Part shown: one piece after another, positions 1 through 64,000 of the stretch
Numbering within the stretch: position 1 is the stretch's first letter
How the letters are laid out: every line of letters starts with the position of its first letter
Virus record (IMG/VR): IMGVR_UViG_2703718819_000006
Reading direction: 5' to 3' (one strand)
Length of the DNA: 64,000 nucleotides
Origin: a virus
Taxonomy: Duplodnaviria; Heunggongvirae; Uroviricota; Caudoviricetes
Made by a program: the position numbers and the translations under genes
The notes under the pieces: model-generated
What the model saw: only the letters and a program-made list of their open reading frames with translations
The model's database searches: none
Told to the model about the DNA's origin: nothing

Positions 1-1500
1 AACCATTGAGCAAGCTGACGCAACCCATCGATTGCCGTTGTTAACCCCGAACCTAAAGAATTGGCAAACGAAATCCCTTCGGCGCTATTCATGATTGAAG
101 CCAGTTCTTTCATCCCCTTCGATAGAGAATCCAGATATCCGGCCTGACCAACCCGATCAGCAAATAACGTGAATGACGTCTGAAGTTGCGCCAGCGCACC
201 TGTGTAGGTTTGCATCATGTCTTTCGCTGCGTTCTCATTCTCCGCACGCAGACCAACAAACATCAGAGACAACGCCTGCTTTGCCTCAACCGTACCGCTG
301 GCAACGGCTTTAGTCAGTTCCCCCATAGTGATGCCTGCAGCGTCTGCCATTGCCTGCATCGCGTTAGGAACGGCTTCACCTAATTGCTGACGTAGCTCTT
401 CCATTGACACGACGCCCTTACCGGACATCTGCTGAACGGCCACAGCCGCACGTTTCAACAGCTCACTATCACCACCAAAACGAGCAACGGAGTCCACCAG
501 CGCCTTCAGAGAGCCATCGGTTGGATCTAAGCCAGCAGAACGAAACTTCACGAAGGAATCTGTTAACGCCTGCATCGCGAACGGCGCATTTTGAGCCATG
601 TCTACGATGTACTTCATATCATCGGCGGCAGCCTGGCCAGGGTTAGACTTCTCCTTATTCAACCCACGAAGCATCACCCGCATACGTTCCATTTCGGCCG
701 CAGCTTCAACAATAGGCTTCTGCCATCCAAACATGATGTCAGTAACCGTTCTGGCTGCATCTCCGATCTCGCCAAGCAGGAAAATGTTGCCACGCAGGCC
801 AGAGAACATACCTCCTTCGTTACTTTTACCGCTATGGCCAGAAGCGCCGCTACGCCGCCCGCTGCCACCATCGCCACTGCCAGATGTACGAACGCGTACC
901 GGCTTGCTAATCAGTTGTTGACGTCCGATAACTTCGTCCATCTGCTCACGAACCTTTTTCAGTCCCTCGGCAGCCTGACTCGTTGTGACACCCCAATTAC
1001 TGAGTCGCTTCGTCGTGGTATTAAGGCGCGTATTCATGCCACTCACGGACGCAGAGGCCTCTTTGACCTCCGTACCAAAGCGGCTTGCGCTTTTGCTTGC
1101 ATAGGTCGCCCAATCAGAGAAATCATTTAGCTCTGATTGCACTTTACGTAATGACGCGGTGAGTTTATCTACTGAAGAAGTTGTCGTATCGACGCGCTCA
1201 ATCAGAGCTTTAAGACCAGAATTGAGGCTGGTGATGTTGCCACGCATTTTACGCGTAGCATCTGAAGCAAGCTCAAAACCGGCAGCTACATCCTGTAGTT
1301 TATCTGCCGTAGAATCGAGCTTGCTTTCCAGAACGCCAATGATACGGGCGACCGAACCCAAAGAGCGTTCAAAGGTTTGGATTTTTTGAACAGGCTTTGT
1401 TACCTGCTCACCAAATCGAGTAAGCAGTTTTCCCGCACGATCGATTGACGCTGTAAACTGTTTGTCTTCCAGCGACAGGATAAACTCTACGTTTTGTGAC
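1..1500 (-). CDS. tail tape-measure protein, N-terminal ~500 codons (gene continues beyond window start)
   Basis: Own translation of minus strand from ATG at 1500 stays open to position 1 (MSQNVEFILSLEDKQ...); helical Ala/Gln/Leu-rich composition; position directly after chaperone pair. Absent from ORF track because no stop in window. Confidence 0.7.
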
Positions 1501-1509
1501 ATTCCCTTG

Positions 1510-1779
1510 TCATCCTCTGCCAAATATTTGCATCAGTTGCTCTTTGGCGTCAGGGTCTGCCTTATCCTGGCTTGGATCGTAGACTTTATCTGTTACGACT
1601 GGTCTTCCAATCCTGAGTTGCAAACCCTCCATGAACGCCTTCACAGCCTCGCCATCCGCCTGGGACGCACGAGCGACTTGTAAGTTGCGGACATCCTCTT
1701 CCGCACGCAGACGGTCTATATTGCGACTGAGCATCCAGAACATCGTGAGAGGGATGTTCAATAGCTCTAATGGCGACAC
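1510..1779 (-). CDS. tail assembly chaperone, frameshift-extension segment (T part of G/GT pair); frame open upstream to ~1899
   Basis: ORF in -1 frame relative to 1860..2177, overlapping its 3' end; A-rich GAAAAAG-like stretch near 1875-1885; classic position between major tail and TMP. Confidence 0.4.
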   Translation of the reverse strand: MSPLELLNIPLTMFWMLSRNIDRLRAEEDVRNLQVARASQADGEAVKAFMEGLQLRIGRPVVTDKVYDPSQDKADPDAKEQLMQIFGRG

Positions 1780-1859
1780 AGCGTAGTGAGCAACTACACG
1801 ACTGAAATAGAATCCGAGATCTATTGAAACGGTCCTTGTCCCGGATTCATCGCGGGAAA

Positions 1860-2177
1860 TTACTTTGCCCCTTCGCCAGCCGCTTTTTCGTTTTCTTCAT
1901 CAATCACTTCCATAGCGAAGGTGAAGATCTGCTGGAGTTGCGGAACTGTCAGTTTTTCGAGAACTTCGTTAGGTACTGAAGGGATAACCTTACGAACCAG
2001 ATCTGCATAAGCTGTCACTTGCTCAACAGGAGACATGTTCATGAGATCTTTGCCTTCCATCTGCTTGATGGAAACGAACAAACCTACCGTCATTTCAACG
2101 ATGGGATATTCCTGACCGCCAAATTTGATGCTTTTCTTCGGAGGCAGAATGGAATCGAGATCGAGTAATTTGGTCAT
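1860..2177 (-). CDS. tail assembly chaperone (G-like)
   Basis: 105 aa acidic ORF between major tail protein and TMP; followed by overlapping -1 frame ORF. Confidence 0.5.
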   Translation of the reverse strand: MTKLLDLDSILPPKKSIKFGGQEYPIVEMTVGLFVSIKQMEGKDLMNMSPVEQVTAYADLVRKVIPSVPNEVLEKLTVPQLQQIFTFAMEVIDEENEKAAGEGAK

Positions 2178-2197
2178 TGGTTTAAATCCTTTTAAAA

Positions 2198-2222
2198 GAG
2201 AGGCTCATCCTGAGCCTCATTA
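2198..2222 (-). terminator. hairpin (aggctca/tgagcct) followed by T-rich tract on minus strand
   Basis: Inverted repeat 2201-2217 seen in sequence, downstream of major tail gene stop. Confidence 0.4.
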
Positions 2223-2232
2223 TTAATTCTAT

Positions 2233-3006
2233 TTATTCAGATACGGTGACTGAGACGGTAGACGTTTTTGCGCCATCATCAGACGTAAAGGTTACATTTG
2301 CAGTTCCCTCACTTACACCTGTAACTAAACCTCTCTGATCAACATTCGCATGTTCAGAGTCAGATGACCAAATTCCCGTCTTATTAGTCGCCTCAGCCGG
2401 AGTAAAACCCACACTCAACTGCACTGTTTCACCAACATTTACAGTAGGTGATGCTGGTGAAATAGTTACACTTTGAACAGGCTTAGGCGTGGCCATTTTT
2501 CCAAGAACACCATTATCATCAGGGTATGCAGAGAAAGCTACAGAGAACACTCGAACATCATCAGACTGGTAGGTCATAGTGAAGTTGCCTGCTGTAGCGG
2601 CTTTGGGAATAATCAGCACATAGTCTGTTCCATCCTGAGGTGTCAGGATTAACTCTTTTGCCACATCAATAAGGTTTACGCCATATGCTGATGTAATAGT
2701 CACCACATCCCCCTCTTCACTCATAGAAGAGCCGGGCATCAAGTCGACCATATTTTTGAGCACAGATTCTGCTAAAGGCGCAGTGATGGTGATGTTACGC
2801 CCTTGAACCAACTCGGATATTGTTGTTTGTCCTAGCTGGTCTACGGTGACTTTCAGAGTCTCAGTCGCCACTTCAACCTGAACACCACCTTTGGTGTAAC
2901 CCAAATCCACACCACCAAACGACACCTTGCAGGCACCAAGTTTGATGTTTTTTACATGGGTATTAGACATTGATGGAAAACTCCTTTTTCCTTTAATTCT
3001 ACGCAT
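2233..3006 (-). CDS. major tail (tube) protein with C-terminal Ig-like (Big_2-type) domain
   Basis: 257 aa; C-terminal ~80 aa (VQSVTISPASPTVNVGETVQLSV...TVSVTVSE) matches bacterial Ig-like repeat pattern also present three times in 5630..6550; gene order upstream of chaperones/TMP. Confidence 0.55.
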   Translation of the reverse strand: MRRIKGKRSFPSMSNTHVKNIKLGACKVSFGGVDLGYTKGGVQVEVATETLKVTVDQLGQTTISELVQGRNITITAPLAESVLKNMVDLMPGSSMSEEGDVVTITSAYGVNLIDVAKELILTPQDGTDYVLIIPKAATAGNFTMTYQSDDVRVFSVAFSAYPDDNGVLGKMATPKPVQSVTISPASPTVNVGETVQLSVGFTPAEATNKTGIWSSDSEHANVDQRGLVTGVSEGTANVTFTSDDGAKTSTVSVTVSE

Positions 3007-3018
3007 TCATTGCGCTAA

Positions 3019-3038
3019 TGGTAAGTATATACTTACCA
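3019..3038. promoter_or_regulatory. family-2 palindrome TGGTAAGTATATACTTACCA upstream of major tail gene
   Basis: Perfect 20-bp palindrome in intergenic gap 3007-3044. Confidence 0.5.
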
Positions 3039-3044
3039 ATTGAG

Positions 3045-3401
3045 TTAATTCAATAAATAGCCAGCAAATTCAACAGGAATGCCTGCTTCTATTAATGCCC
3101 CATCATTTTTGGGATAAATGATTGGCATCGCCATCGGTCGTACAAGTCGAAAATAAACACCACCAGATTCCGTTTCCTCTACTGGAAACATCTCAATGAT
3201 TTTATTGGCTTTCTCAACCGTCGTAGTAATTGACGAACCACGCACAATGATTGTGAATGATTCGTGATAAAAGCCCTGTAGCTCATGATCGATGCTGATA
3301 CCAGTATTTGGGTTAATAAGCAGGACGCCAGATTTCACATTGGCAGGCAAATAGTGACAGAAAATGTCAGTCCCGACCGTGCCAATCTTTGCCTTCTGCA
3401 T
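3045..3401 (-). CDS. hypothetical structural (neck/tail completion) protein; start probably internal Met (MQKAKIG) at 3401
   Basis: ORF 3045..3551 overlaps upstream gene by 120 bp unless internal start used; within morphogenesis cluster. Confidence 0.35.
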   Translation of the reverse strand: MQKAKIGTVGTDIFCHYLPANVKSGVLLINPNTGISIDHELQGFYHESFTIIVRGSSITTTVEKANKIIEMFPVEETESGGVYFRLVRPMAMPIIYPKNDGALIEAGIPVEFAGYLLN

Positions 3402-3429
3402 CAAACTTGCAAACGCTTCAATAAACACA

Positions 3430-3903
3430 TTAACCTCTCGTAAATCCGGATTTTCTGGCAGCCTCAAGAATCGCTTCTGAGAACTGCTTCTCGCTAATTT
3501 CCACCGCTCTTTCCAGAAAGTGTGGCCCAACACGAGGTTTAACACCGGCAATTGGTGGGTTTGTCACGTTCTTCATTCGAGAAAGATAACCGAGTCGGTA
3601 TTTACCCAGCTCCATGTACTTAGCATAGTCACCGACTTCTACGCCCGGATGCCCCTGACGTGGTTTTGCTCCAGACACAGAAAGCTCAATGCGCAGCCCT
3701 GAATAACCTTCTTTAATCACCCTGGCAAAGATGGCTGTCTCCAGAGAGCCGGTTTCCAGCGGGGCCATTGCACGGCTGAGACGCTCAACCAAACGCGCCA
3801 GCTTTTCCATGTCCCGAATAAGATATCGTTTAAATGCTTTCTGGCTGTTGTTGAGTCGATTCCCCGCACGTTTGAACTGATGCGCATCGTATTTCAGACC
3901 CAT
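3430..3903 (-). CDS. hypothetical head-tail joining protein
   Basis: 157 aa ORF in connector region between capsid and tail genes; position only. Confidence 0.35.
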   Translation of the reverse strand: MGLKYDAHQFKRAGNRLNNSQKAFKRYLIRDMEKLARLVERLSRAMAPLETGSLETAIFARVIKEGYSGLRIELSVSGAKPRQGHPGVEVGDYAKYMELGKYRLGYLSRMKNVTNPPIAGVKPRVGPHFLERAVEISEKQFSEAILEAARKSGFTRG

Positions 3904-4295
3904 ATATTCGCCCCTACTTCAAGATGCCCAGGTCTTCCTCGTAGCCCCCAGCGGCGATGAACACTGGACACCTTTAATTTTTGACCTTCAAGAATCAGTA
4001 CATCATCAAGTTGTACAGCCGCTTCCAAAGGGACAACTAACACAGCATCAAACAGCTCCAGACTCGCCTTACCACGACTACCAGAGCTATCAGCACGAAC
4101 TGACGATTTCTCATTACTCTGTTCGAACTTAACCACGCCGACATTCGTCTTCCTGACGAATTGTAATTGCGCCTCACCGTAAACGTTCTTTGCGCCAAAG
4201 CGGTAGATCGCAATTTCTGTTTGCCATGAAATATTCATGCTCTCTCCCTGTTGTTGTCGGTCGCTCTCATTACTGGCCAAAACCCTGTAGACCAA
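3894..4295 (-). CDS. hypothetical head-tail connector protein
   Basis: 133 aa ORF, overlapping stop/start with neighbour; position only. Confidence 0.35.
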   Translation of the reverse strand: MVYRVLASNESDRQQQGESMNISWQTEIAIYRFGAKNVYGEAQLQFVRKTNVGVVKFEQSNEKSSVRADSSGSRGKASLELFDAVLVVPLEAAVQLDDVLILEGQKLKVSSVHRRWGLRGRPGHLEVGANIWV

Positions 4296-4316
4296 AAGTA
4301 AATAATGCGACTGGCG

Positions 4317-5150
4317 TTACGCACGGCGAACAATCATACGGTTGTTGATGTAACTGACCAGCAAGCGCCAGGTACTACGAGCCACATGCACGTTTGCAGC
4401 TTTGCCGGTACGGTACATGTTGGTTGTTTCACCGATGGACTCTGACAAAATGCCATCCTCTCGTGCTGCGGCTACATCATTGCCATTTGCGATCTCACAC
4501 GCTTCGTTGACAACGGCGAGCATCAACGCTTCTTTGAAGTAGTCAGGGAACTCTTCAAACTTCTCCTGCGTCATCTTTTCCCAATCAACTAAATCATGCC
4601 GGTATGCTCCATCTGCTCCCCACGGAATGTCATACACATTCAGCATATTTTGAGGACGATCGTATCGGTCAAAGTCGATACGTAGAATTTTGCGGATTGA
4701 GAACGGTAAAGTTTTAATTCGTCTGGTAGCCTCAATGAGACGCTTGCGCATTAAACCTTCACCATCCGACAGCAAAGTGTCCCCATTCAGCATATCGATC
4801 GCCTGCATTTGAGCATCAGCGACAGTTGCAAACGACTGTTCTGGTATCGACAGTTCAAAACTATTTAGCAGAACATACATTTGTCGCTCTTCATGCGTCA
4901 GTCCTGATGCAACAGCCTTCACAATGACGTATCGCAGATCGCGTTCTTTCTCAGAGAGTCGATTATATTTAGCCGACACTACAACCGGAATCGACATTTG
5001 CCCGCTGGTAATTTCTAGCGACTCACCATCAACGAGAATAGCCCCGGTGCTGTCCTTTACTGTGTAGGTAGCAGATTCGATATCCAGCACGTTGAAGGCA
5101 AATGAAAGAGAAACGGCTTCACCGCTACGATACGAGTTGATCTGCGCCAT
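4317..5150 (-). CDS. hypothetical structural protein
   Basis: 277 aa ORF in morphogenesis operon; stop/start overlap with 5150..5584. Confidence 0.4.
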   Translation of the reverse strand: MAQINSYRSGEAVSLSFAFNVLDIESATYTVKDSTGAILVDGESLEITSGQMSIPVVVSAKYNRLSEKERDLRYVIVKAVASGLTHEERQMYVLLNSFELSIPEQSFATVADAQMQAIDMLNGDTLLSDGEGLMRKRLIEATRRIKTLPFSIRKILRIDFDRYDRPQNMLNVYDIPWGADGAYRHDLVDWEKMTQEKFEEFPDYFKEALMLAVVNEACEIANGNDVAAAREDGILSESIGETTNMYRTGKAANVHVARSTWRLLVSYINNRMIVRRA

Positions 5151-5584
5151 TAATCACCGCCTTGTGCTTTCAGGATGCCTTCAATCATCTCGACGATTCC
5201 TTTCGCTTTAACACCCACCTGATTACCAATCACACGTAGACCAGCAATGCCTTCATTGTCTGCAATTGACTCCAACTCTTCTCGTGTGAAAGTCTGGATC
5301 TGTTTGGCCGGTTTATCTGGCGTCCCACGTTTCATTGGCACAATGTCAGGCGCTGCTGGCTCGGTGATCATGTCTACAGTCAATTCACCACGGTCACTGT
5401 ATGCGGCTGACGGAGAAACATTTTTGCCCTCTACTGTTGACGCTCGCATTGAGGCACAAATCCTCTGCTGATCAATAAAAGGCAACTCAGCTACGGACAC
5501 CCCATTCTCGAACTGAACGCCACACAGTACTCCCGAATAACCGGAAAATTGCGGTTCTAATAAAACAATTTTTGCTGGTTTCAT
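5150..5584 (-). CDS. hypothetical structural protein
   Basis: 144 aa ORF in morphogenesis operon. Confidence 0.4.
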   Translation of the reverse strand: MKPAKIVLLEPQFSGYSGVLCGVQFENGVSVAELPFIDQQRICASMRASTVEGKNVSPSAAYSDRGELTVDMITEPAAPDIVPMKRGTPDKPAKQIQTFTREELESIADNEGIAGLRVIGNQVGVKAKGIVEMIEGILKAQGGD

Positions 5585-5600
5585 AACGCTTTCTCTCTAT

Positions 5601-5624
5601 ATTGGGCGGCGAAAGCCGCCCAAT
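5601..5624. terminator. perfect 10-bp stem hairpin ATTGGGCGGC-GAAA-GCCGCCCAAT
   Basis: Seen in sequence in gap between 5584 and 5630. Confidence 0.4.
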
Positions 5625-5629
5625 ATTGA

Positions 5630-6550
5630 TTATTCCTGTGCGGCAGTAACTTCTACAGTAGCTGTCGCTTTGTGGCTACCATCTTGGGTAGTAACCTCGA
5701 TTGTGGCAGTGCCAGCCGCAACACCAGTTACAACACCGGTTTCGCTGTCCACCGTTGCAAACTCGGTATTTTTGGATTCCCAAGTAACGGTTTTATTTGT
5801 GGCTCCTGCCGGTTCTACATTTGCGGTCAACTGAACAGTGCTGTTTTCTTCAACTGTCGTGCTGCTTGGTTCAATCTCGACACCAGTAACAGACACAACA
5901 GGCGATGTGACTTCCACCGTTGCGGTTGCCTTTTTGCCGCCATCTTCTGTAGTAACCTCGATTATGGCAGTCCCAACCTCAACACCAGTAACGTTTCCAC
6001 TCTGGTCTACCGTTGCCTTGTCCTCATTTTTGGAAGTCCATGTAACTGCCTTATTAGTCGCATTAGACGGTTGAATATTTGCTGTCAGATTGACCGTATT
6101 ACCCTTCTCAACACTCGTTGAGTTCGGCGTTAAAGTTACGGATTGAACGGCAATTGGGTTCACCGTAACTTCCACTGATGCTGAAAGCTGGGTTTCCCGA
6201 TCTGTGGCAGTAATATTTACTTTCCCTGGATTCACACCTGTCACCAGCCCACTGTCGTTTACTGTTGCAATTCGATCATTGTCTGATTCCCAAGTAAACG
6301 AACTAACACTCTTGCTCATTGTGATACCTGCACTTAATTGAACCGTTTCCCCAACCATAATTGACGGCGATACCGGGGTGATATTTACGGTTTGGAAGAA
6401 AGGAATCGCCTGTAAACAAGCAGATAGCTGACTCTGCTGTCGATCGGTTAAAGGTTCGTTGGAGATAGAATTGGTAAATCCGGCACGGCACATATGCCCC
6501 GTAAAATCCGAAAATGCCTCTTCCGTAATCTTCATCTTTTGTTCTGGCAT
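5630..6550 (-). CDS. Ig-like (Big_2-type) triple-repeat protein, probable capsid decoration / surface protein
   Basis: 306 aa; three tandem ~85 aa repeats each with motif VxxGxTxQLxAxxxPxxATNKxVTWxSxNxxxATVDxxGxVTGVxxGTAxI; immediately downstream of major capsid gene. Confidence 0.6.
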   Translation of the reverse strand: MPEQKMKITEEAFSDFTGHMCRAGFTNSISNEPLTDRQQSQLSACLQAIPFFQTVNITPVSPSIMVGETVQLSAGITMSKSVSSFTWESDNDRIATVNDSGLVTGVNPGKVNITATDRETQLSASVEVTVNPIAVQSVTLTPNSTSVEKGNTVNLTANIQPSNATNKAVTWTSKNEDKATVDQSGNVTGVEVGTAIIEVTTEDGGKKATATVEVTSPVVSVTGVEIEPSSTTVEENSTVQLTANVEPAGATNKTVTWESKNTEFATVDSETGVVTGVAAGTATIEVTTQDGSHKATATVEVTAAQE

Positions 6551-6564
6551 TTCTCGCTCCTACA

Positions 6565-6596
6565 AAAAGGGTGGGCGTATAGCCCACCCTTTAACA
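6565..6596 (-). terminator. hairpin AAAGGGTGGGC..GCCCACCCTTT followed by T-run on minus strand
   Basis: Inverted repeat seen directly downstream of capsid gene stop (6624). Confidence 0.5.
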
Positions 6597-6597
6597 T

Positions 6598-6613
6598 AGA
6601 TAATTACCTATCT
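6598..6613. promoter_or_regulatory. family-2 palindrome AGATAATTACCTATCT
   Basis: Palindrome in gap upstream of 5630..6550 start. Confidence 0.4.
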
Positions 6614-6623
6614 ACTACACTGA

Positions 6624-7502
6624 TTAAATTTTTACATTGGTCAGTGCAGCGATAGCCTTATCGTGCTTATTCGCCAGAGAGCAGTACCACTTCACACGGG
6701 TACGTACTGCGTCTTTGTTCTGTACAGTACCAATGTTTTCAACAACGATACCTGCGTTGTCGCCGCCATACAGACCAGTAACGCCGTTCTCTTCAGAAAG
6801 GTGCAGACAGTAGATATCCGCTTTGGTGGAGTCCACAACCGGAATGAAGTCGTTTACGATAAACGGAACGCCGTTATGGCACAGCATTGGTCGACCGAAG
6901 TTTTCCATCATGATTTCGGACGGGCCTACGTTTACAGTTCGCAGCAGCGCACGATATGCGCGAAGATGCTCAGAACGCATCATGATGCAGTCTGCGCCCA
7001 GATCTTTAACTGCGTCGACCAGTTCGTCGAACATAGAGAAAGTCATGGATGCGCCGGAGATGTCGATCTTCTGATCGTCATGCATCAGCTTCGGAATACC
7101 GTCGAAGGCTTTGTTGTTAGTGGTGGAGTCGCCAACAATCAGATTGCGACGGAAGGCACGAGCAAGACCTTTGACTTTCTGACGAACCTGGATAGCCAGC
7201 TGGTTGTTGGTATCAGCCATAGTGGTAGCCAGGAATTTGTCGACGTCAACGTCGCCAGCCAGAATGCGCAGCTTCGCAACTTTCTCTTCGAAGGTTGCTG
7301 CACCTTCGGTGATGGTGTCGTTCACATCAATGAAAGTAGCTTCGCTCAGCGTTTTTTCACGGTTGTACAGATATGCCTTTGAATTAATTTTCATAAAAGG
7401 CAGGATGGCAAACAGGTCATCGCGATCGATGATAGTTTCGATCACACCCTGTTCAAGTTCGTTGTTAGACAGCTTTTCAGCTTCTTCACGCAGTAATGGC
7501 AT
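6624..7502 (-). CDS. major capsid protein
   Basis: 292 aa ORF directly after scaffold-like coiled-coil protein and portal; highest-expression-style context with strong terminator downstream. Assignment by gene order, not motif. Confidence 0.55.
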   Translation of the reverse strand: MPLLREEAEKLSNNELEQGVIETIIDRDDLFAILPFMKINSKAYLYNREKTLSEATFIDVNDTITEGAATFEEKVAKLRILAGDVDVDKFLATTMADTNNQLAIQVRQKVKGLARAFRRNLIVGDSTTNNKAFDGIPKLMHDDQKIDISGASMTFSMFDELVDAVKDLGADCIMMRSEHLRAYRALLRTVNVGPSEIMMENFGRPMLCHNGVPFIVNDFIPVVDSTKADIYCLHLSEENGVTGLYGGDNAGIVVENIGTVQNKDAVRTRVKWYCSLANKHDKAIAALTNVKI

Positions 7503-7527
7503 CTATCAATTCCCTTTGATTTAGATG

Positions 7528-8415
7528 TTACTTAAGTCCAATTTTCCCCAGACCGGAGGCCAACTTATCCATAGTCGACTTGTTCTTCGGTTGGGATATT
7601 GTGTAGGTCGATTTGGAATGTGAGCCTACACCCTGCTTGGCTTCGCTACGCATCAATGCGTCAGCTTCCGGATCTGCCCGCACAATGCGTTCAATCGCGG
7701 ATTCAAACGGCAACGGCTTACCTTCACCGTCAACCAGAACAGCTCGTTCTTTATGACCTGCCGGTTTGTCATAACCCACTACGCTACCGTCTTCACCCAC
7801 TTCAAAATGAGAACCGTAGATCACGCGGGCTTTTGCCGGGGTCATCAGAACTTTGTCACGTAGGAAGAGAGAGTTACTGAAGGAAGCGCCCACGGTCATC
7901 TCGACTAATTGAGATTTCAGTGATGCGTTTTCACTTTCCAGTGCTGCATAACGTTCGTCACGCTGTGCCAGCTCTGCCTGGTGTGCTTCGATCATCTGTT
8001 TTTTAACAGCATCGAACTCACCACGACGCTCCAGTTCAGCTTGCTCCGCCTCACGACGTGCGTTTTCTGCGGCCTGTTCAGCTTCTAAAAGCTGGCGAGC
8101 ACGAGCCGGATCGATATCACCGTACTGAGCAAGCTGATCGGCCAATGTGCGCTCTTTCTCTTTGCGCTTCATGTTCTCCTTCAGCAGTTCAGCACCAGCT
8201 TTCTTGGTTTTACGAAGTTCGGCCAGTAACTCTTCCTGAGTCATGCCAGCGTATTCGTCATCGCCCTTCGGCTGCTCTTTTTGTTCACCCTGTTTGTCAG
8301 GATCTTGTGTACTCTGCTCATTATCAGCAGCTACACCGCCAGCGCCTCCACGCTCATGCGCTTCAGCGACATCCATCAGACCACGACGGGCCAAAAGCAT
8401 TTGCCACAGATTCAT
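7528..8415 (-). CDS. scaffolding protein
   Basis: 295 aa, highly charged, Glu/Ala/Arg-rich predicted coiled coil (EAEQAAENARREAEQAELERR...), between portal and capsid genes. Confidence 0.5.
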   Translation of the reverse strand: MNLWQMLLARRGLMDVAEAHERGGAGGVAADNEQSTQDPDKQGEQKEQPKGDDEYAGMTQEELLAELRKTKKAGAELLKENMKRKEKERTLADQLAQYGDIDPARARQLLEAEQAAENARREAEQAELERRGEFDAVKKQMIEAHQAELAQRDERYAALESENASLKSQLVEMTVGASFSNSLFLRDKVLMTPAKARVIYGSHFEVGEDGSVVGYDKPAGHKERAVLVDGEGKPLPFESAIERIVRADPEADALMRSEAKQGVGSHSKSTYTISQPKNKSTMDKLASGLGKIGLK

Positions 8416-8436
8416 AAAAATTCCTTTTGTTACTTA

Positions 8437-10011
8437 TCACTCGTTCTCTTGAGTAGATGAGTCCCCATTCCCTCGGGGTTGATCTTGCCCGCTTTCTTGG
8501 GCTGCACCACGATCATAAGTAAGTACTGACTTATTTTCAAGGGTATTTAGATCATTTTTTGGAGGAAAATTCAAGAGATCTTTATCAAATTCCTTTTTCA
8601 TCGCCTCAGTAATGTTCGGGAAAATCTTCTCAATAAGCATTTCCATCTGGTGACGACGTACAGAGTCCGGTGCCTGAAGTAATGACAGTTTCTCGGCAAC
8701 AGCAAATTCATCAGTAAGGCCACGAATATCGAAACTTTCTGGATACGCAATTAAAGAGTGGTCTTCGTCCAGATCTACCCCCATCCATTTCGCAACCAGT
8801 AGCATGATTTGGCGTTCAGCCCTTTCCAGACGCTCTGCTTTTGTGACAAGCAAGCTATTTACACGCTGGAAGTCATACATTTTTGCGGCACCAGATGAAT
8901 TATCGATTCCCTGTGCGTTGTCCTGCTTCGTTCGCTCACCAGCTACACCAACTGAATGGTAGATTTCGTTAATCACCGTCTTAATCGTAGTGATGATCAT
9001 CTGAGCTTGTTTCGGGTCTGGTGACAGATAAAACGGCTGGTTTCCACCTTCAGAATCGTAGGTGAAGACTCGCTTTGTGCCCATTTCAAGCACTTTAGTG
9101 TGGTTTTCATCACCAGGTAAAAGCGACTGTACCGGTATAGCCAACTGGCTAAATGTCTGATCCTGAATAATGGCATCAAGGTTTGACAGATAGTTTGCAA
9201 CCGCACGATCAAGATAAGCGATATCATCGATCAACGATGGGCTGAAATACGGTGATTCACTTTCTCCAATACAATCAACAGGAAACACAGGAACTACGCC
9301 GAGATTATGCTCACCGCTATCCTCTAAAATAACTTTTGCCTGACGGCGACCTGCTCCACCAGCGCCCTTCTTCACTTCCTCACGGAACAGATACCACTCG
9401 TTTTGTGTCCACAGACGATAACGTTGGTATTCCTGACCTGTAGAAGTAAAAGGATCTGCGTCATCACGAGCGACTTCCACAATTAACGCCCACAACATAT
9501 TCCCGTCGTCGTCCCATGCCACATCCAGCATTTGCTGAGGTGAAATCCAGTAGGCGTAGGCGCGAGCATCTTTCTTTTTCTCGTCAGCTACTGACTCAAC
9601 ATCACCACTCATCGTGCTATCGACAACAACCCATATGCGACCGTAAATAGACGACTGCAAATCAATAGCGGCCATAAATGAGTCAATAGAGGCATTCTGG
9701 CGAGTCGCACGTTTCCAGAAATTGCGGATCTGCTCTGGTGCCTCTTCGATATTTCTATGAATGTCTTCTTTAAAGAGATATTTGTTGATGAGGTTTACCA
9801 CCTCACGAGTGTGGTTGAAACGATAAGCACGCTCAACTCGCTCCTTAAACTCCTGATCTCCCTCTTTAAAGTAACGAAAGATATTGTCTGTAAACCAACC
9901 ACGCCCGCCAGCGTAAGTGCTGGCGAGGAAGTCCCAATGTTCTTTTTTCTTTTCGTATTCCGGGTGGCGTCGCGCCACCAGATCCTTAATTTGTTTGTCG
10001 TTCAATTCCAT
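8437..10011 (-). CDS. portal protein
   Basis: 524 aa ORF immediately downstream of terminase large subunit; size and position typical. Confidence 0.6.
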   Translation of the reverse strand: MELNDKQIKDLVARRHPEYEKKKEHWDFLASTYAGGRGWFTDNIFRYFKEGDQEFKERVERAYRFNHTREVVNLINKYLFKEDIHRNIEEAPEQIRNFWKRATRQNASIDSFMAAIDLQSSIYGRIWVVVDSTMSGDVESVADEKKKDARAYAYWISPQQMLDVAWDDDGNMLWALIVEVARDDADPFTSTGQEYQRYRLWTQNEWYLFREEVKKGAGGAGRRQAKVILEDSGEHNLGVVPVFPVDCIGESESPYFSPSLIDDIAYLDRAVANYLSNLDAIIQDQTFSQLAIPVQSLLPGDENHTKVLEMGTKRVFTYDSEGGNQPFYLSPDPKQAQMIITTIKTVINEIYHSVGVAGERTKQDNAQGIDNSSGAAKMYDFQRVNSLLVTKAERLERAERQIMLLVAKWMGVDLDEDHSLIAYPESFDIRGLTDEFAVAEKLSLLQAPDSVRRHQMEMLIEKIFPNITEAMKKEFDKDLLNFPPKNDLNTLENKSVLTYDRGAAQESGQDQPRGNGDSSTQENE

Positions 10012-10022
10012 TTGAATAACCT

Positions 10023-10042
10023 TAGATAATTACTTACCTATC
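10023..10042. promoter_or_regulatory. family-2 palindrome TAGATAATTACTTACCTATC
   Basis: Overlaps TerL stop, 12 bp upstream of portal start. Confidence 0.4.
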
Positions 10043-11294
10043 GAGAACCACCAAGAATAACACGGTTTTTGACTGGATACCTACGATGTACTGGATAGCC
10101 CAATGCGTCTGCACTATGCTCAATGCCACCTGTCTTATCCATATCTCGTGTTCCAGGCTTGTAGATGACTTTTTCCAGTGAATCAATCAAATGCTTGCAC
10201 TTCGGATCGATATACAACCGGATATCTCCAGATGCGGTCATCAGCATTCGGTTAACAGCATTAACACGATCCGCAATTGGCGGGTGCTTTTTCGAATAAT
10301 CGACACGTAAGAATCCCTTCTCTTTGAATATGTCGACGTCAGACTCCCCGCGAGCATGTTGGCGATAAGCACCTGCCGGATCTGGAAATACCGTTATCTG
10401 TGATTTCCAGCGCCAGAAGCGTCTCTCAAGCTCATCACAAACCTCTGCCGTGTTAGAGGAAAAGAGCACCAGTTCATCAATTGCCCATAGCTCACCGTTT
10501 GGCTGAGGTTGCAAAATTACGGAAGACATCGGGTCAATGTTGAAGTCCTGCCCTACCCATATAGGCAACCGAGGGTTGAACTGAAGCGGTTTTACATGCA
10601 CGTTACGATCGAACGGGTAGTAAACGCGCCCGGACATATTTTCAAAGCTGGCCAGGTACTCCTGAGCGAACGATTTAGGGTCCATATCGTTCTTAGCAGC
10701 TTCAATTTCCGCCGTAGGCACAAACGGAGAATCAGCAGTTACAAACTGCCAGCTCTTCCACTGTCCCTTTCTTTGCAGCTCTACGTTCTGGCCTATAGTC
10801 CACAGTTTGTGAAATTCCGAGAAGCCTTTTGGCGTACCAATGATCAGTGCACCGCCGCGTGTCGATGAAAGGGTAGGTCGTAGCACCTTGTACCAGGTGT
10901 CAGCCTTCATATCCTGAAATTCATCAAGCACTACAAAATGCAATGCAACGCCGCGCAGAGTGTCAGGCTTATCAGCACCTTTGAGGGCGATCTCCGAACC
11001 GTTCTTCAACACGATTGTCATCGTGGTGTCGTTCTTTTTCCTAACCCACTTACGAGGCAGAACTTCCTGTATATCGTCCCACAAAATCTGGCGAGCCATC
11101 TGGTAAGTAGGAGCGACATACCAGACCCTTTGCTTTTTTTCCTTTGCCGCCGCACGAATAATAGTGGAGATCGACAACCGGGATTTTCCCCAGCGTCGAC
11201 CAGCACAAACAACTTTAAATCGATGCGGAGACTGGAAGACTTTCATCTGTCCAGAATGCAGTTGCACAAGACTGAGCGAGGACGGGATTGCCAT
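10038..11294 (-). CDS. terminase large subunit
   Basis: 418 aa; N-terminal Walker A (VVCAGRRWGKS), Walker B-like VLDEFQD, C-terminal nuclease-like region; preceded by small-terminase-like gene. Confidence 0.8.
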   Translation of the reverse strand: MAIPSSLSLVQLHSGQMKVFQSPHRFKVVCAGRRWGKSRLSISTIIRAAAKEKKQRVWYVAPTYQMARQILWDDIQEVLPRKWVRKKNDTTMTIVLKNGSEIALKGADKPDTLRGVALHFVVLDEFQDMKADTWYKVLRPTLSSTRGGALIIGTPKGFSEFHKLWTIGQNVELQRKGQWKSWQFVTADSPFVPTAEIEAAKNDMDPKSFAQEYLASFENMSGRVYYPFDRNVHVKPLQFNPRLPIWVGQDFNIDPMSSVILQPQPNGELWAIDELVLFSSNTAEVCDELERRFWRWKSQITVFPDPAGAYRQHARGESDVDIFKEKGFLRVDYSKKHPPIADRVNAVNRMLMTASGDIRLYIDPKCKHLIDSLEKVIYKPGTRDMDKTGGIEHSADALGYPVHRRYPVKNRVILGGSR

Positions 11295-11926
11295 TATTCG
11301 TCCTCCCCTTCACTTCCATCATCTGTCGCATCAAATTCGCTTAGAGCTTCTTCTTCCAACGTCTCAAGCAATTCGTCATCGATGATTTCAGGCTCGTCGT
11401 CTTCCTGACGTAATTTCGCCACCTGGGAAGGCGTAAGCTCACCAAATACCAGGTTCGGAATTTCTTCCTCGTCATTTTCCGCATGATCCATGCCCAATGC
11501 TTTGGACGAAACTTCAAAGCATTTTGCAAGGGTATTACTGGCTCTCTGTAAGCTCTTGAGAGAATCCTCAATCGCCCCTAAAGGCTTACCCTCACGTTTG
11601 GCCGTAGTGACTTCGACCATCACCATCTGCCCCAACGCATACGCCCAGCCGTCATAACGTGTACGACGTTCTTCTATCTTTTCCGCACGGGCTTTAGCGC
11701 GAAGCTCTGCGTCAGATTTAAGAGACTCACGAACCATCTTCCCAACAGAGTCCGCGCCTTTCTCTAATCCTCGCTTTTTGAAATGTCTGGAGAGTGTTTC
11801 ACGACGAATGCCGTACTCTTCCTCCAGCTTTGAGAGTGTATATTCGCCTGACGTCCATTTGGCTTCAGCTTCGGCCCACTCCGCTGGTGTCAGGCGAGTT
11901 TTTACCTCGTCTTTTTCGACCGTCAT
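11294..11926 (-). CDS. terminase small subunit (HTH N-terminus, acidic C-terminus)
   Basis: 210 aa; N-terminal HTH-like segment (TLSKLEEEYGIRRETLSRHFKKRG), strongly acidic tail; stop overlaps TerL start. Confidence 0.5.
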   Translation of the reverse strand: MTVEKDEVKTRLTPAEWAEAEAKWTSGEYTLSKLEEEYGIRRETLSRHFKKRGLEKGADSVGKMVRESLKSDAELRAKARAEKIEERRTRYDGWAYALGQMVMVEVTTAKREGKPLGAIEDSLKSLQRASNTLAKCFEVSSKALGMDHAENDEEEIPNLVFGELTPSQVAKLRQEDDEPEIIDDELLETLEEEALSEFDATDDGSEGEDE

Positions 11927-12022
11927 AGATCCCTCTAAAACACACAGAGCGCGTCCATGCGCTCTAAAACAACTTGTTTACTGCATCTGCTAACCAACTT
12001 GTTTTCTGGGGTGTTTAATTAG

Positions 12023-12119
12023 GTCTGGCATGTCTTACGAAGCCTGCTTCCGTATATATATTTAATAAGTTACTTATTATTTATATACAGAAGCAGGTCT
12101 TTAAATAAGCTCCCAGACC
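12023..12119. repeat. nested long palindrome (core 12043-12098, arms CCTGCTTCCGTATATA / TATATACAGAAGCAGG around AT-rich palindromic loop; outer GGTCTGG/CCAGACC)
   Basis: Seen in sequence; near-identical copy at 42072-42130. Confidence 0.7.
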
Positions 12120-12121
12120 GA

Positions 12122-12388
12122 TTACATCACCAGTAACTTCGCTTTGGCTCGACCTAAAGTAGTTAACCCAAGAGTTCGGCGGTGATAGCGATTGTCACTG
12201 CGTTGGCGCGTATGCCCTTTCTCCACCAGCCCCTTTTTTATCAGAGCGCGAATTGAGAACTGGATACTTTGCTTGGTTGTCTTGTACGGCAAAACTTCAA
12301 GCAATTCGTCCAGGTCAAGTAGATGACCTCGCTCATAACCGAGATTGAGCGTTTTGATGATGTCCTTTTGTTTATCGGTTAACGTCAT
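12122..12388 (-). CDS. small basic protein, possible DNA-binding regulator
   Basis: 88 aa, Lys/Arg-rich; no motif-level assignment. Confidence 0.3.
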   Translation of the reverse strand: MTLTDKQKDIIKTLNLGYERGHLLDLDELLEVLPYKTTKQSIQFSIRALIKKGLVEKGHTRQRSDNRYHRRTLGLTTLGRAKAKLLVM

Positions 12389-12397
12389 GGCAAATCC

Positions 12398-13297
12398 TTA
12401 TGCCGGTAAAGCAATTTCTAACGGTTTATCCAAAGGTTGTTTGTCGAATGCCAGCAGTGGCAGCGTGTCAGGCAGTCGACGACCAAAGTCAGGGTTTCGA
12501 TACACACCATACAACGGAGACGTAAAGCTCAGGTTGTGAATGTCCTTGAGCAGCTTCACAATGCTGGCCTCGTCCACCAGACTGTCGGCAATGTCCTGAA
12601 TCGTCGTGCCACGATTCCGCCCAGCTTTTGCCAGGGAACTGTTCTTGTGGTAGTCCGCCACCAGATCACGCAGTGCACGGCGACGACGAGACTCGCTCAT
12701 AGCGAACAACTCTTTGACGATCGCCTCGTTATCACCCGGGTCGGAGCGGAAATGGCGCTGGAACACACGCAGTGCACTTTCATAGCTCTTCGGTCGCTCA
12801 GGGCGGATGAACTTAAACCCTGCTTTCATGGCGAAGGGATTGTATTTGCTCATCGATGACTGGATCTCAATGATTGGCCGGTCATGCATCCTGCTAACCA
12901 GGTTAATCATTCGATAAGAGACGCCTACGCCACGGTACTGAGTATCCACAACTGAGCGGCTGATCACCGCAAAGTTGTTATTCACGTACCGGCCCCAGTA
13001 CTGGTTAGCCACGGTGGTATTGGTGGTTGGTTTCAACTTAGGAAACATGCGATGGCGAGGTGCCAGCAGAAGTTTCGGGTAAGCCATAACCACGACGCCC
13101 ACCAGACGGTCATCCAGTTCGCAGCGATAGTATGTTGGCGCGAAAGGTTTGCCGTCTGTTTTGTAGTGAAGCGACTTAAGAGCGTGCCAGTCCTCTACAG
13201 TTCCCTTTGTGACAGTCATTCGCTCCAGAAAGTCCAGATGACGCGGAAACTCTTCAGGGCGGTAGCGTTTGATGATGATATCTGCCATGTCGATCAC
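12398..13297 (-). CDS. hypothetical protein (possible GNAT-like motif RGVGVSYRMI), last gene of ParB/ATPase operon
   Basis: 299 aa; start overlaps stop of 13294..13548. Confidence 0.35.
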   Translation of the reverse strand: MIDMADIIIKRYRPEEFPRHLDFLERMTVTKGTVEDWHALKSLHYKTDGKPFAPTYYRCELDDRLVGVVVMAYPKLLLAPRHRMFPKLKPTTNTTVANQYWGRYVNNNFAVISRSVVDTQYRGVGVSYRMINLVSRMHDRPIIEIQSSMSKYNPFAMKAGFKFIRPERPKSYESALRVFQRHFRSDPGDNEAIVKELFAMSESRRRRALRDLVADYHKNSSLAKAGRNRGTTIQDIADSLVDEASIVKLLKDIHNLSFTSPLYGVYRNPDFGRRLPDTLPLLAFDKQPLDKPLEIALPA

Positions 13298-13548
13298 CTG
13301 CGCTCGATATTGGCATTGATGAAATCCAGGCGAAGAGACTCCATCGCCCCTACCATGACATACGGGCGCCCGCCGTTATGCCAGCAATCAAGAACACTGC
13401 CGTCGTTGTTGATCATCAACAGCGCCAGGCTCTGGCTTTTTCCTTCTCTGGCGTGCTGAAGTGCTTCTTCCAGCAGGCGGATGACTTCCACGTTGTTGTT
13501 ATCAGTCTCTTTCGATGGCTTCAGCTCTACGATCTTCAAATCAGGCAT
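13294..13548 (-). CDS. hypothetical small protein in ParB/ATPase operon
   Basis: 84 aa; overlapping start/stop with both neighbours. Confidence 0.35.
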   Translation of the reverse strand: MPDLKIVELKPSKETDNNNVEVIRLLEEALQHAREGKSQSLALLMINNDGSVLDCWHNGGRPYVMVGAMESLRLDFINANIERR

Positions 13549-14179
13549 ATTCCACCTTCACGCGTTCTTTGTAGTGCTTGGTGATCTGCATATCCGGGCG
13601 CAGCGCGTTCTTCAGGTCTTCGTGAGTCGTCGCCACCATTACCGTCGCACCAACCTTTCGAGCGGCACGCTGGAGGTTAGATGCCACAACCTGAGCGGTT
13701 ACACGGTCTAGAACAGCACCGAACTCGTCAGCAGCCCACACTTTAGCGCCTGACTCAATCAGTTTGGCAATCTTGAGACGATATTTCTGGCCGTCTGACA
13801 TTTCAGAAGGCTTGCGAACAAACAGATATGCATCGTTCAGACCAGCCATAGATAACAACCCAAGCGCATCACTGGTCGTTTTGCCCAACTGATCGATGAC
13901 GTTAACCTCATTATCGAAGGTAAAATCATCGATGGAGGCTACAGACAGCCCTTCATCCTTCATCTGTCGTTGCAACTCGCGCAGCACAACGGATTTGCCG
14001 GAACCGGATTGGCCGGTGATGTACACCACATCGCCCTGCTTCACTTCCAGCTCCAGATTGTCGTAAAGCGTCCACTCTTTTTCGTCCAGGCCAAGCCCGA
14101 ACGACTCAGCGATTTCCAACGTGCGCGTGGTTTTATTTACGCGTGTCTGAAACGATACGTTGATGATGTATTTGCTCAT
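13541..14179 (-). CDS. minimal ABC-type ATPase (nucleotide-binding-domain-like)
   Basis: 212 aa; Walker A GQSGSGKS, signature-like SDGQKYRL, Walker B VWAADEF, H-loop-like TTHED. Confidence 0.6.
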   Translation of the reverse strand: MSKYIINVSFQTRVNKTTRTLEIAESFGLGLDEKEWTLYDNLELEVKQGDVVYITGQSGSGKSVVLRELQRQMKDEGLSVASIDDFTFDNEVNVIDQLGKTTSDALGLLSMAGLNDAYLFVRKPSEMSDGQKYRLKIAKLIESGAKVWAADEFGAVLDRVTAQVVASNLQRAARKVGATVMVATTHEDLKNALRPDMQITKHYKERVKVEYA

Positions 14180-14877
14180 GCAGCCATCTCCCCGGAAGAG
14201 ATCTTCTCCGCATATGCCACAAATGCGTCTACCCCGCTTTCTCCCGTCATTTCTTCCATGTGGGCAAGCAAATCACCAACAACAATGGCAGAGCCAGCAG
14301 GAAGCGTTTTAAAGCCCAATACGTCGACAACACGTACTTCTTCCGCTGCAACTTCACGACTGATCTCGGTGTGTTCATCCTTCTGTCGTTTAGTTTCTTC
14401 GCCAAGATCGATAACTAGCGAGTCGGTGTCCATTTCTTCTGTCATACTGCCAACGAGAACATTCAACTCACGCTCTTCGAAGCCGAAAACCTCGATATCG
14501 TCCAGAACAAGCGACTCAAGCTCTTTCTGTAGCTTAATTGCATCGTAATCAATGCTGGCAAGTCGGTTATCTTCAAGGCGCTTTGCACGTACCTCGTCAT
14601 CACTCAGATCATCACGAACAATAACCGGTACGCGCTCAAGTCCAGCAAAAATTGCAGCCTCACGGCGGCCGTGGCCAGTAATAATTACGTCGTTCTTATC
14701 GACCGTAATTGGCTGGTCAAATCCGCGCTTTTTAATGGCTGCGGCCAGATCTCTGATCTGCTGTTCATCATGCTTTTTGGCATTCATCTCATAGGGAATA
14801 AGATCTGCCGGGTCGCGATATACGATTTCAAACTTTTTGGTCATTACATACGCTCCTTGTAGTAGTCGACCAGCCAC
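14176..14877 (-). CDS. ParB-like (ParB/Srx fold) domain protein
   Basis: 233 aa; N-terminal ParB-type box (IITGHGRREAA) with acidic C-terminus. Confidence 0.55.
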   Translation of the reverse strand: MAGRLLQGAYVMTKKFEIVYRDPADLIPYEMNAKKHDEQQIRDLAAAIKKRGFDQPITVDKNDVIITGHGRREAAIFAGLERVPVIVRDDLSDDEVRAKRLEDNRLASIDYDAIKLQKELESLVLDDIEVFGFEERELNVLVGSMTEEMDTDSLVIDLGEETKRQKDEHTEISREVAAEEVRVVDVLGFKTLPAGSAIVVGDLLAHMEEMTGESGVDAFVAYAEKISSGEMAA

Positions 14878-15542
14878 ACCAGAGCCTCACCAGCGTTCTC
14901 CATTTCATTACCGGTGTTAATAGCCTGCTCTTTGATGATGTTTTTTATGGTTTCTGCAACACGATCTGACGCATCGAAAGTTACTTTGAAGCGCATGGTC
15001 TGATGTTCCGCACCCACACGTTCGGTTTTCTCTCGTTTGTCGGTATCGACAGGCTCATCACTACCACGAGACAACGCCTCCAGTGCTTCAAGGTCGATTG
15101 CCGCCTCTTTTGCTAAAACCATCGAGATTTCGTCGTCATACGGAGCGATTTCAGACAGTTGATAGTCAAGTTCTGACTGAATTTCTTCAATGAAGCGTTG
15201 CAATGCGATTTGGTCGTCTTCACCGTATCGCTCGTTGTCCACCAGTGACATCTGTTTAGCTACGACATCGCTAATTTTGCCCACAGAAAGCACCGGAACC
15301 GTTGAAATTCCTTGCTCAATAGCAGCACGCCAGCGATGTTCACCTCCGAGAATTTCAAAAAATCCACCTTCAAGTTCACGAGCCAAAATTGGCTTAAAAA
15401 AGCCCAATTTTTCGATAGAACCTTTCAGTTTTTCAAAATTCTGCGCACCAACCGAATTGGTGTTCCAGGTATTCGGGCGAAGGTTGGCAACATCAACCTG
15501 CAAAATCGTGATTTTTACATCCATTTTATTGCTACAATCCAC
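14844..15542 (-). CDS. ParB-like (ParB/Srx fold) domain protein
   Basis: 232 aa; N-terminal ParB-type box (EILGGEHRWRAAIEQG). Confidence 0.55.
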   Translation of the reverse strand: MDCSNKMDVKITILQVDVANLRPNTWNTNSVGAQNFEKLKGSIEKLGFFKPILARELEGGFFEILGGEHRWRAAIEQGISTVPVLSVGKISDVVAKQMSLVDNERYGEDDQIALQRFIEEIQSELDYQLSEIAPYDDEISMVLAKEAAIDLEALEALSRGSDEPVDTDKREKTERVGAEHQTMRFKVTFDASDRVAETIKNIIKEQAINTGNEMENAGEALVWLVDYYKERM

Positions 15543-15543
15543 T

Positions 15544-15561
15544 AAGTAATTACTTACTTAT
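15544..15561. promoter_or_regulatory. family-2 palindrome TAAGTAATTACTTACTTA in divergent gap
   Basis: Perfect palindrome between ParB-like operon start (15542) and helicase start (15607). Confidence 0.5.
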
Positions 15562-15606
15562 TATAATAGCCAAATAACATACAAAAGGCACTAAGGAAAG
15601 AGGTTT

Positions 15607-17166
15607 ATGACTGTTCGGATTGTATCTAACGCAGTAAATGCGCTTATTTCTGGCGCAGATGACAAGGTAAAGCAACTGGTGCAGCAAATGTTGAGCTACG
15701 AAGTCGAGACTGGCGACTGGAAGGGCACAAGCACGATGTTCAACTGGAGTAAAAACTCGTTCCCTGCTGGCTTTGCCAAGCCTGTAGCGGCGAACTTGAA
15801 CAAGGCGGGCATCAAATGTGTTCATATCCGCAAAGACAAAGCCCCGGCGCTTGGTAAACCAAATCCGGCGGTTAACCCATTCCCATACAATCCTGATTAT
15901 GCGTATCAGGATCAGACTGTGGAAACACTGGTTCGAGAGGGAATGATGATTGCGCAGATCGCTACTGGTGGCGGGAAATCTAACGTTGCCTGCAAAGCAG
16001 CTGCACGTATCGGTCGAATGACATTATTTTTAACAACCCGCTCTGTTCTGATGTTTCAAATGGCCGAAAACTTCCAGAGATCCATCGACTACCGCGCCGA
16101 AAATGGCGAACCGTGGTTAAAGGGCCAAAAGGTTGGAGTCATTGGCTCGGGTGAGTTCCAGGTATCACGACATATCAACGTCGCTACAGTTCAAACTCTG
16201 GCAAGTTTCCTTGAAGAACCACCACGCGATGCAACACCAGATAAAAAGAGCTACCACCTCAAACGTCGGGAGTTGGTGAAACGCTTCCTTTCAAGTGTGT
16301 CTCTGCTTATTCTGGAAGAAGCGCATGAGTCTTCAGGCTCTAATTTCTATGACATTGCCAGATTATGTGTGAACGCAGACTATCGTCTGGCGCTTACAGC
16401 CACGCCGTTCATGAAGGATTCGACGGAAGCCAACATGCGCCTGATGGCGGTGGCCGGGCGAATTGAAATTAAAGTCACAGAAAAGTACCTGATTGATCGA
16501 GGCATTCTGGCAAAGCCGTACTTCCTTTATCATAAAGTTGCCTACAAGCCAGACGAGGCCAGAATCAAGGCCGAACTTGCCAACAAACACCTCAATTTTA
16601 GAGTTGGTATGAGCACCGCCTACCAAAAGGCTTATCAGTTGGGGATCGTGTATAATTTGGGACGTAACGAGGCCATAGTGCGCGAGGCATTGCTTTATAA
16701 GCAACATTCACTCAACTGCATGACTCTGGTTCGTCTTAAACGCCACGGGCAAATCCTGATGGAGATGATGAAGGAGTCAGGTCTTAAAGTTGATTTCATC
16801 TATGGGGAATCTAACCAGACGACAAGGCAAGCAAAGCTGAATAGTTTAGCGTCTGGTGAAATAGATGTTTTAATAGGCTCGACTATTCTGGATGTTGGTG
16901 TTGATGTGCCAAGCGTTGGTGCGGTCATTCTTGCTGGTGGTGGGAAAGCAGAAGTTGAAATGAGACAGCGTGTCGGTCGTGGCTTACGAGCCAAAAAAAA
17001 TCAGGCAAACGTGTGTTTTATCACTGATTTCATTGACATTAGCAACAAATACCTGTTGTCTCACTCTTATGAGCGAAAACACATCATCGACACCACACCT
17101 GGCTTTGCAGAAGGTGTATTGCCTATTGATGGAGCATTCGATTTTGGAGTTCTGAAACGAGATTAG
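15607..17166 (+). CDS. superfamily-2 (DEAD/DEAH-type) helicase
   Basis: 519 aa; motif I ATGGGKS, motif II LILEEAHE, motif III LTATP, motif VI VGRGLR; good SD (AGGAAAGAGG) upstream. Confidence 0.75.
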   Translation: MTVRIVSNAVNALISGADDKVKQLVQQMLSYEVETGDWKGTSTMFNWSKNSFPAGFAKPVAANLNKAGIKCVHIRKDKAPALGKPNPAVNPFPYNPDYAYQDQTVETLVREGMMIAQIATGGGKSNVACKAAARIGRMTLFLTTRSVLMFQMAENFQRSIDYRAENGEPWLKGQKVGVIGSGEFQVSRHINVATVQTLASFLEEPPRDATPDKKSYHLKRRELVKRFLSSVSLLILEEAHESSGSNFYDIARLCVNADYRLALTATPFMKDSTEANMRLMAVAGRIEIKVTEKYLIDRGILAKPYFLYHKVAYKPDEARIKAELANKHLNFRVGMSTAYQKAYQLGIVYNLGRNEAIVREALLYKQHSLNCMTLVRLKRHGQILMEMMKESGLKVDFIYGESNQTTRQAKLNSLASGEIDVLIGSTILDVGVDVPSVGAVILAGGGKAEVEMRQRVGRGLRAKKNQANVCFITDFIDISNKYLLSHSYERKHIIDTTPGFAEGVLPIDGAFDFGVLKRD

Positions 17167-17168
17167 TT

Positions 17169-17447
17169 ATGAGTGAAAAGAAAACAACTTACTGTCAGGT
17201 AGCATTGTCTGATAAGGCCAATGACAAACTTGGAAAGTTTCAAGTGAAACTAAAAGAAAAAAATATCAAAATGTCTAAGGCTGAAGTCATAAATACCATT
17301 CTGGAACAATTGACAATGGCCGACTTTGACAAGGTTATATCTTCTGTCGGGGCTTCCGCTAAGACTCGTGAGAAAATCATGCGTATCTATGAGAACTCTA
17401 ATATGACAAAGGAAGATCTCGAAACGCTATTAAGCAGATTAAAATAA
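17169..17447 (+). CDS. hypothetical protein
   Basis: 92 aa ORF, start 3 bp after helicase stop. Confidence 0.4.
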   Translation: MSEKKTTYCQVALSDKANDKLGKFQVKLKEKNIKMSKAEVINTILEQLTMADFDKVISSVGASAKTREKIMRIYENSNMTKEDLETLLSRLK

Positions 17448-17473
17448 TCACGCTATCAATTAGGGAGACAAAG

Positions 17474-17938
17474 ATGAAGTCTCCCATACTGTTCACTTTC
17501 TGTTCTAAAACTATCATGAAATACTCGCTTCTCCCTCTACTAACGTTACCAGTGTTGATGCTTACCGCGTGCCAATCACGCCCAATATCAATCCATGACG
17601 CCAAACCAGCACCGCAGGCCAAAGTGTTCAAGTATCAAAGCGCAGCGCCAGCTACGTTGGTGGTAATGAGAGACACAGGTTTTGTAGGAGCTGGATGTGA
17701 TGCTTCCATTTTCATCAACGGCGAAACTGTCGCAAAACTGGCTACAGGCGAAAAAGCGACTTTCCATTTAAATGCCGGAGAATTAATTGTGGGTGCATCT
17801 CTTGAAGGTGCAGGTTTATGTGCTCTAAACCCCGCTCGTCAAGAGCGGGAAACGACTCTGAAGAATGGAGACACAAAAGCGTTCAGGGTGTTCACCAGCA
17901 ATTCTGGTGACATCGACATTCTGCCAACAACTCTGTGA
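17474..17938 (+). CDS. putative lipoprotein
   Basis: 154 aa; hydrophobic N-terminus ending in lipobox-like LTAC; SD GGGAGA upstream. Confidence 0.45.
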   Translation: MKSPILFTFCSKTIMKYSLLPLLTLPVLMLTACQSRPISIHDAKPAPQAKVFKYQSAAPATLVVMRDTGFVGAGCDASIFINGETVAKLATGEKATFHLNAGELIVGASLEGAGLCALNPARQERETTLKNGDTKAFRVFTSNSGDIDILPTTL

Positions 17939-17942
17939 TGAC

Positions 17943-18467
17943 ATGACAACCAAAGATATTACCTACGGTATCCAAGCTGAACTCTGGCCGCGAGATTACA
18001 CTAACGTTGAAAAACTACTGATGTTCTGGCGCAGAGAACAAATTCCTGTAAGGGTCACTCTCGAAGATGGCCAGGCGTTTTGCATGTACGTTTATGGCCT
18101 CATGCCATCTCGTAACAAAGTTGACCTTTGCCCAGCCCCTTTTGACAAAGAAAATCGCATAAGGCTCCCACTTGAACGCATTAGTACAATTGAATCAGGT
18201 GTGGTTGACAGTATCGCTCACGATTTCAAAGGTCGACTAACAGTTCACCCTGATTATGTCGATAATCGGCCATCACGCCGCGATTTTTTTGCAATTTGCA
18301 ACCAAGCCTACAAAGCAAACAAATCTATAAGGGTGTACATGGCGGATGGCCGTGAAATTGAGGGGGTGTCAGCAGGCGCAGATGCTTGTCAGGTTACACT
18401 ACGTGTCGAGAACGGTAGAAAAATAGTTGTTTTGTTCGATTGGGTTGAACGAATTTTGCCTTTTTGA
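17943..18467 (+). CDS. hypothetical protein (start at MTTKD, downstream of ORF-track start)
   Basis: ORF-track start 17865 overlaps previous gene; ATG at 17943 follows its stop. Confidence 0.4.
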   Translation: MTTKDITYGIQAELWPRDYTNVEKLLMFWRREQIPVRVTLEDGQAFCMYVYGLMPSRNKVDLCPAPFDKENRIRLPLERISTIESGVVDSIAHDFKGRLTVHPDYVDNRPSRRDFFAICNQAYKANKSIRVYMADGREIEGVSAGADACQVTLRVENGRKIVVLFDWVERILPF

Positions 18468-18470
18468 GTT

Positions 18471-18779
18471 ATGAAATCGATATTGTTACCACCATTATTT
18501 TTACTTTGCTCAGTTGCAGCAAATGCAATGGACTATAAGCCTGTCATTCAGTCGCTGATGAATGACGTGTGCTCAACGTCTCAGAATGTATCAGTTTGCA
18601 TGTATCAATTTTCGGCAGCCGTAAAAGCAGGAAAAGCGATAGGCGAGAATGTGGAACTGTGTAAGAAAGTGGCAAATGAAGAACGGGCAATGTTGGATTG
18701 CGAATCTAGCGAGTCATCGGCACAGTTCGTTGATGCGCTATTTGACACCAATCGTAAGGCTGTAGAGTCTGTTCAATAA
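18471..18779 (+). CDS. small secreted protein (signal peptide, Cys-containing)
   Basis: 102 aa; N-terminal hydrophobic segment ending ANA. Confidence 0.4.
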   Translation: MKSILLPPLFLLCSVAANAMDYKPVIQSLMNDVCSTSQNVSVCMYQFSAAVKAGKAIGENVELCKKVANEERAMLDCESSESSAQFVDALFDTNRKAVESVQ

Positions 18780-19063
18780 ATCTATAAGGTTAATAACCGG
18801 CTAAGTCCGGTTATTATTTTTCACATCACTTCTTTATATCTACAAATCAAATAACCTAAATATATATAAGGTCTAAAGCCGCAATCGATTATTTATTTAG
18901 GGAACACCTTCGACGATCTCGCTTTTATTTCTAGGACTTTCATCCCTGCAAAAAATTTTAAAAAAAACACTTGCAATCTTTTTTCGTATATCGATAATTG
19001 AACTCGTCGAAAGCGAAGACGCTAACGACAATAAATTATAAATTTACATAAGGAAAAATCATC

Positions 19064-19714
19064 ATGGCTAACATTATCATTTCTAAAAAATCCATCGTTG
19101 AAGCTGCTTCCATTGTATCCGATGAACTGCGCGAAAAAGCAGATCTGGCAACTCAAACATATAATGAACATTATAAAAATGGTACGCACACTAAAGCAGA
19201 CAAAGCAAATATGCAAGCTGCGACCACTAAACTTGCTTACTTCATCAACAACGTTGTAAACGCTGTTGAAGACGAAAAATTATGCTCTGTTTTCTACTAT
19301 GCAATCAAAGCAAGCAAACAAGCGCCAGAAGTATTTTTCCGTGATGCAATGACTAATAGTTATTCACTGGAAAAACTGGTTTATCTGGTTAAATCCATTA
19401 AAGCTGGTAAATGCGTTTATTCCGTCGCTGATATGTCTGGATCTCGTGTATTCGCTTTAATCGATATGATTAACGACGAGATCGACACGTTCACTAATGG
19501 CGCTGTTTTCGATTTAATGAATGAAGCTAAAAAAGCGTGCGAAATTAAATTGGACGCTGGCTATACTCAAGCCAACCAGTTGATCAATCTTTGCGAACGT
19601 CTTGGACTTGTTGAAAAAGTCAAAGGAGCTGGGAGCGCGAAAGCTGGCACTCAGCAATATCGCTTTATCAAGAATGATTTCTACAATTATTTAGCTGATG
19701 CTTTTAAAGCGTAA
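19064..19714 (+). CDS. hypothetical protein, AT-rich accessory gene
   Basis: 216 aa; preceded by AT-rich promoter-like gap and SD AAGGAAAAA; followed by hairpin. Confidence 0.5.
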   Translation: MANIIISKKSIVEAASIVSDELREKADLATQTYNEHYKNGTHTKADKANMQAATTKLAYFINNVVNAVEDEKLCSVFYYAIKASKQAPEVFFRDAMTNSYSLEKLVYLVKSIKAGKCVYSVADMSGSRVFALIDMINDEIDTFTNGAVFDLMNEAKKACEIKLDAGYTQANQLINLCERLGLVEKVKGAGSAKAGTQQYRFIKNDFYNYLADAFKA

Positions 19715-19762
19715 TTAATGGAATCAAGCGCCCACAGTGGGCGCTTTAAAGGAGCTTTAAAA

Positions 19763-19966
19763 ATGGTCAGCTATGACAAGATCCGCGCGGAATATCGCGC
19801 AAAGTATCGTGCTTATAAACTGGAATTAATCGATGATTTAATCGCGCAACGCGACCAATTAAATTTTACGTTTTCTGATTTGCTTAACAGCAAGCGAGAT
19901 TGCAAGCGCAAACGTGAATACTTACGTTTAAGCGCATTAATCGGAAAACTGCAAAATTCTATTTAA
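19763..19966 (+). CDS. hypothetical small basic protein (start at MVSYDK)
   Basis: ORF-track start 19718 lies inside upstream hairpin; ATG at 19763 has SD AAAGGAG. Confidence 0.35.
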   Translation: MVSYDKIRAEYRAKYRAYKLELIDDLIAQRDQLNFTFSDLLNSKRDCKRKREYLRLSALIGKLQNSI

Positions 19967-19986
19967 TTTTTTTAAGGAGCTTAATC

Positions 19987-20217
19987 ATGTTTGTTCTTAT
20001 CGCTGACGTTAACGTCCACAATGAATATTATGTTAATCGCATCGCTGGGATCGCTGGTTACGCTGGGCGCGCAGTCGAGCTTATAGATGAAACGACGCGC
20101 AAAATTGACTTATTGAGCGACCAGGAGCGAAAAAAAGCAGACGTGAACGACGCTGATATTTTTTTAATGTTAAAAGCGTTTGTAGAAATGGGATTTAAAA
20201 TCAGTTTACACAAATAA
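19987..20217 (+). CDS. hypothetical small protein
   Basis: 76 aa; SD AAGGAG upstream; strong terminator immediately downstream. Confidence 0.4.
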   Translation: MFVLIADVNVHNEYYVNRIAGIAGYAGRAVELIDETTRKIDLLSDQERKKADVNDADIFLMLKAFVEMGFKISLHK

Positions 20218-20221
20218 AATC

Positions 20222-20248
20222 GAGCGCCCACTATGGGCGCTTTTTTCG
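20222..20248 (+). terminator. rho-independent terminator AGCGCCCACTATGGGCGCT + TTTTTT
   Basis: Hairpin plus T-run seen in sequence; sister hairpin AGCGCCCACAGTGGGCGCT at 19726-19747. Confidence 0.6.
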
Positions 20249-20699
20249 TTTCCAATACTCCCACCATAACGCGCCAATGATGGCGCGTTTTTATTGTCTT
20301 TAACTCACTCCAACAACATAAAAATAAGCGCCAAAATAACGCCATAGACGCGCTTTTACATCCTTACCAGTACATACCCATTACTTAACACATTAACGCG
20401 CTTAAAACGCGTTATATTGCGCTATAGAGTATGGTTAATCATTGGCTTTTAGTCTTGCCATGTGATCCGCGTTAATTTGTCGGTGCGGATCGGCATTTTG
20501 TTTTGTTCTGTATCCGCTCGCGTATTATGTGCGCGTAATTTTTCACATAATCACACCACTTAATCACGTATGTGATTATGCTACGAAAGAAATCTGGATG
20601 TCTCAGGTGACGAAAGTCATCATAATTTTCCCCGCTCACCTGTCCGACAACCGCTGGTTGGATTCCACCAGCTTCCCGATGTTTTTTCTACATAAAGGC

Positions 20700-20825
20700 G
20701 AATGCAGCCGTTTCCCGAAAAAATCCTGGCCGTTTCCCGTCGGCTCATGAATACGTTCCTCGCCGTTTCTGAAATTTCCCTGCGGCAGCTGGTGGCTATA
20801 GAGAAAGGGCCGTTTCTGGCCCTCT
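20700..20825. repeat. array of GCCGTTTC(C/T) direct repeats (at least 4 units)
   Basis: Seen in sequence; second array at 23835-23965. Confidence 0.6.
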
Positions 20826-20831
20826 TCTCAG

Positions 20832-21314
20832 TTACACGCCATCAAGGATGTGGATGCGGTTGCTTGCGTATACATTCAGCATAAAGTTAGCGCAAAACAG
20901 TTTCCATGTATCAACGCCAGCGGCATACGTAATGTTTTTGCATTTTATTGCATTGTTGGCGATCCGCATCCCCTGTGATACTGCTTCATCGTCGGAAAAT
21001 TTGAACGACGATTGAGTTTTAATCCAGACAGAAATCTGCGTAGCGAACTCAATCAGCTTGGACTGGCAGAATCGCCCGGAGCGCACCGGAAAGACGAACG
21101 TTCCGAATCCAGAATTTACCACATACGCTTTCTCAAATACCCGCGAGTAACGACGATTGCCAATGATGTCGCGTGCAATAATGCATTTTTCTTGTGCTGA
21201 CAGTTCTACCGTCTCATTGTCGCGCCATGCACCAAGTACTCGTTTTTCAATGTCAGAGAACGTTACAGCGATATTGCCATGTGCGGGTGCGTTTACAGTA
21301 GCGATAAAATTCAT
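20832..21314 (-). CDS. hypothetical protein
   Basis: 160 aa ORF with family-1 motif just upstream. Confidence 0.45.
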   Translation of the reverse strand: MNFIATVNAPAHGNIAVTFSDIEKRVLGAWRDNETVELSAQEKCIIARDIIGNRRYSRVFEKAYVVNSGFGTFVFPVRSGRFCQSKLIEFATQISVWIKTQSSFKFSDDEAVSQGMRIANNAIKCKNITYAAGVDTWKLFCANFMLNVYASNRIHILDGV

Positions 21315-21335
21315 GATTAATTCCTTATCGTAAAT

Positions 21336-21350
21336 AACAAATTGTTTTCT
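21336..21350. promoter_or_regulatory. family-1 motif AACAAATTGTTTTCT
   Basis: About 20 bp upstream of start at 21314. Confidence 0.5.
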
Positions 21351-21399
21351 TGTTGGTGTTAATTATCGTTGTACGAATAAGGCGTCAAAGTGGAAAGTT

Positions 21400-21485
21400 G
21401 CGGTAGCCGGACGGGAACAGGTGGGTTTGTCGGTTGCCTGGAGGTAAGAGGTTGGTGTTATTAGCCTGAGGGAAACAGGATGGTC
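21400..21485. repeat. ~30-bp direct repeats CGGTAGCC(G/T)G..(A)AGAGGTTGG (3 units)
   Basis: Seen in sequence; second cluster 24548-24645. Confidence 0.5.
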
Positions 21486-21518
21486 ATTTAAGGCCACCAG
21501 CATTGGTGGCCTTAATAA

Positions 21519-21662
21519 TTATCGCCCGATTACGCTAAGGATCTTTTCCTCAACTGATTTGTTGTTGCGACTAAACTGCCTTGCGTATCTGATGACAGAA
21601 GAGGCGTTTTGCTTTCTGACCATCTCGGCTCTTTCCTTCAGGCGTTTCTTGAAATCGCCCAT
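21519..21662 (-). CDS. possible small basic protein (47 aa, MGDFKKRLKERAEM...)
   Basis: Own translation; ATG 3 nt after upstream gene stop; below ORF-track size cutoff. Confidence 0.2.
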   Translation of the reverse strand: MGDFKKRLKERAEMVRKQNASSVIRYARQFSRNNKSVEEKILSVIGR

Positions 21663-21664
21663 AT

Positions 21665-22081
21665 TTACCACCAGGCGCAGAAGGTCAGTCTGTTATTGTC
21701 AAAGTCGTGGTTCTTAATCAGATCTTCCACAAGCTCTTTCAACTGCCCCACATCATGCCAGTAACCTTCATCGTACTCCTGACTGCCGAAGAAAAAACCT
21801 TCCCGGGTAGGCAAGTACTCTTCGCAATTACTTTCGTTTATGTGCATCAAATGAGCCTTCAGAAAACAAATGTCATTCATCGTTAATTCTAAAAGCTCAC
21901 AATTTTCGACTTCACCTACGTTGCGCTCCATCCACCCAACGAGCGCATTGAACTTACGGAAGTAAGCAACCCGCTTTCTGGATGCCTCGTTATTCAGATC
22001 GTTTTTAGGCTGCGTCTCGATATAGATATCAAGTCCCATGATGGTTTCCTTATTAAGTTGCTTCAGTGAAATCATTTTCAC
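21665..22081 (-). CDS. hypothetical protein
   Basis: 138 aa; family-1 motif upstream. Confidence 0.45.
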   Translation of the reverse strand: MKMISLKQLNKETIMGLDIYIETQPKNDLNNEASRKRVAYFRKFNALVGWMERNVGEVENCELLELTMNDICFLKAHLMHINESNCEEYLPTREGFFFGSQEYDEGYWHDVGQLKELVEDLIKNHDFDNNRLTFCAWW

Positions 22082-22095
22082 AAACCAGATAAGGC

Positions 22096-22110
22096 AGAAA
22101 ACAAATTGTT
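22096..22110. promoter_or_regulatory. family-1 motif AGAAAACAAATTGTT
   Basis: Immediately upstream of start at 22081. Confidence 0.5.
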
Positions 22111-22156
22111 ATCGGGCATAAGAAAATGGCGCGGTTTACGCGCCATTTAAAGAGGA

Positions 22157-22552
22157 TTAAGCGAATACGCTTTCAGGAATTAAGGTGTCAGCAGGAATGC
22201 CGGAGGTAATCCGCAGGCCGTACTGGCCAATCCAGGTAGTGTTGGTATTCAGGCTGGAGGCGAATACGGTGTTAACCATATTCATCATGGTTTCAAACAC
22301 CTCTTCATCAACCTGGCGGAAGTAGTTCTCGATTTTCAGCAGCAGCGGGTCAGTTGCATCGAAAATAGACTGGTATTGAGTCGCGTACTCGCCGCCGGAG
22401 GCCTCACCTTTACGCACGATCGTACTGGCCTGGACTTCGGCGCCAGTTTCGGTGTTGTACGTAACAACGGTGATTTTTGCCACATTCTTACCTTCGGCGG
22501 TTTCAGAGGCATAGTAAACATCAACTGTCAGTTTTTCGCGTTTAACGGTCAT
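22157..22552 (-). CDS. hypothetical protein (start at MTVKRE with SD GGAG)
   Basis: ORF-track start 22618 would include family-2 palindrome and terminator; internal ATG at 22552 has proper SD. Confidence 0.45.
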   Translation of the reverse strand: MTVKREKLTVDVYYASETAEGKNVAKITVVTYNTETGAEVQASTIVRKGEASGGEYATQYQSIFDATDPLLLKIENYFRQVDEEVFETMMNMVNTVFASSLNTNTTWIGQYGLRITSGIPADTLIPESVFA

Positions 22553-22595
22553 TTCACTCTCCGTAGTGTTTTGGTTATTTTTATATTCTATGATC

Positions 22596-22611
22596 GTAAG
22601 TATGTACTTAC
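22596..22611. promoter_or_regulatory. family-2 palindrome GTAAGTATGTACTTAC
   Basis: Upstream of start at 22552. Confidence 0.4.
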
Positions 22612-22642
22612 AATACAAAAAAGCCCCGTAAGGATGGCGGGG
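22612..22642 (-). terminator. hairpin GCCCCGCCATCCTTACGGGGC + T-run on minus strand
   Basis: Seen in sequence downstream of 22679 stop. Confidence 0.55.
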
Positions 22643-22678
22643 CTGTCGTACGGTCGACTAATTACCACTTGCACATTA

Positions 22679-23020
22679 TCAGGCTATTGCCATCACTGAT
22701 GCTCTCTGAATCTCTTGCTGGGCCACGCGGTTAACTTCCATCAAAGCCAGTTCGAGCTGATGTTCCGGCCACATTCTTTGAAATGCCACCCAGCCTTTTC
22801 CACGCTGGCGACGAACATTCATTACATAACGAGTAAAGGTGTTTTTATCGAAAGACACCGCTGTTTCACGGAACAGACGAATAGAGGTTCCATTGGCAAC
22901 GATGTCCAGCAAAGTTAATTGAGCAACCAGCGCAGGCTTCTCTTTTCTCTTCTGGTCTTTGTCCAGACCAAGAACCAATGATTTTTTCATCACAACTCCG
23001 TAAACAACTTGTTTTCTCAA
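22679..23020 (-). CDS. hypothetical protein
   Basis: 113 aa; family-1 motif upstream. Confidence 0.45.
   Translation of the reverse strand: MRKQVVYGVVMKKSLVLGLDKDQKRKEKPALVAQLTLLDIVANGTSIRLFRETAVSFDKNTFTRYVMNVRRQRGKGWVAFQRMWPEHQLELALMEVNRVAQQEIQRASVMAIA
23002..23017. promoter_or_regulatory. family-1 motif AAACAACTTGTTTTCT
   Basis: Overlaps/abuts start at 23020 region. Confidence 0.5.
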
Positions 23021-23143
23021 TGGCGTAAATAATACCAGTAAGAAAACGGCTACAAAGCATATTGATCAGGTGCATGAGCTATATGCAGGTTCTTCACTGC
23101 GGCTATAGAGAAATTAAGCCAGCAATGCTGGCTTTGGTTGTGA

Positions 23144-23491
23144 TTACGCGAATACCTCAAGAAACTCCTGAACGTCCCAATGCTGGACGAGGTGAAGATA
23201 GACCTTAGAAATCACGTCATTTTCGCTATCGCATGTGAAGTAGTACTTCTGGCTGCGGTTGTATGTGTCCACACAAAATTCGCTCATATCCATAAAGTCA
23301 GCATCTTCACCCAGGTCGCTGATCATCAAAGCAGGTGCGTCATCACGAGTCATCAGTTCCAGCACCCATCTTGAATTAATCAGAGTGGAAGACCAACCTT
23401 CTAACTCATAAAACTGATCAAACTCTTTTTGAGTTAATTTCTTGATTTGGTTGATGTCGATATTTGCAAACATAAAGCAATCCTTAAACAA
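23144..23491 (-). CDS. hypothetical acidic protein
   Basis: 115 aa; family-1 motif upstream. Confidence 0.45.
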   Translation of the reverse strand: MFKDCFMFANIDINQIKKLTQKEFDQFYELEGWSSTLINSRWVLELMTRDDAPALMISDLGEDADFMDMSEFCVDTYNRSQKYYFTCDSENDVISKVYLHLVQHWDVQEFLEVFA

Positions 23492-23501
23492 CTTGTTTTC
23501 T
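23486..23501. promoter_or_regulatory. family-1 motif AAACAACTTGTTTTCT
   Basis: Abuts start at 23491. Confidence 0.5.
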
Positions 23502-23834
23502 TGATGGTGTTATTATCGCAACAACGCACAGGCGAAAAAGGATTTTATTCCGGTGAATGTGGTTTTGGCAGTGAGTTTTCAGGTTCAGTACCGAGTACAC
23601 TTTTTACATTATTCTGATTTAGTGGCCGAAGGTGGCTGGTGGGCAGAATAATCATCTCCCCGAAAACCTACTGAAATCGATTGTGACCCGTTGGCTGTCT
23701 GGCACAATTACGCTGTAGTTGGGCATTCAGAGGGAATCCAACGGTAAGTAAGTTCGCCTGCACGTGAGCGCCTCTCTTCTTCCCGCACATTACAGGTGGG
23801 TAGCCGCAACTCTCCCTCTCGCTATACCGGTACG

Positions 23835-23965
23835 CCGCCGTTCCTGAACCGGCATCGAGCCTTTTCCCGAAATCCACACAGGCAACTCGACCGTTTCCCT
23901 GAAAACCTCCAGCCGTTCCTCGAAGGCAACCCAGCCGTTTCTGTAGCGGGATGCAGCCTTTTCCC
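23835..23965. repeat. array of GCC(G/T)TT(T)CC(C)TG direct repeats (6 units, ~22-25 bp spacing)
   Basis: Seen in sequence. Confidence 0.6.
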
Positions 23966-24229
23966 TGTATGGACCGAAGGCTGACCGTAGGGGTGTTACG
24001 GGGGATAAAATCAGGAGTTGAATAAATACGAAAAAGGAGGCGACACCCCTCCTTCCCTCCCCACTTATACATACCTGTCTTGTTCGCTATACATGTTGTG
24101 TTTTCTTCGTGTTTTATCTGTTTCAACCTCTCTATAGGCGTTAATGCTCACTCCTTCCAGAACGTTCTATACGGCGACTATTTCTGTTGGTGAATTGGGT
24201 GTGTTGTTTTCTCTGTCGGTGTATGTGGT

Positions 24230-24660
24230 TTCGTTCGTTTTGCGGTGGTTCTTCTATGGGGTGTTCTCGTCGTTTTGGTGATTGTTCTTCTCCGTGTATG
24301 GAGTAATGGCAGGTGGGCGATTCCTTTCGTTGTTGTGTTTGAGTTGTTTGTCTGGAGTGTGTGGAAGGCTTTTGTAGTTATTCGTGTATTGGGTAATGGC
24401 GTTTCCCGTGATTGTTATGTTTCGTGTCTTTTGGGGTTGAGAGAATCCTTGCGGTTACAGGCTTCGTTGGGTTTTCAGTGATTCTGGTGTTTCTTCGCTG
24501 TTTGGGGAATGGCGTGTCGTGGGTATCGCGCGTATGAATGTTTTCGGATTGCCTGTGAAAGTTAGGTTGGTTGTCCGGTAGCCTGGGGAGAAGAGGTGGG
24601 TCTTTTCGGTAGCCTGCCATAAAGAGGTTGGTTGTTTTTGGGAATGGCATTTGTGTTATT
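24230..24660. repeat. GT-rich strand-skewed region with ~100-bp periodic GG(G)TAATGGC(G) units
   Basis: Four units near 24290, 24385, 24497, 24637; plus strand almost devoid of A/C runs. Confidence 0.5.
24548..24645. repeat. ~30-bp direct repeats CGGTAGCCTG..AAGAGGTTGGTTGT (3 units)
   Basis: Seen in sequence; matches 21400-21485. Confidence 0.5.
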
Positions 24661-25028
24661 TAGTTGTTTTGTTATGCCTGAAAATAAGTTGTTTATATGG
24701 TTGTGTAACGCAACGGGAGCGATTTTGAGCGTGTGTTTTTGTTGGTAGTGTGTTGGGTCGTCTGTGGTGAAAATTGGACGCTGTGGCGCTGTCTGCTGCG
24801 TAGAGTTACGGGTATAAGAAGTGATGTGTGAAAACGTCAATTTTTTAGACCAAATCGGGTGAAAGCGTTGACGTTTCGTTGATCTGTTATTTAGTTGTTT
24901 TCTTATTTGTATAAACAACCATAACCTATTGATATTTAAGGGTATGATTGCAGGTATGGAAGTGGGGTAGTGGCGATCAACGGATTCTTATAGAAAAGAA
25001 TCAAATTGTGACCGCCATTATCAATGTT

Positions 25029-25763
25029 TTACATAGTTTTGTTTAGCAGAGAGAGAATTTCATCACTAATTTCACTCGCCTGTTTGATAGCCAATGCAGT
25101 TACCTCTTCTATGGTTGGTGACTGTTGATGCTCATGTTTGGTTTCAGTTATGACAATGTGTTCTTCACCTGAATTTGCGCATAGTGCCGCATTGACGATA
25201 AGGTTTGAGTAAGAATTTAGCAGAGCACTGTTGATGAACGCTTTCACGGTATTACTGTCTGCACCAAATACATCTTTTCTGACCGCTTCAGCCTCACAGC
25301 GAACCCCTGCAGCAACATCGTGAAGAACATGTATGGCCTTGGGGCTTGTTTGTTCACAGTACTCAATCATTATTGTCGAATTGTTCTGTTCAACAAACGA
25401 TCTGATGCCTGACGATTCACCCATAGCATCGAAGGCAGCGTGACCCGCACTGGTAGAGATATCTTCATAGAGTTCTTCATCGCTATCTTTTTCTTCAGGT
25501 GTCGAGGTGTCTTCATCGTCGTAATAGATATTGCCTTTAATCAGTGTTTTGGACACTTGATATAAACAATAAGAAACGAGATTTAAGCATTGGATTTTAG
25601 CTGTATTGTCCTTTGTCGCCTCGCTCTTCAGTTCTTTCGCTTCTTCAGTAAGGCTGTTGATAAGACTTTGTATTTTTTCCAACGCGTTAGGCGCACACTC
25701 CGCGTTGTCCATAAAGAATTTATAACCAGTCCCAGGGATTTCTAAACTTTTCAACTTTTTCAT
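25029..25763 (-). CDS. hypothetical protein
   Basis: 244 aa ORF, acidic stretches. Confidence 0.45.
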   Translation of the reverse strand: MKKLKSLEIPGTGYKFFMDNAECAPNALEKIQSLINSLTEEAKELKSEATKDNTAKIQCLNLVSYCLYQVSKTLIKGNIYYDDEDTSTPEEKDSDEELYEDISTSAGHAAFDAMGESSGIRSFVEQNNSTIMIEYCEQTSPKAIHVLHDVAAGVRCEAEAVRKDVFGADSNTVKAFINSALLNSYSNLIVNAALCANSGEEHIVITETKHEHQQSPTIEEVTALAIKQASEISDEILSLLNKTM

Positions 25764-25808
25764 TTCTTTGATAATCCTAAAAACAAACTACCAATGCTTT
25801 AATATCTG

Positions 25809-26117
25809 TTACCAGTTCCAGCACTCAAGCCCTTCAACGACTGGTGCTCCACAATCAAAATGTACAGAGTCAAAGCCTACATCAAGTACTTTCTGAATGT
25901 TAGCAATCGCGCCTTCGGATATACCATATCGACGCAAGTCGTCTTTCCAGACATCATCCTGTAACCCGGCGTGAACAATACAACCGCCATCAATTTGTGA
26001 AACCCAATCCAGCTCATTGCTTGCGATCATGAATCGGCGAGCATCTTCCTCTGATGTATGAGATGAACTGATCAATGCCACCTGGTAGGCTTGGGTAATG
26101 TTCAACATTTCAACCAC
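25809..26117 (-). CDS. hypothetical protein
   Basis: 102 aa; family-1 motif directly upstream. Confidence 0.45.
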   Translation of the reverse strand: MVEMLNITQAYQVALISSSHTSEEDARRFMIASNELDWVSQIDGGCIVHAGLQDDVWKDDLRRYGISEGAIANIQKVLDVGFDSVHFDCGAPVVEGLECWNW

Positions 26118-26121
26118 TCCG

Positions 26122-26137
26122 AAACAATTTGTTTTCT
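26122..26137. promoter_or_regulatory. family-1 motif AAACAATTTGTTTTCT
   Basis: Upstream of 26117 start. Confidence 0.5.
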
Positions 26138-26169
26138 TATGTGGCTTATTATCTCAATCAACAAAAGGT

Positions 26170-26186
26170 AGAAAACAAATTGTTTT
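26170..26186. promoter_or_regulatory. family-1 motif, opposite orientation (AGAAAACAAATTGTTTT)
   Basis: Forms inverted pair with 26122-26137; last phage-type element before host-type metG terminator. Confidence 0.5.
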
Positions 26187-26214
26187 AGGGCTTGTGTAAA
26201 TCAGGAGGGATTGT

Positions 26215-26250
26215 GTCTATATGAAAATGCCCAGCGTGTTGCCGGGCATT
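26215..26250 (-). terminator. metG terminator hairpin (AATGCCC..GGGCATT) + T-run
   Basis: Seen in sequence just downstream of metG stop. Confidence 0.5.
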
Positions 26251-26269
26251 GTGAAAAATGGTTGTTTAG

Positions 26270-28303
26270 TTACTTAACTTGGTGGCCTGGTTTAGCACCA
26301 GCATCCGGGCTTAACAGGAAGATATCTTTTCCGCCAGGGCCAGCAGCCATCACCATGCCTTCGGAGATACCGAAGCGCATTTTACGCGGTGCCAGGTTAG
26401 CCACCATAATGGTGTGACGACCAATCAGTGCCTGTGGATCTGGATAAGCGGAACGAATGCCTGAGAAGACATTACGTTTTTCTCCGCCGAGATCCAGTGT
26501 CAGGCGCAGCAGTTTGTCAGAACCTTCGACAAACTCCGCGTTTTCAATCAGTGCCACGCGCAGGTCAACTTTGGCGAAGTCGTCAAAGGTGATGGTTTCC
26601 TGAATCGGATCGTCTGCCAGCGGGCCAGTTACCGGTGCGGCAGCGGCTTTGACTTCTTCTTTAGACGCTTCCACCAGTGCTTCAACCTGCTTCATATCGA
26701 TACGGTTATACAGAGCTTTGAACGGATTCACTTTATGTCCCAACAGCGGTTGCTGGATACCATCCCAGGTCAGTTCCGTATTGAGGAATGCCTCTGCACG
26801 TTCAGTCAGTTTTGGCAGTACCGGTTTCAGGTACGTCATCAGCACGCGGAACAGGTTAATGCCCATAGAGCAAATCGCCTGCAGATCGGCATCGCGACCT
26901 TCCTGCTTCGCCACCACCCACGGAGCCTGTTCATCGACATAGCGGTTAGCCAGGTCAGCCAGTGCCATGATTTCACGGATAGCTTTACCAAATTCGCGGC
27001 TTTCCCATGCTTCGCCAATCACTTCAGCGGCATCAGTAAAGGTTTTGTACAGTTGCGGGTCAGCCAGTTCGCTTGCCAGCACGCCGTCAAAACGCTTGTT
27101 GATAAAGCCTGCATTACGGGAGGCCAGGTTAACCACTTTGTTCACGATATCGGCATTCACGCGCTGAACGAAATCCTCCAGGTTGAGATCGATATCATCA
27201 ATGCGCGAAGAGAGTTTCGCAGTGTAGTAGTAACGCAGGCTGTCGGCGTCAAAATGATTCAGCCAGGTGCTGGCTTTAATAAAGGTGCCGCGAGACTTGG
27301 ACATCTTCGCACCGTTCACCGTCACATAGCCATGAACAAACAGGTTGGTCGGCTTGCGGAAGTTGCTGCCTTCTAGCATGGCAGGCCAGAACAGGCTGTG
27401 GAAGTAAACGATATCTTTGCCGATGAAGTGGTACAGCTCGGCGGTAGAGTCTTTCTTCCAGTATTCGTCGAAGCTGGTGGTGTCGCCGCGTTTGTCGCAC
27501 AGATTCTTGAAGGAACCCATGTAGCCAATCGGCGCGTCCAGCCAGACGTAGAAATATTTGCCCGGCGCGTTCGGAATTTCAAAACCGAAGTAAGGCGCAT
27601 CGCGGGAGATATCCCACTGTTGCAGGCCGGATTCAAACCATTCCTGCATTTTGTTTGCCACCTGCTCCTGCAACGCGCCGCTGCGGGTCCATGCCTGCAA
27701 CATTTCGCTGAAAGAAGGCAGATCAAAGAAGAAGTGTTCAGAATCACGCATTACCGGCGTAGCGCCAGAAACCACCGATTTCGGTTCAATCAGTTCAGTC
27801 GGGCTGTATGTCGCGCCGCAGACTTCACAGTTATCGCCGTATTGATCTGGCGCTTTACATTTCGGGCAGGTGCCTTTTACAAAACGGTCCGGCAGGAACA
27901 TGCCTTTTTCCGGGTCGTACAGCTGAGAGATGGTGCGGTTTTTAATAAAACCGTTCTCTTTCAGGCGAGTATAGATAAGCTCAGACAACTGACGGTTCTC
28001 TTCGCTGTGCGTCGAGTGATAGTTGTCATAGCTGATGTTAAAGCCTGCGAAATCAGTCTGATGTTCCTGACTCATTTCGCCAATCATCTGTTCCGGTGTG
28101 ATACCAAGCTGCTGTGCTTTCAGCATGATTGGCGTACCGTGGGCATCGTCGGCACAGATGAAATTAACCTCGTGGCCGCGCATTCGCTGGTAACGAACCC
28201 AGACATCAGCCTGGATGTGCTCCAGCATATGGCCGAGGTGGATTGAGCCGTTAGCGTACGGCAGCGCGCACGTCACCAGAATTTTCTTCGCGACTTGGGT
28301 CAT
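26270..28303 (-). CDS. metG: methionine--tRNA ligase
   Basis: Translation from ATG at 28303 ([48 protein letters not shown]...) has class-I HIGH motif and KMSKS (GAKMSKSRG) and matches my recollection of enterobacterial MetG essentially residue for residue; the 43-aa extension in the ORF track is spurious. Confidence 0.95.
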
Positions 28304-28460
28304 AGTAGGCATTACTTCTTTGTAGTGAAAAGGGGCTTGATAGTAACAAAATGGCCTTATGTCTGCCATGTGATAACAGCATTTCTCATAAATGATTAAA
28401 TGTCGTAGCTGGAGTACACTACAAGGCGACAATTGCGCAAATTAAAATAAAGGAGACGGG

Positions 28461-29561
28461 ATGAGCGAGTCCAAATCGCCGGATGCCCTGAGAGCAATGG
28501 TAGCCGGTACGCTGGCTAATTTTCAGCACCCAACCCTGAAACACAACCTGACTACGCTTAAAGCGTTACACCATGTTGCGTTGATGGATGACACACTGCA
28601 TGTCGAACTAATCATGCCTTTCGTGTGGAATAAGCCTTTTGAAGACCTGAAAGAGCAATGTAGTGGTGATCTGCTCCGTATCACTGGCGCAAAGGCTATT
28701 GACTGGAAGCTGTCGTACAACATTGCCACGCTTAAGCGCGTCAAAAACCAACCAGGCATTAATGGCGTTAAGAACATTATCGCCGTCAGCTCAGGCAAGG
28801 GCGGCGTGGGTAAATCCTCCACGGCGGTAAACCTGGCACTGGCGTTGGCTGCTGAAGGTGCGAAAGTTGGTATTTTGGATGCCGATATCTATGGTCCATC
28901 AATTCCAACCATGCTGGGCGCGGAAAACCAACGTCCAACCTCACCTGATGGTACTCACATGGCACCTATCATGTCTCATGGCCTGGCAACCAACTCTATT
29001 GGTTATCTGGTCACCGACGACAATGCAATGGTGTGGCGTGGACCGATGGCAAGCAAGGCGCTGATGCAGATGTTGCAGGAAACTCTATGGCCTGATCTGG
29101 ACTATCTTGTTCTCGATATGCCGCCGGGCACTGGTGATATTCAGTTGACGCTGGCGCAGAACATTCCTGTAACTGGTGCTGTTGTGGTAACTACGCCGCA
29201 AGACATCGCGCTGATCGATGCGAAGAAAGGCATTGTGATGTTCGAAAAAGTCGAAGTGCCGGTACTGGGTATCGTCGAAAACATGAGTGTGCATATTTGC
29301 AGTAACTGCGGTCATCACGAGCCAATTTTTGGCACCGGTGGCGCAGAGAAACTGGCCGAGAAATACAACACGCAGTTGTTAGGCCAAATGCCACTTCATA
29401 TCTCACTTCGTGAAGATCTGGATAACGGAACACCAACCGTTATTAGTCGTCCAGATAGTGAATTTACGGCTATTTATCGTGACCTCGCAGATCGCGTTGC
29501 TGCCCAAATGTATTGGCAAGGTGAAGTAATACCTGGCGAAATCGCATTCCGCGCAGTGTGA
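28461..29561 (+). CDS. apbC: Fe-S cluster carrier ATPase ApbC/Mrp
   Basis: 366 aa; deviant Walker A SGKGGVGKS, CxxC (CSNCGH); divergent from metG as in enterobacterial chromosomes. Confidence 0.9.
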   Translation: MSESKSPDALRAMVAGTLANFQHPTLKHNLTTLKALHHVALMDDTLHVELIMPFVWNKPFEDLKEQCSGDLLRITGAKAIDWKLSYNIATLKRVKNQPGINGVKNIIAVSSGKGGVGKSSTAVNLALALAAEGAKVGILDADIYGPSIPTMLGAENQRPTSPDGTHMAPIMSHGLATNSIGYLVTDDNAMVWRGPMASKALMQMLQETLWPDLDYLVLDMPPGTGDIQLTLAQNIPVTGAVVVTTPQDIALIDAKKGIVMFEKVEVPVLGIVENMSVHICSNCGHHEPIFGTGGAEKLAEKYNTQLLGQMPLHISLREDLDNGTPTVISRPDSEFTAIYRDLADRVAAQMYWQGEVIPGEIAFRAV

Positions 29562-29564
29562 TAA

Positions 29565-29590
29565 AAAGGTGGTGCATTGCACCACCTAAA
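29565..29590 (-). terminator. hairpin AGGTGGTGCATTGCACCACCT with A/T-run
   Basis: Lies 5 bp after apbC stop and 10 bp after UmuD'-like gene stop; T-run is on minus strand. Confidence 0.45.
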
Positions 29591-29598
29591 CAGTTCTC

Positions 29599-29988
29599 CT
29601 ACATCACAGGACAATCATCAAACTCGCCACTTCTTGCGTCGTTGATAATGTGAGTGATCACACCAAACACGGCATTGCTGCCCGTGCATCCATCGTCATC
29701 CTTTGGCAATGCTTCCTTCTTACCAGTTCTTAAATCCTCCAGATGCTGACGTGGATACTTCCGGTATCTTTTTACGCGATATTCCCCATCCAGAGCGCAT
29801 ACAAGCAGAGAACCATCAACCGGGGTAAGTGAGGAATCGACCACCAGCAATGCGCCCTGCAATATTCCCTCACGATGATGGCTGTCAGCCGCTCTCATGA
29901 AGTAGGTCGCTGAAGGATGTCTAATTATCTGCTGATCAAGAGAAATACGGCTCTCAGCATAATCCGCCGCAGGAGAAGGGAAGCCCAT
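29599..29988 (-). CDS. UmuD'-like peptidase S24 family protein (pre-truncated form, HumD-like)
   Basis: 129 aa; begins GFPSPAADY... which aligns to the start of mature UmuD' (after the Cys-Gly self-cleavage site) as I recall E. coli UmuD; Ser (ADSH) and Lys (RVKR) positions retained. Confidence 0.7.
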   Translation of the reverse strand: MGFPSPAADYAESRISLDQQIIRHPSATYFMRAADSHHREGILQGALLVVDSSLTPVDGSLLVCALDGEYRVKRYRKYPRQHLEDLRTGKKEALPKDDDGCTGSNAVFGVITHIINDARSGEFDDCPVM

Positions 29989-30107
29989 AGCGTTTTGCCC
30001 TCAATACTGTTCATTTATACAGTATACATGAAAGAAGCTCACTAAGTGCAACTGATCGGTACATAGCACCAGACAAATGAACGTTATTTTCTCGAACAAG
30101 AAAAGGT

Positions 30108-30144
30108 AGAAAACAAATTGTTTAAGGCCACAACTAGTGGCCTT
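30108..30144. promoter_or_regulatory. family-1 motif AGAAAACAAATTGTTT fused to hairpin AAGGCCACAACTAGTGGCCTT
   Basis: Upstream of 29988 start; same composite element at 34379-34416. Confidence 0.5.
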
Positions 30145-30160
30145 AATGGAGAAGGGATGC

Positions 30161-30685
30161 TTATTGGCTATGGCTAAAAATCAAATGAGACACTTCATTT
30201 GGTTGTAGCTCGTCAAGATCCGGGGCCACAAAACCTTTTCCGAAAGACTTCACAAGTGATTCACCAGCCGCATCATTGTCACCTATTACGCGAAAGTCAT
30301 ACGGCAGCATTGCCAGTTGACGACGTAATCCTGCTGAGAAAGTCGAACCTAACAGCGCCCACGAATTTCCGCCCGCGTTGTGCACTGCTGCACTTTTAAA
30401 AATCGACTCAGTTATCCATATCGGTCCATCTTTTAAAGGAAGATAGGTTCCCCATAGTAGCTGTCTGCCGTGCGCTCGTGTGAAATACCGGGCCATCTTC
30501 GGATTGCTATGCTGCTTAGGAGCGCCTGGTCTGTATGTCTGATACCCGGCCAACATCCCATCAAACCTGTATAGAGGGAATGTAACAACTCCTTCGCTTT
30601 CATCGATCCACTGTCTATATGGATGCACATCATGGCGGTAGTTACGAGTTAGCAAATGAGCTTCCAGCTTTCCAAATTTAGTCAT
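30161..30685 (-). CDS. hypothetical protein, possible Toprim-like motif (VIGDNDAAGE); start at MTKFGK
   Basis: Internal ATG at 30685 avoids overlap with upstream gene. Confidence 0.35.
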   Translation of the reverse strand: MTKFGKLEAHLLTRNYRHDVHPYRQWIDESEGVVTFPLYRFDGMLAGYQTYRPGAPKQHSNPKMARYFTRAHGRQLLWGTYLPLKDGPIWITESIFKSAAVHNAGGNSWALLGSTFSAGLRRQLAMLPYDFRVIGDNDAAGESLVKSFGKGFVAPDLDELQPNEVSHLIFSHSQ

Positions 30686-30698
30686 AACTTCGCATCCC

Positions 30699-31514
30699 TC
30701 ATAACACTTCCCATTTATCACCATATTTCTCCATAGCTCTTAGCCAATAAACATGGCCACTAGGCATAGTGATGTGAGGCTCGCCAAACTCTTCTCCATG
30801 TACATCAAAGATGTCCCCAACAGAAAATTGGGGGATTTCTGTTCCGTTTTCACCTATATGTGTAATTCGTATACGTTTCGGTTGGGATTGTCCACCTTTG
30901 AGCGAGTTGTTCACTGCTCTGGCAATTTTCTCCCGCAATTGCTGCGTTCCGTGATACGTAACCGCAATATCCCGCAACTCGTTCACTAGTTCTCGAATTT
31001 GGTGATCTTTAAGCTCATTATTTGGGTGATTGGTAACAACTCTGGTTAATTCACCCTTGTCTTTTGCTCTTACGTATGCAGCTCTTGTGCATTCGACCCA
31101 TGTATTACCGCCTACATTAACTTCGTAGATTAGGCTGGACTTATCTGTCAATTCGGAACAAATACGGGCCGTGGTCTGGCAACTAGAGCATTCGCAGTTA
31201 TCGCGGAAACCGTGATCTACCGGTCGAGAAAGAGGTTTAACTTTTTCATCCAACTTCATCACAGCATCGTGATAAGCGTTCCAGCCGTCATCTTTACCAA
31301 GTTGATAAATCTCTGAAGGCTCCATGTAGTCTATATCGCAACCTTCTTCATCCGATCTATCTGGTCGCTTCCCTGGTAATCGCTCATAAAAACGATTTCT
31401 GTCTCGACGTTCGGCTCTCAGTGCTAACGCAAGAAGTTGCTCAAGCGAGGTATTTGCACCAGCAATAATTTCATTGAGAATATCTTCTGTGAGATCTTTC
31501 GCTACCGTGCTCAT
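30699..31514 (-). CDS. hypothetical protein
   Basis: 271 aa ORF. Confidence 0.4.
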   Translation of the reverse strand: MSTVAKDLTEDILNEIIAGANTSLEQLLALALRAERRDRNRFYERLPGKRPDRSDEEGCDIDYMEPSEIYQLGKDDGWNAYHDAVMKLDEKVKPLSRPVDHGFRDNCECSSCQTTARICSELTDKSSLIYEVNVGGNTWVECTRAAYVRAKDKGELTRVVTNHPNNELKDHQIRELVNELRDIAVTYHGTQQLREKIARAVNNSLKGGQSQPKRIRITHIGENGTEIPQFSVGDIFDVHGEEFGEPHITMPSGHVYWLRAMEKYGDKWEVL

Positions 31515-31894
31515 TTATCTCTCTCAGTATGTTGCGATGGCGTAAATTTGACGACATCAAATATTTTGGATGGCATCAACTTTATCCGCGAGCTTAGTTC
31601 GGCTCTTCTCTGTAATGCGGTTAATAATGTTTTCGTTCTGACGCCTTCGTGTATCCTCATCCCTGGCACAAGAACTACATCGCAGGGGAGATGCTCAGGT
31701 GACAAATCATTTTGGGCATCGCTAATCAGTCGTGTAATCTCTCTTTCAAGCCGACCGCCTAGCTCTGTTTTAGTGCAATGTTCTGACCAATCGCCAGCCT
31801 CAAGCAGCGCGAGAATGCTTAAAATATCGTCCAATAGATCAGTGGTATTATCGACTTCCTTCTGAAACTCACCGGCTACTGATTTATGCATCAT
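31511..31894 (-). CDS. hypothetical protein
   Basis: 127 aa ORF, overlapping stop/start. Confidence 0.4.
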   Translation of the reverse strand: MMHKSVAGEFQKEVDNTTDLLDDILSILALLEAGDWSEHCTKTELGGRLEREITRLISDAQNDLSPEHLPCDVVLVPGMRIHEGVRTKTLLTALQRRAELSSRIKLMPSKIFDVVKFTPSQHTERDK

Positions 31895-32544
31895 TCGTCA
31901 TCCTCATCCGAGTCATCCTCATCACAGGATGAGAGTAGTGGGTTAGTCATTCGCCCTACTTGAGTGGCGTAGCCACGCCGACAGAGATTGCGCAGCACAC
32001 TGTATATTTCGAACATCTCGGTTCGTTCATCGCCAACATCAAGCTCAGATGCTATAGCGTGGCATTCAGTCGCGAGAGCCGATATTTTCTGAAATAACTC
32101 TGCATTATTCACTGTTCGACTCCTGCGGCGTTCTGGTAGTGGCATCCAGTGTGTGACATTGCTAATCAGACCATATTCATTAGTTTGAGGATGGTTGCCG
32201 TTATCGTCTCCGTATTTAAGACTCTCCATAAAGCCATAATGCCTATCACCATTAACGCTCACAAAGCCGTAATAAGCAGGTATAACGCCGATCTCACACG
32301 TAACCAGTAAAGGAAAACTAGTTCTCCAATTTAGCTCGCCAATTACAGGCATTCGCTCACTACAGCTTATCCAACCATCCTTAGTTGCTGCTGTATTGGC
32401 ATAGGCCTTACGGTGCTTCTGTAGCTCTGCTGCAATCGCTCTCACGACTTCAACTGGTGCCCTTGCAGCAAACTCAATGTTGGTGATCAGCTCATTAAGA
32501 TATTTCTCGCTTGGGTAGCATTTCTTATTGTTAACGGTGGTCAT
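31891..32544 (-). CDS. hypothetical protein with poly-acidic C-terminus
   Basis: 217 aa; ends DEDDSDEDDE. Confidence 0.4.
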   Translation of the reverse strand: MTTVNNKKCYPSEKYLNELITNIEFAARAPVEVVRAIAAELQKHRKAYANTAATKDGWISCSERMPVIGELNWRTSFPLLVTCEIGVIPAYYGFVSVNGDRHYGFMESLKYGDDNGNHPQTNEYGLISNVTHWMPLPERRRSRTVNNAELFQKISALATECHAIASELDVGDERTEMFEIYSVLRNLCRRGYATQVGRMTNPLLSSCDEDDSDEDDE

Positions 32545-32765
32545 TAGATAGCTCTCTCAACAACAAGCAATTCGTCGTAGTCATAATCCGTTTCGGAACC
32601 ATCTGTACCGAACAGAGTCACTTTGTCACCTTCCATCCAGAAAGATTTAACCGCACATCGTTTGCCTTTAGATGTTATGACCACATCACCTGGGATTACA
32701 TCTTCAGCGCGAACTTCTACTGTTCTCATCATGCTGACCCTCTTTGGTGAAAACGCCTGATGCAA
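32544..32765 (-). CDS. hypothetical small protein
   Basis: 73 aa. Confidence 0.3.
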   Translation of the reverse strand: MHQAFSPKRVSMMRTVEVRAEDVIPGDVVITSKGKRCAVKSFWMEGDKVTLFGTDGSETDYDYDELLVVERAI

Positions 32766-33147
32766 TACTGTTTATGATGCTGTCAGTACAGGGAGTAGAA
32801 AGCTGGGCATCTCCAGCTATTTTCATGACTTCGACATCCGCATATCGAATACCGAGGTGTATCAGACCTGCTATACCTGACTTAAGTCGAACATTTTCCA
32901 TAAACAGATCCTTTTCCCGCTGTTTAACGGTCTCCAGCTCAACACGCAACTTCTCAATTTCGGCAGCCATGTAGTAACCAACCATAGCGAAAGTGGCGAA
33001 AGGGTAGTCAGAATCATCAGGAGATACGGAGGCCATTAGCAGACCATCGTGCATGTTCTGGCTTCCATCAGTGATGGATACCGCATAAGAATCGCTGGTT
33101 TCCCGTTTATACAATACGACGACCGGGTTCTTGATTTTCTCTCTCAT
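32704..33147 (-). CDS. hypothetical protein
   Basis: 147 aa. Confidence 0.35.
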   Translation of the reverse strand: MREKIKNPVVVLYKRETSDSYAVSITDGSQNMHDGLLMASVSPDDSDYPFATFAMVGYYMAAEIEKLRVELETVKQREKDLFMENVRLKSGIAGLIHLGIRYADVEVMKIAGDAQLSTPCTDSIINSIASGVFTKEGQHDENSRSSR

Positions 33148-33701
33148 TACGATGCCTCTAACTTGTCTAACTCTTTCAGCCCTTCACGTACCGCGTTCAC
33201 AATGCGTTCCAGATACTGGTATTTCGGGTTTGGTACCGTTGGCCAGTCGGCATACCACGGATCATCACCAAAGAGATTCAGCAGTTTGTTACCGACGCCG
33301 AAACAACAGCAGCTTTCTTTTACGTCATCGGCGTTTTCCGCCTCGTCCCACATTTCACGAGCCAGTACGGCGTCGATTTCTCTCTCTCTTCGTAACTTTA
33401 TGATTTCTGACTTCACGAAAAGCAGATTTGCATCGTTGTCATCGTCGACCGTGCTTAGCAGTTGAGGGTCGAAATTGTCGATTAGATAATCGTTGCTAAC
33501 TCGCTTAATGAACGTCTGCACATCATCACCGCCCATAGCAAACCAAGCCGCAGTCCACGCTTTTCCGTAGCAGGTGATGGTGATTCTTCCCTTACCAGGT
33601 TCGTAGTTTTCAATCATCACTCGAACCGGATCGAGACGCTCCAGCTCTGTCAACACAAAGGAAAGAACATCTATTTTTTCTACCTTCATGCAGCCTCCCA
33701 C
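33147..33701 (-). CDS. hypothetical protein
   Basis: 184 aa. Confidence 0.4.
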   Translation of the reverse strand: MGGCMKVEKIDVLSFVLTELERLDPVRVMIENYEPGKGRITITCYGKAWTAAWFAMGGDDVQTFIKRVSNDYLIDNFDPQLLSTVDDDNDANLLFVKSEIIKLRREREIDAVLAREMWDEAENADDVKESCCCFGVGNKLLNLFGDDPWYADWPTVPNPKYQYLERIVNAVREGLKELDKLEAS

Positions 33702-34327
33702 GCGCTCCAGATCAGCGATTTGTGTTTTTCATAACGTTTGATGTGTACCGGTTTCAGAAGCGCAATACCTTCAGTGACTTTCGCCTTTGCGCTTAATAAC
33801 AACGGGTGTTCTATACCTATCCTCTCCATGTACTCGACAACATCAGCGTTGGCACCAATCTCCTTCCCGTTAAAAAGTACGTCCAGCATCAGCTCTTTCT
33901 CTGCAAGGTAGATAGCTGAAAACTCAGGATCGCGACTCACGATAGAAGAGGTATTGTCGAGCAGGTCAGCCAGCTTGATCATGCGCGTCTGCATGTCGAG
34001 ATTTTGCTCCAGCTCCCGGACATTGATGATGAAACGCTGTATTCGATTGCCGTCTTCTGGCCTTGCAATGTTGGTCAGAGCCTGAACCATTTCAGCTACG
34101 TGATCACCGAAGTGATCACGAACCATCTCTATGGTTACATGGGTGTCTTCGACCACATCATGCAGAAGCGCCGCGATTTGCATCTCCACGGTTCCGTCAT
34201 GCAATGCAACAATCTCTCGGACAGCAACCGGGTGGTTGATGTAGTTTTCGCCGGTATATTTTCTTTTCTGACCAACGCCACCATGAGCGCCAGCGGCGAA
34301 CATATGTGCTTCGGAAATACTAGACAT
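33686..34327 (-). CDS. HD-domain phosphohydrolase, RelA/SpoT-type small alarmone hydrolase-like
   Basis: 213 aa; HPVAV...ALLHDVVEDT motif characteristic of (p)ppGpp hydrolase HD domains. Confidence 0.6.
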   Translation of the reverse strand: MSSISEAHMFAAGAHGGVGQKRKYTGENYINHPVAVREIVALHDGTVEMQIAALLHDVVEDTHVTIEMVRDHFGDHVAEMVQALTNIARPEDGNRIQRFIINVRELEQNLDMQTRMIKLADLLDNTSSIVSRDPEFSAIYLAEKELMLDVLFNGKEIGANADVVEYMERIGIEHPLLLSAKAKVTEGIALLKPVHIKRYEKHKSLIWSAWEAA

Positions 34328-34378
34328 TCTTAACTCCGTTGTTTTCTAGTTGTGGTTATTTTCACAAATAAGAAAAGG

Positions 34379-34416
34379 CAGAAAACAATTTATTTAAGGC
34401 CACAACTTATGGCCTT
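34379..34416. promoter_or_regulatory. family-1 motif AGAAAACAATTTATTT fused to hairpin AAGGCCACAACTTATGGCCTT
   Basis: Upstream of 34327 start. Confidence 0.45.
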
Positions 34417-34446
34417 TATTTATTCACGCAGAAGGATTTGTAGCGT

Positions 34447-34827
34447 CTAATTGCCGGATAAAATGGGGTGAGGTGCTTGCCAGTAGGCTCCACCGTTCCA
34501 TGTGAATCCCATGCGAATAAGAGTGTTTATTGCGGCTTTGGTAGACTCAGATTCGACACTGGCTTTTCGAAACTCTTGAACCTCTTTCGCCAACTTGTAT
34601 GTAATTGTGCTGGGGACGATTGCAGCCCAGCCTTTCTCATGACTGTTAATGACCATCTGGATGTGACCATCCAGAATAGGTTGATTAGGCATGTTATTGA
34701 AAATGTCTGCCTGTTTTTGAATGTGAAGAAAAAGCCTTGCCAGCTCCATTTGCTCACTACGAGACAAGGGATTATCAAGAGGGCTTTTTGCAAAAGCGGC
34801 TATACGCTGTGCGTCAATGCCAAACAT
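34447..34827 (-). CDS. hypothetical protein
   Basis: 126 aa. Confidence 0.4.
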   Translation of the reverse strand: MFGIDAQRIAAFAKSPLDNPLSRSEQMELARLFLHIQKQADIFNNMPNQPILDGHIQMVINSHEKGWAAIVPSTITYKLAKEVQEFRKASVESESTKAAINTLIRMGFTWNGGAYWQAPHPILSGN

Positions 34828-35531
34828 CAGCGCACCTCACCATCTTTATGGCTGGAGCTAACTTCCGCCATTAAATGTCTGACGTAATCGACAAGAGAGC
34901 CACCTGGTGGAATCTGGCATTCCTCAACTAACTGGAAGTAGATATCCGCTGCATTACGTGTATTGCTACCCGCACATATTCTTTCTTCCCGAAGTGCATG
35001 AAGCTCGTTGATCAAACGGTCACACTCTCCGTTACGCTGATCCACAACGGCCTCAAGCTCTGCGACGCGTTCACCTGGCGTCTTACCTTCTTTGCGTTGG
35101 ATGGTAACGACGAAATCGCCAATTGCAGGGGCGTTGTAATCCAGCTCAAGGTAGTTTTTGGCACCGCTGCGGACGAACTCACCCGCGAACATGGTGGCGA
35201 ACATCGCAGAGGCCACTTCGCCGTTGAAAAGTGACTCCAGATCTAACGGAGTCCCGGCATCAAGAGCCTCTTTTGCTGTATCCATTGCATCCATGAACCG
35301 ATCAAACTCATTGGCGCGCTTTTCCAGGTTTTTCCATTGCTCGCTCCAACGTTTGGCAACGAAGTCTATGAATGTTTTCGCGGATTCATCAAAATTCCCC
35401 TCAAACTTAACGATGCCTTTATCAATAATGATCTGGCCTACCGCATCCTCTGCATAACCTTTCAATGTAAACTTGAAAGGAAAATCAGAATGGCCTGTGA
35501 CGTTAAAATGCTCTAACTGGAGGTTGTTCAT
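34827..35531 (-). CDS. hypothetical protein
   Basis: 234 aa. Confidence 0.4.
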   Translation of the reverse strand: MNNLQLEHFNVTGHSDFPFKFTLKGYAEDAVGQIIIDKGIVKFEGNFDESAKTFIDFVAKRWSEQWKNLEKRANEFDRFMDAMDTAKEALDAGTPLDLESLFNGEVASAMFATMFAGEFVRSGAKNYLELDYNAPAIGDFVVTIQRKEGKTPGERVAELEAVVDQRNGECDRLINELHALREERICAGSNTRNAADIYFQLVEECQIPPGGSLVDYVRHLMAEVSSSHKDGEVR

Positions 35532-35575
35532 GTGTTTTTCTCTTATCGTTTAGTAACTACATTCTTACACAAATT

Positions 35576-35595
35576 AGGTAAGTATTTACCTATCA
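35576..35595. promoter_or_regulatory. family-2 palindrome TAGGTAAGTATTTACCTATC
   Basis: In gap upstream of 35531 start. Confidence 0.45.
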
Positions 35596-37278
35596 TTTAA
35601 CGCGTTTGAAAACGTATACGCTGACTGTGATCCCTGTGTCTTCAAACTCGTTGGTAAACGACTTCCCTCTGGCATAAACGTAATTATCCATCGTCATCCA
35701 GTCCAGTATTGGCGCAGTGCCCGGCAATACTGCTACAAGACGCCCGCCGACTTTCAGATGCCCCAGCGCAGCCAGCGTGTGCTCTCTATGACGACCAAGC
35801 GAGTACGGCGGGTTCATAACGATTTTGTCGAACTGATAACCTACGTTGTCCTCAGACCACTTTATGAAGTCGCAGCAAATCGTGTTCGTATACCCTTTTC
35901 CGCGCAGGATATCAGCGAAGAGAGGTGCGATTTCTATGCAGGTAACATCTTCCAGATCGGCGTTGATATAGGCCAGAAGATCCCCACGTCCGGCTTGAGG
36001 CTCCAGCAGCTTCTCACCAGGCTTCAATTCAGTGGCTCTGGCAACGTACTCAGCAATCAAGCGTGGGGTAGGGTAGAACTGGTGTGATTTTGTATCCGGT
36101 ATTAATCCGGTAGCCACAATCGTATTTAGCGTATGGCCGATCTCATACGGGAACTGCCAGTGCTTTTTCTCCTGCACGCCGCCAATGAAGCTCAGTGTGC
36201 GCTCAAGCTCTTCCACCTGCGACTTCTGGAGAGCTGAATCAGAGAAGTACCATACGCCTTTGTCTTTGCTTAATCGCCCGTCACGAAGCGCAGTGCGAAC
36301 CGGCACGGAGATCGTCTTCTGGATTAACCCGAACTGCTTTGGTGCCCGTGTTTTTGGCGCGGTGCGACATGGCGCGGGGATTGCAGCAGGCATACTGTAA
36401 GCCAGCACCTCATTCAACTTCCAGGCCACGTCAGGATGTATTTCAAAGTGAACGTTGCCGTTCTTGAACATCTTCACGCGCATTAGATTTCCATCGACGT
36501 TCATCCAGTCACCGGTCTGGCAGTCGTTTGCCCGATACGCAGCTGATAGCACCTCAGCAGTGCGGTTGATGGTAATAAATTCTTTGTGCGCGAAGAAATG
36601 AAGCAAGACACGCAGATCGTCGATATAGTCCTCTTTGCGATAGTTCACACTAACGCTGTCCCGCCAGAAATCAGAAATGCAGTCAGCGATTATCAGACGT
36701 TCGCTGAAACCGTTTGTCTTATTTGTCTTGTGCGCAGGACTCAGCGCCTTAAACAAGCCATACACGCGCTCAGAGAGATATTTGTGCCTGTCATTCAGCA
36801 AATTAAGCATCGTGGGTATGACCGTTTCTGCTTTGAACTCCGGTACACCAACGAACTCTTTAACCTTCATCTGGTAGCCGGTTCTGTCAGTTTTGATGAC
36901 TTCCTGTTTGCCCTCTATAAACTGCTCGCGCCACTCATCTCGACGGGAAGCTGGCATGATCAGCAAAACGTTAGTCATGTCCGTGACCTTCCTCCAGTAC
37001 TCGGCCCAAATATTCTGTTTCACCCATTCCAGATCGACTTTATCCAACCAACCTCGATTTAAACGCGAGCGATCTTCATCTGGTCGATGGTTTAGTCTCA
37101 GCAGGCGATTAATCATGTTGTGGCGTTCGTCGCCATAAACGAAGTCGTGTACCTGATACATGAAGGCGATCTCTTTCTCGCACTCGGCCACAATTTCGTG
37201 GATGACGTTCATTTCCTGCCGATAGTCGATAGCAGTGTTTGAGTTGGCATCGTCGATGATGGAAAGGGCTGTATTCAT
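35593..37278 (-). CDS. N6-adenine DNA methyltransferase with large N-terminal domain of unknown function
   Basis: 561 aa; C-terminal FYPTP...EPQAGRGDLL...NPPYS motifs (SAM-binding and catalytic NPPY). Confidence 0.6.
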   Translation of the reverse strand: MNTALSIIDDANSNTAIDYRQEMNVIHEIVAECEKEIAFMYQVHDFVYGDERHNMINRLLRLNHRPDEDRSRLNRGWLDKVDLEWVKQNIWAEYWRKVTDMTNVLLIMPASRRDEWREQFIEGKQEVIKTDRTGYQMKVKEFVGVPEFKAETVIPTMLNLLNDRHKYLSERVYGLFKALSPAHKTNKTNGFSERLIIADCISDFWRDSVSVNYRKEDYIDDLRVLLHFFAHKEFITINRTAEVLSAAYRANDCQTGDWMNVDGNLMRVKMFKNGNVHFEIHPDVAWKLNEVLAYSMPAAIPAPCRTAPKTRAPKQFGLIQKTISVPVRTALRDGRLSKDKGVWYFSDSALQKSQVEELERTLSFIGGVQEKKHWQFPYEIGHTLNTIVATGLIPDTKSHQFYPTPRLIAEYVARATELKPGEKLLEPQAGRGDLLAYINADLEDVTCIEIAPLFADILRGKGYTNTICCDFIKWSEDNVGYQFDKIVMNPPYSLGRHREHTLAALGHLKVGGRLVAVLPGTAPILDWMTMDNYVYARGKSFTNEFEDTGITVSVYVFKRVK

Positions 37279-37381
37279 AATTGCACCATTAAGAAGTGAT
37301 TTGTTTAATGGTGCAATTATTTCAAAAATGAAAAGGTACTAAATAGAAATAAACAGGCAATCCTTCAAATAAAGGCATTGG

Positions 37382-38053
37382 CTAATCATACTTGGAGGTA
37401 TTTATCACCAGAATTTTGTTTGTATAAATCTTCTTAATATCCCATGTGACATTACCGGAATACCATTGACCGTTATATACTTGGTTTCCAGTTGCACCTG
37501 TCATTGTTACATAGACAGGTCTGTCGTAATCGGTTCGTCTATAGTTATATACCCCAACCATAGCAGGCATTACCGCACATGGATACCCCATATCTATTGT
37601 AAATTGAGGGTCAGAAATAGTGATAAGTTTCGCATCAAGGGGCATCATCTCACCGTGATACACCATTGCGCCTGCGCTGTTATACATGGCAATGCCATAG
37701 CCAGAATGTGGTAACACCATATCAGAAAAAGCATAAACTGTTATTGTTCCGGGGCTACCATTTACCTGATGCAATCTGAGAGCATTGTATCCGTTACTAT
37801 GCTCATGAATAAACATCATGTTCGCCTTATTACTGCTTTTTATGAAGAAAAAGCATGATTTGTTTGATGGGATTGATGTTTGAAAAACAGAACCTTTAGA
37901 TGTAGACATTGTCCCTTTATTAATCAGATTTTGCGGAGTAAATTCTGGACTCATCCACAAACTTCCATCTGATTGAGTAATTGACATCCCGAACATAATT
38001 ATCCCCAGTATGTGTATATGTAAGAACCAAGCCCCGTATATAAATTTGACCAA
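37382..38053 (-). CDS. hypothetical exported/membrane protein, AT-rich gene
   Basis: 223 aa; hydrophobic N-terminus; visibly AT-rich codon usage versus neighbours. Confidence 0.4.
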   Translation of the reverse strand: MVKFIYGAWFLHIHILGIIMFGMSITQSDGSLWMSPEFTPQNLINKGTMSTSKGSVFQTSIPSNKSCFFFIKSSNKANMMFIHEHSNGYNALRLHQVNGSPGTITVYAFSDMVLPHSGYGIAMYNSAGAMVYHGEMMPLDAKLITISDPQFTIDMGYPCAVMPAMVGVYNYRRTDYDRPVYVTMTGATGNQVYNGQWYSGNVTWDIKKIYTNKILVINTSKYD

Positions 38054-38280
38054 CTAACCGTATTTCCATTAATAGTAACTGTTGGAACAGGTAAATTAAT
38101 GTAGTTGTCGTTGTTAAGAGGCATCAATGACCACACGGCATGTAGCGATTTACCCGGTGGCGGATTGGAGTACGTCTTAGAGCCTGATGACGCAGTAAAT
38201 CGATCAAGAAAAAAAATAGGAGTAAGGAAGCCAGTAACGTTAATTCCTTTATTGTTGTAAATCCCTGTACCGTATGCCAT
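37999..38280 (-). CDS. hypothetical small protein, AT-rich gene
   Basis: 93 aa. Confidence 0.3.
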   Translation of the reverse strand: MAYGTGIYNNKGINVTGFLTPIFFLDRFTASSGSKTYSNPPPGKSLHAVWSLMPLNNDNYINLPVPTVTINGNTVSWSNLYTGLGSYIYTYWG

Positions 38281-38335
38281 TTTTCATCCTTGTTTTTTAT
38301 CAACACAATATGGCCGATCATGCGGCCATATCAGA

Positions 38336-38905
38336 TCAATTAGAGCTTTGAAAGGCTTTGTGTGGCTGTGTTGCGAGGTTATGTCGATGGCTTAACTCAC
38401 GCATCATGTCTTCAAGCCGACTCTTTGTGTCGTCGAGTTGGTCGGCCATTGCTCCCAAAAGCTGACGAACGGCCATCGGATCATCGCTGTTTAGTGATGG
38501 CATTTTATAACCCGCCTGAGAAGACATAAGATTGAACGCAGACATCAACATCGTTAGAGAGGATTTAAGCCCAGCAATTTCACGATCTTTGCTGGCAATA
38601 ATCGCCTCACTCTTGTTAGTGTCATCAGTTCGTTGAGTCTCGCTCACCATATCCAAAGTCGCCTGCAACTTATCAGCGCGCTCTTTTTCAGCAAGATAAT
38701 GAACACCGAAATGATGTGCTAAAGCTACAACCTGAGTTGGCTCTTCAAAGGTGGACTCAAAATTAAGTGCTGTAACCACTCTCTCAAATATGGAAACGTC
38801 TTCTATTCCTCGAAGAATGGCTAACATTTTGACCAGTTCATTAGCATCCATTTCTTCGAATAAGGCGTTTTGTTCATCAGCTATCGCTTTGCATTTCTTG
38901 CACAT
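38336..38905 (-). CDS. hypothetical coiled-coil protein
   Basis: 189 aa. Confidence 0.4.
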   Translation of the reverse strand: MCKKCKAIADEQNALFEEMDANELVKMLAILRGIEDVSIFERVVTALNFESTFEEPTQVVALAHHFGVHYLAEKERADKLQATLDMVSETQRTDDTNKSEAIIASKDREIAGLKSSLTMLMSAFNLMSSQAGYKMPSLNSDDPMAVRQLLGAMADQLDDTKSRLEDMMRELSHRHNLATQPHKAFQSSN

Positions 38906-38923
38906 GTGTTTTTCCTAATGCTT

Positions 38924-38939
38924 AAACAAGTTGTTTTCT
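38924..38939. promoter_or_regulatory. family-1 motif AAACAAGTTGTTTTCT
   Basis: Upstream of 38905 start. Confidence 0.5.
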
Positions 38940-39202
38940 TATTGGCTTTATTGTGATGTGGCATAAAAGGGGAGCAAGCTAAACGTAAAGGTGCAAACTC
39001 TCTATTTCGGTCAACGAAACACAAGGGCCATTTGGCCCTTGTCATTAACACGTTGCTTTACGGACTAGCGGATAAGCGAAGTAGATCGCCAGACCAATGA
39101 GGACGCCATCAGAAATGACAGACATCATCTTTCCCGTAAAATCCACCAACACCGCCATCACCAGAAGAGCAATGACGGTCACAAGCCGGAATCTCTCAAG
39201 CA

Positions 39203-39628
39203 TTAGAGATAAGCATCCAGTGACAACTGAAGCGCCTGTGCGATCTTTTTCAGGGCCAGCTCTTCTTGTTCGCCAATACCGTCTTGGTCGGCAATATCAA
39301 GGCACAGACACAGTACATCTACTGCATCATTAGTCCCGGCCACATCAGCCAGCTCACGTAAAGCCTGGGCATTAGCGCGGCGCGGTGAGGCTTCGTATTG
39401 AGCACGGATATTGGCACTCATTTGGGCAATCTCACCAGCAAACGGAGAAAACGCAGGCAGAGCTGCAATTGTTTTCTCAAGAATGGAAATTTCCTTTGCG
39501 TCGCATGTGCCATCGGCATAGGAGATCATGTACGCGCCCCACACGGTGGCTTCAACCGCATCTCGGTTCTCCATTTTTTTGACCTCGATAACAGCTTTAC
39601 GAGTTTTCTTTTTGAATAAACCTAACAT
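39203..39628 (-). CDS. TerB-like (tellurite-resistance TerB domain) protein
   Basis: 141 aa; paired acidic DG motifs (ISYADGTCDAKEISILEK / IADQDGIGEQEELALKKI) typical of TerB fold. Confidence 0.5.
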   Translation of the reverse strand: MLGLFKKKTRKAVIEVKKMENRDAVEATVWGAYMISYADGTCDAKEISILEKTIAALPAFSPFAGEIAQMSANIRAQYEASPRRANAQALRELADVAGTNDAVDVLCLCLDIADQDGIGEQEELALKKIAQALQLSLDAYL

Positions 39629-39651
39629 GTGCTTTCCTTTTGTTATTTGTT

Positions 39652-39668
39652 AAAACAAGTTGTTTTCT
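39652..39668. promoter_or_regulatory. family-1 motif AAAACAAGTTGTTTTCT
   Basis: Upstream of 39628 start. Confidence 0.5.
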
Positions 39669-39721
39669 AGTTACATGAATTGCTTACGAAAAGACGGTCA
39701 ATGCATATGCACTAACAACCG

Positions 39722-39910
39722 TCAGAAATAACCAAGTACCGAACCGACTGGAAAAACAAAAATCCCAACAACACGAGCCAAGGTCATACCAGCCTGAAAC
39801 TGGAGATCACCAGAGCAAACGAGTTTTACAATGTTCGATACCCAACCGGCGACCATAAGGGCAAGAATTGCCAGCCAAATTTTTCCAAAGTGATTTGAAA
39901 ACCAGTTCAT
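39722..39910 (-). CDS. small membrane protein
   Basis: 62 aa, two hydrophobic segments. Confidence 0.35.
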   Translation of the reverse strand: MNWFSNHFGKIWLAILALMVAGWVSNIVKLVCSGDLQFQAGMTLARVVGIFVFPVGSVLGYF

Positions 39911-40158
39911 ACAACCGCCTTAGTCACAGCATGATCCTGAGTAACTGGATGAACTTGAGGTATCGCATCCACCGTCATCCCATCCAGAGTGACAGGACGC
40001 TCTACTGGAGTGGTGGTAATTGTCGTCGACGGAGGTGTGGTGATGGATGAACCCGGCATCAAAAGGCTCTGGCCGGCTGGAACGGCTACCGTCGCCAGTG
40101 AAACTATAATGAGAACGTAGGCCATTGGTTTCAGCCTCTTTCTTTGAAAATTTTCCAT
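39907..40158 (-). CDS. small exported/membrane protein
   Basis: 83 aa; N-terminal hydrophobic helix then Thr/Pro-rich segment; overlaps alternative frame 39920..40414. Confidence 0.3.
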   Translation of the reverse strand: MENFQRKRLKPMAYVLIIVSLATVAVPAGQSLLMPGSSITTPPSTTITTTPVERPVTLDGMTVDAIPQVHPVTQDHAVTKAVV

Positions 40159-40559
40159 TCGAACTGTCCTTGTTGTTTTTCTCCTTCACTAAAGGCCGTG
40201 TACTTTTCGCTTCGCGTGAAGAACCAGAGGTAACAATCGCCCCCACGTTCGCAACAACTGACGCTTGCTTATCTAAACGTTCATTCAGCAACCGAACGGC
40301 AGTCTCTAGTTCATCAAGACGTGACAGAACACGACCGCTAAATAATTCGGCCAAAATTTGACGTAGTGAACGAGGACGTTTAGTTGCAGAAGTGAAATAG
40401 GTTTGACGTGCCATGTGGACTCCATCCAGTGTCAGAAAGAGTTGCGGCTGGCGATTGCCAGCCGCCTTTCTCGTTCCATCCTGGAACTGTGTCTTACCGA
40501 CACATTGTCATCCTGACGCCGATAAGATACATGATTTAAAATGATAGGTAAACACTTAC

Positions 40560-41153
40560 TTACTGCTTGTTGTAAACAAAACCAATATCTTTCTTGTGAG
40601 GCATATCTGCTGCGGAAAAAGCTGCGATCTTCGCGAGTCGATCACATATTTCATTTTCACGATGCCCGGCGTGACCTTTAACCCACTTCCAGCGAACATT
40701 ATGTCGACTTGCAGCCTCATCCAGACGCTTCCACAGATCAACATTCTTTACCGGTTTTTTGTCAGAAGTCACCCATCCATTGCGTTTCCACCATTTCATC
40801 CACTGTGTCATGCCGTTTTTCAGATACTGGCTATCAGAGTGCAAAATAACGTTGCATGGATATTTCAAACGCTCCAGCCCGATAAGTGCCCCCATCATCT
40901 CCATGCGGTTATTGGTGGTGCTATGAAAACCATCTGAGAACTCGCGTTCCTCACCACGATACTGGAGAACGATACCGTAACCGCCCGGGCCACCCGGATT
41001 TTTAAGGCAAGAGCCATCACTAAAGATTTTCACGGTTTTAAGCTGGGGATTGAACTCTACGACAGGCGTTGTGGGATTGGTGCGGGGGGAATTTTTGTTT
41101 TTGGCTTTTTTGCGAGTTTTTGCTTGCGATCGAGCTGGTGTCTTCGTCGTCAT
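40560..41153 (-). CDS. rnhA: ribonuclease HI with basic N-terminal extension
   Basis: Start at ATG 41153 (SD AGGAG); core [17 protein letters not shown]...TNNRMEMM...HSDSQY...[15 protein letters not shown] matches RNase HI catalytic motifs. Confidence 0.8.
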
Positions 41154-41735
41154 ATAAACTCCTGAATCAAGCGCCGCGCCGATTTTTCCTCGCGCGTGCG
41201 CACACGCGTGCGTGTTAATAATTATTAAAATAAACAAATTACTTCCCAGAACAGGTTTTTATAAACCTGAACTGAACGAACGAAGTGAGTGAAGTTCACC
41301 TCGAACGAAGTGAGAGGTTGTCTTTTCAGGTAATACTCTCCCAGGGAGGTGAGTATAAAAATCTCTCACCAACCTGGTCGTTTCATAACCTGAAAAGTTA
41401 TGGTCTAAGTCTACTGCCAGCTTAGACTTGGGAAGTTATGGATGACAGCACCCCAGAACCGAGATCTTCCCACACTTTATGAAGGGGAGTACTGGATTCA
41501 ACCTCTCGAAACACCCCAGACTCGACAATCATAAAGTGACCCTTGTCTCCGCTCACTTTGGTTCCCCCTTCCCCGACACCTAAACGGCACCAGTTCTACG
41601 CTGGTAGTGAGCTTTTTTAAACCTGACGCCAGTGACGCTTACCCCCACCCATCAGGTCGAGTCTCCAGTCTACGACTGGAAACTATCAGATCTTAGCACT
41701 TACAATTCACTTTATGAATAGTTTGTACTTATCTA

Positions 41736-41990
41736 TCATTGTGATTGATTATTTTCTCTACCATGTAGTTGAACATTCAAGGCAAACACCTCATTGATCA
41801 ACTCACCTAAAAGCTGTTCAACAAGTTCGCGATGCTCGCCAAGATGCAAGCACTTAATTGCCCATTCGTACAAGTTGAAAGCCTGCTCACGATCTTTCAT
41901 CATTTCACGAGCCTGGGCCAGAAAATCGCTCTCTACGAGCGCAACGACATTAGTCGGGTATGACATGTTGGTTTCCTTAAAGTGGTTCAT
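41736..41990 (-). CDS. hypothetical protein
   Basis: 84 aa. Confidence 0.35.
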   Translation of the reverse strand: MNHFKETNMSYPTNVVALVESDFLAQAREMMKDREQAFNLYEWAIKCLHLGEHRELVEQLLGELINEVFALNVQLHGRENNQSQ

Positions 41991-42071
41991 AAAATCGATT
42001 TTAAAGCGTCTGGGAAGGGGTTCTAGTGGATTCTGTAGTGATGTTCAGGTCTGGAGTCTCTGATACAAAAC

Positions 42072-42130
42072 AGCCTGCTTCCGTATATTAATAATTAATA
42101 TGTAGTTATTTATATATACAGAAGCAGGCT
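42072..42130. repeat. long palindrome AGCCTGCTTCCGTATAT..ATATACAGAAGCAGGCT (copy of 12043-12098)
   Basis: Seen in sequence; same arm sequence and same single C/T asymmetry. Confidence 0.7.
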
Positions 42131-42151
42131 AATTACAGACGCCAGAACAAA

Positions 42152-42745
42152 CTAAGCAACCTTCTTTGATGGTCTTTTTTTCCTGATCACATTCGCAGGA
42201 TCATACCCTCCCAGACTTTTCATGACGTCCAAAGGGATCTTGCTTATAGAGTGCCCAGCGTCCTGACAGAATCCTCGAAAAACAACGAGCATACTGCCAC
42301 CTGGGTTGATGTTTACTTCTACCTGACCCAGATTGACGTCAGGCTCGACAAACGCTACGCGGCCACCAGACAGAATAATCGTCTCATTCGCACACTCTGT
42401 TGCACGCTCATACCACTTTGTATCTAGGGATTGAGGAATTAGCATCACTGTTGTAACTCCGCGAGCCTGCTCACGTATAGCAGCATCAATCCAGGGGGAG
42501 ATTTTGGAGTAGGGTGGATTGAGGAAGGCAATTGTACCTGGCTGTCCCCATTCAGATTTCAAAGCATCACGCTCAATGCCTATGAAATTAGGCAGCTTTG
42601 CGTTGTCCTTGTTGCAGGCAACGTCAACATCAAATGTCACTCCAAGATAACGTTGAATGGCAGAAAACAGCCAATCAGGTGTTCTCCAGAGGTCACGAAG
42701 AGAGTTGTCGCGCTTTCGCTGTTTGATTTTTTCGGCTGCAATCAT
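42152..42745 (-). CDS. phage-type N6-adenine DNA methyltransferase (Dam-like)
   Basis: 197 aa; WRTPDWLF...LNPPYS motifs. Confidence 0.7.
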   Translation of the reverse strand: MIAAEKIKQRKRDNSLRDLWRTPDWLFSAIQRYLGVTFDVDVACNKDNAKLPNFIGIERDALKSEWGQPGTIAFLNPPYSKISPWIDAAIREQARGVTTVMLIPQSLDTKWYERATECANETIILSGGRVAFVEPDVNLGQVEVNINPGGSMLVVFRGFCQDAGHSISKIPLDVMKSLGGYDPANVIRKKRPSKKVA

Positions 42746-42756
42746 CTTCTTTCTCG

Positions 42757-42776
42757 ATAGGTAAGTGATTACCTAT
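42757..42776. promoter_or_regulatory. family-2 palindrome ATAGGTAAGTGATTACCTAT
   Basis: Just upstream of Dam-like start. Confidence 0.45.
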
Positions 42777-42811
42777 TTTTGCATTTGATTTTATGTATGG
42801 CAATGAAATAA

Positions 42812-42860
42812 AACGCGCCAGAAATGCAAACGAGAAGCTCTCTGGCGCGTTTTTGTGGTG
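42812..42860. terminator. hairpin GCGCCAGA..TCTGGCGC with T-runs on both strands
   Basis: Seen downstream of 42929 stop. Confidence 0.45.
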
Positions 42861-42928
42861 CTGGGTATGTGATTGGCTTACCCAGCACTATAAAGCTCTC
42901 TATGGGCTTTATTTTCAGTAGGGGAACG

Positions 42929-43738
42929 TCATCCAATAGTGTACTCCGCGACAAACTTCTTAACGATCGGTGATTCTTCGTTCAATGTTAGATTTCCACC
43001 GTCTCTAACGGCAATTCCTGTCGCTGGAAATACAGCCATCATTTGCCCAGCCTGAGTTGACGCAGTGTTAAGCGGATACGGTTTTTCTGGATTGCTCATT
43101 AAAGCAATCTTAATACTATTACTTGTAGCCTTCTTTTCTGTGAGAAGGTGTCTCATGGAAATTACCGTGTAAACACTAATATCTGGACCTCCGCTAAACC
43201 AATTAAGAAGGTTTAATATCTTATCCTTTGCTTTGACAGGCGCGTTATCGTAAGCGTCTAAGAAAATATCTTTTTCTAAGCCCGCTTTATTGAAAAACGA
43301 ATCATCTTTATCACTTAAAGTAAAACGAGGACCTCTTGCAGTACGAGCTTTTTTATTTGTATTGCTATCATTTGACTGTTGAACTTTTAATTCATCATTA
43401 ACCTCAACACACTCTTCAACCTCAATAAATCCCAATTGTTCTGGCTCGTTTTCGGCAGCTTCAACACTTTCAGCGTTAATTACGTTTATAGGCTCATGCG
43501 CTAACTCCAACTCATTTAAAGCGGAGCTGAAATCACCTGCTTTTTCTTCATTGAACAGTTCTTCGGCAACATCATCAGGACTCATGGCTACGCCAGCATC
43601 GAGGCCGAGAAGCAGATCGTCAATATCATCAGTATTTTCAACCTGTGCAGCTTTTTTTACTGGTTCATCAAGTGATTGCAGCATGGCTGTCAGCTCATCC
43701 AGATCATCATTTGTCATTACATTTTCAACCGAACTCAT
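42929..43738 (-). CDS. hypothetical acidic protein
   Basis: 269 aa, Asp/Glu-rich N-terminal half. Confidence 0.4.
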   Translation of the reverse strand: MSSVENVMTNDDLDELTAMLQSLDEPVKKAAQVENTDDIDDLLLGLDAGVAMSPDDVAEELFNEEKAGDFSSALNELELAHEPINVINAESVEAAENEPEQLGFIEVEECVEVNDELKVQQSNDSNTNKKARTARGPRFTLSDKDDSFFNKAGLEKDIFLDAYDNAPVKAKDKILNLLNWFSGGPDISVYTVISMRHLLTEKKATSNSIKIALMSNPEKPYPLNTASTQAGQMMAVFPATGIAVRDGGNLTLNEESPIVKKFVAEYTIG

Positions 43739-43896
43739 GTAAGTCTCCTTCTGTTTAGTTGCATTTGCGTTTCGATGGCTACATTTTGACTAAACCTATC
43801 AGGCGGAAAAGTATTAAATACAGGCAGTAAATGATTGAAAGGCGACTGTTCTTTAAAAGAAAGCCTACTTTAAACTTTTTAAAGTAGGCTTTTGTT

Positions 43897-44454
43897 TTAC
43901 ACAATTTCAGAGGGTAATTTAAAAAATCCGTACTTATTACGTGCCTTAAAGAAGCATTGCATCATTAAGTTTGTGTCATATAAGGCACTATGTGCTTTGG
44001 CATGATCGTATATAAAGCCAAGAGAGAAGGCCAACTCTTCAAGGCGGGGACGTTTACCGTCTTCTGTGGCCCAAAATCCCGATAACATAGTATCTATAAC
44101 AGGAACTTCTGGCAGTCTTACTCCATACCCTGAAAACTCGTGTCGAATAAATGGTATATCAAATGCTTCGCCGTTATGAGCAACCCACACACTACATGCC
44201 CCCATATAAGCGCCAATTTCGCTGGCATGATTTGACAACAAAGGTTCAGCTGCGAGCTGTTCCAATGAAATGCCATGAACGGCTTGAGCTTTCGGATCTA
44301 TGTTTCTGCGAGGGTTAAAACGCATCTCCAGACTATCAATATGTCTCTGTGTCTCCAGTTCATAGCGGGTAATTGCGATTTCAATAATTTTATGACCAGC
44401 AAGGAAATCCAGTCCCGTAGACTCGATATCGATGCCTGCAACAATCGTTGTCAT
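43897..44454 (-). CDS. DnaQ-like (DEDDh) 3'-5' exonuclease
   Basis: 185 aa; Exo I GIDIESTG, Exo II HNGEAFD, Exo III HSALYD. Confidence 0.7.
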   Translation of the reverse strand: MTTIVAGIDIESTGLDFLAGHKIIEIAITRYELETQRHIDSLEMRFNPRRNIDPKAQAVHGISLEQLAAEPLLSNHASEIGAYMGACSVWVAHNGEAFDIPFIRHEFSGYGVRLPEVPVIDTMLSGFWATEDGKRPRLEELAFSLGFIYDHAKAHSALYDTNLMMQCFFKARNKYGFFKLPSEIV

Positions 44455-44463
44455 CAGAACTCC

Positions 44464-44883
44464 TTACAACTTCTTAGCGCCCTTAAGTAGTGCGCTACGT
44501 ACAAATTGAGCCGCTTTTTTCAAAGTTTCTTCACTGGTTTCACAGACAATCGGATCTTTCCACTTACCTGACACAGTGTTGAGAATATTGATTTGGTTGC
44601 TATCCAGACAAACAGAGATATAAAGCACCGTGCCACCAGCCAGCATCAAATGCATAGGAAACAGAGGCTTTTTACTGCCTTCACTGAACTGAGACATGGC
44701 GATGTTAATGGCTTCACCCACTTGTGTACCAACAAGCCCCTGCGCAGTTTCGAATATGGCACGAATAGCCAGACGAGCCTCTCGATCGCTCATAAGCGAC
44801 CGGGAATGTTCGTCCGCTACACGAATCAAAGCCTCTGTTGTTTTCCGATCCAGTTCATCTTCAAGCAACATTTCACTAAACAT
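44464..44883 (-). CDS. hypothetical protein
   Basis: 139 aa. Confidence 0.4.
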   Translation of the reverse strand: MFSEMLLEDELDRKTTEALIRVADEHSRSLMSDREARLAIRAIFETAQGLVGTQVGEAINIAMSQFSEGSKKPLFPMHLMLAGGTVLYISVCLDSNQINILNTVSGKWKDPIVCETSEETLKKAAQFVRSALLKGAKKL

Positions 44884-44944
44884 TTTTTATCCTTAACCCA
44901 TTTTGAGAGTTTTATTGTCGCAATGTCGAAGAGGCGAACAATTT

Positions 44945-45589
44945 CTAATGAACGGTCACTCGGCCACAGAACCGGTTTTCTATCTTTTCTACAGCGTTAT
45001 CTAGCATTCTCATCACTGATCTGGCTCTTGCTTCAACTGTGCGATACCGGTTGGAAACGACGAAGGTTTGCAGATCTCCCCTTTGCGGATGCAGGTGAAT
45101 TTTTGTCAGTTCCCCGCACATCAACGCATCAATACGAGCGACATACAGACGGTCTAATGATGCTCGTTGTGACCGCAAGTAATCTCGCTCTGAGAGAGCG
45201 ACCACCGGGCGTAGGCCAGCAATGGCGTTAAAGTTTGAAATAGCAGTTTTGTGGCAAAACTTTTCGATATCGAGGGCTAACTCAATACATCGATCTTCAT
45301 TGGTATGGCCGACCAAATCCAACGTGTAGGCCATAACATCAGCAGGTGTGCGATCGATAACAAAGCCTTCAGCACCACGCGTAAGTAGCTCTATATGCTT
45401 TGCTATTTCCATTTGAATCTGAAGCCGCTCATATAGAGGCATAGAATCACCTACTCGAACACCGAGGCGGCTCATCAAACTTCCGACACCAGCATCCACG
45501 TAAGGGATTCCGTAATGTTTGTCGATATATTTAGCCAGGGTTGTTTTCCCACTGCCCTGAGCACCAGTGATCCCAATCCGGTAATCCAT
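44945..45589 (-). CDS. P-loop nucleotide kinase (dNMP-kinase-like)
   Basis: 214 aa; N-terminal P-loop GITGAQGSGKTTLA; context next to DHFR/TS. Confidence 0.5.
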   Translation of the reverse strand: MDYRIGITGAQGSGKTTLAKYIDKHYGIPYVDAGVGSLMSRLGVRVGDSMPLYERLQIQMEIAKHIELLTRGAEGFVIDRTPADVMAYTLDLVGHTNEDRCIELALDIEKFCHKTAISNFNAIAGLRPVVALSERDYLRSQRASLDRLYVARIDALMCGELTKIHLHPQRGDLQTFVVSNRYRTVEARARSVMRMLDNAVEKIENRFCGRVTVH

Positions 45590-46065
45590 TACGACCTTCT
45601 GTATACGATCTGCGAAAAGCCAGGCTCTTCCTCGCTGGCTCGTTGGGTATAAGCTGTTTCAACAGGCACAAAGCCTAAATTACGCATCATGCTTGCCGGG
45701 AAGAATGCATCGGCGTTTGGCACATCAACGCCGATGTGGGAGAGCCAAATCTCTTCAACATGCGGCATGAATAGCGAGTAAATTTGTTCCCCGCCAATCA
45801 CCCACACAGGCTCTGGTAATCGCAACACATCATCCACACCAGCAGGGTAGAATCCATTTGGTACAAAGCCATGAGAGCGCGTCAAAACGAGGTTATGACG
45901 CTCTGGAAGAGGGCGTTTGAGACTTTCCATCGTTTTACGCCCCATAACGACAGTGGCGTTTTTGGTGAGTCTCTTAAATAGCTTCAGATCGGTAGAACAA
46001 CGCCAGGGCAGTTCGTTCGCTATGCCGATCTCATAGTTACGGCCAACAGCAGCTATCATCTTCAT
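45589..46065 (-). CDS. dihydrofolate reductase
   Basis: 158 aa; MIAAVGRNYEIG..LPW...VMGRKT...GRPLPERHNLVLTR pattern of DHFR. Confidence 0.8.
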   Translation of the reverse strand: MKMIAAVGRNYEIGIANELPWRCSTDLKLFKRLTKNATVVMGRKTMESLKRPLPERHNLVLTRSHGFVPNGFYPAGVDDVLRLPEPVWVIGGEQIYSLFMPHVEEIWLSHIGVDVPNADAFFPASMMRNLGFVPVETAYTQRASEEEPGFSQIVYRRS

Positions 46066-46475
46066 TTGCTCACCTCATAGATGACCGGTCTATGATGAGA
46101 GTCAGCTAAAGCGGCACGGAGTCGAGGATCGTGCACCAGCGCAGCGATAAGCAGATCGCCTTTATGCTCCGCTAATGTGCGCTTAATATGCTTCTCATAA
46201 CTAGTGCTATTCGGTACGAGGTGAAGCCAGTCGTAATCAACACCAAAATCTTTCAGCCATCGTTTAGTGGGCGCTTCAAGAGTTTCAGAGCGGCTACTGA
46301 TAAGCACCACTTCAGCCCCTGAGCGAGCAAAACCACGCAACATACGGCTGGTGGGGAAAATGAGTTCATCACCGGCAATGAATTGGCCTGCATCCGAGTC
46401 AGATACAGATTTACGATGGCTGGTATTTGCCAGCACACCTTCAATTTCGCATAAGACATACATACCTCTTGCCAT
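46062..46475 (-). CDS. HAD-like fold protein with atypical motif I (CEIEG); start at internal ATG 46475
   Basis: ORF-track start overlaps TS gene by 95 bp; internal ATG abuts TS stop. Confidence 0.3.
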   Translation of the reverse strand: MARGMYVLCEIEGVLANTSHRKSVSDSDAGQFIAGDELIFPTSRMLRGFARSGAEVVLISSRSETLEAPTKRWLKDFGVDYDWLHLVPNSTSYEKHIKRTLAEHKGDLLIAALVHDPRLRAALADSHHRPVIYEVSK

Positions 46476-46476
46476 A

Positions 46477-47580
46477 TCACACCGCCACTGGAACCTTGAT
46501 CCACGGTAGAGGGGCATAGCCAAGAATAAGAATCTCGTCCCATTTGAAATCATCCAGCTCAGACCATTCATTAGGGAATATAACGACCGGATCTGAATGC
46601 TCTGGAGCCTGTCGTTGCATTAGCTCACACACACCTTCCATGTGGTTGTTGTACAAATGCACGTCAAAGCCAAAATGCACAAATGCACCGGCCATGTGAC
46701 CCGTAATCTTCGCGAGAAAATGAGTGAGAATGCCATAGCCAGCAATATTGAATGGCATACCAACAAAAGTGTCTACGCTACGCTGTACGAGGCAGGAGTT
46801 GAGGATGCGTTTGGGGATTCCAAGTTCATCCAGTTCAGTTTCAGTAACACTGCCGTCCATCTCCAGATCGTATAGCATCTTGGTGTAGATAGACTCATAA
46901 CCGAGGCGACTGTGTTGAAGACCAATGTCAGTTGCCATCGTTAAACGGGTTTCAAAATCCAGTTCACGACTCCACAAAGAGAAGACAAAGTGGCAAGGTG
47001 GCAGTTTCATATCCTCAAGCTCGCCTACGTTCCATGCGTTAAGCATGATGCGACGATCGGTAGGGTTCGTGCGCAGTGTATCGACAATACGCTGTAGCTG
47101 ATCGATTTCACGGGACAGCACTACGCGATCTTCACTGATACCCAGGTATCCCTCGACTTTGTACCCGCGTTCACGGAAAGTAGCGATCTTGCTCAGATAT
47201 TCACTATGGCTCACGATGCGGGTATCTTCCCATCGACGCCACTGCTTACCGTAAACCGGCCCCAAATCGCCATTCTCATCGGCCCATGCATCCCAAATCT
47301 TAACGCCGTTATCCTTGAGAAATTGGATGTTGCCCGTGCCTTTCAGATACCACTCAAGTTCGACAAGCAGTGGCTTAAGATTTACCGCCTTTCCAGAAAT
47401 AAGCGGCACAGTCCCACCAGTAAGCATGTAGTAAGAGGGAACGTAGCAGGTGCTTAAAGTACCAGTGCCTGTGCGATCATCAGCCTGCACGCCGCTTTTA
47501 AGCACCGTCTCAATAACTTTTGCATACGATGCGTTTGTTACCTGACCGTTCGTATGCTCACGATTCAAAAGGAGTGACAC
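46477..47580 (-). CDS. thyA: thymidylate synthase (ThyA-type) with two insertions relative to host enzyme; start likely GTG 47580
   Basis: DRTGTGT, catalytic LPPCH, VGMPFNIAGY motifs; ORF-track start (47607) lies inside family-2 palindrome, GTG at 47580 has GAGG SD. Confidence 0.8.
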   Translation of the reverse strand: MSLLLNREHTNGQVTNASYAKVIETVLKSGVQADDRTGTGTLSTCYVPSYYMLTGGTVPLISGKAVNLKPLLVELEWYLKGTGNIQFLKDNGVKIWDAWADENGDLGPVYGKQWRRWEDTRIVSHSEYLSKIATFRERGYKVEGYLGISEDRVVLSREIDQLQRIVDTLRTNPTDRRIMLNAWNVGELEDMKLPPCHFVFSLWSRELDFETRLTMATDIGLQHSRLGYESIYTKMLYDLEMDGSVTETELDELGIPKRILNSCLVQRSVDTFVGMPFNIAGYGILTHFLAKITGHMAGAFVHFGFDVHLYNNHMEGVCELMQRQAPEHSDPVVIFPNEWSELDDFKWDEILILGYAPLPWIKVPVAV

Positions 47581-47595
47581 AAAAACCTCACAAAG

Positions 47596-47611
47596 ATAAG
47601 TAACCACTTAT
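47596..47611. promoter_or_regulatory. family-2 palindrome ATAAGTAACCACTTAT
   Basis: Upstream of TS start. Confidence 0.4.
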
Positions 47612-47659
47612 TCATTAAGTGAGTTTACATTTATTGAGGGAACAAGGCCAGATAGATAA

Positions 47660-47690
47660 AAAAATGGTGGCCATAGGCCACCAAAAACGA
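47660..47690 (-). terminator. hairpin TGGTGGCCATAGGCCACCA + T-run on minus strand
   Basis: Downstream of 47752 stop. Confidence 0.5.
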
Positions 47691-47751
47691 ATAGTTGTTT
47701 CAGAAATTTAACGCGCCAGCGCAATATACACAGATAGATAACTACCTACAA

Positions 47752-48621
47752 TTATTTTTTGATCATTCCGTACATTGCTGAGGCTTTAGCTTGCTCAACA
47801 AAGGAGGATAAATCGACATCACTATAGGTTGGAGACTTCAGAATCTTTCCATCGGAAATTCGAAAACCGATCATCTTATCGGTGCCATCAGCATGGCGAA
47901 ATCCCAGGTCAGAAGAGTCGTATTTGCAGTTGGCCACAGCATGGCGACGCTCTTCGGCATCTGCAGGCCATAATTTTGTCATGTTGGACCGATGAATTTC
48001 GCCAACCAGCTCGACGACATTGATACCGAGAAAATCAGCCAGTCGATAAGTCATCATGCACGCCACATAGATTTTGTTCATTACACGGCGCAGTTCCTGA
48101 ATCAGCTCAGAATCCTTAACAGTCTTCTTCTCAAGTTTATCTGCCAGCTCTTCGAGCATACATGACGCCTCACGAGCTTCCTGAAATGGCATTGCCATAT
48201 CATCGAAAACAGTGTTACCAGGCACAAAAATTGTCTGCATAAAGCGATCAATGCTCTGTTCCTGCGTGTAATAAGTCATGCCGGTAGAAATACCACCTTT
48301 GATGGCGACCATCGTACCAACACCAACGTATAAAAAGTCGGCCATTGCATCCAGCAGTTGCTCAATATCCCCATTCATTGCGGCTGGAATACCTTCCACT
48401 ACAGCTTCTTCATGAATCAGGCTTGCACGGAGACGAAGCAGCTCTGGTGTCGGCATAACGCGTCTCGGATGCTGGAAGAGTTCATGAAACTGATCGACCA
48501 TCTTGTAAATACTTTCAGTGGCTACACCATGGCCTTCATGCAATTCATATGGTTCTGGCTTAAATCCAATGAGTCGATCGGTGGCAAGTTTCAGGTGGTC
48601 AGTCAGTTTGGTAAAGTTCAT
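47752..48621 (-). CDS. MazG-like (all-alpha NTP pyrophosphohydrolase) protein, two MazG-like halves
   Basis: 289 aa; EExxE..D-type helices in both halves; context in nucleotide-metabolism block. Confidence 0.5.
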   Translation of the reverse strand: MNFTKLTDHLKLATDRLIGFKPEPYELHEGHGVATESIYKMVDQFHELFQHPRRVMPTPELLRLRASLIHEEAVVEGIPAAMNGDIEQLLDAMADFLYVGVGTMVAIKGGISTGMTYYTQEQSIDRFMQTIFVPGNTVFDDMAMPFQEAREASCMLEELADKLEKKTVKDSELIQELRRVMNKIYVACMMTYRLADFLGINVVELVGEIHRSNMTKLWPADAEERRHAVANCKYDSSDLGFRHADGTDKMIGFRISDGKILKSPTYSDVDLSSFVEQAKASAMYGMIKK

Positions 48622-48698
48622 GCTAGTTTTGTTCCTTCTTAATTCTTGTGATCCATTGTGGCCCAGCGTTGCCAGGCCACATAATGCTTTGTATCGGT

Positions 48699-49841
48699 TT
48701 ACAGGTCTGCAAACTGGCTTAGAGAAGCCTTATCCACGGTAGAATCGATCTGACCTACCAGATATGTGCTTTGCTCTGCCTCTTGTGGTGCAATTTGCAG
48801 TGTGTCGGTTAACAACCACTTGTTCATCCAGACCAGCGGATCAGTGGTAACTTCTGGAAATAAAGCCTTCAGGCCAAGACGATTCATAGCCAGATTGGTG
48901 CGGTATTTTACATAGGTTTTGAGAATATCCGCGTTTAAACCAATCATCGAACCGTCTTTGAAGAGATAGTCGGCCCAGTTCATTTCTTGTTCGGCGACTG
49001 ATTTCATGGTGTCGTAAATGACGTTTTCTTCATCAGCAGCAATCTCTTTCCACAATAAACCTTCGCGACCGGTACGCATGAAGCGGATCATGCGTTCAGT
49101 TCCTTCGCAATGCAGAGCTTCATCACGGGCAATAAAGCGCATAATTTTGGTGTTACCCTCAAGCAACTTCCGTTCACCAAAGGCAAACGTACATGCAAAA
49201 CTTACGTAGAAACGGATCGCCTCAAGCGCATTAATGGACACCAACGTGCGGAAAAGCTGACGATGCAAAGGGTATGGCTCCCAGCCATATTCATTTACGT
49301 ACAGACGCTCAAATTCCTTCTCACCTAACGACTGGCGCTCGCAGGTCATCCCATAAAGCCTGTCATATTCAGCAGAGATACTGATCGCTCGGTTGATGAT
49401 TTCTTCATCCGTAACAATACCGTCAAAAACAATACTCGGATCGTCCACCATGCCACGAATAATGTGGGTGTAGCTGCGGCTATGGATAGTCTCAGAGAAA
49501 GACCACGTTTCAACCCACGTTTCCAGTTCAGGAATAGAGATAAGCGGCAGCAGCGTTGCATTTGGACTACGTCCCTGAACTGAATCGAGTAACGTTTGAT
49601 AACGGAGATTGCTCAGAAAAATGTGACGTTCGTGGTCCCGCAGCTTCGTGTTGAAGTCGATACGATCGCTCGAAATATCAACTTCTTCCGGCCGCCAGAA
49701 GAAAGACAATTGACGTTCAATCAACTTTTCAAAATCACGGTATTTTTGCTGATCGTAACGTGCCACGTTGACAGATTGTCCGAGGAACATAGGCTCTTTG
49801 GTTGCATCATTAGCACCCAAACGGAACGTTGAATATGACAT
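48699..49841 (-). CDS. nrdB: ribonucleotide reductase class Ia beta subunit
   Basis: 380 aa; closely matches recalled E. coli NrdB incl. [19 protein letters not shown], diiron-site helices, C-terminal YLVGQIDS. Confidence 0.9.
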
Positions 49842-49872
49842 GTGTTTTTCCTTTTTCTTTTTTGGTGCGTTT

Positions 49873-49888
49873 AAACAAGTTGTTATCT
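49873..49888. promoter_or_regulatory. family-1 motif variant AAACAAGTTGTTATCT
   Basis: Upstream of nrdB start. Confidence 0.45.
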
Positions 49889-49947
49889 TATGTGTTTAAA
49901 CAAGGCTTACAAATCAAAGAGAAGGTGGGGATATCCCCCACCATATG

Positions 49948-52263
49948 TCAGATTTTGCAGGCTCCGTCGCACTCATCTTCTGGCTCGACGGCTACAGCTT
50001 GCGTCAGTGGATTCTGCGGTTCGTCGTCATCACGCTTTCCTGCCCCATCTCTGGTGTTGTGGTAGTAAAGCGTTTTAACTCCCATCTTGTAGGCGAGAAG
50101 CAAATCTGACAGTAGCGTCATCATTGGGACTTTATCGCCTTCAAAGCGAGAAGGGTCATAGTTGGTATTGGCTGAAATAGCCTGGTCAAAGAACTTCTGG
50201 ATGATCGCCACCTTTGTCAGATAGCCGCGGTTGTCCGGCATATCCCACAGGTATTCATACTGTTCCTTCAGTTTTTCAAACTCAGGCACGACCATCTTGA
50301 CGATGCCGTCCTTAGAAGATTTCACTGACACCGGGCCACGAGGCGGTTCGATGCCGTTGGTGGAATTAGTGATCTGGCTGGAAGTCTCGCATGGCATTTG
50401 TGCCGTCAGTGTGGAGTTGCGAAGGCCGTATTTTGCAATACGTTCACGCAGTTCTTCCCACGGCATCTTTAACTCAAAGTTGGTTTCGCCACTTTCGTCT
50501 AATGAAGAACGGTAATGGTCGATCGGCAACTGACCAATTGCGTATTTGGTCTGCTCAAACCAGTCACACTCACCTTTTGCTTCAGCAAGTCGGCAGCTGG
50601 CATCAAGAAGGTAATACTGGATAGCTTCGAACGTTTCATGCACCAGTTTATTGCCAGCGGTATCAGAATAACGAACGCCATTCTTTGCCAGGTAATAAGC
50701 AAAGTTGGTTACACCAATTCCCAAGCTACGACGAGCTTTGGCAGGCACTTCGGCTGCCTCCATCGGATAGTCTTGATAATCCAGTAACGAATCCAGTGCA
50801 GCAACGGCATAGAACGCCACCTCTTTAAGAGACTCCAGTGAACGGATGGCTCCGAGGTTAAAAGCGGATAAAGTGCATAGCGCGATCTCACCGTTCGGGT
50901 CGTCGGTAAATGCCAGTGGACGGGTGGGTAGGGTGATCTCCATACACAGGTTTGACTGGCGAACAGGTGCAAGAGCAGGAATGAAAGCGCCATGCTCATT
51001 AATATGATCGACGTTCGCAATATAAATTCGGCCCGTGGACGCTCGTTCCTGCATCAGAGATGAGAACAGCTCAATGGCAGGTACTGACTTCTTGCGAATT
51101 GAATCATCGGCTTCGTATTTATGGTACAGCTTTTCAAACAGCTCCTGGTCTGTGAAGAAGGCTTCGTACATATCAGGCACATCATGCGGGCTGAACAGAG
51201 TGATGTTCTCGCTTCTGACGAGTCGACGGTACATTAGACGGTTACTCATGACGCCGTAATCAAGATGGCGAACGCGGTTTTCATCAATACCACGGTTATT
51301 TTTCACCACCAGCAGACTTTCAACTTCAAGATGCCAGATCGGGTAAAACGCTGTTGCTGCGCCACCACGAACACCACCTTGCGAACAAGATTTAACAGCC
51401 GTCTGGAAATGCTTCAGGAATGGAATAACTCCAGTATGGGTGGCTTCACCATTGCGGATCTCGCTGCCCAGCGCACGGATACGGCCAAAACCAATACCAA
51501 TTCCAGCACGACGTGAAACGTAGTCGATAATTGCGGCTGAAGCTGCACTAATCCCTTTCAGACTATCGCCAGACTCAATCAGCACACAACTGGAGAACTG
51601 ACGGGTTGGAGTACGGACGCCGGCCATGATTGGTGTGGGCAGAGACAGTTTGAACGTACTTGTAACGTCATAGAAACCTTTGACCATCTCCATACGTGTT
51701 TTGCCAGCGCAGTCGTCTTCCCAATTCTGGAACAGACACATGCCTACCAGCATATAGATATGTTGCGGTCCCTCATGAATCTCACCAGTAACACGGTTTT
51801 GAACGAGGTATTTGCTTTGCAACTGCACCGTAGCTGCATAGCCAAAAAGATCGTCACGTTTCGGCTTAATGTAATTGCCGAGTTCTTCGATCTCTTCAAA
51901 CGAATAATGTGTCAGCAAATCCTTGTCATAAACGCCCTTGTTAACGTTCTTGACAATGTGTTGGTAGAAGTTCGGATAGTCGTAACGACCGAAGGCATCT
52001 TTGCGGATTTTAAAAATGTTCAGGCGGGCAGCCACCTGTGAGTAATTTGGTGCTTCTGGTGAGATCAAATCAGCGGCAGATTTAACCAAAGCCTCATGCA
52101 ACTGGCTGGTGGTCATCCCATCAAAAATGCTGGCCGCAGCTCCCATTGCTACAGCGGATGCGCTTACACCACGAATGCCTTCTACGCCATACATTACGAC
52201 GCGGTTGTATTTTTCTTCGGATAACGGCTCTGTTTGGCCGTTACGTTTTACGATGCTTATCAT
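49948..52263 (-). CDS. nrdA: ribonucleotide reductase class Ia alpha subunit
   Basis: 771 aa; ATP-cone N-terminus, active-site region SSCVLIE..., NLCMEI, C-terminal Cys pair (CDGACKI). Confidence 0.9.
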   Translation of the reverse strand: MISIVKRNGQTEPLSEEKYNRVVMYGVEGIRGVSASAVAMGAAASIFDGMTTSQLHEALVKSAADLISPEAPNYSQVAARLNIFKIRKDAFGRYDYPNFYQHIVKNVNKGVYDKDLLTHYSFEEIEELGNYIKPKRDDLFGYAATVQLQSKYLVQNRVTGEIHEGPQHIYMLVGMCLFQNWEDDCAGKTRMEMVKGFYDVTSTFKLSLPTPIMAGVRTPTRQFSSCVLIESGDSLKGISAASAAIIDYVSRRAGIGIGFGRIRALGSEIRNGEATHTGVIPFLKHFQTAVKSCSQGGVRGGAATAFYPIWHLEVESLLVVKNNRGIDENRVRHLDYGVMSNRLMYRRLVRSENITLFSPHDVPDMYEAFFTDQELFEKLYHKYEADDSIRKKSVPAIELFSSLMQERASTGRIYIANVDHINEHGAFIPALAPVRQSNLCMEITLPTRPLAFTDDPNGEIALCTLSAFNLGAIRSLESLKEVAFYAVAALDSLLDYQDYPMEAAEVPAKARRSLGIGVTNFAYYLAKNGVRYSDTAGNKLVHETFEAIQYYLLDASCRLAEAKGECDWFEQTKYAIGQLPIDHYRSSLDESGETNFELKMPWEELRERIAKYGLRNSTLTAQMPCETSSQITNSTNGIEPPRGPVSVKSSKDGIVKMVVPEFEKLKEQYEYLWDMPDNRGYLTKVAIIQKFFDQAISANTNYDPSRFEGDKVPMMTLLSDLLLAYKMGVKTLYYHNTRDGAGKRDDDEPQNPLTQAVAVEPEDECDGACKI

Positions 52264-52310
52264 GTATCACCAAATAAAGAGGGCCACTAAATATAGTGGC
52301 TCATGTTAAT

Positions 52311-52330
52311 AGATAAGCACTTACCTATCA
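52311..52330. promoter_or_regulatory. family-2 palindrome TAGATAAGCACTTACCTATC
   Basis: Upstream of nrdA start. Confidence 0.45.
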
Positions 52331-52336
52331 ATGAAA

Positions 52337-52906
52337 TCAAATGAGAGACTTAAGAACATCGCGCACCTGGCGGAACTGATCTGTTTGCATACCGGTATGG
52401 ATGGCAGCCACCGCATCAGCCAAATGTTCGTTTTTGTTCACGAGAACATCCTGTCCAGATTGCTTACGACGCAGCCACGGTGCTTTAGGGTGTTTTTTCG
52501 TAGCCCACTGGATAATCTCTTCTTTCGATGTAGTAAGTTTATTGCCGACAAAATGCTTGATTTCGTTTGGAGTAACCTGGATCAATGGCTTATCCACACA
52601 CGCAAGTACACCGATACAAATACCGTAAGACGTCTGCGAACGAGAGTTTTGGCTCCCAACCGGTAGCTCACAAAAAACCATATTTGCCTTATCAATGATT
52701 GGCTTCGCAACACGCCATATTTCACTGGCTCGGCGCAGATCGTCACTGTTCACACGAACGGTCTTTTTGTTACTCCCCGCTTTAGTCTCAACAAGAGTAA
52801 GGCCGTGAATCTCAAGTTCGTCCGTCTCAAGGTCTAAAGTGCCCACAGCAAGCCCAAAGTTGCTCATTGAGGGATCAACACCAACTACGCTGATTTTTTT
52901 ACTCAT
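52337..52906 (-). CDS. RuvC-like Holliday junction resolvase
   Basis: 189 aa; N-terminal VVGVDPSMSNFGLAV resembles RuvC ILGIDPGSRVTGYGV; acidic residues at expected positions. Confidence 0.55.
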   Translation of the reverse strand: MSKKISVVGVDPSMSNFGLAVGTLDLETDELEIHGLTLVETKAGSNKKTVRVNSDDLRRASEIWRVAKPIIDKANMVFCELPVGSQNSRSQTSYGICIGVLACVDKPLIQVTPNEIKHFVGNKLTTSKEEIIQWATKKHPKAPWLRRKQSGQDVLVNKNEHLADAVAAIHTGMQTDQFRQVRDVLKSLI

Positions 52907-52915
52907 ATAGTCTCC

Positions 52916-53659
52916 TTACCATGTTCCCCATATAGGGTTTTCCAATAATCTCGCCTCCAACGAATTGGCTACTATTGCCGTTTGCAACGTTGGTTGGGGA
53001 TAGTTTGCAAAGTCTGAATACTCATTTTCCTGCGTGACACGTTTATCTGCGGCATGTTTAACACCACTTGCTATGAAATGACGCATGATGCCCAACAGCC
53101 TCCGACTGTCTGCACTATCGTTTGCTAAAACATGAGGGAGCTGAAGTTCGATTTCTACCATTTCTCCATACTTACCAACAAACTGTAGTTTGTCCGCACT
53201 GTACTTTTTATCCCTCCTTTGGATAAGGAAACCAGTAAAAGCATCACCTGGCGATGCCAAACTATCCACCCGCTTATTGGCAAGTCGAATAAGGTTCGTG
53301 AAAGCCATACAGTGATGCGCACCCATTCCCCCAAAGAACCCTTCGCTATTAATGTTAAGATCTTCAGTTTCATGGGATGCAATAAACCCAGGCCCGACGT
53401 TGGGAAGATATCCCCCCTCAACAAAAGGATTAATCAGGATCGGCGCAATACATCCAGGTGGTAGTGATTTCAAACTTTGCATCAATGGCGTCTCGGATAT
53501 TAGACCAAGCAACGCGGCGAATTGTACTCCGTCAATATTGTTGCTGCCCCACAGAATACGTGGAGCCGCACCATTGGAAGTATGCCCATTGATCAGTTTT
53601 ATCGACTGCATCACTGCAAATACCTGCAAAAACTGCGAGCGGCTTAATTTAAACGACAT
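52916..53659 (-). CDS. hypothetical protein
   Basis: 247 aa; overlaps SbcC stop by 11 bp. Confidence 0.4.
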   Translation of the reverse strand: MSFKLSRSQFLQVFAVMQSIKLINGHTSNGAAPRILWGSNNIDGVQFAALLGLISETPLMQSLKSLPPGCIAPILINPFVEGGYLPNVGPGFIASHETEDLNINSEGFFGGMGAHHCMAFTNLIRLANKRVDSLASPGDAFTGFLIQRRDKKYSADKLQFVGKYGEMVEIELQLPHVLANDSADSRRLLGIMRHFIASGVKHAADKRVTQENEYSDFANYPQPTLQTAIVANSLEARLLENPIWGTW

Positions 53660-55565
53660 AGCTGCGCCCCTCTTTAACTTCCAGCGTAATAGTTTCCCGG
53701 AACCATGACTTCATCTCTTTATGGGAGATAATCAGCACAGTACCTCGCTCGCGAGCTTTGGACTCCAAAATACCCATGAGGCGTTCAAGACCGGCTGTAT
53801 CGAGTGCATCGTCAATTTCGTCGCCGATAAACAAATCGATGTTTTTACTCGCCCGGTTACTAACCAGATCCTGCAATGCCAAAGAACACGCAATGCGAAC
53901 CTTCCGCTTCTCACCACCAGAGAGGGTCTGGAACGACTTACTTGAACCTTTCTTCTGCACACTAATGTTGAATTTGTCGCGATACTCACCTTTTTTAGTG
54001 ACATCCATCGTCGACCACTCAGCAGTAATATTCCCGTCAGACAACGTATTGAGATACTCGGCAGTGCGTGTATTCAGGAAAGGCGTAACAGACGTCAAAA
54101 TATGAGAACGCACCCCGGCAGGAGAGTAGACCTGACGAGCTTTTTCCAATAGCAACGTTTGTTCCTGAATAGCCTTCAACTCATCTTTTAAGGACTTGAA
54201 GGTAGACTTACTGGATACCAGGTTATCTTCGTGTCTGGCGATAAGAGCAATAAACGGATTAATCTCTTTTGATATACGATCGACCTCAGTACGAGCACGA
54301 GTCACAAGAGACTCAATAGCAACAACCTCCTTCTCACGATGACGCAAAGATGAGAGTTGTTTCGTAAGCTCTTCAATCCGGGCAATGATAGCCGTTACAT
54401 CAGGTGTCGTTTTAACAAGGGCAGACTCAATGCTTAACGCCTTCTCAAGATTCGTTTTGTGTTTAGCCATTGCCTCTGCAAGTGTCTTCGCCTGACCAAT
54501 TTCCTGACGTGCTTGTTCAATGAAATTCTCCTTCACCGTTGATAGATCTTCTTCGCAGTAGGCTTTGCCACAAGTAGGGCATGGTGATCCCACTTTAGTA
54601 CCAACCTCTTCTGCTTTGGTCTTAAAATTACGCGCGCGGTTCATTGCATCAGCCTGACTATTTTCTGTAGCGTTGATGCTTGCCCGAATATCAGTTATCG
54701 CACCACGAACTTTGAGCAACTTGGCGTCATGTTCTTCTTTTGAGGCTAACTTTTTGCGCTCACTTTCGATTGCCTTCTCGGTATCACGGATCTGTTCGGG
54801 AAGAGTGCGGATCTCAAGTTCAACTTCCGTTAACTCAACTTCGGCACTGGCCAGCCCAGCCAGGGCATCGTCATAACGTTTAGAACGCTCTTGCTCCCAT
54901 GATTCAGAGGAGGCTTTCGCTGACTCAATTTCTGACTGTGTTGCCTCAATGGTCGAGATTGTCGACTCCAATTTGGTTTTAACCACATCCATACGTGCGG
55001 CAGCTGCATTAGCTCGCTCACGAGCAATAGCGTAGGCGCGTGTCAGTCTGTCAACGCCAGCGGCTTCTTCTACGATGGTTTTGAGGTTTTTGTCGGACAT
55101 TCCAGGTAAATCTGGCATAGCTTCTTGGCTCGCATAGATGGAAGCCATGAAAACCTCTTTAGATGCACCGATCAGACGCTCGACGAACTCTTGCGTCAGC
55201 GCATCTTTGCCTTTCGTCATATCGCCGTCTTCACCACGAACGATAAGCCGATTTTTGAACTCTTTGTGTTTACGGTGACGAATGATCGCATATCTCTTGC
55301 CTTCATCCTCGATGGTTACTGCAACACGACAGTTCTTTTCATGGTCGGTAGACAACACATCGTCACCCTTCACACCATGAGCTGTTTCGCCATAAAGACA
55401 CCACATCAGGCTATTCATTAGCGTTGACTTTCCAGAGCCATTACTTGATGCGGAACTATCATCACTATTAACACCCTGAATGAGTACTAAACCACGCTGA
55501 TCTAACTCGACCTCCGCGCTGGCGATAGCCATAAAATTCTCAACCTGGAGCTTTAAAAACTTCAT
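53649..55565 (-). CDS. sbcC: SbcC/Rad50-like recombination ATPase
   Basis: 638 aa; Walker A GSNGSGKST, central coiled coil with CPTC zinc hook, signature LSGGEKRKV, Walker B LFIGDEIDDALD. Confidence 0.8.
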   Translation of the reverse strand: MKFLKLQVENFMAIASAEVELDQRGLVLIQGVNSDDSSASSNGSGKSTLMNSLMWCLYGETAHGVKGDDVLSTDHEKNCRVAVTIEDEGKRYAIIRHRKHKEFKNRLIVRGEDGDMTKGKDALTQEFVERLIGASKEVFMASIYASQEAMPDLPGMSDKNLKTIVEEAAGVDRLTRAYAIARERANAAAARMDVVKTKLESTISTIEATQSEIESAKASSESWEQERSKRYDDALAGLASAEVELTEVELEIRTLPEQIRDTEKAIESERKKLASKEEHDAKLLKVRGAITDIRASINATENSQADAMNRARNFKTKAEEVGTKVGSPCPTCGKAYCEEDLSTVKENFIEQARQEIGQAKTLAEAMAKHKTNLEKALSIESALVKTTPDVTAIIARIEELTKQLSSLRHREKEVVAIESLVTRARTEVDRISKEINPFIALIARHEDNLVSSKSTFKSLKDELKAIQEQTLLLEKARQVYSPAGVRSHILTSVTPFLNTRTAEYLNTLSDGNITAEWSTMDVTKKGEYRDKFNISVQKKGSSKSFQTLSGGEKRKVRIACSLALQDLVSNRASKNIDLFIGDEIDDALDTAGLERLMGILESKARERGTVLIISHKEMKSWFRETITLEVKEGRSYVV

Positions 55566-55794
55566 ATAACACCTTTGATACCGTGTGTTAGCTTTTGACC
55601 TTCTTTCAATCTGAACTCCGTATGCGCCGGGAAGGATCTGCGCCTCAATACGCCTTTTCTGGTTAACCTTCCAAGATAAAACGCTACGGGATTTCCTTGT
55701 GGCGGGTAGGGCTTGTGAAACATCACCGTCTGGCCTCGTTCAAGTCTTTTCATCGTGATGGCAAAGTCTCGAAAGCTCCCATAACGACTTTGCC

Positions 55795-56880
55795 TCACAC
55801 AGCCTCCGAACTCTCCGCTTCGGTGAGGATTTCCTGACACAAAATATCCAACTTGCTTAGATCAAATCCGCCGTCAGTATCGTGGACAATCTTGCAATAA
55901 GCAGATACCGACTCTCCCAGGCTATCGATTTTGCTGGTTTCCGTTGTGCTTGCTGTCCCTTCCATCATTGATGACTTACGGATGAAGTTGCACACGACAC
56001 CTTTTGCACCCATTGTTTTGAGGATGTTCTGGTACTTAATGCCTTCTTCATCGTTCTCAATTACGGCGCGGAAACGCACGTAGTTGCCGCGAATTTGGTC
56101 ATCGGCAACATAATCTTCCAGGTTAATGAATTTAGGCGCACTGGTTTCGTAGTGACTGAAACTGCCGTCCGGGTTTACGATCATGTAACCAGCCAGAGAT
56201 CCAACATCTCCCCAATTTTGATGGGTCAGCGCACCGACACTGATAACTCCAGGAATGACCTCTTTGTGGTTGTGGTAATGCCCACTAAGCACGAGACGAA
56301 AGCCGATATCCTTTAACTCCTGCGCATCGATACCGACGTCAGGCATTGTTGGAATGGCTTTGTTAATGGATGTATGGATAACAACGTCATGATTATCACC
56401 TTCTACGCTCTTACGTAATGCTTTCAGATCGCTGATAAGCTCCGCATGATTGTTACGCCAGCTAATCAGGTGGACAGTCACATCACCAATTTTTATTGAG
56501 TGTGGGCGTTTGCCACATACGATTACCACGCCGATAGAACTCAGCGATGCTGCTGCGTTGGCGCTATATACTGAATCGTTGGTTTCAAGATCGTGATTAC
56601 CGGCCAGCATTACTACTGTCAGATCAAGCTCGTTGATAATCCACTTGTACGTTTCAGTTACGTAATGCAAAACAGAAGGGGACACAGTTCCTCGGACGTG
56701 AAATGTATCACCGGCAATCAGCATGTACTTACAACCGGCCTTCTTCATGGCGATGGCTGCTTCTTTCGTTGCTTCCAACTGTATTTCAAGTCTGGAGTTA
56801 AGCCCCTCAGCGTTCGTCGTGGAGAACGCATCCCATTTGTGGTAGTGGCAGTCAGAAATGACGCCGTATGGCAAAGTCAT
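55795..56880 (-). CDS. sbcD: SbcD/Mre11-like nuclease
   Basis: 361 aa; phosphoesterase motifs DCHYH, GDTFH, GNHD, SGHYH. Confidence 0.8.
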   Translation of the reverse strand: MTLPYGVISDCHYHKWDAFSTTNAEGLNSRLEIQLEATKEAAIAMKKAGCKYMLIAGDTFHVRGTVSPSVLHYVTETYKWIINELDLTVVMLAGNHDLETNDSVYSANAAASLSSIGVVIVCGKRPHSIKIGDVTVHLISWRNNHAELISDLKALRKSVEGDNHDVVIHTSINKAIPTMPDVGIDAQELKDIGFRLVLSGHYHNHKEVIPGVISVGALTHQNWGDVGSLAGYMIVNPDGSFSHYETSAPKFINLEDYVADDQIRGNYVRFRAVIENDEEGIKYQNILKTMGAKGVVCNFIRKSSMMEGTASTTETSKIDSLGESVSAYCKIVHDTDGGFDLSKLDILCQEILTEAESSEAV

Positions 56881-56992
56881 GTGTTTTTCCTTTGTGGTTA
56901 TTTTGATACAAATTTTAAGAGCAATGAGAAGGTAAACAACTATGCATAACGGTATGTTAGGAATGAAACGAGCGCATTAATATACAAAATTT

Positions 56993-57012
56993 ATAAGTAA
57001 GTATATACCTAT
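56993..57012. promoter_or_regulatory. family-2 palindrome-like ATAAGTAAGTATATACCTAT
   Basis: Upstream of sbcD start. Confidence 0.35.
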
Positions 57013-57134
57013 TTGTTGTGACGCAACTTTGCTTGTCTGTATGACTAAAAATAAGACAGGATCACTGTAGAACGCTATGAGAGCTATTTTGAGGGGGCGT
57101 AGATTCTATCTACGCCAATATACGATCTGGAGGG

Positions 57135-57779
57135 TTACAGCGCGTCAGTGGGCTTTTTACGCGCTGCGTTTATGCTTATGACGCCAGCTTTTGGACGTGG
57201 GTCAACAAGGTTAAGCTCTTCTTCACTGTGGTATTCGAGGTCGAACTCACGTTTTACATGTCTGATGTAGATTGCGGTGAGTAGGCTATCTTTGGTCAAA
57301 AAGTGTCCGTAGGATTTGCGGATCACTTCTTCAACCTTCTCGATTTTCTCACCACCCATGCAGAGGTGATTAAACCGGCTGTGTTTCCGCAACATCTCGT
57401 CAACTGGGCCTGAGTAAACCTTGTCTACTTTCCCAAAACGAATGATTTTTCCTGTATCTGCGGATACAAGGCAAATCAGTTTGTCTGGTGATAAACGATC
57501 TCGCCACGTCACACCTGAACGGAGTGTGTTGAAGTAGGGGGCATCCAATCCGATGATCGGTTTACGAAATGCGAGCAATGGAACGTACCTAATACAACTA
57601 TTCAAATGAAAGTTCACACCAGCCTTATCAAGTTTAATTCTGGTTTCGTAGATCGGGCACTTCGCCGCTATACCGCAGATATCACAAAGTAACTTCTGCT
57701 TATTCAGGTTGGAATTTGATTCGATAGTGTAGGAGCCGTCCTCAAGACGACGAACCCAGCGCGTGCGTTTTAGATCCAT
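57135..57779 (-). CDS. hypothetical protein
   Basis: 214 aa. Confidence 0.4.
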   Translation of the reverse strand: MDLKRTRWVRRLEDGSYTIESNSNLNKQKLLCDICGIAAKCPIYETRIKLDKAGVNFHLNSCIRYVPLLAFRKPIIGLDAPYFNTLRSGVTWRDRLSPDKLICLVSADTGKIIRFGKVDKVYSGPVDEMLRKHSRFNHLCMGGEKIEKVEEVIRKSYGHFLTKDSLLTAIYIRHVKREFDLEYHSEEELNLVDPRPKAGVISINAARKKPTDAL

Positions 57780-57978
57780 AATCGTTTTTTCAGTAGTTAT
57801 TGGCCGATGCTACGATAACTCATTAGGCATACCTTAATCTGCATTTGCCTGTTTACTTATCCCAGTTATCCACTGGATAGATCCAAATAAGAGATCCCAA
57901 GTAAGATCAAATAGAAGATCCAAAGAGATCCCCGATCGCCTCTAGCCGTTGCGGTTACTGGTCTGAAAGGGTGTTGCC

Positions 57979-58080
57979 ATCCACTATGGAGAGCAAAGAA
58001 ACCTCTGTAGAGAGCTGAATAACCGCTATGAAGAGTAAAACAACCACTCTGGAGAGCTGTATATATCCACTGTAGAGAGT
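57979..58080. repeat. iteron array A: five 16-bp repeats (A/T)(T/A)CC(A/G)CT(A/G)T(A/G)GAGAG(C/T) at 21-bp phasing
   Basis: Units at 57979, 58000, 58021, 58042, 58065. Confidence 0.75.
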
Positions 58081-58238
58081 AGAGCACATTGTCTTTTATG
58101 GATAACTTAATGACTTAATTCTTCATTAACATACTGATATACATAGATATATTTTAAACTCTACTCTTAGTCATGATTCTTATGTCCTTAAATATCCACA
58201 GAAGAGTAGAGTTACCTGTTCTTGAAATCCTCTGATTT

Positions 58239-58247
58239 TTATCCACA
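58239..58247 (+). promoter_or_regulatory. consensus DnaA box TTATCCACA
   Basis: Exact 9-mer between AT-rich tract (58085-58200) and iteron array B; second near-consensus box TTATCCACT at 57866-57874. Confidence 0.55.
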
Positions 58248-58358
58248 GGCCCGATCCAGTAATTCAGATCACAAAGAGAACCAAAGAGACCCATAAAGAC
58301 CCAATAAGATCCCCGCCCACCTCAAACCGTTGTGCCATCTGCCTTCAGACATGATCGA

Positions 58359-58481
58359 TATCCACTATAGAGAGCGAATAATCCACTATAGGGAGCAAAG
58401 CAACCACTATAGAGAGGAGAAAAACCACTATAGACGGTAGGATAACCGCTGTGATGAGTGCTACTATCCACTGTAATCAGC
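58359..58481. repeat. iteron array B: six repeats ATCCACTATAGAGAGC-type at 21-22 bp phasing, directly upstream of rep
   Basis: Units at 58359, 58381, 58402, 58423, 58444, 58466. Confidence 0.75.
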
Positions 58482-58521
58482 AAAGGCCACCAAAGCCGTC
58501 GAATAACAAGAGACATTTGGA

Positions 58522-59577
58522 ATGAGCGAAAACGGCAATAAAAACATAGCGATCGTTGAAGCATTTTCAGAAACAGATAAAAAGACAGGCGAAGTTGTTA
58601 CGTTGGTTCCTAACACTAATAACACTGTTCAGCCTGTTGCTTTGATGCGTCTGGGCCTCTTCGTTCCGACGCTGAAATCGACATCCAGAGGAAGAAAGGG
58701 GCAAATGGTCTCTATGGATGCCTCTGCTGAACTCAAACAGCTGTCTCTGGCAAAAGCCGAAGGGTACGAAGACATAAGGATCTCTGGCCTTCGGCTTGAT
58801 ATGGATAACGACTTTAAAACGTGGGTGGGAATAATCCACGCGTTTGCCAAACACAAGGTCGTTGGCGATACTGTCACGTTGCCGTTCGTTGAGTTTGTAA
58901 GGCTGTGTGGCATTCCGACCGCCAGGTCATCAGCGAAGTTACGCAAACGCCTGGACAGTTCGCTAAGCCGTATTGCCACAAACACCATCTCGTTCCGTAG
59001 CAAAGGCTCTGATGAGTTTTACGTAACGCATCTTGTGCAAACGGCAAAATATAGTGTCAAGCACGATACGGTCGAACTGAAAGCAGATCCCAAGATTTTC
59101 GAACTCTACCAGTTCGACAAAAAGGTTCTTCTGCAACTCCGGGCTATAAACGAACTCTCAAGAAAAGAATCCGCTCAGGCGCTTTATACTTTTATTGAAA
59201 GTTTGCCGCCTGATCCGGCACCAATATCACTAGCCCGTTTACGCGCCAGACTTAATCTGACAAGTCGCACTATTACTCAGAATGCGACGGTAAGAAAGGC
59301 TATGGAACAGCTGCGAGAGATAGGATATCTCGATTACACGGAAGTTAAGCGCGGAAACTCGGTCTACTTCGTCATCCACTATAGGCGGCCAAAGTTACGC
59401 CAGGCACAAATATCAACAAAAATCGATAATGATGAGACGGAATATAGCCTCCCAGATGAGAATCAAGATGACATTATCGACGTTGTGCCTGACGAAAAAG
59501 AAGGCAAAATGGTCATGTTGAGTAAAGAAGAACTGGCACTTCTCGAAGAGTTGCGCAAGGCAAAGACTCGCAAATAG
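58522..59577 (+). CDS. iteron-binding replication initiator (Rep)
   Basis: 351 aa plus-strand ORF flanked on both sides by iteron arrays with DnaA box and AT-rich tract; assignment by architecture. Confidence 0.6.
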
Positions 59578-59579
59578 CC

Positions 59580-60060
59580 CAACCACTGTAGTTAGTAGTA
59601 AGGCTCACTATCCACTGTAGTGAGCCTTACTTATATCTGTAATTCGCTATCCACTATAGTGAGTATCGTTATCTGTTGATAACCACTGTAGGCAGTAGAA
59701 TGCAAATACTGAATTAAATGTTAGTGATCACTAACACTGATGAAACAAGGGCTGCGAGGTTAGTGGTCACTGGGTATCTTGGAAAATTTACTGTCTATAG
59801 TGGTTGTTGTCGCCCTCATCTTTGAGCGTATCCACTGTGGCGAGTGGATATCCACTGAAAACAGCAAAGGCTTACTCACCATAGTGGATACCCGCTGGAC
59901 ATCTCACTCCAATACTCACCATAGTGGTTGTTTGATGCGAATGAAAGGCTGTCTACTCGCTACAGTGGTTAGCAGATATGTAGGAAGGTTTTGTTACTGA
60001 CTACAGTGGATAATGAGCTGGATACGAATGCGGTGAGCAGACTACTCACCGCAGTGGTTG
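59580..60060. repeat. downstream iteron-like cluster (CCACTGTAG / CCACTATAG cores in both orientations, at least 10 units)
   Basis: Seen in sequence; includes palindrome TAAGGCTCACTATCCACTGTAGTGAGCCTTA at 59600-59630. Confidence 0.65.
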
Positions 60061-60278
60061 GTGCTATTAGTGTATTTTCTTCAACAGACCCCAAAGTGTT
60101 CAGGCTTTTGTAGTCAGTTTTCCTGTTTCTGGATCGTACATACGCCATTCACGCCGCTGGTGGACGATATACCCATCTTCACGTTCCAGACGCTCAAGAA
60201 TGCCAGGCTGCTTGAAACCCTTAGCACGCCAGTAGCCGCTTGTTTTCTCGATTTCCAGACCTGCCAGTGTTAATGCCA

Positions 60279-60614
60279 TTATCCAACCTCCTTGCAGTCA
60301 TCGAAAAGGTAGCTTTGCTGAGAAGCGTGAACGCCATAGAAGCCCTTGTATTTGTTGTATACGAAGTGGTCTTCTCCGACGCCGGTTAATTTGCCATTAC
60401 GGTTTGTGAGATATGGGGATGACAACACTCGATCGTCACGCACAACATAGAACTGGTCGCCGCTGTCTACGACCATCGCTCCATATGGTGCTTTTATGAC
60501 GTCGGTAAGAGCGCCATTCTTAACGTCGGCTACAGACATTTCACACTGATAAACAGTGGTGTCGGCCACAACGATCGAAGAAAGGAACAACAGCGCAAAT
60601 GGGATGGCCTTCAT
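60279..60614 (-). CDS. small secreted protein
   Basis: 111 aa with N-terminal signal-peptide-like segment. Confidence 0.4.
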   Translation of the reverse strand: MKAIPFALLFLSSIVVADTTVYQCEMSVADVKNGALTDVIKAPYGAMVVDSGDQFYVVRDDRVLSSPYLTNRNGKLTGVGEDHFVYNKYKGFYGVHASQQSYLFDDCKEVG

Positions 60615-60790
60615 GCTGCCACCTCTTTGATTACATCAAATGCTGAATTAAATACGAGCACGATAGCCAAAGCGTTTATGACTACGTCGTTCACCGGGGA
60701 AAAGACTTTACGAATGACACCAGTGAAAATGCAGTCGATGACAAAAGCTATTGACACGATGAGTAACAAGTATTCAATAAAAATCTTCAT
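60611..60790 (-). CDS. small hydrophobic membrane protein (59 aa)
   Basis: Own translation MKIFIEYLLLIVSIAFVIDCIFTGV...; ATGA stop/start overlap with downstream gene; below ORF-track cutoff. Confidence 0.3.
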   Translation of the reverse strand: MKIFIEYLLLIVSIAFVIDCIFTGVIRKVFSPVNDVVINALAIVLVFNSAFDVIKEVAA

Positions 60791-60829
60791 GATAGGTAGA
60801 TACTAACTTATATAAATTTTACTGTAAAC

Positions 60830-61105
60830 TCACTCAAAAGTGCTGATGCTTAAAATACGCTCAAGATGTGCGGCATCTTCATCACTGATTTGTTGAGTCT
60901 CTTCTACGTACCAACAGTTGCCGTTATGCCAACAAACACCATCATCATCAACCATCACTGAATCAGCGTCATGACCTGTATATTCAACGAGAATACGCTG
61001 GATCAGTGCGTCAGTTTCTTCGTCGTTAAGGCCATCGGCTTTGACCATAAAAAGCGGAAACACGTCATAGACAGTGCTGGTAACGATTCGAACTAAAACT
61101 CTCAT
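60830..61105 (-). CDS. hypothetical acidic protein
   Basis: 91 aa. Confidence 0.35.
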   Translation of the reverse strand: MRVLVRIVTSTVYDVFPLFMVKADGLNDEETDALIQRILVEYTGHDADSVMVDDDGVCWHNGNCWYVEETQQISDEDAAHLERILSISTFE

Positions 61106-61160
61106 GTGTTTTTCCTTTTGTGGTTAGTGTTTACTTATTTTGTTAGTTATGAATAGGCGA

Positions 61161-61586
61161 TCAATCATCTTGTTTAGGGAAAAACTGTTCAATAACTCTG
61201 TCAACGGCTGTGTCTATATGGAGTAGATGCCACACAACCATATCTTTGCTCCCCATGCCTTGTGTGAATATCACGTCATACTTACGCCATGCGCAGTGGA
61301 ACCAATATGCTGAGTCATCAATTGGTAAATCCTCTCCCGCCTCTTTGAAGTATTTCAGCAGCATTGCTTGCTCTGCCGTTGGCGTTGGACCTATTTCCTG
61401 AGCGTACATACGGATAAATCGCTGCCAGTCTGTCTCGTCGGTGGTCGGATCTGGTGGATTCATTTCGGCGATAGCGTTTCGTAGCTGATGCGCCCAATCA
61501 GGTTCAGGAAAGCCTTTTGATACTTCATCATCAATAACATCCAGAGCCGCGTTTGCGGCATCGTAGAGTTTCTTAATTGCTGCCAT
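61161..61586 (-). CDS. hypothetical protein
   Basis: 141 aa. Confidence 0.4.
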   Translation of the reverse strand: MAAIKKLYDAANAALDVIDDEVSKGFPEPDWAHQLRNAIAEMNPPDPTTDETDWQRFIRMYAQEIGPTPTAEQAMLLKYFKEAGEDLPIDDSAYWFHCAWRKYDVIFTQGMGSKDMVVWHLLHIDTAVDRVIEQFFPKQDD

Positions 61587-61647
61587 GTTTACTTCTCCTT
61601 ATAAATAGGAAAATAATCACCTTTGAAAAAATAAAGCAAAGATATAT

Positions 61648-62037
61648 TCACTCCGATACAAGACGTTTATATGCTTCGATGTCTCGACGTGCTTCACCGA
61701 GTTTTCTTCTTAGGTCCATATTTTCTGATTCAAGTTTTTCAATGTTTTTTTGGTATCGGCCACGATGTTCTTCCCAGGCATCCTGATATGCCTTCATATA
61801 TGTCGTATTAGCCTTTCTTTTTGCCTGACGAACCGCGTGGTGATTTTCTACAAACCAGTCAGGGTCGTTAAATGCTGCTCTTGCGCATTTATACCAATAA
61901 TCGGTTGACTCTCTGTTTAACCAATGAATGGTGATAAATGGTAATCGAATAGACAGAATTTTTCGTTTGGAATCTCGCTCACCAAACATATGCCCTTTTT
62001 TTATCTTTAAACCGAACCCAGGTTGAATTAAAAGCAT
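61648..62037 (-). CDS. hypothetical protein
   Basis: 129 aa. Confidence 0.4.
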   Translation of the reverse strand: MLLIQPGFGLKIKKGHMFGERDSKRKILSIRLPFITIHWLNRESTDYWYKCARAAFNDPDWFVENHHAVRQAKRKANTTYMKAYQDAWEEHRGRYQKNIEKLESENMDLRRKLGEARRDIEAYKRLVSE

Positions 62038-62057
62038 TGTCAGTACCTCAGATGCAT

Positions 62058-62798
62058 TTATGGCAGTAATTCTTTACCGCTTTCCATTTTGGTGATAGAG
62101 ACAGTAGGATCATCGTTAATGCATGATTCTGTGCCTAATGCTGCTAACCCTTTACGCATAACCGTGCCCGCAACATACGCCTCAATCTCCGCCTTTCCAG
62201 ATGAGACAATTTCATCCATTTGTTCCTGCATTAATTCGGTAGCAAAGCACAGATTTTCAGGAAGGTTAGCTACAGCAGATGCTAGTTTTCTATATAGTTC
62301 TTCAAGGTCACGTTTTCCAGCTCTTCCTTTTTTCACAAGTTCACCTAGCTCTGAAACTTGCTGATTAAGTCGATCAATCTCACTATTCGTAGCGGCCTTT
62401 ATTTGATCGTTGAATTTTTGCCGAATACTTTTTTGCTCGGCAATATCATGAACTCTAATTGAGTCTCCAATGGTTTTATATGAAATAGTGCATGGCACAC
62501 CTTCGCCCACTCCAAAACTGCTAACCATAGCAGCCCATTGTGCCTGGCTAAGTCTAATTTCAACTAAAGGCCGTCTATTGCAACTTCTTTGTGGGCGGGT
62601 TCGTTCATTGTCTAAGGACAGTTCCGCCTCGTAAACGCCTATTTCAATATAGTCTCTATGTTCCAGTTCTGAATCAAATAGGCGAATGCCAGTTGTGCTA
62701 ACACGGCTTGTTTTCACAAGACCGAACGCTGGATGTGTTTGAATTTTTTCCCCATGTTTATTAAGGGTCGTTTTTGGTTCTTCAATTTTTCTTTTCAC
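62058..62798 (-). CDS. hypothetical protein
   Basis: 246 aa. Confidence 0.4.
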   Translation of the reverse strand: MKRKIEEPKTTLNKHGEKIQTHPAFGLVKTSRVSTTGIRLFDSELEHRDYIEIGVYEAELSLDNERTRPQRSCNRRPLVEIRLSQAQWAAMVSSFGVGEGVPCTISYKTIGDSIRVHDIAEQKSIRQKFNDQIKAATNSEIDRLNQQVSELGELVKKGRAGKRDLEELYRKLASAVANLPENLCFATELMQEQMDEIVSSGKAEIEAYVAGTVMRKGLAALGTESCINDDPTVSITKMESGKELLP

Positions 62799-62844
62799 CT
62801 TATTAACCTCTATGCTTCATGCGTAAAGCTAAATGACAATTTTT

Positions 62845-63669
62845 TTAATATCCGGCGTATTCGTATTCTTCATTTAGACCGTATTCTTGTGGAGTGATAC
62901 CAGGACAACATAACTCAAAGGCGAACTTGCGCCATTTGATTTTTTCTTCTGACGATTGTTTGTTATTCGCCGGTGCAATGTAGTCATATTCCCATTTGCC
63001 GTTGCGAAGTAAAATGAATCCGCAGTTATTGCCGAAGTCTTCGTCTGCATAACGTATTACAAACTCAAGGTGCGGGAACTTTCTAGCCATCGCTTGATAA
63101 ATTGGTTTTGGCATAGACCAGGCTGTTTCAAAGCGAATCACCAACTCACCACCAGTTGCGGCATGTCTTGCAAGACGTTTTTTATAGATTCGTTTTGCAT
63201 ATGCTCGAACGTGTGTATGGCGGAAATTATGGCCGTACTTAATACGTGTAGGGATACGTTTTACGGGCATTTCGATGTTGTAGGCATTCCATTTTGTTCC
63301 CCAATTAGCTCGCGACCAGTCAAACCATGAGTAATAGCCATAGCGACGATAATTCTCAAGCCGCATAAGAGCCTGCTCTTTGATTTTGCGAATTTCCTTG
63401 CGTGTCATTCCTGATTCACGCATAGCTAATTCGATCTGTTCTGGAGTCTTTAATTCACCGAACATGTGGTCGTAAACTGTTTCGCCCGCCATTGCAGAGG
63501 CCATGCGCCTGATATGATTGTTTTCTTCCATTTCTATACTTTTCGGACGTCTGCAAATGGTATTAAAGTCAATTAGACCTTTTTTGTTAGTTATGGCACG
63601 TATGAAATCTAAGCGTTGTTTATTTGTACCACCTATGACTCGGATTTCGTTTGTAATGTGGTTGGGCAT
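62845..63669 (-). CDS. hypothetical protein (Trp-rich motif SWFDWSRANWGTKW)
   Basis: 274 aa; family-1 motif upstream. Confidence 0.4.
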   Translation of the reverse strand: MPNHITNEIRVIGGTNKQRLDFIRAITNKKGLIDFNTICRRPKSIEMEENNHIRRMASAMAGETVYDHMFGELKTPEQIELAMRESGMTRKEIRKIKEQALMRLENYRRYGYYSWFDWSRANWGTKWNAYNIEMPVKRIPTRIKYGHNFRHTHVRAYAKRIYKKRLARHAATGGELVIRFETAWSMPKPIYQAMARKFPHLEFVIRYADEDFGNNCGFILLRNGKWEYDYIAPANNKQSSEEKIKWRKFAFELCCPGITPQEYGLNEEYEYAGY

Positions 63670-63686
63670 AATTAACTTAACCTTTT

Positions 63687-63701
63687 AACAAATTGTTTTC
63701 T
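63687..63701. promoter_or_regulatory. family-1 motif AACAAATTGTTTTCT
   Basis: Upstream of 63669 start. Confidence 0.5.
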
Positions 63702-63764
63702 TGTGTGTGATAATAACGAGAATAAAACGGCGTCCAACTGGACGCCTGATCTTCTTAATGAGAG

Positions 63765-64000
63765 TTATTTCACTGTAATGAAAGGAGTGTTAGCCCCTTG
63801 AGTCATGTACTGCGGTAACTGGCCATTCCATTTATTGATGGCTTCCAGCTCCATAACGTTCGGGTTTTGACGCAGAGCTTCACCGCGCAGACGAATGGCG
63901 TCGGCTTCTGCTTGCGCACGAGCACGGATAGCATCAGCTTCACCATTAGCCTGTTCACGTAGCATATTCGCCTCAGCTTTACGCTGTTCAACTTCCTGCT
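63765..64000 (-). CDS. C-terminal part of a longer protein, possibly SPFH/band-7-like (5' end beyond window)
   Basis: Ala/Glu/Arg-rich C-terminus (EADAIRARAQAEADAIRLRGEA...NPNV) resembles HflC/K-type tails; frame probably continues past 64000. Confidence 0.25.
   Translation of the reverse strand, partial: QEVEQRKAEANMLREQANGEADAIRARAQAEADAIRLRGEALRQNPNVMELEAINKWNGQLPQYMTQGANTPFITVK

What the first reader, a model, noticed from the sequence alone, without database searches (positions are those of the whole stretch)
18780..20250. AT-rich plus-strand accessory cassette with own promoter and two near-identical terminators
Three small genes (19064..19714, 19763..19966, 19987..20217) lie on the opposite strand to almost everything else, in visibly AT-richer DNA. 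They are preceded by an AT-rich promoter-like gap and punctuated by two sister hairpins (AGCGCCCACAGTGGGCGCT / AGCGCCCACTATGGGCGCT). This is typical of an acquired, independently expressed cargo cassette; such loci often encode exclusion or anti-defence functions.
Basis: partly seen in the sequence, partly recalled or inferred. Interest (0 to 1): 0.45.

Follow-up and report, generated by a model that had tools for sequence, protein, structure and literature searches.

The report
Conserved silent phage-plasmid operon, variable tail
This AT-rich three-gene unit is not recently acquired cargo: it is a conserved backbone operon of SSU5/pHCM2/pMT1-type phage-plasmids, with a strong promoter that is silent in the plasmid state of a close relative, a codon-optimised winged-helix protein of unknown function, and a slot of optional small genes bounded by copies of one terminator hairpin.

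Summary
The sequence facts hold. There are three + strand ORFs (216, 67 and 76 aa). GC is 0.375, the lowest in the window. The promoter is TTGCAA-16-GATAAT behind an A-tract. Two 19-nt hairpins differ only in the loop.

The "acquired, independently expressed cargo" reading holds only in part. The window is an SSU5/pHCM2/pMT1-type phage-plasmid. The 216-aa gene lies on 815 plasmids, always between a FljA-like gene and a convergent 160-aa gene, from Escherichia to Xenorhabdus. Its promoter and three upstream boxes are conserved in 72 distinct sequences. Part of its AT-richness reflects high-expression codon bias (CAI 0.45, z 3.8). In the close relative Cyrano (strain LF82) the unit is at the RNA-seq floor during lysogeny, while the genes upstream are transcribed.

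The predicted protein is a helical bundle plus a winged helix. It is neutral and matches no known family or defence model.

Only the two small ORFs are accessory. In 79 loci the slot holds none, one or both. A copy of the hairpin follows every gene, and only the last copy keeps a full T-run.

Most likely this is an induction- or infection-phase, high-output operon for a DNA-binding protein, with a leaky internal terminator. The function is untested. Interest is modest.

The parts
18791..18824 (+). Intrinsic terminator of the upstream + strand genes (stem TAATAACCGG/CCGGTTATTA followed by TTTTT). It insulates the unit.
   Evidence: -12.6 kcal/mol, z -4.4. Conserved in relatives. Cyrano RNA-seq drops from 18 (FljA-like gene) to 5.9 across it.
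18862..18871 (+). Upstream box 0, ATATATAAGG, about -135 from the predicted transcription start.
   Evidence: Invariant in 8 divergent relatives. At least 90% conserved in 72 unique sequences. Also present in Xenorhabdus. No second exact copy in the window.
18893..18911 (+). Upstream box 1, TTATTTAGGGAACACCTTC, about -105.
   Evidence: Its 8-mers do not recur as a motif elsewhere in the window.
18925..18941 (+). Upstream box 2, TTATTTCTAGGACTTTC, about -71. It looks like a direct repeat of box 1 (AT-rich run, then AGG, then AC).
   Evidence: The spacing of box 0, box 1 and box 2 is gap-free in the alignment. The distance from box 2 to the -35 varies by 9-14 nt among relatives.
18950..18998 (+). 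Sigma-70 promoter: A/T tract resembling an UP element (18950-18967), -35 TTGCAA (18971-18976), 16-nt spacer, -10 GATAAT (18993-18998).
   Evidence: 9 of 12 matches. The A-tract, CTTG and CGATAAT are conserved. The UP-element reading rests on textbook knowledge of rrnB P1-type promoters.
19005..19028 (+). Conserved start of the leader, CGTCGAAAGCGAAGACGCTAACGA. Conserved as sequence, not as a helix; a possible operator or RNA-binding site.
19064..19714 (+). p216: core gene for an N-terminal helical bundle plus a C-terminal winged helix. Family phrog_1513, no Pfam family.
19727..19745 (+). Hairpin 1, an internal copy of the unit's terminator hairpin. It is followed by UUUAAAGGAG (only 3 U, then the p67 Shine-Dalgarno site). 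Read as a leaky terminator or 3'-end stabiliser, and as the junction of the variable slot.
19763..19966 (+). p67: optional small basic helical protein (pI 9.7), phrog_6145. The label 'MIT/CorA transporter' in some records is a misannotation for a 67-aa soluble protein.
19987..20217 (+). p76: optional small protein (pI 5.6), phrog_1585. Two alleles about 50% identical. Homologues at 34-43% identity in other plasmids, 47 of them predicted conjugative; the one examined carries IncX4, IncFIA and IncFIC replicons.
20223..20252 (+). Hairpin 2 plus TTTTTTCGTTT: the canonical intrinsic terminator of the unit.
   Evidence: (-15.6 kcal/mol, z -4.7).
20268..20294 (+). Second, back-up terminator with a different stem (AACGCGCCAATGATGGCGCGTT followed by TTTAT).
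   Evidence: -14.8 kcal/mol, z -3.9. Conserved in relatives.

Best explanation
This is a self-contained, conserved backbone operon of the enterobacterial SSU5/pHCM2/pMT1 phage-plasmid lineage.

Shown:
- A near-consensus sigma-70 promoter with an upstream A-tract, preceded by three conserved sequence boxes, drives a 216-aa gene whose codons are biased toward E. coli high-expression codons.
- The unit is insulated from the upstream genes by a terminator.
- In the close relative Cyrano it is transcriptionally silent in the plasmid (lysogenic) state.
- One hairpin recurs after p216 and after each optional small ORF. Only the last copy keeps a full U-tract.

Inferred:
- The promoter is held off in the plasmid state by a locus-specific factor acting on the boxes or the leader. 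It fires on induction or on entry into a new cell, making a large amount of p216 quickly.
- p216 (helical bundle plus winged helix, with the invariant motif D-x2-[YF]-T-Q-x2-Q at the start of the recognition helix) is a multimeric, sequence-specific DNA-binding protein acting on the element's own DNA, in regulation, replication or DNA handling.
- The internal hairpin is a leaky terminator. It makes p216 mRNA more abundant than the read-through message for p67 and p76.
- The hairpin copies are the joints at which the small ORFs are gained, lost and swapped.
For: Identity of the element: 97-98% nucleotide identity to E. coli plasmids of about 110 kb and to phage CMS-2020a; 82% to SSU5.

Core status and synteny.

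Promoter and boxes conserved in 72 distinct sequences, including hosts where the protein is only about 33% identical. The boxes do not recur elsewhere in the 64 kb.

Codon bias: CAI 0.45 against a null of 0.341 +/- 0.028, p about 0.0006. Examples: GCT 16/29, AAA 21/22, GAA 12/13. p67 and p76 are ordinary.

Silence in lysogeny: CYRAN_113 at 5.9 and CYRAN_112 at 5.0, against a Cyrano median of 9.8. The upstream FljA-like gene reads 18, p92 114 and the helicase 46 (PMC9928086 S1 Table).

Fold: AlphaFold2 pLDDT 80 with the canonical a1-b1-a2-a3-b2-wing-b3 order at residues 129-201. Structural neighbours are winged-helix proteins: TubR, MarR, CadC, RTP, PadR, and the winged-helix domains of Orc/Cdc6 and MukE/F. 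The recognition helix and wing hold the invariant residues.

Hairpins: a copy sits at +16 nt after the p216 stop and after each ORF in 79 loci. T count in the 8 nt after internal copies is mostly 3-5; after terminal copies it is mostly 6-7.
Against: No experiment addresses p216, p67 or p76.

The expression data come from a relative that is 91% identical over this region and lacks p67. They do not include an induction time course.

High codon adaptation is unusual for a sequence-specific regulator. It fits an abundant structural, DNA-coating or host-targeting protein better.

The CAI weights were typed in from memory of the Sharp-Li table.

The IMG/VR loci were selected because they contain the hairpin. 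Counts of hairpin recurrence are therefore biased, although the ten loci fetched by protein or DNA similarity show the same pattern, except in the Morganellaceae, which use a different hairpin.
Confidence: 0.5

Rival explanations
1. One reading: a horizontally acquired moron-type cargo cassette, expressed from the resident plasmid, that excludes other phages or counters host defence.
For: The unit has its own promoter and terminators and the lowest GC in the window. The small ORFs are variably present. Carriage of an SSU5-like plasmid was reported to reduce DNA uptake and phage burst in Klebsiella, but no gene was assigned and the authors inferred a restriction-modification system (PMC8969562).
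Against: p216 is core and syntenic across the whole enterobacterial lineage. Its AT-richness comes with high codon adaptation. The unit is silent in lysogeny in Cyrano. There are no defence-model hits. None of the three proteins has a membrane anchor, as typical exclusion proteins do (sequence). p67 and p76 have no promoter of their own.
Confidence: 0.08
2. An early host-takeover or anti-defence protein. p216 would be made in bulk straight after induction or DNA entry and would act by binding a host protein (for example a nuclease, a nucleoid protein or a defence sensor) through its helical bundle or winged helix, not by binding DNA.
For: A strong promoter and codon bias fit a stoichiometric inhibitor. 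The unit is silent in lysogeny. The protein is neutral, and the closest folds include protein-binding winged helices of MukE/F and ORC. The family is restricted to one element lineage (23 representative clusters among 1.84 billion proteins), as is common for counter-defence genes.
Against: Counter-defence genes are usually variable. This one is strictly conserved and under strong purifying selection (75% mean column identity). It is not acidic, so it is not a DNA mimic. The invariant polar residues lie on the putative recognition helix.
Confidence: 0.2
3. A condition-dependent gene of the plasmid state. The AT-rich promoter would be silenced by H-NS or a similar host factor in laboratory culture and switched on in particular host environments, so p216 would serve the carried state, not the lytic cycle.
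For: The promoter region is about 27% GC with A-tracts. By eye, its -10 overlaps TCGATAATT, which resembles a high-affinity H-NS site (a recollection, not tested). CYRAN_113 rises from about 0-2 FPKM to about 40-46 FPKM at 6 h inside macrophages, where no Cyrano virions were detected. The gene is intact on Yersinia pestis pMT1.
Against: Many other Cyrano genes rise to a similar degree at that time point. The boxes are invariant sequence motifs, not merely AT-rich DNA.
Confidence: 0.12
4. An abundant virion-associated or DNA-packaging protein.
For: Its CAI ranks just below that of the major capsid gene (0.60).
Against: It lies 7 kb from the head module, among partition- and helicase-type genes. 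It is kept on pMT1. There is no structural-protein fold match.
Confidence: 0.05

Closest known systems
Phage morons (accessory transcription units with their own promoter and terminator, as defined for lambdoid and HK97-type phages; from general knowledge)
   Same: Own promoter, own terminators and a composition different from the flanks. The p67/p76 slot shows presence/absence polymorphism between otherwise collinear genomes.
   Different: The main gene is core, not optional. The unit is silent in the lysogen of a close relative, whereas morons are defined by expression from the repressed prophage. The optional ORFs have no promoter of their own.
Stem-loop-flanked small ORFs in the hyperplastic regions of T4-type phages (PeSL elements; recalled from the literature, not tested here)
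   Same: Short ORFs separated by copies of one conserved stem-loop, which could act as recombination joints for modular gain and loss.
   Different: Here the repeat is a terminator hairpin without a promoter. Only two ORF families occupy one slot. No recombination event was demonstrated; there is only occasional slot difference among near-identical p216 alleles.
Small winged-helix DNA-binding proteins with an extra C-terminal helix: TubR, RTP, and the PadR and MarR families
   Different: No sequence similarity to any of them. p216 carries a 120-residue N-terminal helical domain that they lack. There is no TubZ partner. DNA binding is untested.
FljA-fliC: a dedicated repressor of a single very highly expressed gene in Salmonella (general knowledge)
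   Same: A genuine Flag1_repress (PF03614) protein is encoded just upstream (E 2.5e-84). It is present in 69 of 72 loci and has the same phyletic distribution as p216 (831 against 815 plasmids; both lack any Acinetobacter hit). In Cyrano it is transcribed while the strongly promoted p216 gene is silent.
   Different: No evidence that it acts on p216. p216 is not a flagellin. The only sequence link found, a 9-mer shared with the E. coli fliC leader, is within chance.

Membership tests
Moron (phage accessory transcription unit) | Own promoter and own terminator | tested here: met
   Conserved sigma-70 promoter and tandem terminators.
Moron (phage accessory transcription unit) | Present in some and absent from other closely related genomes, between conserved flanks | tested here: not met
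   p216 is on 815 plasmids, with per-genus counts matching the backbone helicase, and in a fixed position in 39 of 41 loci. The feature is met only by the promoter-less p67 and p76 ORFs.
Moron (phage accessory transcription unit) | Expressed from the repressed prophage or plasmid state | tested here: not met
   CYRAN_113 and CYRAN_112 are at the floor in LB-grown LF82, below the authors' moron cut-off (PMC9928086 S1 Table). This is a relative, not this element.
Moron (phage accessory transcription unit) | Atypical nucleotide composition | tested here: met
   GC 0.375 against 0.46, lowest 0.1% of sliding windows. Part of this is explained by A/T-ending preferred codons.
Rho-independent terminator | GC-rich stem-loop | tested here: met
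   Both hairpins have 8-9 bp stems and fold at about -15.5 kcal/mol.
Rho-independent terminator | U-tract directly after the stem | tested here: not met
   Not met for hairpin 1 (UUUAAAGG, 3 U). Met for hairpin 2 (UUUUUUCGUUU). Across 79 loci, internal copies mostly have 3-5 T in 8 nt and terminal copies mostly 6-7.
Winged-helix DNA-binding proteins | a1-b1-a2-a3-b2-wing-b3 topology | tested here: met
   AlphaFold2 model, pLDDT 80; elements H129-137, E142-144, H145-158, H168-179, E183-185, E198-201.
Winged-helix DNA-binding proteins | Significant structural or sequence match to a characterised family | tested here: inconclusive
Winged-helix DNA-binding proteins | Binds DNA | not testable with these tools
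   Needs EMSA or ChIP.
DNA-mimic anti-restriction proteins (Ocr/ArdA type) | Strongly acidic surface (low pI) | tested here: not met
   pI 7.58; 27 K+R against 26 D+E.
Known anti-phage defence systems | Match to a PADLOC model | tested here: not met
   No hit for p216 or p76. p67 has only E 0.027 to PDC-M47B.
Type II toxin-antitoxin pair (p67 with p76) | The two genes co-occur as a pair | tested here: not met
   p67 alone in 26 loci, p76 alone in 17, both in 17 of 79.
Plasmid replication initiator | Rep-family domains | tested here: not met
   p216 has no Rep domain. A Rep3 WH1/WH2 initiator is encoded elsewhere, at 58522-59577.

The most novel reading that the evidence does not exclude
The FljA-like gene, the three locus-specific boxes, the very strong promoter and p216 together form an undescribed switch module of enterobacterial SSU5-type phage-plasmids. 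A FljA-family protein made in the plasmid state would act as the dedicated silencer of one high-output gene, as FljA does for fliC. Release would flood the cell with a new type of winged-helix protein that commits the element to the phage mode or to establishment in a new cell. Alongside this, the repeated terminator hairpin would act as a recombination joint that shuffles small ORFs into the operon's tail.
Probability: 0.15. Interest if true: 0.6.

Novelty: new member of a known kind. Interest (0 to 1): 0.3.

Why it matters
SSU5/pHCM2/pMT1-type phage-plasmids are common in clinical E. coli, Klebsiella, Enterobacter and Salmonella, and include the Yersinia pestis pMT1 plasmid. More than 800 sequenced plasmids carry this unit. 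How these elements choose between plasmid and phage life is largely unknown.

This unit is a strictly conserved gene with the strongest-looking promoter and the best codon adaptation among the element's own non-structural genes in the window, yet it is silent in lysogeny. That makes it a concrete, testable candidate for a step in the plasmid-phage decision or in establishment.

The case also shows that low GC with a private promoter and terminators does not by itself indicate recently acquired cargo.

Tried and rejected
- Rfam scan of 15000-24000: only sub-threshold chance hits.
- Pfam, PHROGs, NCBIfam and PADLOC scans of the three proteins: no informative family. PHROGs lists p216 and p76 as unknown function, and the 'MIT transporter' label on p67 is implausible for a 67-aa soluble protein.
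- PDB sequence searches with single sequences and with profiles: nothing.
- Exhaustive profile search of 1.84 billion representative proteins: 23 hits, all the same family.
- Locus search with the deep alignment failed. With a narrower alignment it found one Xenorhabdus locus.
- A 2026 preprint on phage-plasmid heteroresistance was not held. Literature searches found no functional study of these genes.
- Looked for the upstream boxes elsewhere in the window, as a sign of a shared operator: none.
- Compared the boxes and promoter by eye with sigma-54, sigma-28, LexA, IHF, Fis and DnaA consensus sequences: no convincing match (inference only).
- Compared with the E. coli fliC leader: one shared 9-mer, ACTTGCAAT, in a different functional position; judged chance.
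- Considered a toxin-antitoxin reading of p67/p76 and a Rep-initiator reading of p216: both rejected.
- My first count of 'empty' slots was wrong. SSU5-type internal hairpins followed by TATTTTTA passed my T-run filter. The count was corrected.
Full report
WHAT THE WINDOW IS. Region 18700-20400 is 97-98% identical to many E. coli and Shigella plasmids of about 110 kb and to Escherichia phage CMS-2020a. It is 94% identical to phage PhiR41_1, 91% to phage Cyrano (pLF82) and 82% to Salmonella phage SSU5. Matches occur on 778 PLSDB plasmids from Klebsiella, Escherichia, Enterobacter, Yersinia, Salmonella, Citrobacter and Cronobacter. The window is therefore part of an SSU5/pHCM2/pMT1-type phage-plasmid. 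Elsewhere in the window lie an HK97-fold capsid gene, a Rep3 initiator, a ParA/Mrp-type ATPase, an S24 peptidase and a MetRS gene.

CHECK OF THE OBSERVATION.
The 67-aa start at 19763 is the right one: a Shine-Dalgarno AAGGAG lies 8 nt upstream and the homologues are 67 aa long.
- 58 of 68 plausible ORFs in the window are on the - strand. The three genes end a + strand block of eight ORFs, 15607-20217, so they are not the only + strand genes here.
- GC of 18780-20250 is 0.375 against 0.460. This is the extreme of the window and falls in the lowest 0.1% of sliding windows.
- The two hairpins are real and are the only copies in 64 kb (expected 0.11). They are stable and lie within a 31-nt direct repeat.
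- Only the second hairpin has a U-tract. A third terminator, of different sequence, follows at 20268-20294.
- The promoter is TTGCAA-16-GATAAT behind an 18-nt A/T tract. On its own this is not above chance, but it is conserved in relatives (see below).
- A terminator at 18791-18816 closes the upstream genes.

THE 216-aa GENE IS CORE, NOT CARGO.
- tblastn finds p216 on 815 PLSDB plasmids. Per-genus counts track the neighbouring backbone helicase: Klebsiella 346 and 346, Yersinia 62 and 62, Salmonella 49 and 49, Enterobacter 91 and 92, Citrobacter 25 and 25, Cronobacter 10 and 10, Escherichia 217 and 228.
- Annotated regions of SSU5, Cyrano, PhiR41_1, Y. pestis pMT1, Cronobacter sp. JZ38, a divergent Klebsiella plasmid (48% identity) and Moellerella (34%) all show the same order. 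So does a Xenorhabdus contig at about 33% identity. The order is: divergent ParB, then helicase, p92, variable small genes, FljA-like gene, a gap of about 300 nt, p216, zero to two small ORFs, terminators, and a convergent 160-aa gene.
- Among loci from IMG/VR and the annotated records, this order holds in 39 of 41 that are fully covered. The FljA-like gene is upstream in 69 of 72.
- The family is narrow. There were 102 hits, all at least 53% identical, in the word-indexed search. The exhaustive profile search found only 23 representative clusters among 1.84 billion proteins.
- Acinetobacter relatives, whose helicase is 42% identical, gave no tblastn hit for either p216 or the FljA-like protein. 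The one Acinetobacter locus examined has neither gene at the corresponding position.

AT-RICHNESS GOES WITH HIGH-EXPRESSION CODON USAGE.
- The CAI of p216 is 0.45, third of 68 ORFs. Only the capsid gene (0.60) and the host-derived MetRS gene (0.49) are higher. The E. coli Sharp-Li weights were entered from memory.
- Resampling synonymous codons from the window's own usage gives 0.341 +/- 0.028 (z 3.8, p about 0.0006). p67 and p76 are ordinary.
- The preferred codons are largely A/T-ending: GCT, GTT, ACT, TCT, AAA and GAA. The low GC3 (0.35) therefore partly reflects selection for translation rather than foreign origin.

REGULATORY REGION. An alignment of eight divergent relatives and of 72 distinct upstream sequences shows conserved blocks:
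- ATATATAAGG (18862-18871);
- TTATTTAGGGAACACCTTC (18893-18911);
- TTATTTCTAGGACTTTC (18925-18941);
- the A-tract with CTTG of the -35;
- CGATAAT of the -10;
- CGTCGAAAGCGAA at the predicted start of the transcript.

These blocks persist in Xenorhabdus and Moellerella, where the protein itself is only about a third identical. They are therefore functional cis elements. The three boxes share the pattern AT-rich run, AGG, (A)C. With a start site near 19005, they lie at about -135, -105 and -71. Their mutual spacing is fixed, but the distance to the -35 varies by 9-14 nt among relatives. That argues against a strictly phased activator. None of the boxes recurs elsewhere in the 64 kb. This points to a locus-specific factor rather than a global repressor with many operators. 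That last step is an inference.

EXPRESSION STATE. The only data found are RNA-seq of E. coli LF82, which carries Cyrano (PMC9928086). In overnight LB culture, CYRAN_113 (p216) reads 6.9 and 5.0 normalised counts and CYRAN_112 (p76) reads 5.0 and 5.0, where 5.0 is the floor. The Cyrano median is 9.8. The genes just upstream are transcribed: FljA-like 18, lipoprotein 29, p92 114, helicase 46. Neither CYRAN_113 nor CYRAN_112 is in the authors' list of morons. CYRAN_113 rises only to about 40-46 FPKM at 6 h inside macrophages, together with many other Cyrano genes. Cyrano's promoter is intact. The strong promoter is therefore actively kept off in the plasmid state of a close relative. The unit behaves like a lytic-cycle or induction-dependent gene, not like a lysogenic-conversion gene.

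THE PROTEIN.
- AlphaFold2 with an 18-sequence alignment gives pLDDT 80 and pTM 0.67. The model has a long N-terminal helical hairpin (residues 8-39 and 44-68), further helices to about residue 113, then a canonical winged helix (129-201) and a C-terminal helix.
- Invariant residues cluster in two places. One is D164-x2-Y-T-Q-x-N-Q at the start of the third helix and in the wing. The other is the central NSYSLEKLVYL helix.
- The protein is neutral (pI 7.6). It has no Pfam, NCBIfam, PADLOC or PDB sequence match.
- DNA binding is the most economical reading but is not shown.

THE HAIRPINS AND THE VARIABLE SLOT.
- In relatives, the same hairpin (GCGCCCA, loop, TGGGCGC) sits 12-16 nt after the p216 stop codon and again after each small ORF. 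Some plasmids have no small ORF and simply carry one to three tandem hairpin terminators.
- A scan of IMG/VR for the hairpin returned 98 stretches, nearly all at this locus.
- In 79 loci with enough flank, the slot holds p67 only (26), p76-type only (17), p67 and p76 (17, as in this window), nothing (17) or two p76-type genes (2).
- Hairpins that precede an ORF are followed by a weakened T-run merging into the next Shine-Dalgarno site, mostly 3-5 T in 8 nt. Terminal copies mostly have 6-7 T.
- The loop occurs in both orientations (CTA 123 times, TAG 16 times). These are reverse complements of each other, as expected for a perfect palindromic stem.
- Slot content is mostly stable within p216 allele clusters of at least 97% identity, with a few differences. 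That script still used the faulty T-run filter that was corrected, so this point is weak.
- p67 and p76 are confined to this plasmid lineage in the protein database. The exception is p76 homologues at 34-43% identity on other plasmids, 47 of them predicted conjugative. The one examined carries IncX4, IncFIA and IncFIC replicons.
- Each small gene often occurs without the other, so they are not a toxin-antitoxin pair.

MECHANISM PROPOSED.
- Shown: an insulated unit, a conserved strong promoter with locus-specific boxes, codon-optimised p216, silence in a relative's lysogen, and hairpin copies with graded U-tracts around optional ORFs.
- Inferred: (i) a dedicated factor silences the promoter in the plasmid state; (ii) on induction or entry the unit produces a burst of p216; (iii) p216 is a multimeric winged-helix DNA-binding protein acting on the element's own DNA; (iv) hairpin 1 terminates part of the transcripts, or stabilises the p216 3' end, so the small ORFs are made at lower level by read-through; (v) the hairpin copies are the joints at which small ORFs are exchanged.
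- Overall confidence is about 0.5. It is lower, about 0.35-0.4, for the DNA-binding role.

RIVALS.
- Resident exclusion or anti-defence cargo: 0.08.
- An early inhibitor that binds a host protein: 0.2.
- A carried-state gene silenced by H-NS and expressed only in particular environments: 0.12.
- A virion or DNA-packaging protein: 0.05.

The most novel reading not excluded is a FljA-like/p216 switch. A true Flag1_repress protein (E 2.5e-84) is encoded immediately upstream. It shares p216's phyletic pattern (831 against 815 plasmids). In Cyrano it is transcribed while p216 is silent. There is no direct evidence that it acts on p216. I put the probability at about 0.15.

COMPARISON WITH KNOWN SYSTEMS. 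Taken as a whole, the unit fails two defining features of a moron: optional presence, and expression from the repressed state. Only the composition and the promoter-terminator features are met. Hairpin 1 fails the U-tract criterion for an intrinsic terminator; hairpin 2 passes. p216 has the winged-helix topology but belongs to no characterised family. It is not a DNA mimic, a defence-system component or a Rep initiator.

VERDICT. It is wrong on the central point: the main gene is an old, conserved backbone gene that appears to be off in the plasmid state. This is an uncharacterised member of a familiar kind of phage transcription unit. It is of modest interest, mainly as a candidate step in the plasmid-to-phage transition of a clinically widespread phage-plasmid family.

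Noticed in passing
window 17865-18467 (+): A true FljA-family gene (Pfam Flag1_repress, E 2.5e-84, with a weak Hfq-like C-terminal match) lies just upstream of the unit. It is present in 69 of 72 related loci and on 831 PLSDB plasmids, with the same genus distribution as p216. In Cyrano it is transcribed in lysogeny while p216 is silent.
   Followed up: partly
window 18471-18779 (+) and 17474-17938 (+): Two further optional genes sit in the same + strand block: a 102-aa protein with a signal-peptide-like N-terminus (phrog_9536) and a 154-aa lipoprotein (phrog_890). Each is present in only some relatives, so the block has several variable slots.
   Followed up: partly
window 20250-20830: About 580 bp without a convincing gene lies between two convergent genes. 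It contains a motif conserved in relatives (CGCTTAAAACGCGTTATATTGCG, promoter-like) and four GCCGTTTC(C/T)(C/G)G repeats at 20707-20819. Similar CCGTTTCCCG repeats are seen in the Klebsiella, Moellerella and Xenorhabdus loci. It could be a protein-binding array or the source of a non-coding RNA.
   Followed up: partly
window 23859-24408: A second cluster of four GCCGTTTC-like repeats. In the whole window there are 11 matches against 3.0 expected, and none of 100 shuffles reached that number.
   Followed up: no
window 24040-24800: About 750 bp that is strikingly G+T-rich on the + strand (GC skew up to +0.47, AT skew -0.47), with no convincing ORF. Its function is unknown.
   Followed up: no
window 26270-28432 (-): A full-length methionyl-tRNA synthetase gene (Pfam tRNA-synt_1g, E 5e-166, plus a tRNA-binding domain) is carried by the phage-plasmid. 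Its CAI is high (0.49).
   Followed up: partly
window 19727-19745 and 20223-20241; loci L001-L108: The loop of the recurrent hairpin occurs in both orientations among relatives (CTA against TAG, which are reverse complements). This suggests loop inversion by template switching or recombination within the palindrome. The window's first copy has a one-base variant of the loop (CAG).
   Followed up: partly
L008 5001-5222 (CP042629.1): A 43%-identical homologue of p76 lies in a run of small hypothetical genes next to HicAB on an E. coli conjugative plasmid typed IncFIA, IncFIC and IncX4. In all, 47 plasmids predicted to be conjugative carry p76 matches.
   Followed up: partly
window 18970-18978 and L109 (E. 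coli K-12 fliC leader): The 9-mer ACTTGCAAT, which covers the p216 -35 hexamer, also occurs in the 5' untranslated region of E. coli fliC, 19 nt before the start codon. It is probably chance (expected about 0.06), but is noted because of the FljA-like neighbour.
   Followed up: yes
window 19763-19966; SSU5_119: GenBank, RefSeq and PHROGs label the 67-aa protein 'MIT family metal ion transporter (CorA)'. That is implausible for a short, soluble, basic helical protein and looks like a propagated misannotation.
   Followed up: partly

Follow-up and report, generated by a model that had tools for sequence, protein, structure and literature searches.

Two conserved direct-repeat arrays in an SSU5/pHCM2-type phage-plasmid as predicted docking sites for an element-encoded DNA-binding protein

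Organization of the repeat region

The window, i.e., the whole stretch of 64,000 nucleotides analyzed here, is SSU5/pHCM2-type phage-plasmid DNA. Its region from 20400 to 24300 shares 98% identity with Escherichia phage Cyrano (plasmid pLF82). It is also matched by 659 plasmid records, nearly all of them of non-mobilizable IncFIB plasmids, which come from Escherichia, Klebsiella, Enterobacter, Salmonella (pHCM2), Citrobacter, and Cronobacter. Clinical Escherichia, Klebsiella, Salmonella, and Enterobacter commonly carry phage-plasmids of the SSU5/pHCM2/pMT1 type. The features of the region are as follows.

20705..20772, plus strand: array 1, three conserved units with cores at 20707, 20729, and 20762
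20805..20825, minus strand: intrinsic terminator hairpin of the gene for a 160-aa protein, its loop holding a fourth unit (GCCGTTTCT, 20809-20817)
20832..23491, minus strand: cassette of small genes between the arrays, differing in gene content by lineage, products without assigned function
23822..23829, plus strand: CTATACCG box, immediately before unit 1 of array 2
23835..23966, plus strand: array 2, six units with a 22-nt period and one 31-nt step
24031..24057, minus strand: intrinsic terminator, conserved, which array 2 follows after 65 bp when read along this strand

The two arrays, 3.1 kb apart, comprise four and six same-strand copies of (C)AGCC(G/T)TT(T/C)CC(C), mostly spaced by 22 nt. 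The units of array 2 start at positions 23837, 23859, 23890, 23912, 23934, and 23956 of the plus strand (spacings of 22, 31, 22, 22, and 22 nt), with unit 3 (ACCGTTTCCCTGAAAACCTCC) being the best conserved. The four units that a first-pass annotation had assigned to array 1 start at 20707, 20729, 20762, and 20809 of the plus strand (spacings of 22, 33, and 47 nt); the regular phasing described there thus holds for most of array 2, but in array 1 only for the first pair. Similarly, the word is indeed present at 20809, but it forms the loop of the minus-strand terminator hairpin, and this loop, GTTTC(C/T), is retained in three lineages despite differing stems.

When up to one mismatch to GCCGTTTCC was allowed, the window contained 27 matches compared with 12.3 ± 3.8 expected, and no shuffled sequence reached 27. 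The largest same-strand cluster comprised six matches within 130 bp, whereas the maximum in 500 Markov simulations was three, so that the two arrays of four and six units are real. Across the complete Cyrano genome (108 kb), scanning revealed no cluster beyond these two. Alignment of 186 distinct unit contexts gave the consensus (C)(A)G-CC-(G/T)-TT-(T/C)-C-C-C; 103 distinct arrays were found among 80 IMG/VR loci, and 195 of 296 spacings were exactly 22 nt. As proposed in the first-pass annotation, the arrays do not code for protein: the PGAP annotation leaves array 2 free of genes in every relative, a period of 22 nt does not maintain a reading frame, and the only overlapping open reading frames (20529-20750, plus strand; 23668-24126, minus strand) are dubious. 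The arrays are hence both non-random and non-coding.

Both arrays are located 35 to 65 bp downstream of minus-strand intrinsic terminators and ahead of minus-strand promoters. A (C/T)TATACC box related to CTATACCG precedes the first array unit in several lineages. Array 2, around which the GC content is 0.51 to 0.59, adjoins an 800-bp non-coding block with a strong strand skew, and its plus strand is C-rich and G-poor.

Conservation of the arrays in related elements

The word and its spacers were compared in pHCM2, in the Klebsiella, Enterobacter, Cronobacter, and Citrobacter relatives, in pMT1, and in the divergent elements L011, CP027615.1, and L208-L213. The core word CCGTTTCCC is identical in every enterobacterial relative, even where neighboring proteins share only 33 to 50% identity, and two same-strand clusters, the only ones per genome, occupy the same syntenic gaps, the word being kept while the spacers drift. 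In lineage L011 the word is preserved next to a 160-aa protein of 51% identity, in CP027615.1 it is identical although the 160-aa and 216-aa proteins are only 33% and 48% identical, respectively, and it is likewise kept in the third divergent lineage (L208-L213). As spacing is irregular in L011 and CP027615.1 (24 to 37 nt), the constrained feature is the word rather than the period. The first-pass annotation had named absence of the arrays from related elements as a finding that would speak against its reading; they were found in all enterobacterial relatives, with Yersinia pestis pMT1 retaining array 1 and carrying an IS1541 insertion and a deletion at the site expected for array 2. Altogether, more than 700 plasmid records carry the arrays.

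To reach more remote contigs of the SSU5 supergroup, the search used an alignment of ParB1 sequences in which a distant homologue came first; the ParB1 proteins of the contigs retrieved are 37 to 43% identical. These contigs carry arrays at the syntenic place, 5 to 6 kb from ParB1 and with a spacing of 22 to 24 nt, composed of changed words, namely GCCGTACTCC in four contigs (L230, L246, L249, and L284), GCCGTTCGG in L277, and TGCCAA in L223. Altered words at the same syntenic place indicate that the feature is old while the word evolves, as expected of a protein-DNA pair. A scan of genome contigs for the word pair returned only chance matches across unrelated phyla.

A word that is fixed while its spacers drift, and that is replaced at the same place in distant relatives, is the signature of an array of protein-binding sites. 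By this comparative evidence the arrays are ancient and clearly functional cis elements, and they are almost certainly docking sites, best read as sites at which an element-encoded DNA-binding protein would bind as a multimer. The suggestion of multimeric sites in the first-pass annotation agrees well with this prediction.

Conservation of this kind also bears on an action of the arrays at the level of RNA or transcription, either as C-rich Rho-loading tracts for plus-strand read-through or as roadblocks backing the two minus-strand terminators. Their position just past these terminators and the base composition of the plus strand of array 2 would fit such a role. However, Rho-loading sites do not keep an exact word of 9 to 10 nt over such divergence, and an Rfam search yielded no relevant match, which makes this explanation very improbable.

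Candidate binding proteins

The main candidate binders, and the genes that accompany them, are encoded at the following positions.

12122-12388, minus strand: 88-aa winged-helix-like protein (wHTH88), co-occurring module
12398-13297, minus strand: 299-aa ATPase-like protein (p299), co-occurring module
13541-14179, minus strand: ABC-type ATPase, co-occurring module
14176..14877, minus strand: ParB2, second protein with a ParB N-terminal domain, same operon as ParB1
14844..15542, minus strand: ParB1, candidate binder, in which an acidic linker joins the ParB N-terminal domain (GGEHRWRAA) to a 55-aa C-terminal domain that is conserved
19064..19714, plus strand: 216-aa rival candidate for binding the arrays, C-terminal winged helix predicted, recognition helix (YTQANQLI) invariant

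The set of proteins present in all sampled array-bearing lineages consists of TerS, wHTH88, p299, the ABC ATPase, ParB2, ParB1, and UvsW, whereas the 216-aa, FljA-like, and 160-aa proteins were undetectable in the distant relatives that carry arrays. Since TerS is universal in phages and UvsW co-occurs as well, co-occurrence does not by itself single out the ParB proteins.

The failure to detect the 216-aa protein there is relevant for the possibility that the arrays are its operator or insulator sites, so that the protein, bound at either end of the small-gene cassette, would loop or insulate it. The protein possesses a predicted DNA-binding domain, but arrays still sharing the AGCCGT core persist in the distant relatives in which it was not detected, and a 244-aa ORF of L246 showed no significant similarity to the 216-aa family when their profiles were compared. 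Moreover, the nearest promoters are 60 to 450 bp away from the arrays, which therefore are not classical operators. We consider this assignment unlikely.

TerS and UvsW in turn direct attention to a lytic replication origin or a pac recognition site, bound by an initiator or by the small terminase subunit, respectively. The arrays resemble iterons, the 800-bp strand-skewed block adjoins array 2, the UvsW, UvsY, and gp32-like proteins encoded by the element point to T4-style replication, and TerS co-occurs with the arrays. On the other hand, an AT-rich unwinding element is absent beside either array, no initiator gene was recognized nearby, only one of the two arrays adjoins the skewed block, and TerS is encoded 9 to 12 kb from the arrays, making a role as origin or pac site rather improbable.

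The two ParB-like proteins contain a ParB_N domain with GGEHR in place of GERR. Their genes are located 5 to 8 kb from the arrays and share an operon with ABC-type ATPases rather than with ParA; the promoter region of the ParB genes themselves contains no copy of the array word. The C-terminal domain of ParB1 is characterized by the conserved pattern THQxMRFKVxxEDAxxV...TNAGDALVxL, which resembles a ribbon-helix-helix fold at the level of sequence, and a PDB profile search with this domain gave no match. The residues just before MRFKV differ with the word class (HQT, HQI, YRV, and HVV), a co-variation that is suggestive but confounded by phylogeny. Between the window and CP027615.1, identity amounts to 88% for the ABC ATPase, 80% for p299, 78% for wHTH88, and 65% for ParB, with the array word unchanged. 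The canonical ParB helix-turn-helix (HTH_ParB) was not detected in ParB1 or ParB2, the alignment with Spo0J being unreliable past residue 110, and searches with PADLOC, NCBIfam, and PHROGs returned no function for the module.

Comparison with known cis-acting sites

The ParB site parS reads TGTTTCAC-GTGAAACA and the Noc site NBS reads TATTTCCC-GGGAAATA, with half-sites GTTTCAC and ATTTCCC, respectively (PMC7383237). The array core GTTTCCC corresponds to a hybrid of these two half-sites, which we regard as a resemblance, and unit 3 of array 2 (GTTTCCCTGAAAAC) agrees in 10 of 14 positions with each of the two 14-mers. However, parS and NBS are 16-bp palindromes, whereas the array units are direct repeats, unlike the palindromes bound by classical ParB dimers: each unit contains a half-site, and few contain a partial second half, with at most 10 of 14 matching positions. 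As in the ParB and Noc systems, genes for proteins with a ParB N-terminal domain are present, but the local proteins are without a detectable ParB helix-turn-helix. The link to ParB drawn in the first-pass annotation hence stands as far as the ParB-N genes (14176-15542) belong to a module co-occurring with the arrays in all relatives sampled and as far as GTTTCCC resembles the ParB/Noc half-sites; it does not extend to a detected canonical HTH_ParB or to a ParA encoded in the operon. On these sequence features we regard the idea as plausible.

Like the plasmid centromeres of pB171 (parC1/parC2), R1 (parC), TP228 (parH), and pSM19035 (parS), the arrays are non-coding clusters of short repeats in the same orientation, arranged in two blocks and on one helical face. 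They differ from these centromeres, which have units of 6 to 11 bp, by a 22-bp period and a core of 9 to 10 bp; they adjoin no par operon, and the associated ATPases are of the ABC type rather than ParA or ParM. Thus, a non-coding array of repeated sites, as expected of a centromere, is present, but neither adjacency to nor co-variation with a ParA/adaptor operon was found.

A search for a ParA partner outside the window, which the first-pass annotation had recommended, did identify a type Ib ParA with a 119-aa partner protein, and the arrays could be the partition centromere of this pair, remote from the par operon as in phage N15. Type Ib and type II centromeres typically are direct-repeat arrays, no repeat array is present beside parA in Cyrano or CP027615.1, and the 119-aa partner is 90 to 100% conserved in most relatives, all of which speak for this assignment. 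In Cyrano, however, parA and the partner gene are approximately 39 kb away from the arrays; the array word is identical in CP027615.1 although the partner is only 48% identical there; and pMT1 retains array 1, yet the search for the partner gave no Yersinia match. We judge a role as the ParA centromere to be improbable. In N15, SopB binds centromere sites that each consist of a single inverted repeat. The present arrays share with that phage-plasmid the location of cis sites among phage genes and remote from the genes of the binder, but they are multi-unit direct-repeat arrays, and their binder is only a candidate.

The element possesses a further set of repeats next to its replication gene.

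58522-59577: RepA, with iterons at 57979-58480 and 59580-60060

These iterons are similar to the arrays in their period of 21 to 22 bp, their uniform orientation, and their occurrence in two clusters, but they consist of another word and are 35 kb away from the arrays. The possibility that the arrays themselves are RepA iterons was ruled out, as the word flanking repA is (A/T)TCCACTRTRGAGAGC with a 21-nt period rather than GCCGTTTCC and as the array word does not co-vary with Rep: CP027615.1 has a Rep from another cluster (49% identity) but an identical array word. A literature search found no description of the array repeats and, RepA iterons aside, no mapping of cis-acting sites in the SSU5 group.

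Proposed role of the arrays

The arrays would serve as cis-acting direct-repeat binding sites for one sequence-specific protein of the conserved core of SSU5-type elements. With 22 bp corresponding to about two helical turns, several protomers could occupy the same helical face at each of the two sites, and a nucleoprotein complex would then be built in the two terminator-to-promoter gaps flanking the small-gene cassette. The likeliest binder appears to be the ParB1/ParB2 pair, possibly joined by the 88-aa winged-helix protein from their operon. The arrays might in that case act as parS-like loading or nucleation sites from which DNA is positioned, condensed, or silenced with the ABC-type ATPases of the operon. 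Both the identity of the binder and the role of the complex are what we infer from gene content and sequence comparison; that the ParB-domain module binds the arrays, and that these function as centromere-like or loading sites, is quite possible, and we favor it tentatively.

An extension of the ParB-module reading, which we consider doubtful, is that two short ParB-N-domain proteins, the 88-aa winged-helix protein, and two ABC-type ATPases form an undescribed DNA-handling system on phased direct repeats. It would represent a ParA-independent, ParB-based machine for partition, condensation, or silencing, with sites that insulate an early-gene cassette. The conserved two-array site with its lineage-specific words provides a direct experimental handle, by which the as yet unexplained module of ParB-like proteins and ABC-type ATPases could be given a role, or the centromere, the lytic origin, or the pac site of the group could be located.

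Other sequence elements of the region

The conserved flank of array 1 includes a Chi site (20788-20795). The 160-aa neighbor protein was also considered as a candidate binder; its structural model displays no recognizable fold. A palindromic box, AACAAnTTGTT, is located upstream of the cassette genes and in Cyrano also precedes parA. Its interpretation as a par operator was ruled out, since at least 18 copies occur genome-wide, each just upstream of genes, a placement that marks the box as a general promoter or operator element.

Dispersed palindromic box and AT-rich hairpins

Many genes, among them parA, nrdB, terS, and the helicase gene, are directly preceded by a palindromic box, (G)AAAACAAnTTGTTT(TC), which is set within a conserved module of approximately 35 nt. 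The box is probably a promoter or operator used genome-wide, comparable to the dispersed C1 operators of P1. Near-identical AT-rich perfect hairpins, GACCTGCTTCTGTATATA...TATATACAGAAGCAGGTC, are located at two intergenic sites far apart from one another; the pair may represent a repeated bidirectional terminator or another cis element.

Positions of the palindromic box and the AT-rich hairpin in the window and in two loci of Escherichia phage Cyrano (plasmid pLF82)
Box, window: 11968, 21336, 22100, 23003, 23487, 26123, 26174, 30112, 38925, 39654, 49874, 63687
Box, Cyrano L003: 83, 29260, 32081
Box, Cyrano L004: 8596, 20327, 30550, 31279
Hairpin, window: 12040-12100
Hairpin, Cyrano L003: 31157-31213

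Sequences flanking array 1 and Chi sites

Between array 1, a cluster of direct repeats on the + strand, and the + strand terminators lies an inverted repeat:
20546-20580, inverted repeat CATAATCACA...TGTGATTATG
20646-20575, minus strand, promoter-like sites

The promoter-like sites suggest that a small transcript begins in this region. In the divergent relative L011, an inverted repeat of different sequence occupies the equivalent position. Directly upstream of array 1, L011 (reverse complement of 8480-9160) and a second divergent lineage, CP027615.1 (L013, 10900-11000), carry successive repeats of the TTTAGC(C/A/G) type with approximately 9 to 10 nt per unit, for which the window has no counterpart. 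The conserved flank of array 1 also holds one copy of Chi (GCTGGTGG), which occurs at 15 sites in 64 kb versus 1.2 expected; a count of 15 was attained in no shuffle. Examples are:
20665, minus strand, Chi
20788, + strand, Chi
21494, minus strand, Chi
23635, + strand, Chi

Skewed noncoding block and FljA-like gene

The following block is extremely strand-skewed:
24100-24900, noncoding, 800 bp

Its + strand consists of 70 to 81% G+T, with a GC skew of approximately +0.45 and an AT skew as low as -0.67, and this compositional skew is kept in pHCM2, Klebsiella, Cronobacter, and CP027615.1. The block, which has no PGAP-annotated gene, includes about four diverged repeats with a GG(G/A)NNATGGC box; each of these could also be the start of a tiny hydrophobic + strand open reading frame. 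Transcribed on the minus strand, from promoters near 24850-24910 as far as the intrinsic terminator at 24057-24031, the block would yield a CA-rich RNA.

A further gene is kept in the enterobacterial relatives, pMT1 among them:
17865-18467, + strand, FljA-like protein (Pfam Flag1_repress, E value of 2.5e-84)

The family is named after a Salmonella repressor of phase-1 flagellin.

What the first reader, a model, noticed from the sequence alone, without database searches (positions are those of the whole stretch)
21400..24645. Second direct-repeat family CGGTAGCCTG..AAGAGGTTGG in two clusters (21400-21485 and 24548-24645)
Three ~30-bp units per cluster, again in non-coding DNA beside the GCCGTTTCC arrays, so the two repeat families are interleaved and duplicated. 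That suggests a composite cis-acting locus rather than random low-complexity sequence.
Basis: seen in the sequence. Interest (0 to 1): 0.45.

Follow-up and report, generated by a model that had tools for sequence, protein, structure and literature searches.

The report
Conserved repeat arrays in SSU5-like phage-plasmid
The two clusters of ~30-bp repeats are real, conserved, non-coding, probably protein-binding site arrays belonging to an undescribed two-module control region of a widespread enterobacterial phage-plasmid, but their binding protein and exact role are still unknown.

Summary
Six same-strand units (consensus TCGGTAGCCTGG, 5-6 variable bases, AAGAGGTKGGT-TTTT) lie in two clusters, 21397-21484 and 24543-24632, spaced 28-31 bp; chance expects 0.13.

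The window is an SSU5/pHCM2/pLF82-type phage-plasmid, 98% identical to E. coli phage Cyrano. Both clusters keep their position and orientation in relatives from seven genera at about 70% DNA identity. The boxes stay fixed while the inner spacer drifts, and arrays gain or lose whole units.

Each cluster lies about 0.7 kb from a 22-bp-phased GCCGTTTCC array, giving two tandem modules. Module 1 encloses a 160-aa orphan gene, and cluster A sits about 50-130 bp upstream of its predicted promoter. Module 2 is a roughly 1.2-kb conserved stretch with no codon periodicity. It is extremely G+T-rich on the + strand, carries a third repeat family, and its minus strand is silent in lysogens.

Yersinia pMT1 lacks module 2, so that module is not needed for plasmid upkeep.

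My best reading is DNA-level, phased binding sites that assemble a phage-cycle nucleoprotein complex. I favour a lytic replication origin or organiser; transcription control alone is nearly as likely. No binding protein was identified and no publication describing the repeats was found.

The parts
21397..21484 (+). fam2 cluster A: three ~30-bp units. Box 1 is GGTAGCC(T/G)G and box 2 is A(G/C)AGG(T/A)KGGT. The cluster lies about -49 to -131 from the predicted start of the ORF160 transcript.
24543..24632 (+). fam2 cluster B: three units. The first is degenerate; the second and third are near-consensus.
20706..20817 (+). fam1 array 1: GCCGTTTCC-type units at 20707, 20729, 20762 and 20809. The last lies inside the hairpin that follows the ORF160 stop codon.
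23836..23968 (+). fam1 array 2: six units at 23836, 23859, 23890, 23912, 23934 and 23956, spaced 23, 31, 22, 22 and 22 bp.
20832..21314 (-). ORF160, the gene enclosed by module 1. It is an orphan family (phrog_1641) found only in SSU5-like elements.
21336..21388 (-). Predicted ORF160 promoter (TTGACG-N17-TAATTA) with the palindromic operator AAACAAnTTGTT between the -10 element and the Shine-Dalgarno sequence.
   Evidence: sequence reading; conservation; motif scan
21488..21515 (.). Conserved 10-bp-stem hairpin (AAGGCCACCA/TGGTGGCCTT) bounding cluster A. It contains a Chi octamer and has no T-run.
24060..24920 (.). Conserved non-coding G+T-rich segment of module 2. Base composition of 24100-24900 on the + strand is G 31%, T 40%, C 13%, A 15%.
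24278..24311 (+). fam3 unit (TTCTTCTCCGTGTATGGAGTAATGGC). Further units lie at 24372-24402, 24486-24515 and 24633-24649. Other lineages carry 5-7 copies.
24031..24057 (-). Terminator-like hairpin plus T-run between the G+T-rich segment and fam1 array 2. It is strong in this lineage and weaker in others.
   Evidence: alignment
24812..24852 (-). Candidate sigma-70 promoter TTGACG-N17-TTATAC. The hexamers are conserved and the spacer varies. The strand it would drive reads at the floor in lysogens.
   Evidence: alignment; CYRAN_103 at floor
24682..24695 (.). Copy of the palindromic operator AAA(A/T)AAnTTGTTT, 50 bp to the right of cluster B.
19064..19714 (+). ORF216, a highly conserved neighbour with a predicted C-terminal winged-helix domain. 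It is a candidate binding protein only.

Best explanation
The fam2 units are sites on double-stranded DNA for a sequence-specific protein or protein pair that has not been identified.

Anatomy of a site:
- Each site has two different conserved boxes, TAGCCTG and GAGGTKGGT. Box centres alternate every ~15 bp, so each box type repeats every 28-31 bp, about three helical turns.
- A T-tract also recurs in phase.
- The most conserved contiguous piece is box 2, T-tract, next box 1.

Proposed mechanism:
- Bound cooperatively, and together with the 22-bp-phased GCCGTTTCC iteron-like arrays ~0.7 kb away, the sites assemble a bent or looped nucleoprotein complex at two tandem modules.
- I favour a phage-cycle (lytic) replication origin or replisome-organiser region. 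Module 2 (iterons, a modest AT-rich dip, a hairpin, then a long gene-free skewed segment with fam3 and fam2 sites) would be the origin proper. Module 1 would be a paralogous auxiliary site that also controls the ORF160 promoter. This resembles P4 ori/crr or SPP1 oriL/oriR.

Shown here: the repeats, their phasing, their conservation, the non-coding status, and that module 2 is dispensable for plasmid maintenance.

Inferred: protein binding, looping and the replication role.
For: - The repeats are far above chance and confined to the two clusters.
- Position and orientation are kept in E. coli, Shigella, Salmonella, Klebsiella, Citrobacter, Enterobacter and Cronobacter elements, and module 1 in Yersinia pMT1. 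Module 2 matches 839 plasmid records and module 1 matches 769. Of 103 IMG/VR loci carrying the pattern, 101 show similarity to this window.
- Boxes are conserved while the intra-unit spacer varies.
- Spacing is always 28-31 bp, and arrays gain or lose whole units.
- No coding signal. No RNA structure beyond shuffles on either strand. No Rfam family matches the modules themselves; the only sub-threshold hit lies at 20230-20296.
- The minus strand of module 2 reads at the floor in lysogen RNA-seq although both flanking genes are expressed (the data are strand-specific).
- fam1 arrays have the 22-bp phasing typical of iterons. The same 9-mer at the same phase forms the repeat array inside an O-like gene of ~40-kb lambdoid prophages, which by its lambda-like position is probably their origin.
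- A GC dip to 0.38-0.40 follows array 2 at the same place in three lineages.
- pMT1 lost module 2 in a large deletion yet persists as a plasmid.
- The plasmid replicon (repA with its own, different iterons) lies 34 kb away.
- A neighbouring, very conserved protein has a predicted winged-helix domain.
Against: - No binding protein was identified. ORF160 has no DNA-binding fold match, and the ORF216 winged-helix hits are weak (E 0.1-0.5).
- There are no DnaA boxes.
- The AT-rich dip is shallow and is not the least stable spot in the region.
- The 30-bp period and two-box unit are unusual for iterons.
- The shared 9-mer with lambdoid origins comes without any protein homology and could be coincidence.
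- The extreme G+T skew is not explained by this model.
- Cluster A's position upstream of a promoter fits plain transcription control equally well.
Confidence: 0.33

Rival explanations
1. Transcription control only. The fam2 arrays are upstream binding sites for a phage activator or repressor. With the fam1 arrays they loop or silence the island of small genes, and they have no role in replication.
For: - Cluster A occupies about -49 to -131 of the predicted ORF160 promoter in every lineage.
- T-tracts recur in phase.
- The small genes between and around the modules each carry the same palindromic operator.
- Cluster B lies 50 bp from such an operator and downstream of a conserved promoter-like pair.
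- Genes flanking the modules change expression between conditions.
Against: - No promoter-like sequence sits next to cluster B in the place it holds next to cluster A (sequence reading).
- About 1.2 kb of conserved gene-free DNA with three repeat families is far more than a promoter needs.
- The genes between the modules are dispensable cargo: in some lineages the modules lie only ~0.76 kb apart.
Confidence: 0.27
2. RNA-level element. The minus strand of module 2 is made as a C/A-rich, unstructured, untranslated RNA. This RNA would be a Rho-loading or polarity region or a protein or RNA sponge, and the repeats would be motifs read on RNA.
For: - The minus strand of 24100-24900 has about 31% C and 13% G.
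- It folds no better than shuffles, and weakly: -115 kcal/mol for 786 nt.
- A conserved promoter-like site and a terminator-like hairpin bracket it.
- Read counts collapse right after the upstream gene, from about 57 to the floor.
- An FljA/Hfq-like RNA-binding-type protein is encoded about 6 kb away.
- Whole-unit copy-number change recalls ToxI-like RNA repeats.
Against: - That strand is at the floor in lysogens under all five conditions.
- Cluster A lies upstream of a promoter, behind a hairpin, so it need not be transcribed.
- A variable spacer inside fixed two-box units fits a DNA site better than a pairing or RNA motif.
- Rho loading needs no conserved repeats.
- There is no Rfam match.
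Confidence: 0.15
3. Plasmid partition centromere or copy-control (handcuffing) arrays used during lysogeny.
For: - Arrays of direct repeats in two clusters resemble parC, tubC or incA-type sites (own knowledge).
- TubR is among the structural neighbours of the ORF216 winged-helix domain.
Against: - pMT1 is maintained without module 2.
- The annotated ParA gene lies about 65 kb away in Cyrano.
- RepA has its own, unrelated iterons flanking repA.
Confidence: 0.06
4. Terminase recognition (pac or cos-type) site with repeated small-terminase binding boxes.
For: Repeated boxes in two groups and intrinsic bending are features of lambda cosB, P1 pac and SPP1 pac (own knowledge).
Against: The small-terminase gene is at 11294-11926, about 9.5-13 kb away. 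Known sites lie in or next to that gene.
Confidence: 0.04
5. Decaying remnant of an old duplication with no present function.
For: Outside the repeats, the interiors of the two modules show no detectable similarity.
Against: - Boxes are 87-90% invariant across genera in DNA that is otherwise 41% invariant.
- Phasing is preserved.
- The modules co-occur in essentially all relatives except pMT1.
Confidence: 0.03

Closest known systems
Iteron arrays of phage and plasmid origins (lambda ori inside gene O; P1/F-type incC-repA-incA)
   Same: - Same-orientation direct repeats in helical phase.
- fam1 has the classic 22-bp period.
- An identical 9-mer at the same phase forms the repeat array inside an O-like gene in lambdoid prophages.
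- The arrays flank a small gene on both sides, as in P1 repA.
   Different: - fam2 has a 28-31-bp period and two unlike boxes.
- There is no recognisable initiator, no DnaA boxes and only a shallow AT-rich dip.
- The element's own RepA replicon lies elsewhere, with different iterons.
Two-site origins with distant repeat clusters (P4 ori + crr; SPP1 oriL/oriR with two box types; R6K gamma with alpha/beta). Recalled from the literature, not tested here.
   Same: Two clusters of the same binding sites lie a few kb apart, with more than one box type per cluster.
   Different: No homologue of P4 alpha or SPP1 G38P was looked for beyond Pfam and PHROG scans of the neighbouring genes. The function here is unproven.
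Centromere repeat arrays (R1 parC, pBtoxis tubC, TP228 parH)
   Same: Clusters of short direct repeats that may be bound by a small winged-helix or ribbon-helix-helix protein.
   Different: The clusters are not next to a partition operon, and module 2 is dispensable for plasmid maintenance in pMT1.
ToxI-type antitoxin RNA repeats (type III toxin-antitoxin systems)
   Same: About 30-nt tandem units lie upstream of a small gene, and the unit number varies.
   Different: A promoter, not a terminator, separates the repeats from the gene. ORF160 matches no Pfam family or solved fold, so nothing marks it as ToxN-like. Cluster B has no downstream gene. No transcript was seen in lysogens.

Membership tests
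Iteron-type replication origin | Three or more same-orientation repeats of ~17-22 bp spaced about two helical turns apart | tested here: met
   This holds for fam1 only: six units, four of the five gaps 22-23 bp (one is 31). The fam2 units repeat every 28-31 bp, which is not typical.
Iteron-type replication origin | Adjacent AT-rich unwinding element | tested here: inconclusive
   A GC dip to 0.38-0.40 follows array 2 at the same place in three lineages, but it is not the least stable segment of the region.
Iteron-type replication origin | DnaA boxes (present in many such origins, not all) | tested here: not met
   No TTATCCACA match with up to 1 mismatch lies between 19.5 and 25.5 kb.
Iteron-type replication origin | Cognate initiator gene at or next to the repeats | tested here: inconclusive
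   ORF160 has a confident model but no DNA-binding fold match. ORF216 has weak winged-helix hits. Nothing is homologous to the lambdoid O-like protein.
Iteron-type replication origin | Supports replication of a linked DNA | not testable with these tools
   This needs an origin-trap or marker-frequency experiment.
Plasmid partition centromere | Lies beside its partition operon | tested here: not met
   The annotated ParA gene is at Cyrano 29.3 kb, and the modules are at about 94-99 kb.
Plasmid partition centromere | Required for stable inheritance | tested here: not met
   55 Yersinia pMT1-type records keep module 1 but none matches module 2; in the one inspected the site holds an IS1541 insertion and a deletion. 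This argues only for module 2, and it is indirect.
Type III toxin-antitoxin (ToxI/ToxN-like) | Repeats, then a terminator, then an endoribonuclease toxin gene, all in one transcript | tested here: not met
   A promoter and operator lie between cluster A and ORF160. ORF160 has no Pfam or PDB match. Cluster B has no downstream gene.
Terminase recognition site (cosB or pac) | Located in or next to the small-terminase gene | tested here: not met
   terS is at 11294-11926.
Rho-utilisation region | Long C-rich, G-poor, unstructured untranslated RNA | tested here: met
   This holds for the minus strand of 24100-24900: about 31% C and 13% G, folding no better than shuffles. Whether it is ever transcribed is unknown; it is at the floor in lysogens.
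Known RNA families (Rfam 15) | Covariance-model match | tested here: not met
   Nothing reaches gathering score in the window. The only hit at E<=5 in 20200-25100 lies outside the modules.

The most novel reading that the evidence does not exclude
Module 2, with module 1 as its partner, is a previously unrecognised lytic-mode replication origin of the SSU5/pHCM2/pKpn phage-plasmid family. It would be separate from the RepA plasmid origin and built from three phased repeat families: 22-bp iterons, ~30-bp two-box units, and the GTAATGGCG units. These lie on an ~0.8-kb extremely G+T-skewed spacer and would be read by a family-specific protein such as the winged-helix ORF216.
Probability: 0.2. Interest if true: 0.6.

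Novelty: new variant of a known kind. Interest (0 to 1): 0.45.

Why it matters
SSU5-like phage-plasmids are common in clinical E. coli, Klebsiella, Salmonella and Enterobacter. They include pHCM2 of S. Typhi and the backbone of the Y. pestis plasmid pMT1, and some carry resistance genes.

It is not known how they switch between low-copy plasmid replication and lytic replication, and I found no description of a lytic origin or of this region.

A conserved, gene-free, repeat-dense locus that plasmid maintenance does not need is the obvious place to look for that switch. It is directly testable with origin-trap, pull-down and marker-frequency experiments.

If it proves to be only a promoter-control region for orphan genes, it is of local interest.

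Tried and rejected
- **Coding sequence in module 2.** No conserved ORF and no codon periodicity. The Cyrano ORFs 103 and 104 are not called by PGAP.
- **Paralogy of the whole modules.** Only the repeat arrays align; the interiors do not.
- **Structured RNA or a known RNA family.** Fold z-scores are -0.13 and +1.38, and no Rfam family matches the modules; the only sub-threshold hit lies at 20230-20296.
- **ORF160 as the binding protein.** The model is good (pLDDT 88.7), but no PDB fold reaches E<0.5, there is no PDB sequence hit and no Pfam hit.
- **Link to lambdoid O-type initiators through the shared GCCGTTTCC-N13-GCCGTTTCC.** tblastn and profile comparison found no homologue in the window, in about 86 kb of Cyrano, or in ORF216. 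The O-like protein has no Pfam hit.
- **RepA iterons in the region.** Only 3-mismatch look-alikes are present.
- **T7-type primase sites (GTC, KKGTC) on the G+T-rich strand.** They are not enriched over composition: 11 observed against 13.6 expected.
- **GC-skew inflection as an origin marker.** Skew simply follows gene orientation.
- **Contexts outside SSU5-like elements.** An IMG/VR scan for fam2 found none except two single chance hits. My first scan pattern had a wrong spacer and found nothing.
- **Literature.** Searches on SSU5, pHCM2, pMT1 and Cyrano found no description of these repeats. One relevant 2026 preprint could not be opened.
Full report
**What the window is.** The region 20200-25000 is 98% identical to E. 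coli phage Cyrano (plasmid pLF82 of strain LF82) and to many ~108-kb E. coli plasmids. It is 68-80% identical to Salmonella phage SSU5 and to Klebsiella phage-plasmids. The window is therefore part of an SSU5/pHCM2-type phage-plasmid, lying in reverse orientation to the Cyrano record. Nearly all genes sit on the minus strand. A short block at 15.6-20.2 kb runs the other way, so the finding sits at the end of the long gene array, next to the point where transcription converges.

**Checking the observation.**
- The repeat finder recovers the family.
- A two-box pattern with up to 3 mismatches hits exactly six sites, three per cluster, all on the + strand. Shuffles expect 0.13.
- No other copy exists in the window or in the scanned parts of Cyrano.
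- The first family, GCCGTTTCC (fam1), forms arrays at 20707-20817 (four units) and 23836-23964 (six units, mostly 22 bp apart).
- The order is fam1, fam2, fam1, fam2. The fam1-to-fam2 distance is about 0.7 kb in both modules (695 and 688 bp here) and 703-725 bp in SSU5 and Klebsiella relatives.

**Anatomy of a fam2 unit.**
- Thirty-four distinct units from nine lineages give the logo TCGGTAGCCTGG, 5-6 variable bases, AAGAGGTKGGT, one variable base, TTTT.
- The two unlike boxes alternate every ~15 bp, and like boxes recur every 28-31 bp.
- In an eight-lineage alignment the stretch box 2, T-tract, next box 1 (24593-24617) is 88% invariant. The intra-unit spacers are 50% invariant and the surrounding non-coding DNA is 41%.
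- Cluster B has 2, 3 or 4 units in different relatives, changing by whole, sometimes identical, units.
- A fixed two-box unit with a drifting spacer, helical phasing and whole-unit slippage is what arrays of protein-binding sites on DNA look like. That reading is an inference, because nothing here shows binding.

**The two modules.**
- Outside the repeats, the interiors of the modules are not similar.
- Module 1 holds ORF160 (20832-21314, minus strand). It is a real gene with strong codon periodicity and belongs to an orphan family found only in these elements.
- Reading the minus strand, a promoter-like TTGACG-N17-TAATTA (21388 to 21360) is followed by a palindromic operator, a Shine-Dalgarno sequence and the start codon. 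This layout is conserved.
- Cluster A begins 14 bp upstream of the -35 hexamer and extends to a conserved hairpin at 21488-21515.
- Module 2 has no gene. There is no conserved ORF and no codon periodicity (94/89/98), and almost no annotation in the plasmid records sampled.
- From 24100 to 24900 the + strand is 31% G, 40% T, 13% C and 15% A.
- Module 2 also carries a third same-orientation repeat, fam3 (about 28 bp, ending GTAATGGCG). There are four copies here and 5-7 in other lineages, on both sides of cluster B.
- Other features of module 2 are a terminator-like hairpin at 24057 to 24031 on the minus strand, a copy of the palindromic operator at 24682-24695, and a very conserved block at 24826-24910. 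That block holds an inverted AACGTCAA/TTGACGTT pair and a promoter-like TTGACG-N17-TTATAC on the minus strand.

**Distribution.**
- Module 2 matches 839 plasmid records and module 1 matches 769.
- Counts by genus are nearly identical for the two modules in Escherichia, Enterobacter, Salmonella, Citrobacter and Cronobacter. Klebsiella has extra module-2 matches, some of them short fragments in larger plasmids.
- Yersinia is the exception. pMT1 keeps an intact module 1, but an IS1541 insertion and a large deletion have removed module 2 and much of the early region.
- pMT1 is stably inherited, so module 2 is not needed for plasmid replication or segregation.
- In some relatives the modules are only ~0.76 kb apart. 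The five small genes between them here are therefore cargo.
- An IMG/VR scan for fam2 returned 103 loci. All but two show similarity to this window, and those two carry a single match each.

**Expression.**
- Published strand-specific RNA-seq of the LF82 lysogen gives log2(fpkm+5) of 2.32, the floor, in LB for the minus-strand interval equivalent to 24562-24918.
- That interval reaches at most 4.3 in the other conditions. The flanking genes reach 9.2 and 7.8 (PMC9928086 supplementary table).
- Module 2 is thus a silent gap on that strand in lysogens. There are no data for the lytic cycle or, in what I could read, for the other strand.

**RNA and protein tests.**
- Neither strand folds better than shuffles, and no Rfam family matches.
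- ORF160 gives a confident model (pLDDT 88.7) with no solved-fold neighbour.
- ORF216 (19064-19714) is about 1 kb from module 1 and is 82-86% identical across genera, where the DNA is about 70% identical. Its model is a helical N-terminal part plus a C-terminal ~90-residue domain.
- ORF216 is a candidate binder, no more.

**A lead from fam1.**
- Scanning IMG/VR for GCCGTTTCC-N13-GCCGTTTCC also hit about 30 loci from contigs of up to ~45 kb that are not SSU5-like.
- In the one inspected closely (L121), the repeats lie in the middle of a 364-aa gene just downstream of a cI/cro-like pair. This is the lambda gene O / ori arrangement.
- So the same 9-mer at the same phase forms what is probably an origin iteron array elsewhere.
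- However, the rest of that iteron differs (it is an ATTCGGC...GCCGAAT palindrome). The O-like protein has no homologue in the window or in the ~86 kb of Cyrano searched and none in ORF216.
- This is a resemblance, possibly a coincidence, and not membership.

**Weighing the explanations.**
- All the data fit DNA-level binding-site arrays. What the complex does is open.
- *For a lytic origin or organiser:* 22-bp iterons, followed at a conserved place by a modest AT-rich dip and a hairpin; 1.2 kb of conserved gene-free DNA with three repeat families; dispensability for plasmid maintenance; silence in lysogens; and the plasmid replicon lying 34 kb away with unrelated iterons flanking repA.
- *Against it:* no DnaA boxes, a shallow dip, no initiator, and an unusual 30-bp unit.
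- *For transcription control alone:* cluster A's promoter-proximal position and the operator-controlled small genes.
- *Against it:* no matching promoter at cluster B, and the sheer size of module 2.
- *An RNA or Rho reading* fits the C-rich, G-poor, unstructured minus strand and the drop in reads after the upstream gene. It does not explain conserved two-box repeats or a cluster that lies upstream of a promoter.
- *Partition and packaging roles* fail on location and on the pMT1 evidence.
- None of these models accounts for the extreme G+T skew. T7-type primase motifs are not enriched.

**Verdict.** The finding is real and biologically meaningful. It is a family-specific, conserved, composite non-coding locus. 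I would class it as a new variant of iteron-like binding-site arrays with unknown binding protein and function. I found no publication that describes it. Interest is moderate. It would rise if the locus proves to be the lytic origin or the switch between plasmid and lytic replication in this clinically common family.

Noticed in passing
window 24278-24311, 24372-24402, 24486-24515, 24633-24649: A third same-orientation repeat family (about 28 bp, TTCTTCTCCGTGTATGGrGTAATGGCG) lies inside the G+T-rich segment. Other lineages have 5-7 copies about 40-50 bp apart, flanking fam2 cluster B.
   Followed up: partly
window 24100-24900: Extreme strand asymmetry in non-coding DNA: the + strand is G 31%, T 40%, C 13%, A 15%, with GC skew up to +0.53 and AT skew down to -0.67. 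No model considered here explains it.
   Followed up: partly
window 21336, 22096, 23003, 23487, 24679, 26123, 26170, 30108, 38925, 39650, 49874, 63687; triple at 11964-12007: The palindrome AAACAAnTTGTTT (within AGAAAACAAnTTGTT) recurs at 14 or more places. Where I read the sequence (ORF160 and the gene at 23144-23473) it sits just upstream of the ribosome-binding site. It is probably the operator of a global phage regulator.
   Followed up: partly
window 57879-60009: This is the plasmid replicon. repA (58522-59577, + strand) is flanked by 21-bp iterons with core CCACTATAGAGAG. Nine lie upstream (57981-58437). About a dozen, in both orientations, lie from the 3' end of repA onward (59376-60009). 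GATC-containing 12-mers lie at 57879-57931. The layout is P1-like (incC-repA-incA).
   Followed up: partly
window 17955-18467 (+): A strong member of the FljA family (repressor of phase-1 flagellin; PF03614, E 2.5e-84), with a weak Hfq-like signal. It is conserved in relatives including pMT1 and may be an RNA-binding regulator.
   Followed up: no
window 26270-28432 (-) and 28461-29561 (+): Host-like methionyl-tRNA synthetase (metG) and apbC/mrp genes are carried by the phage-plasmid, as in Cyrano/pLF82.
   Followed up: no
window 20665, 20788, 21494, 23635: Four Chi octamers (GCTGGTGG) lie within 3 kb, against 15 in the whole 64 kb. One is inside fam1 array 1 and one inside the hairpin bounding cluster A. 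In other lineages the first unit of cluster A also contains Chi.
   Followed up: no
L121 6601-7695 (-), repeats about 7186-7330; also L125, L138, L142 and others: Lambdoid-type prophage contigs of up to ~45 kb carry GCCGTTTCC/GCCGAATCC repeats with a 22-bp period inside an O-like gene (the one inspected, L121, is most similar to a 40-kb Klebsiella phage). This is probably a lambda-type origin. The O-like protein has no Pfam match.
   Followed up: partly
window 19064-19714 (+): ORF216 is 82-86% identical across genera, more conserved than its neighbours. Its model is a helical bundle plus a C-terminal winged-helix-like domain.
   Followed up: partly
window 13541-15542 (-): Two adjacent ParB N-terminal-domain proteins and an ABC-type ATPase lie next to a UvsW-like DEAD/DEAH helicase (15607-17166). 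The block is conserved in pMT1.
   Followed up: no
window about 21500-21700: This copy lacks about 470 bp that Cyrano/pLF82 has between cluster A and the next gene. That leaves a truncated 50-codon ORF at 21519-21671.
   Followed up: no
L014 4502-4836 (Klebsiella 175-kb IncFIB/HI1B plasmid): A ~330-bp fragment holding two fam2 units and the conserved right-hand block of module 2 is embedded in unrelated large Klebsiella plasmids, next to restriction-modification genes. It is probably a recombination remnant.
   Followed up: no
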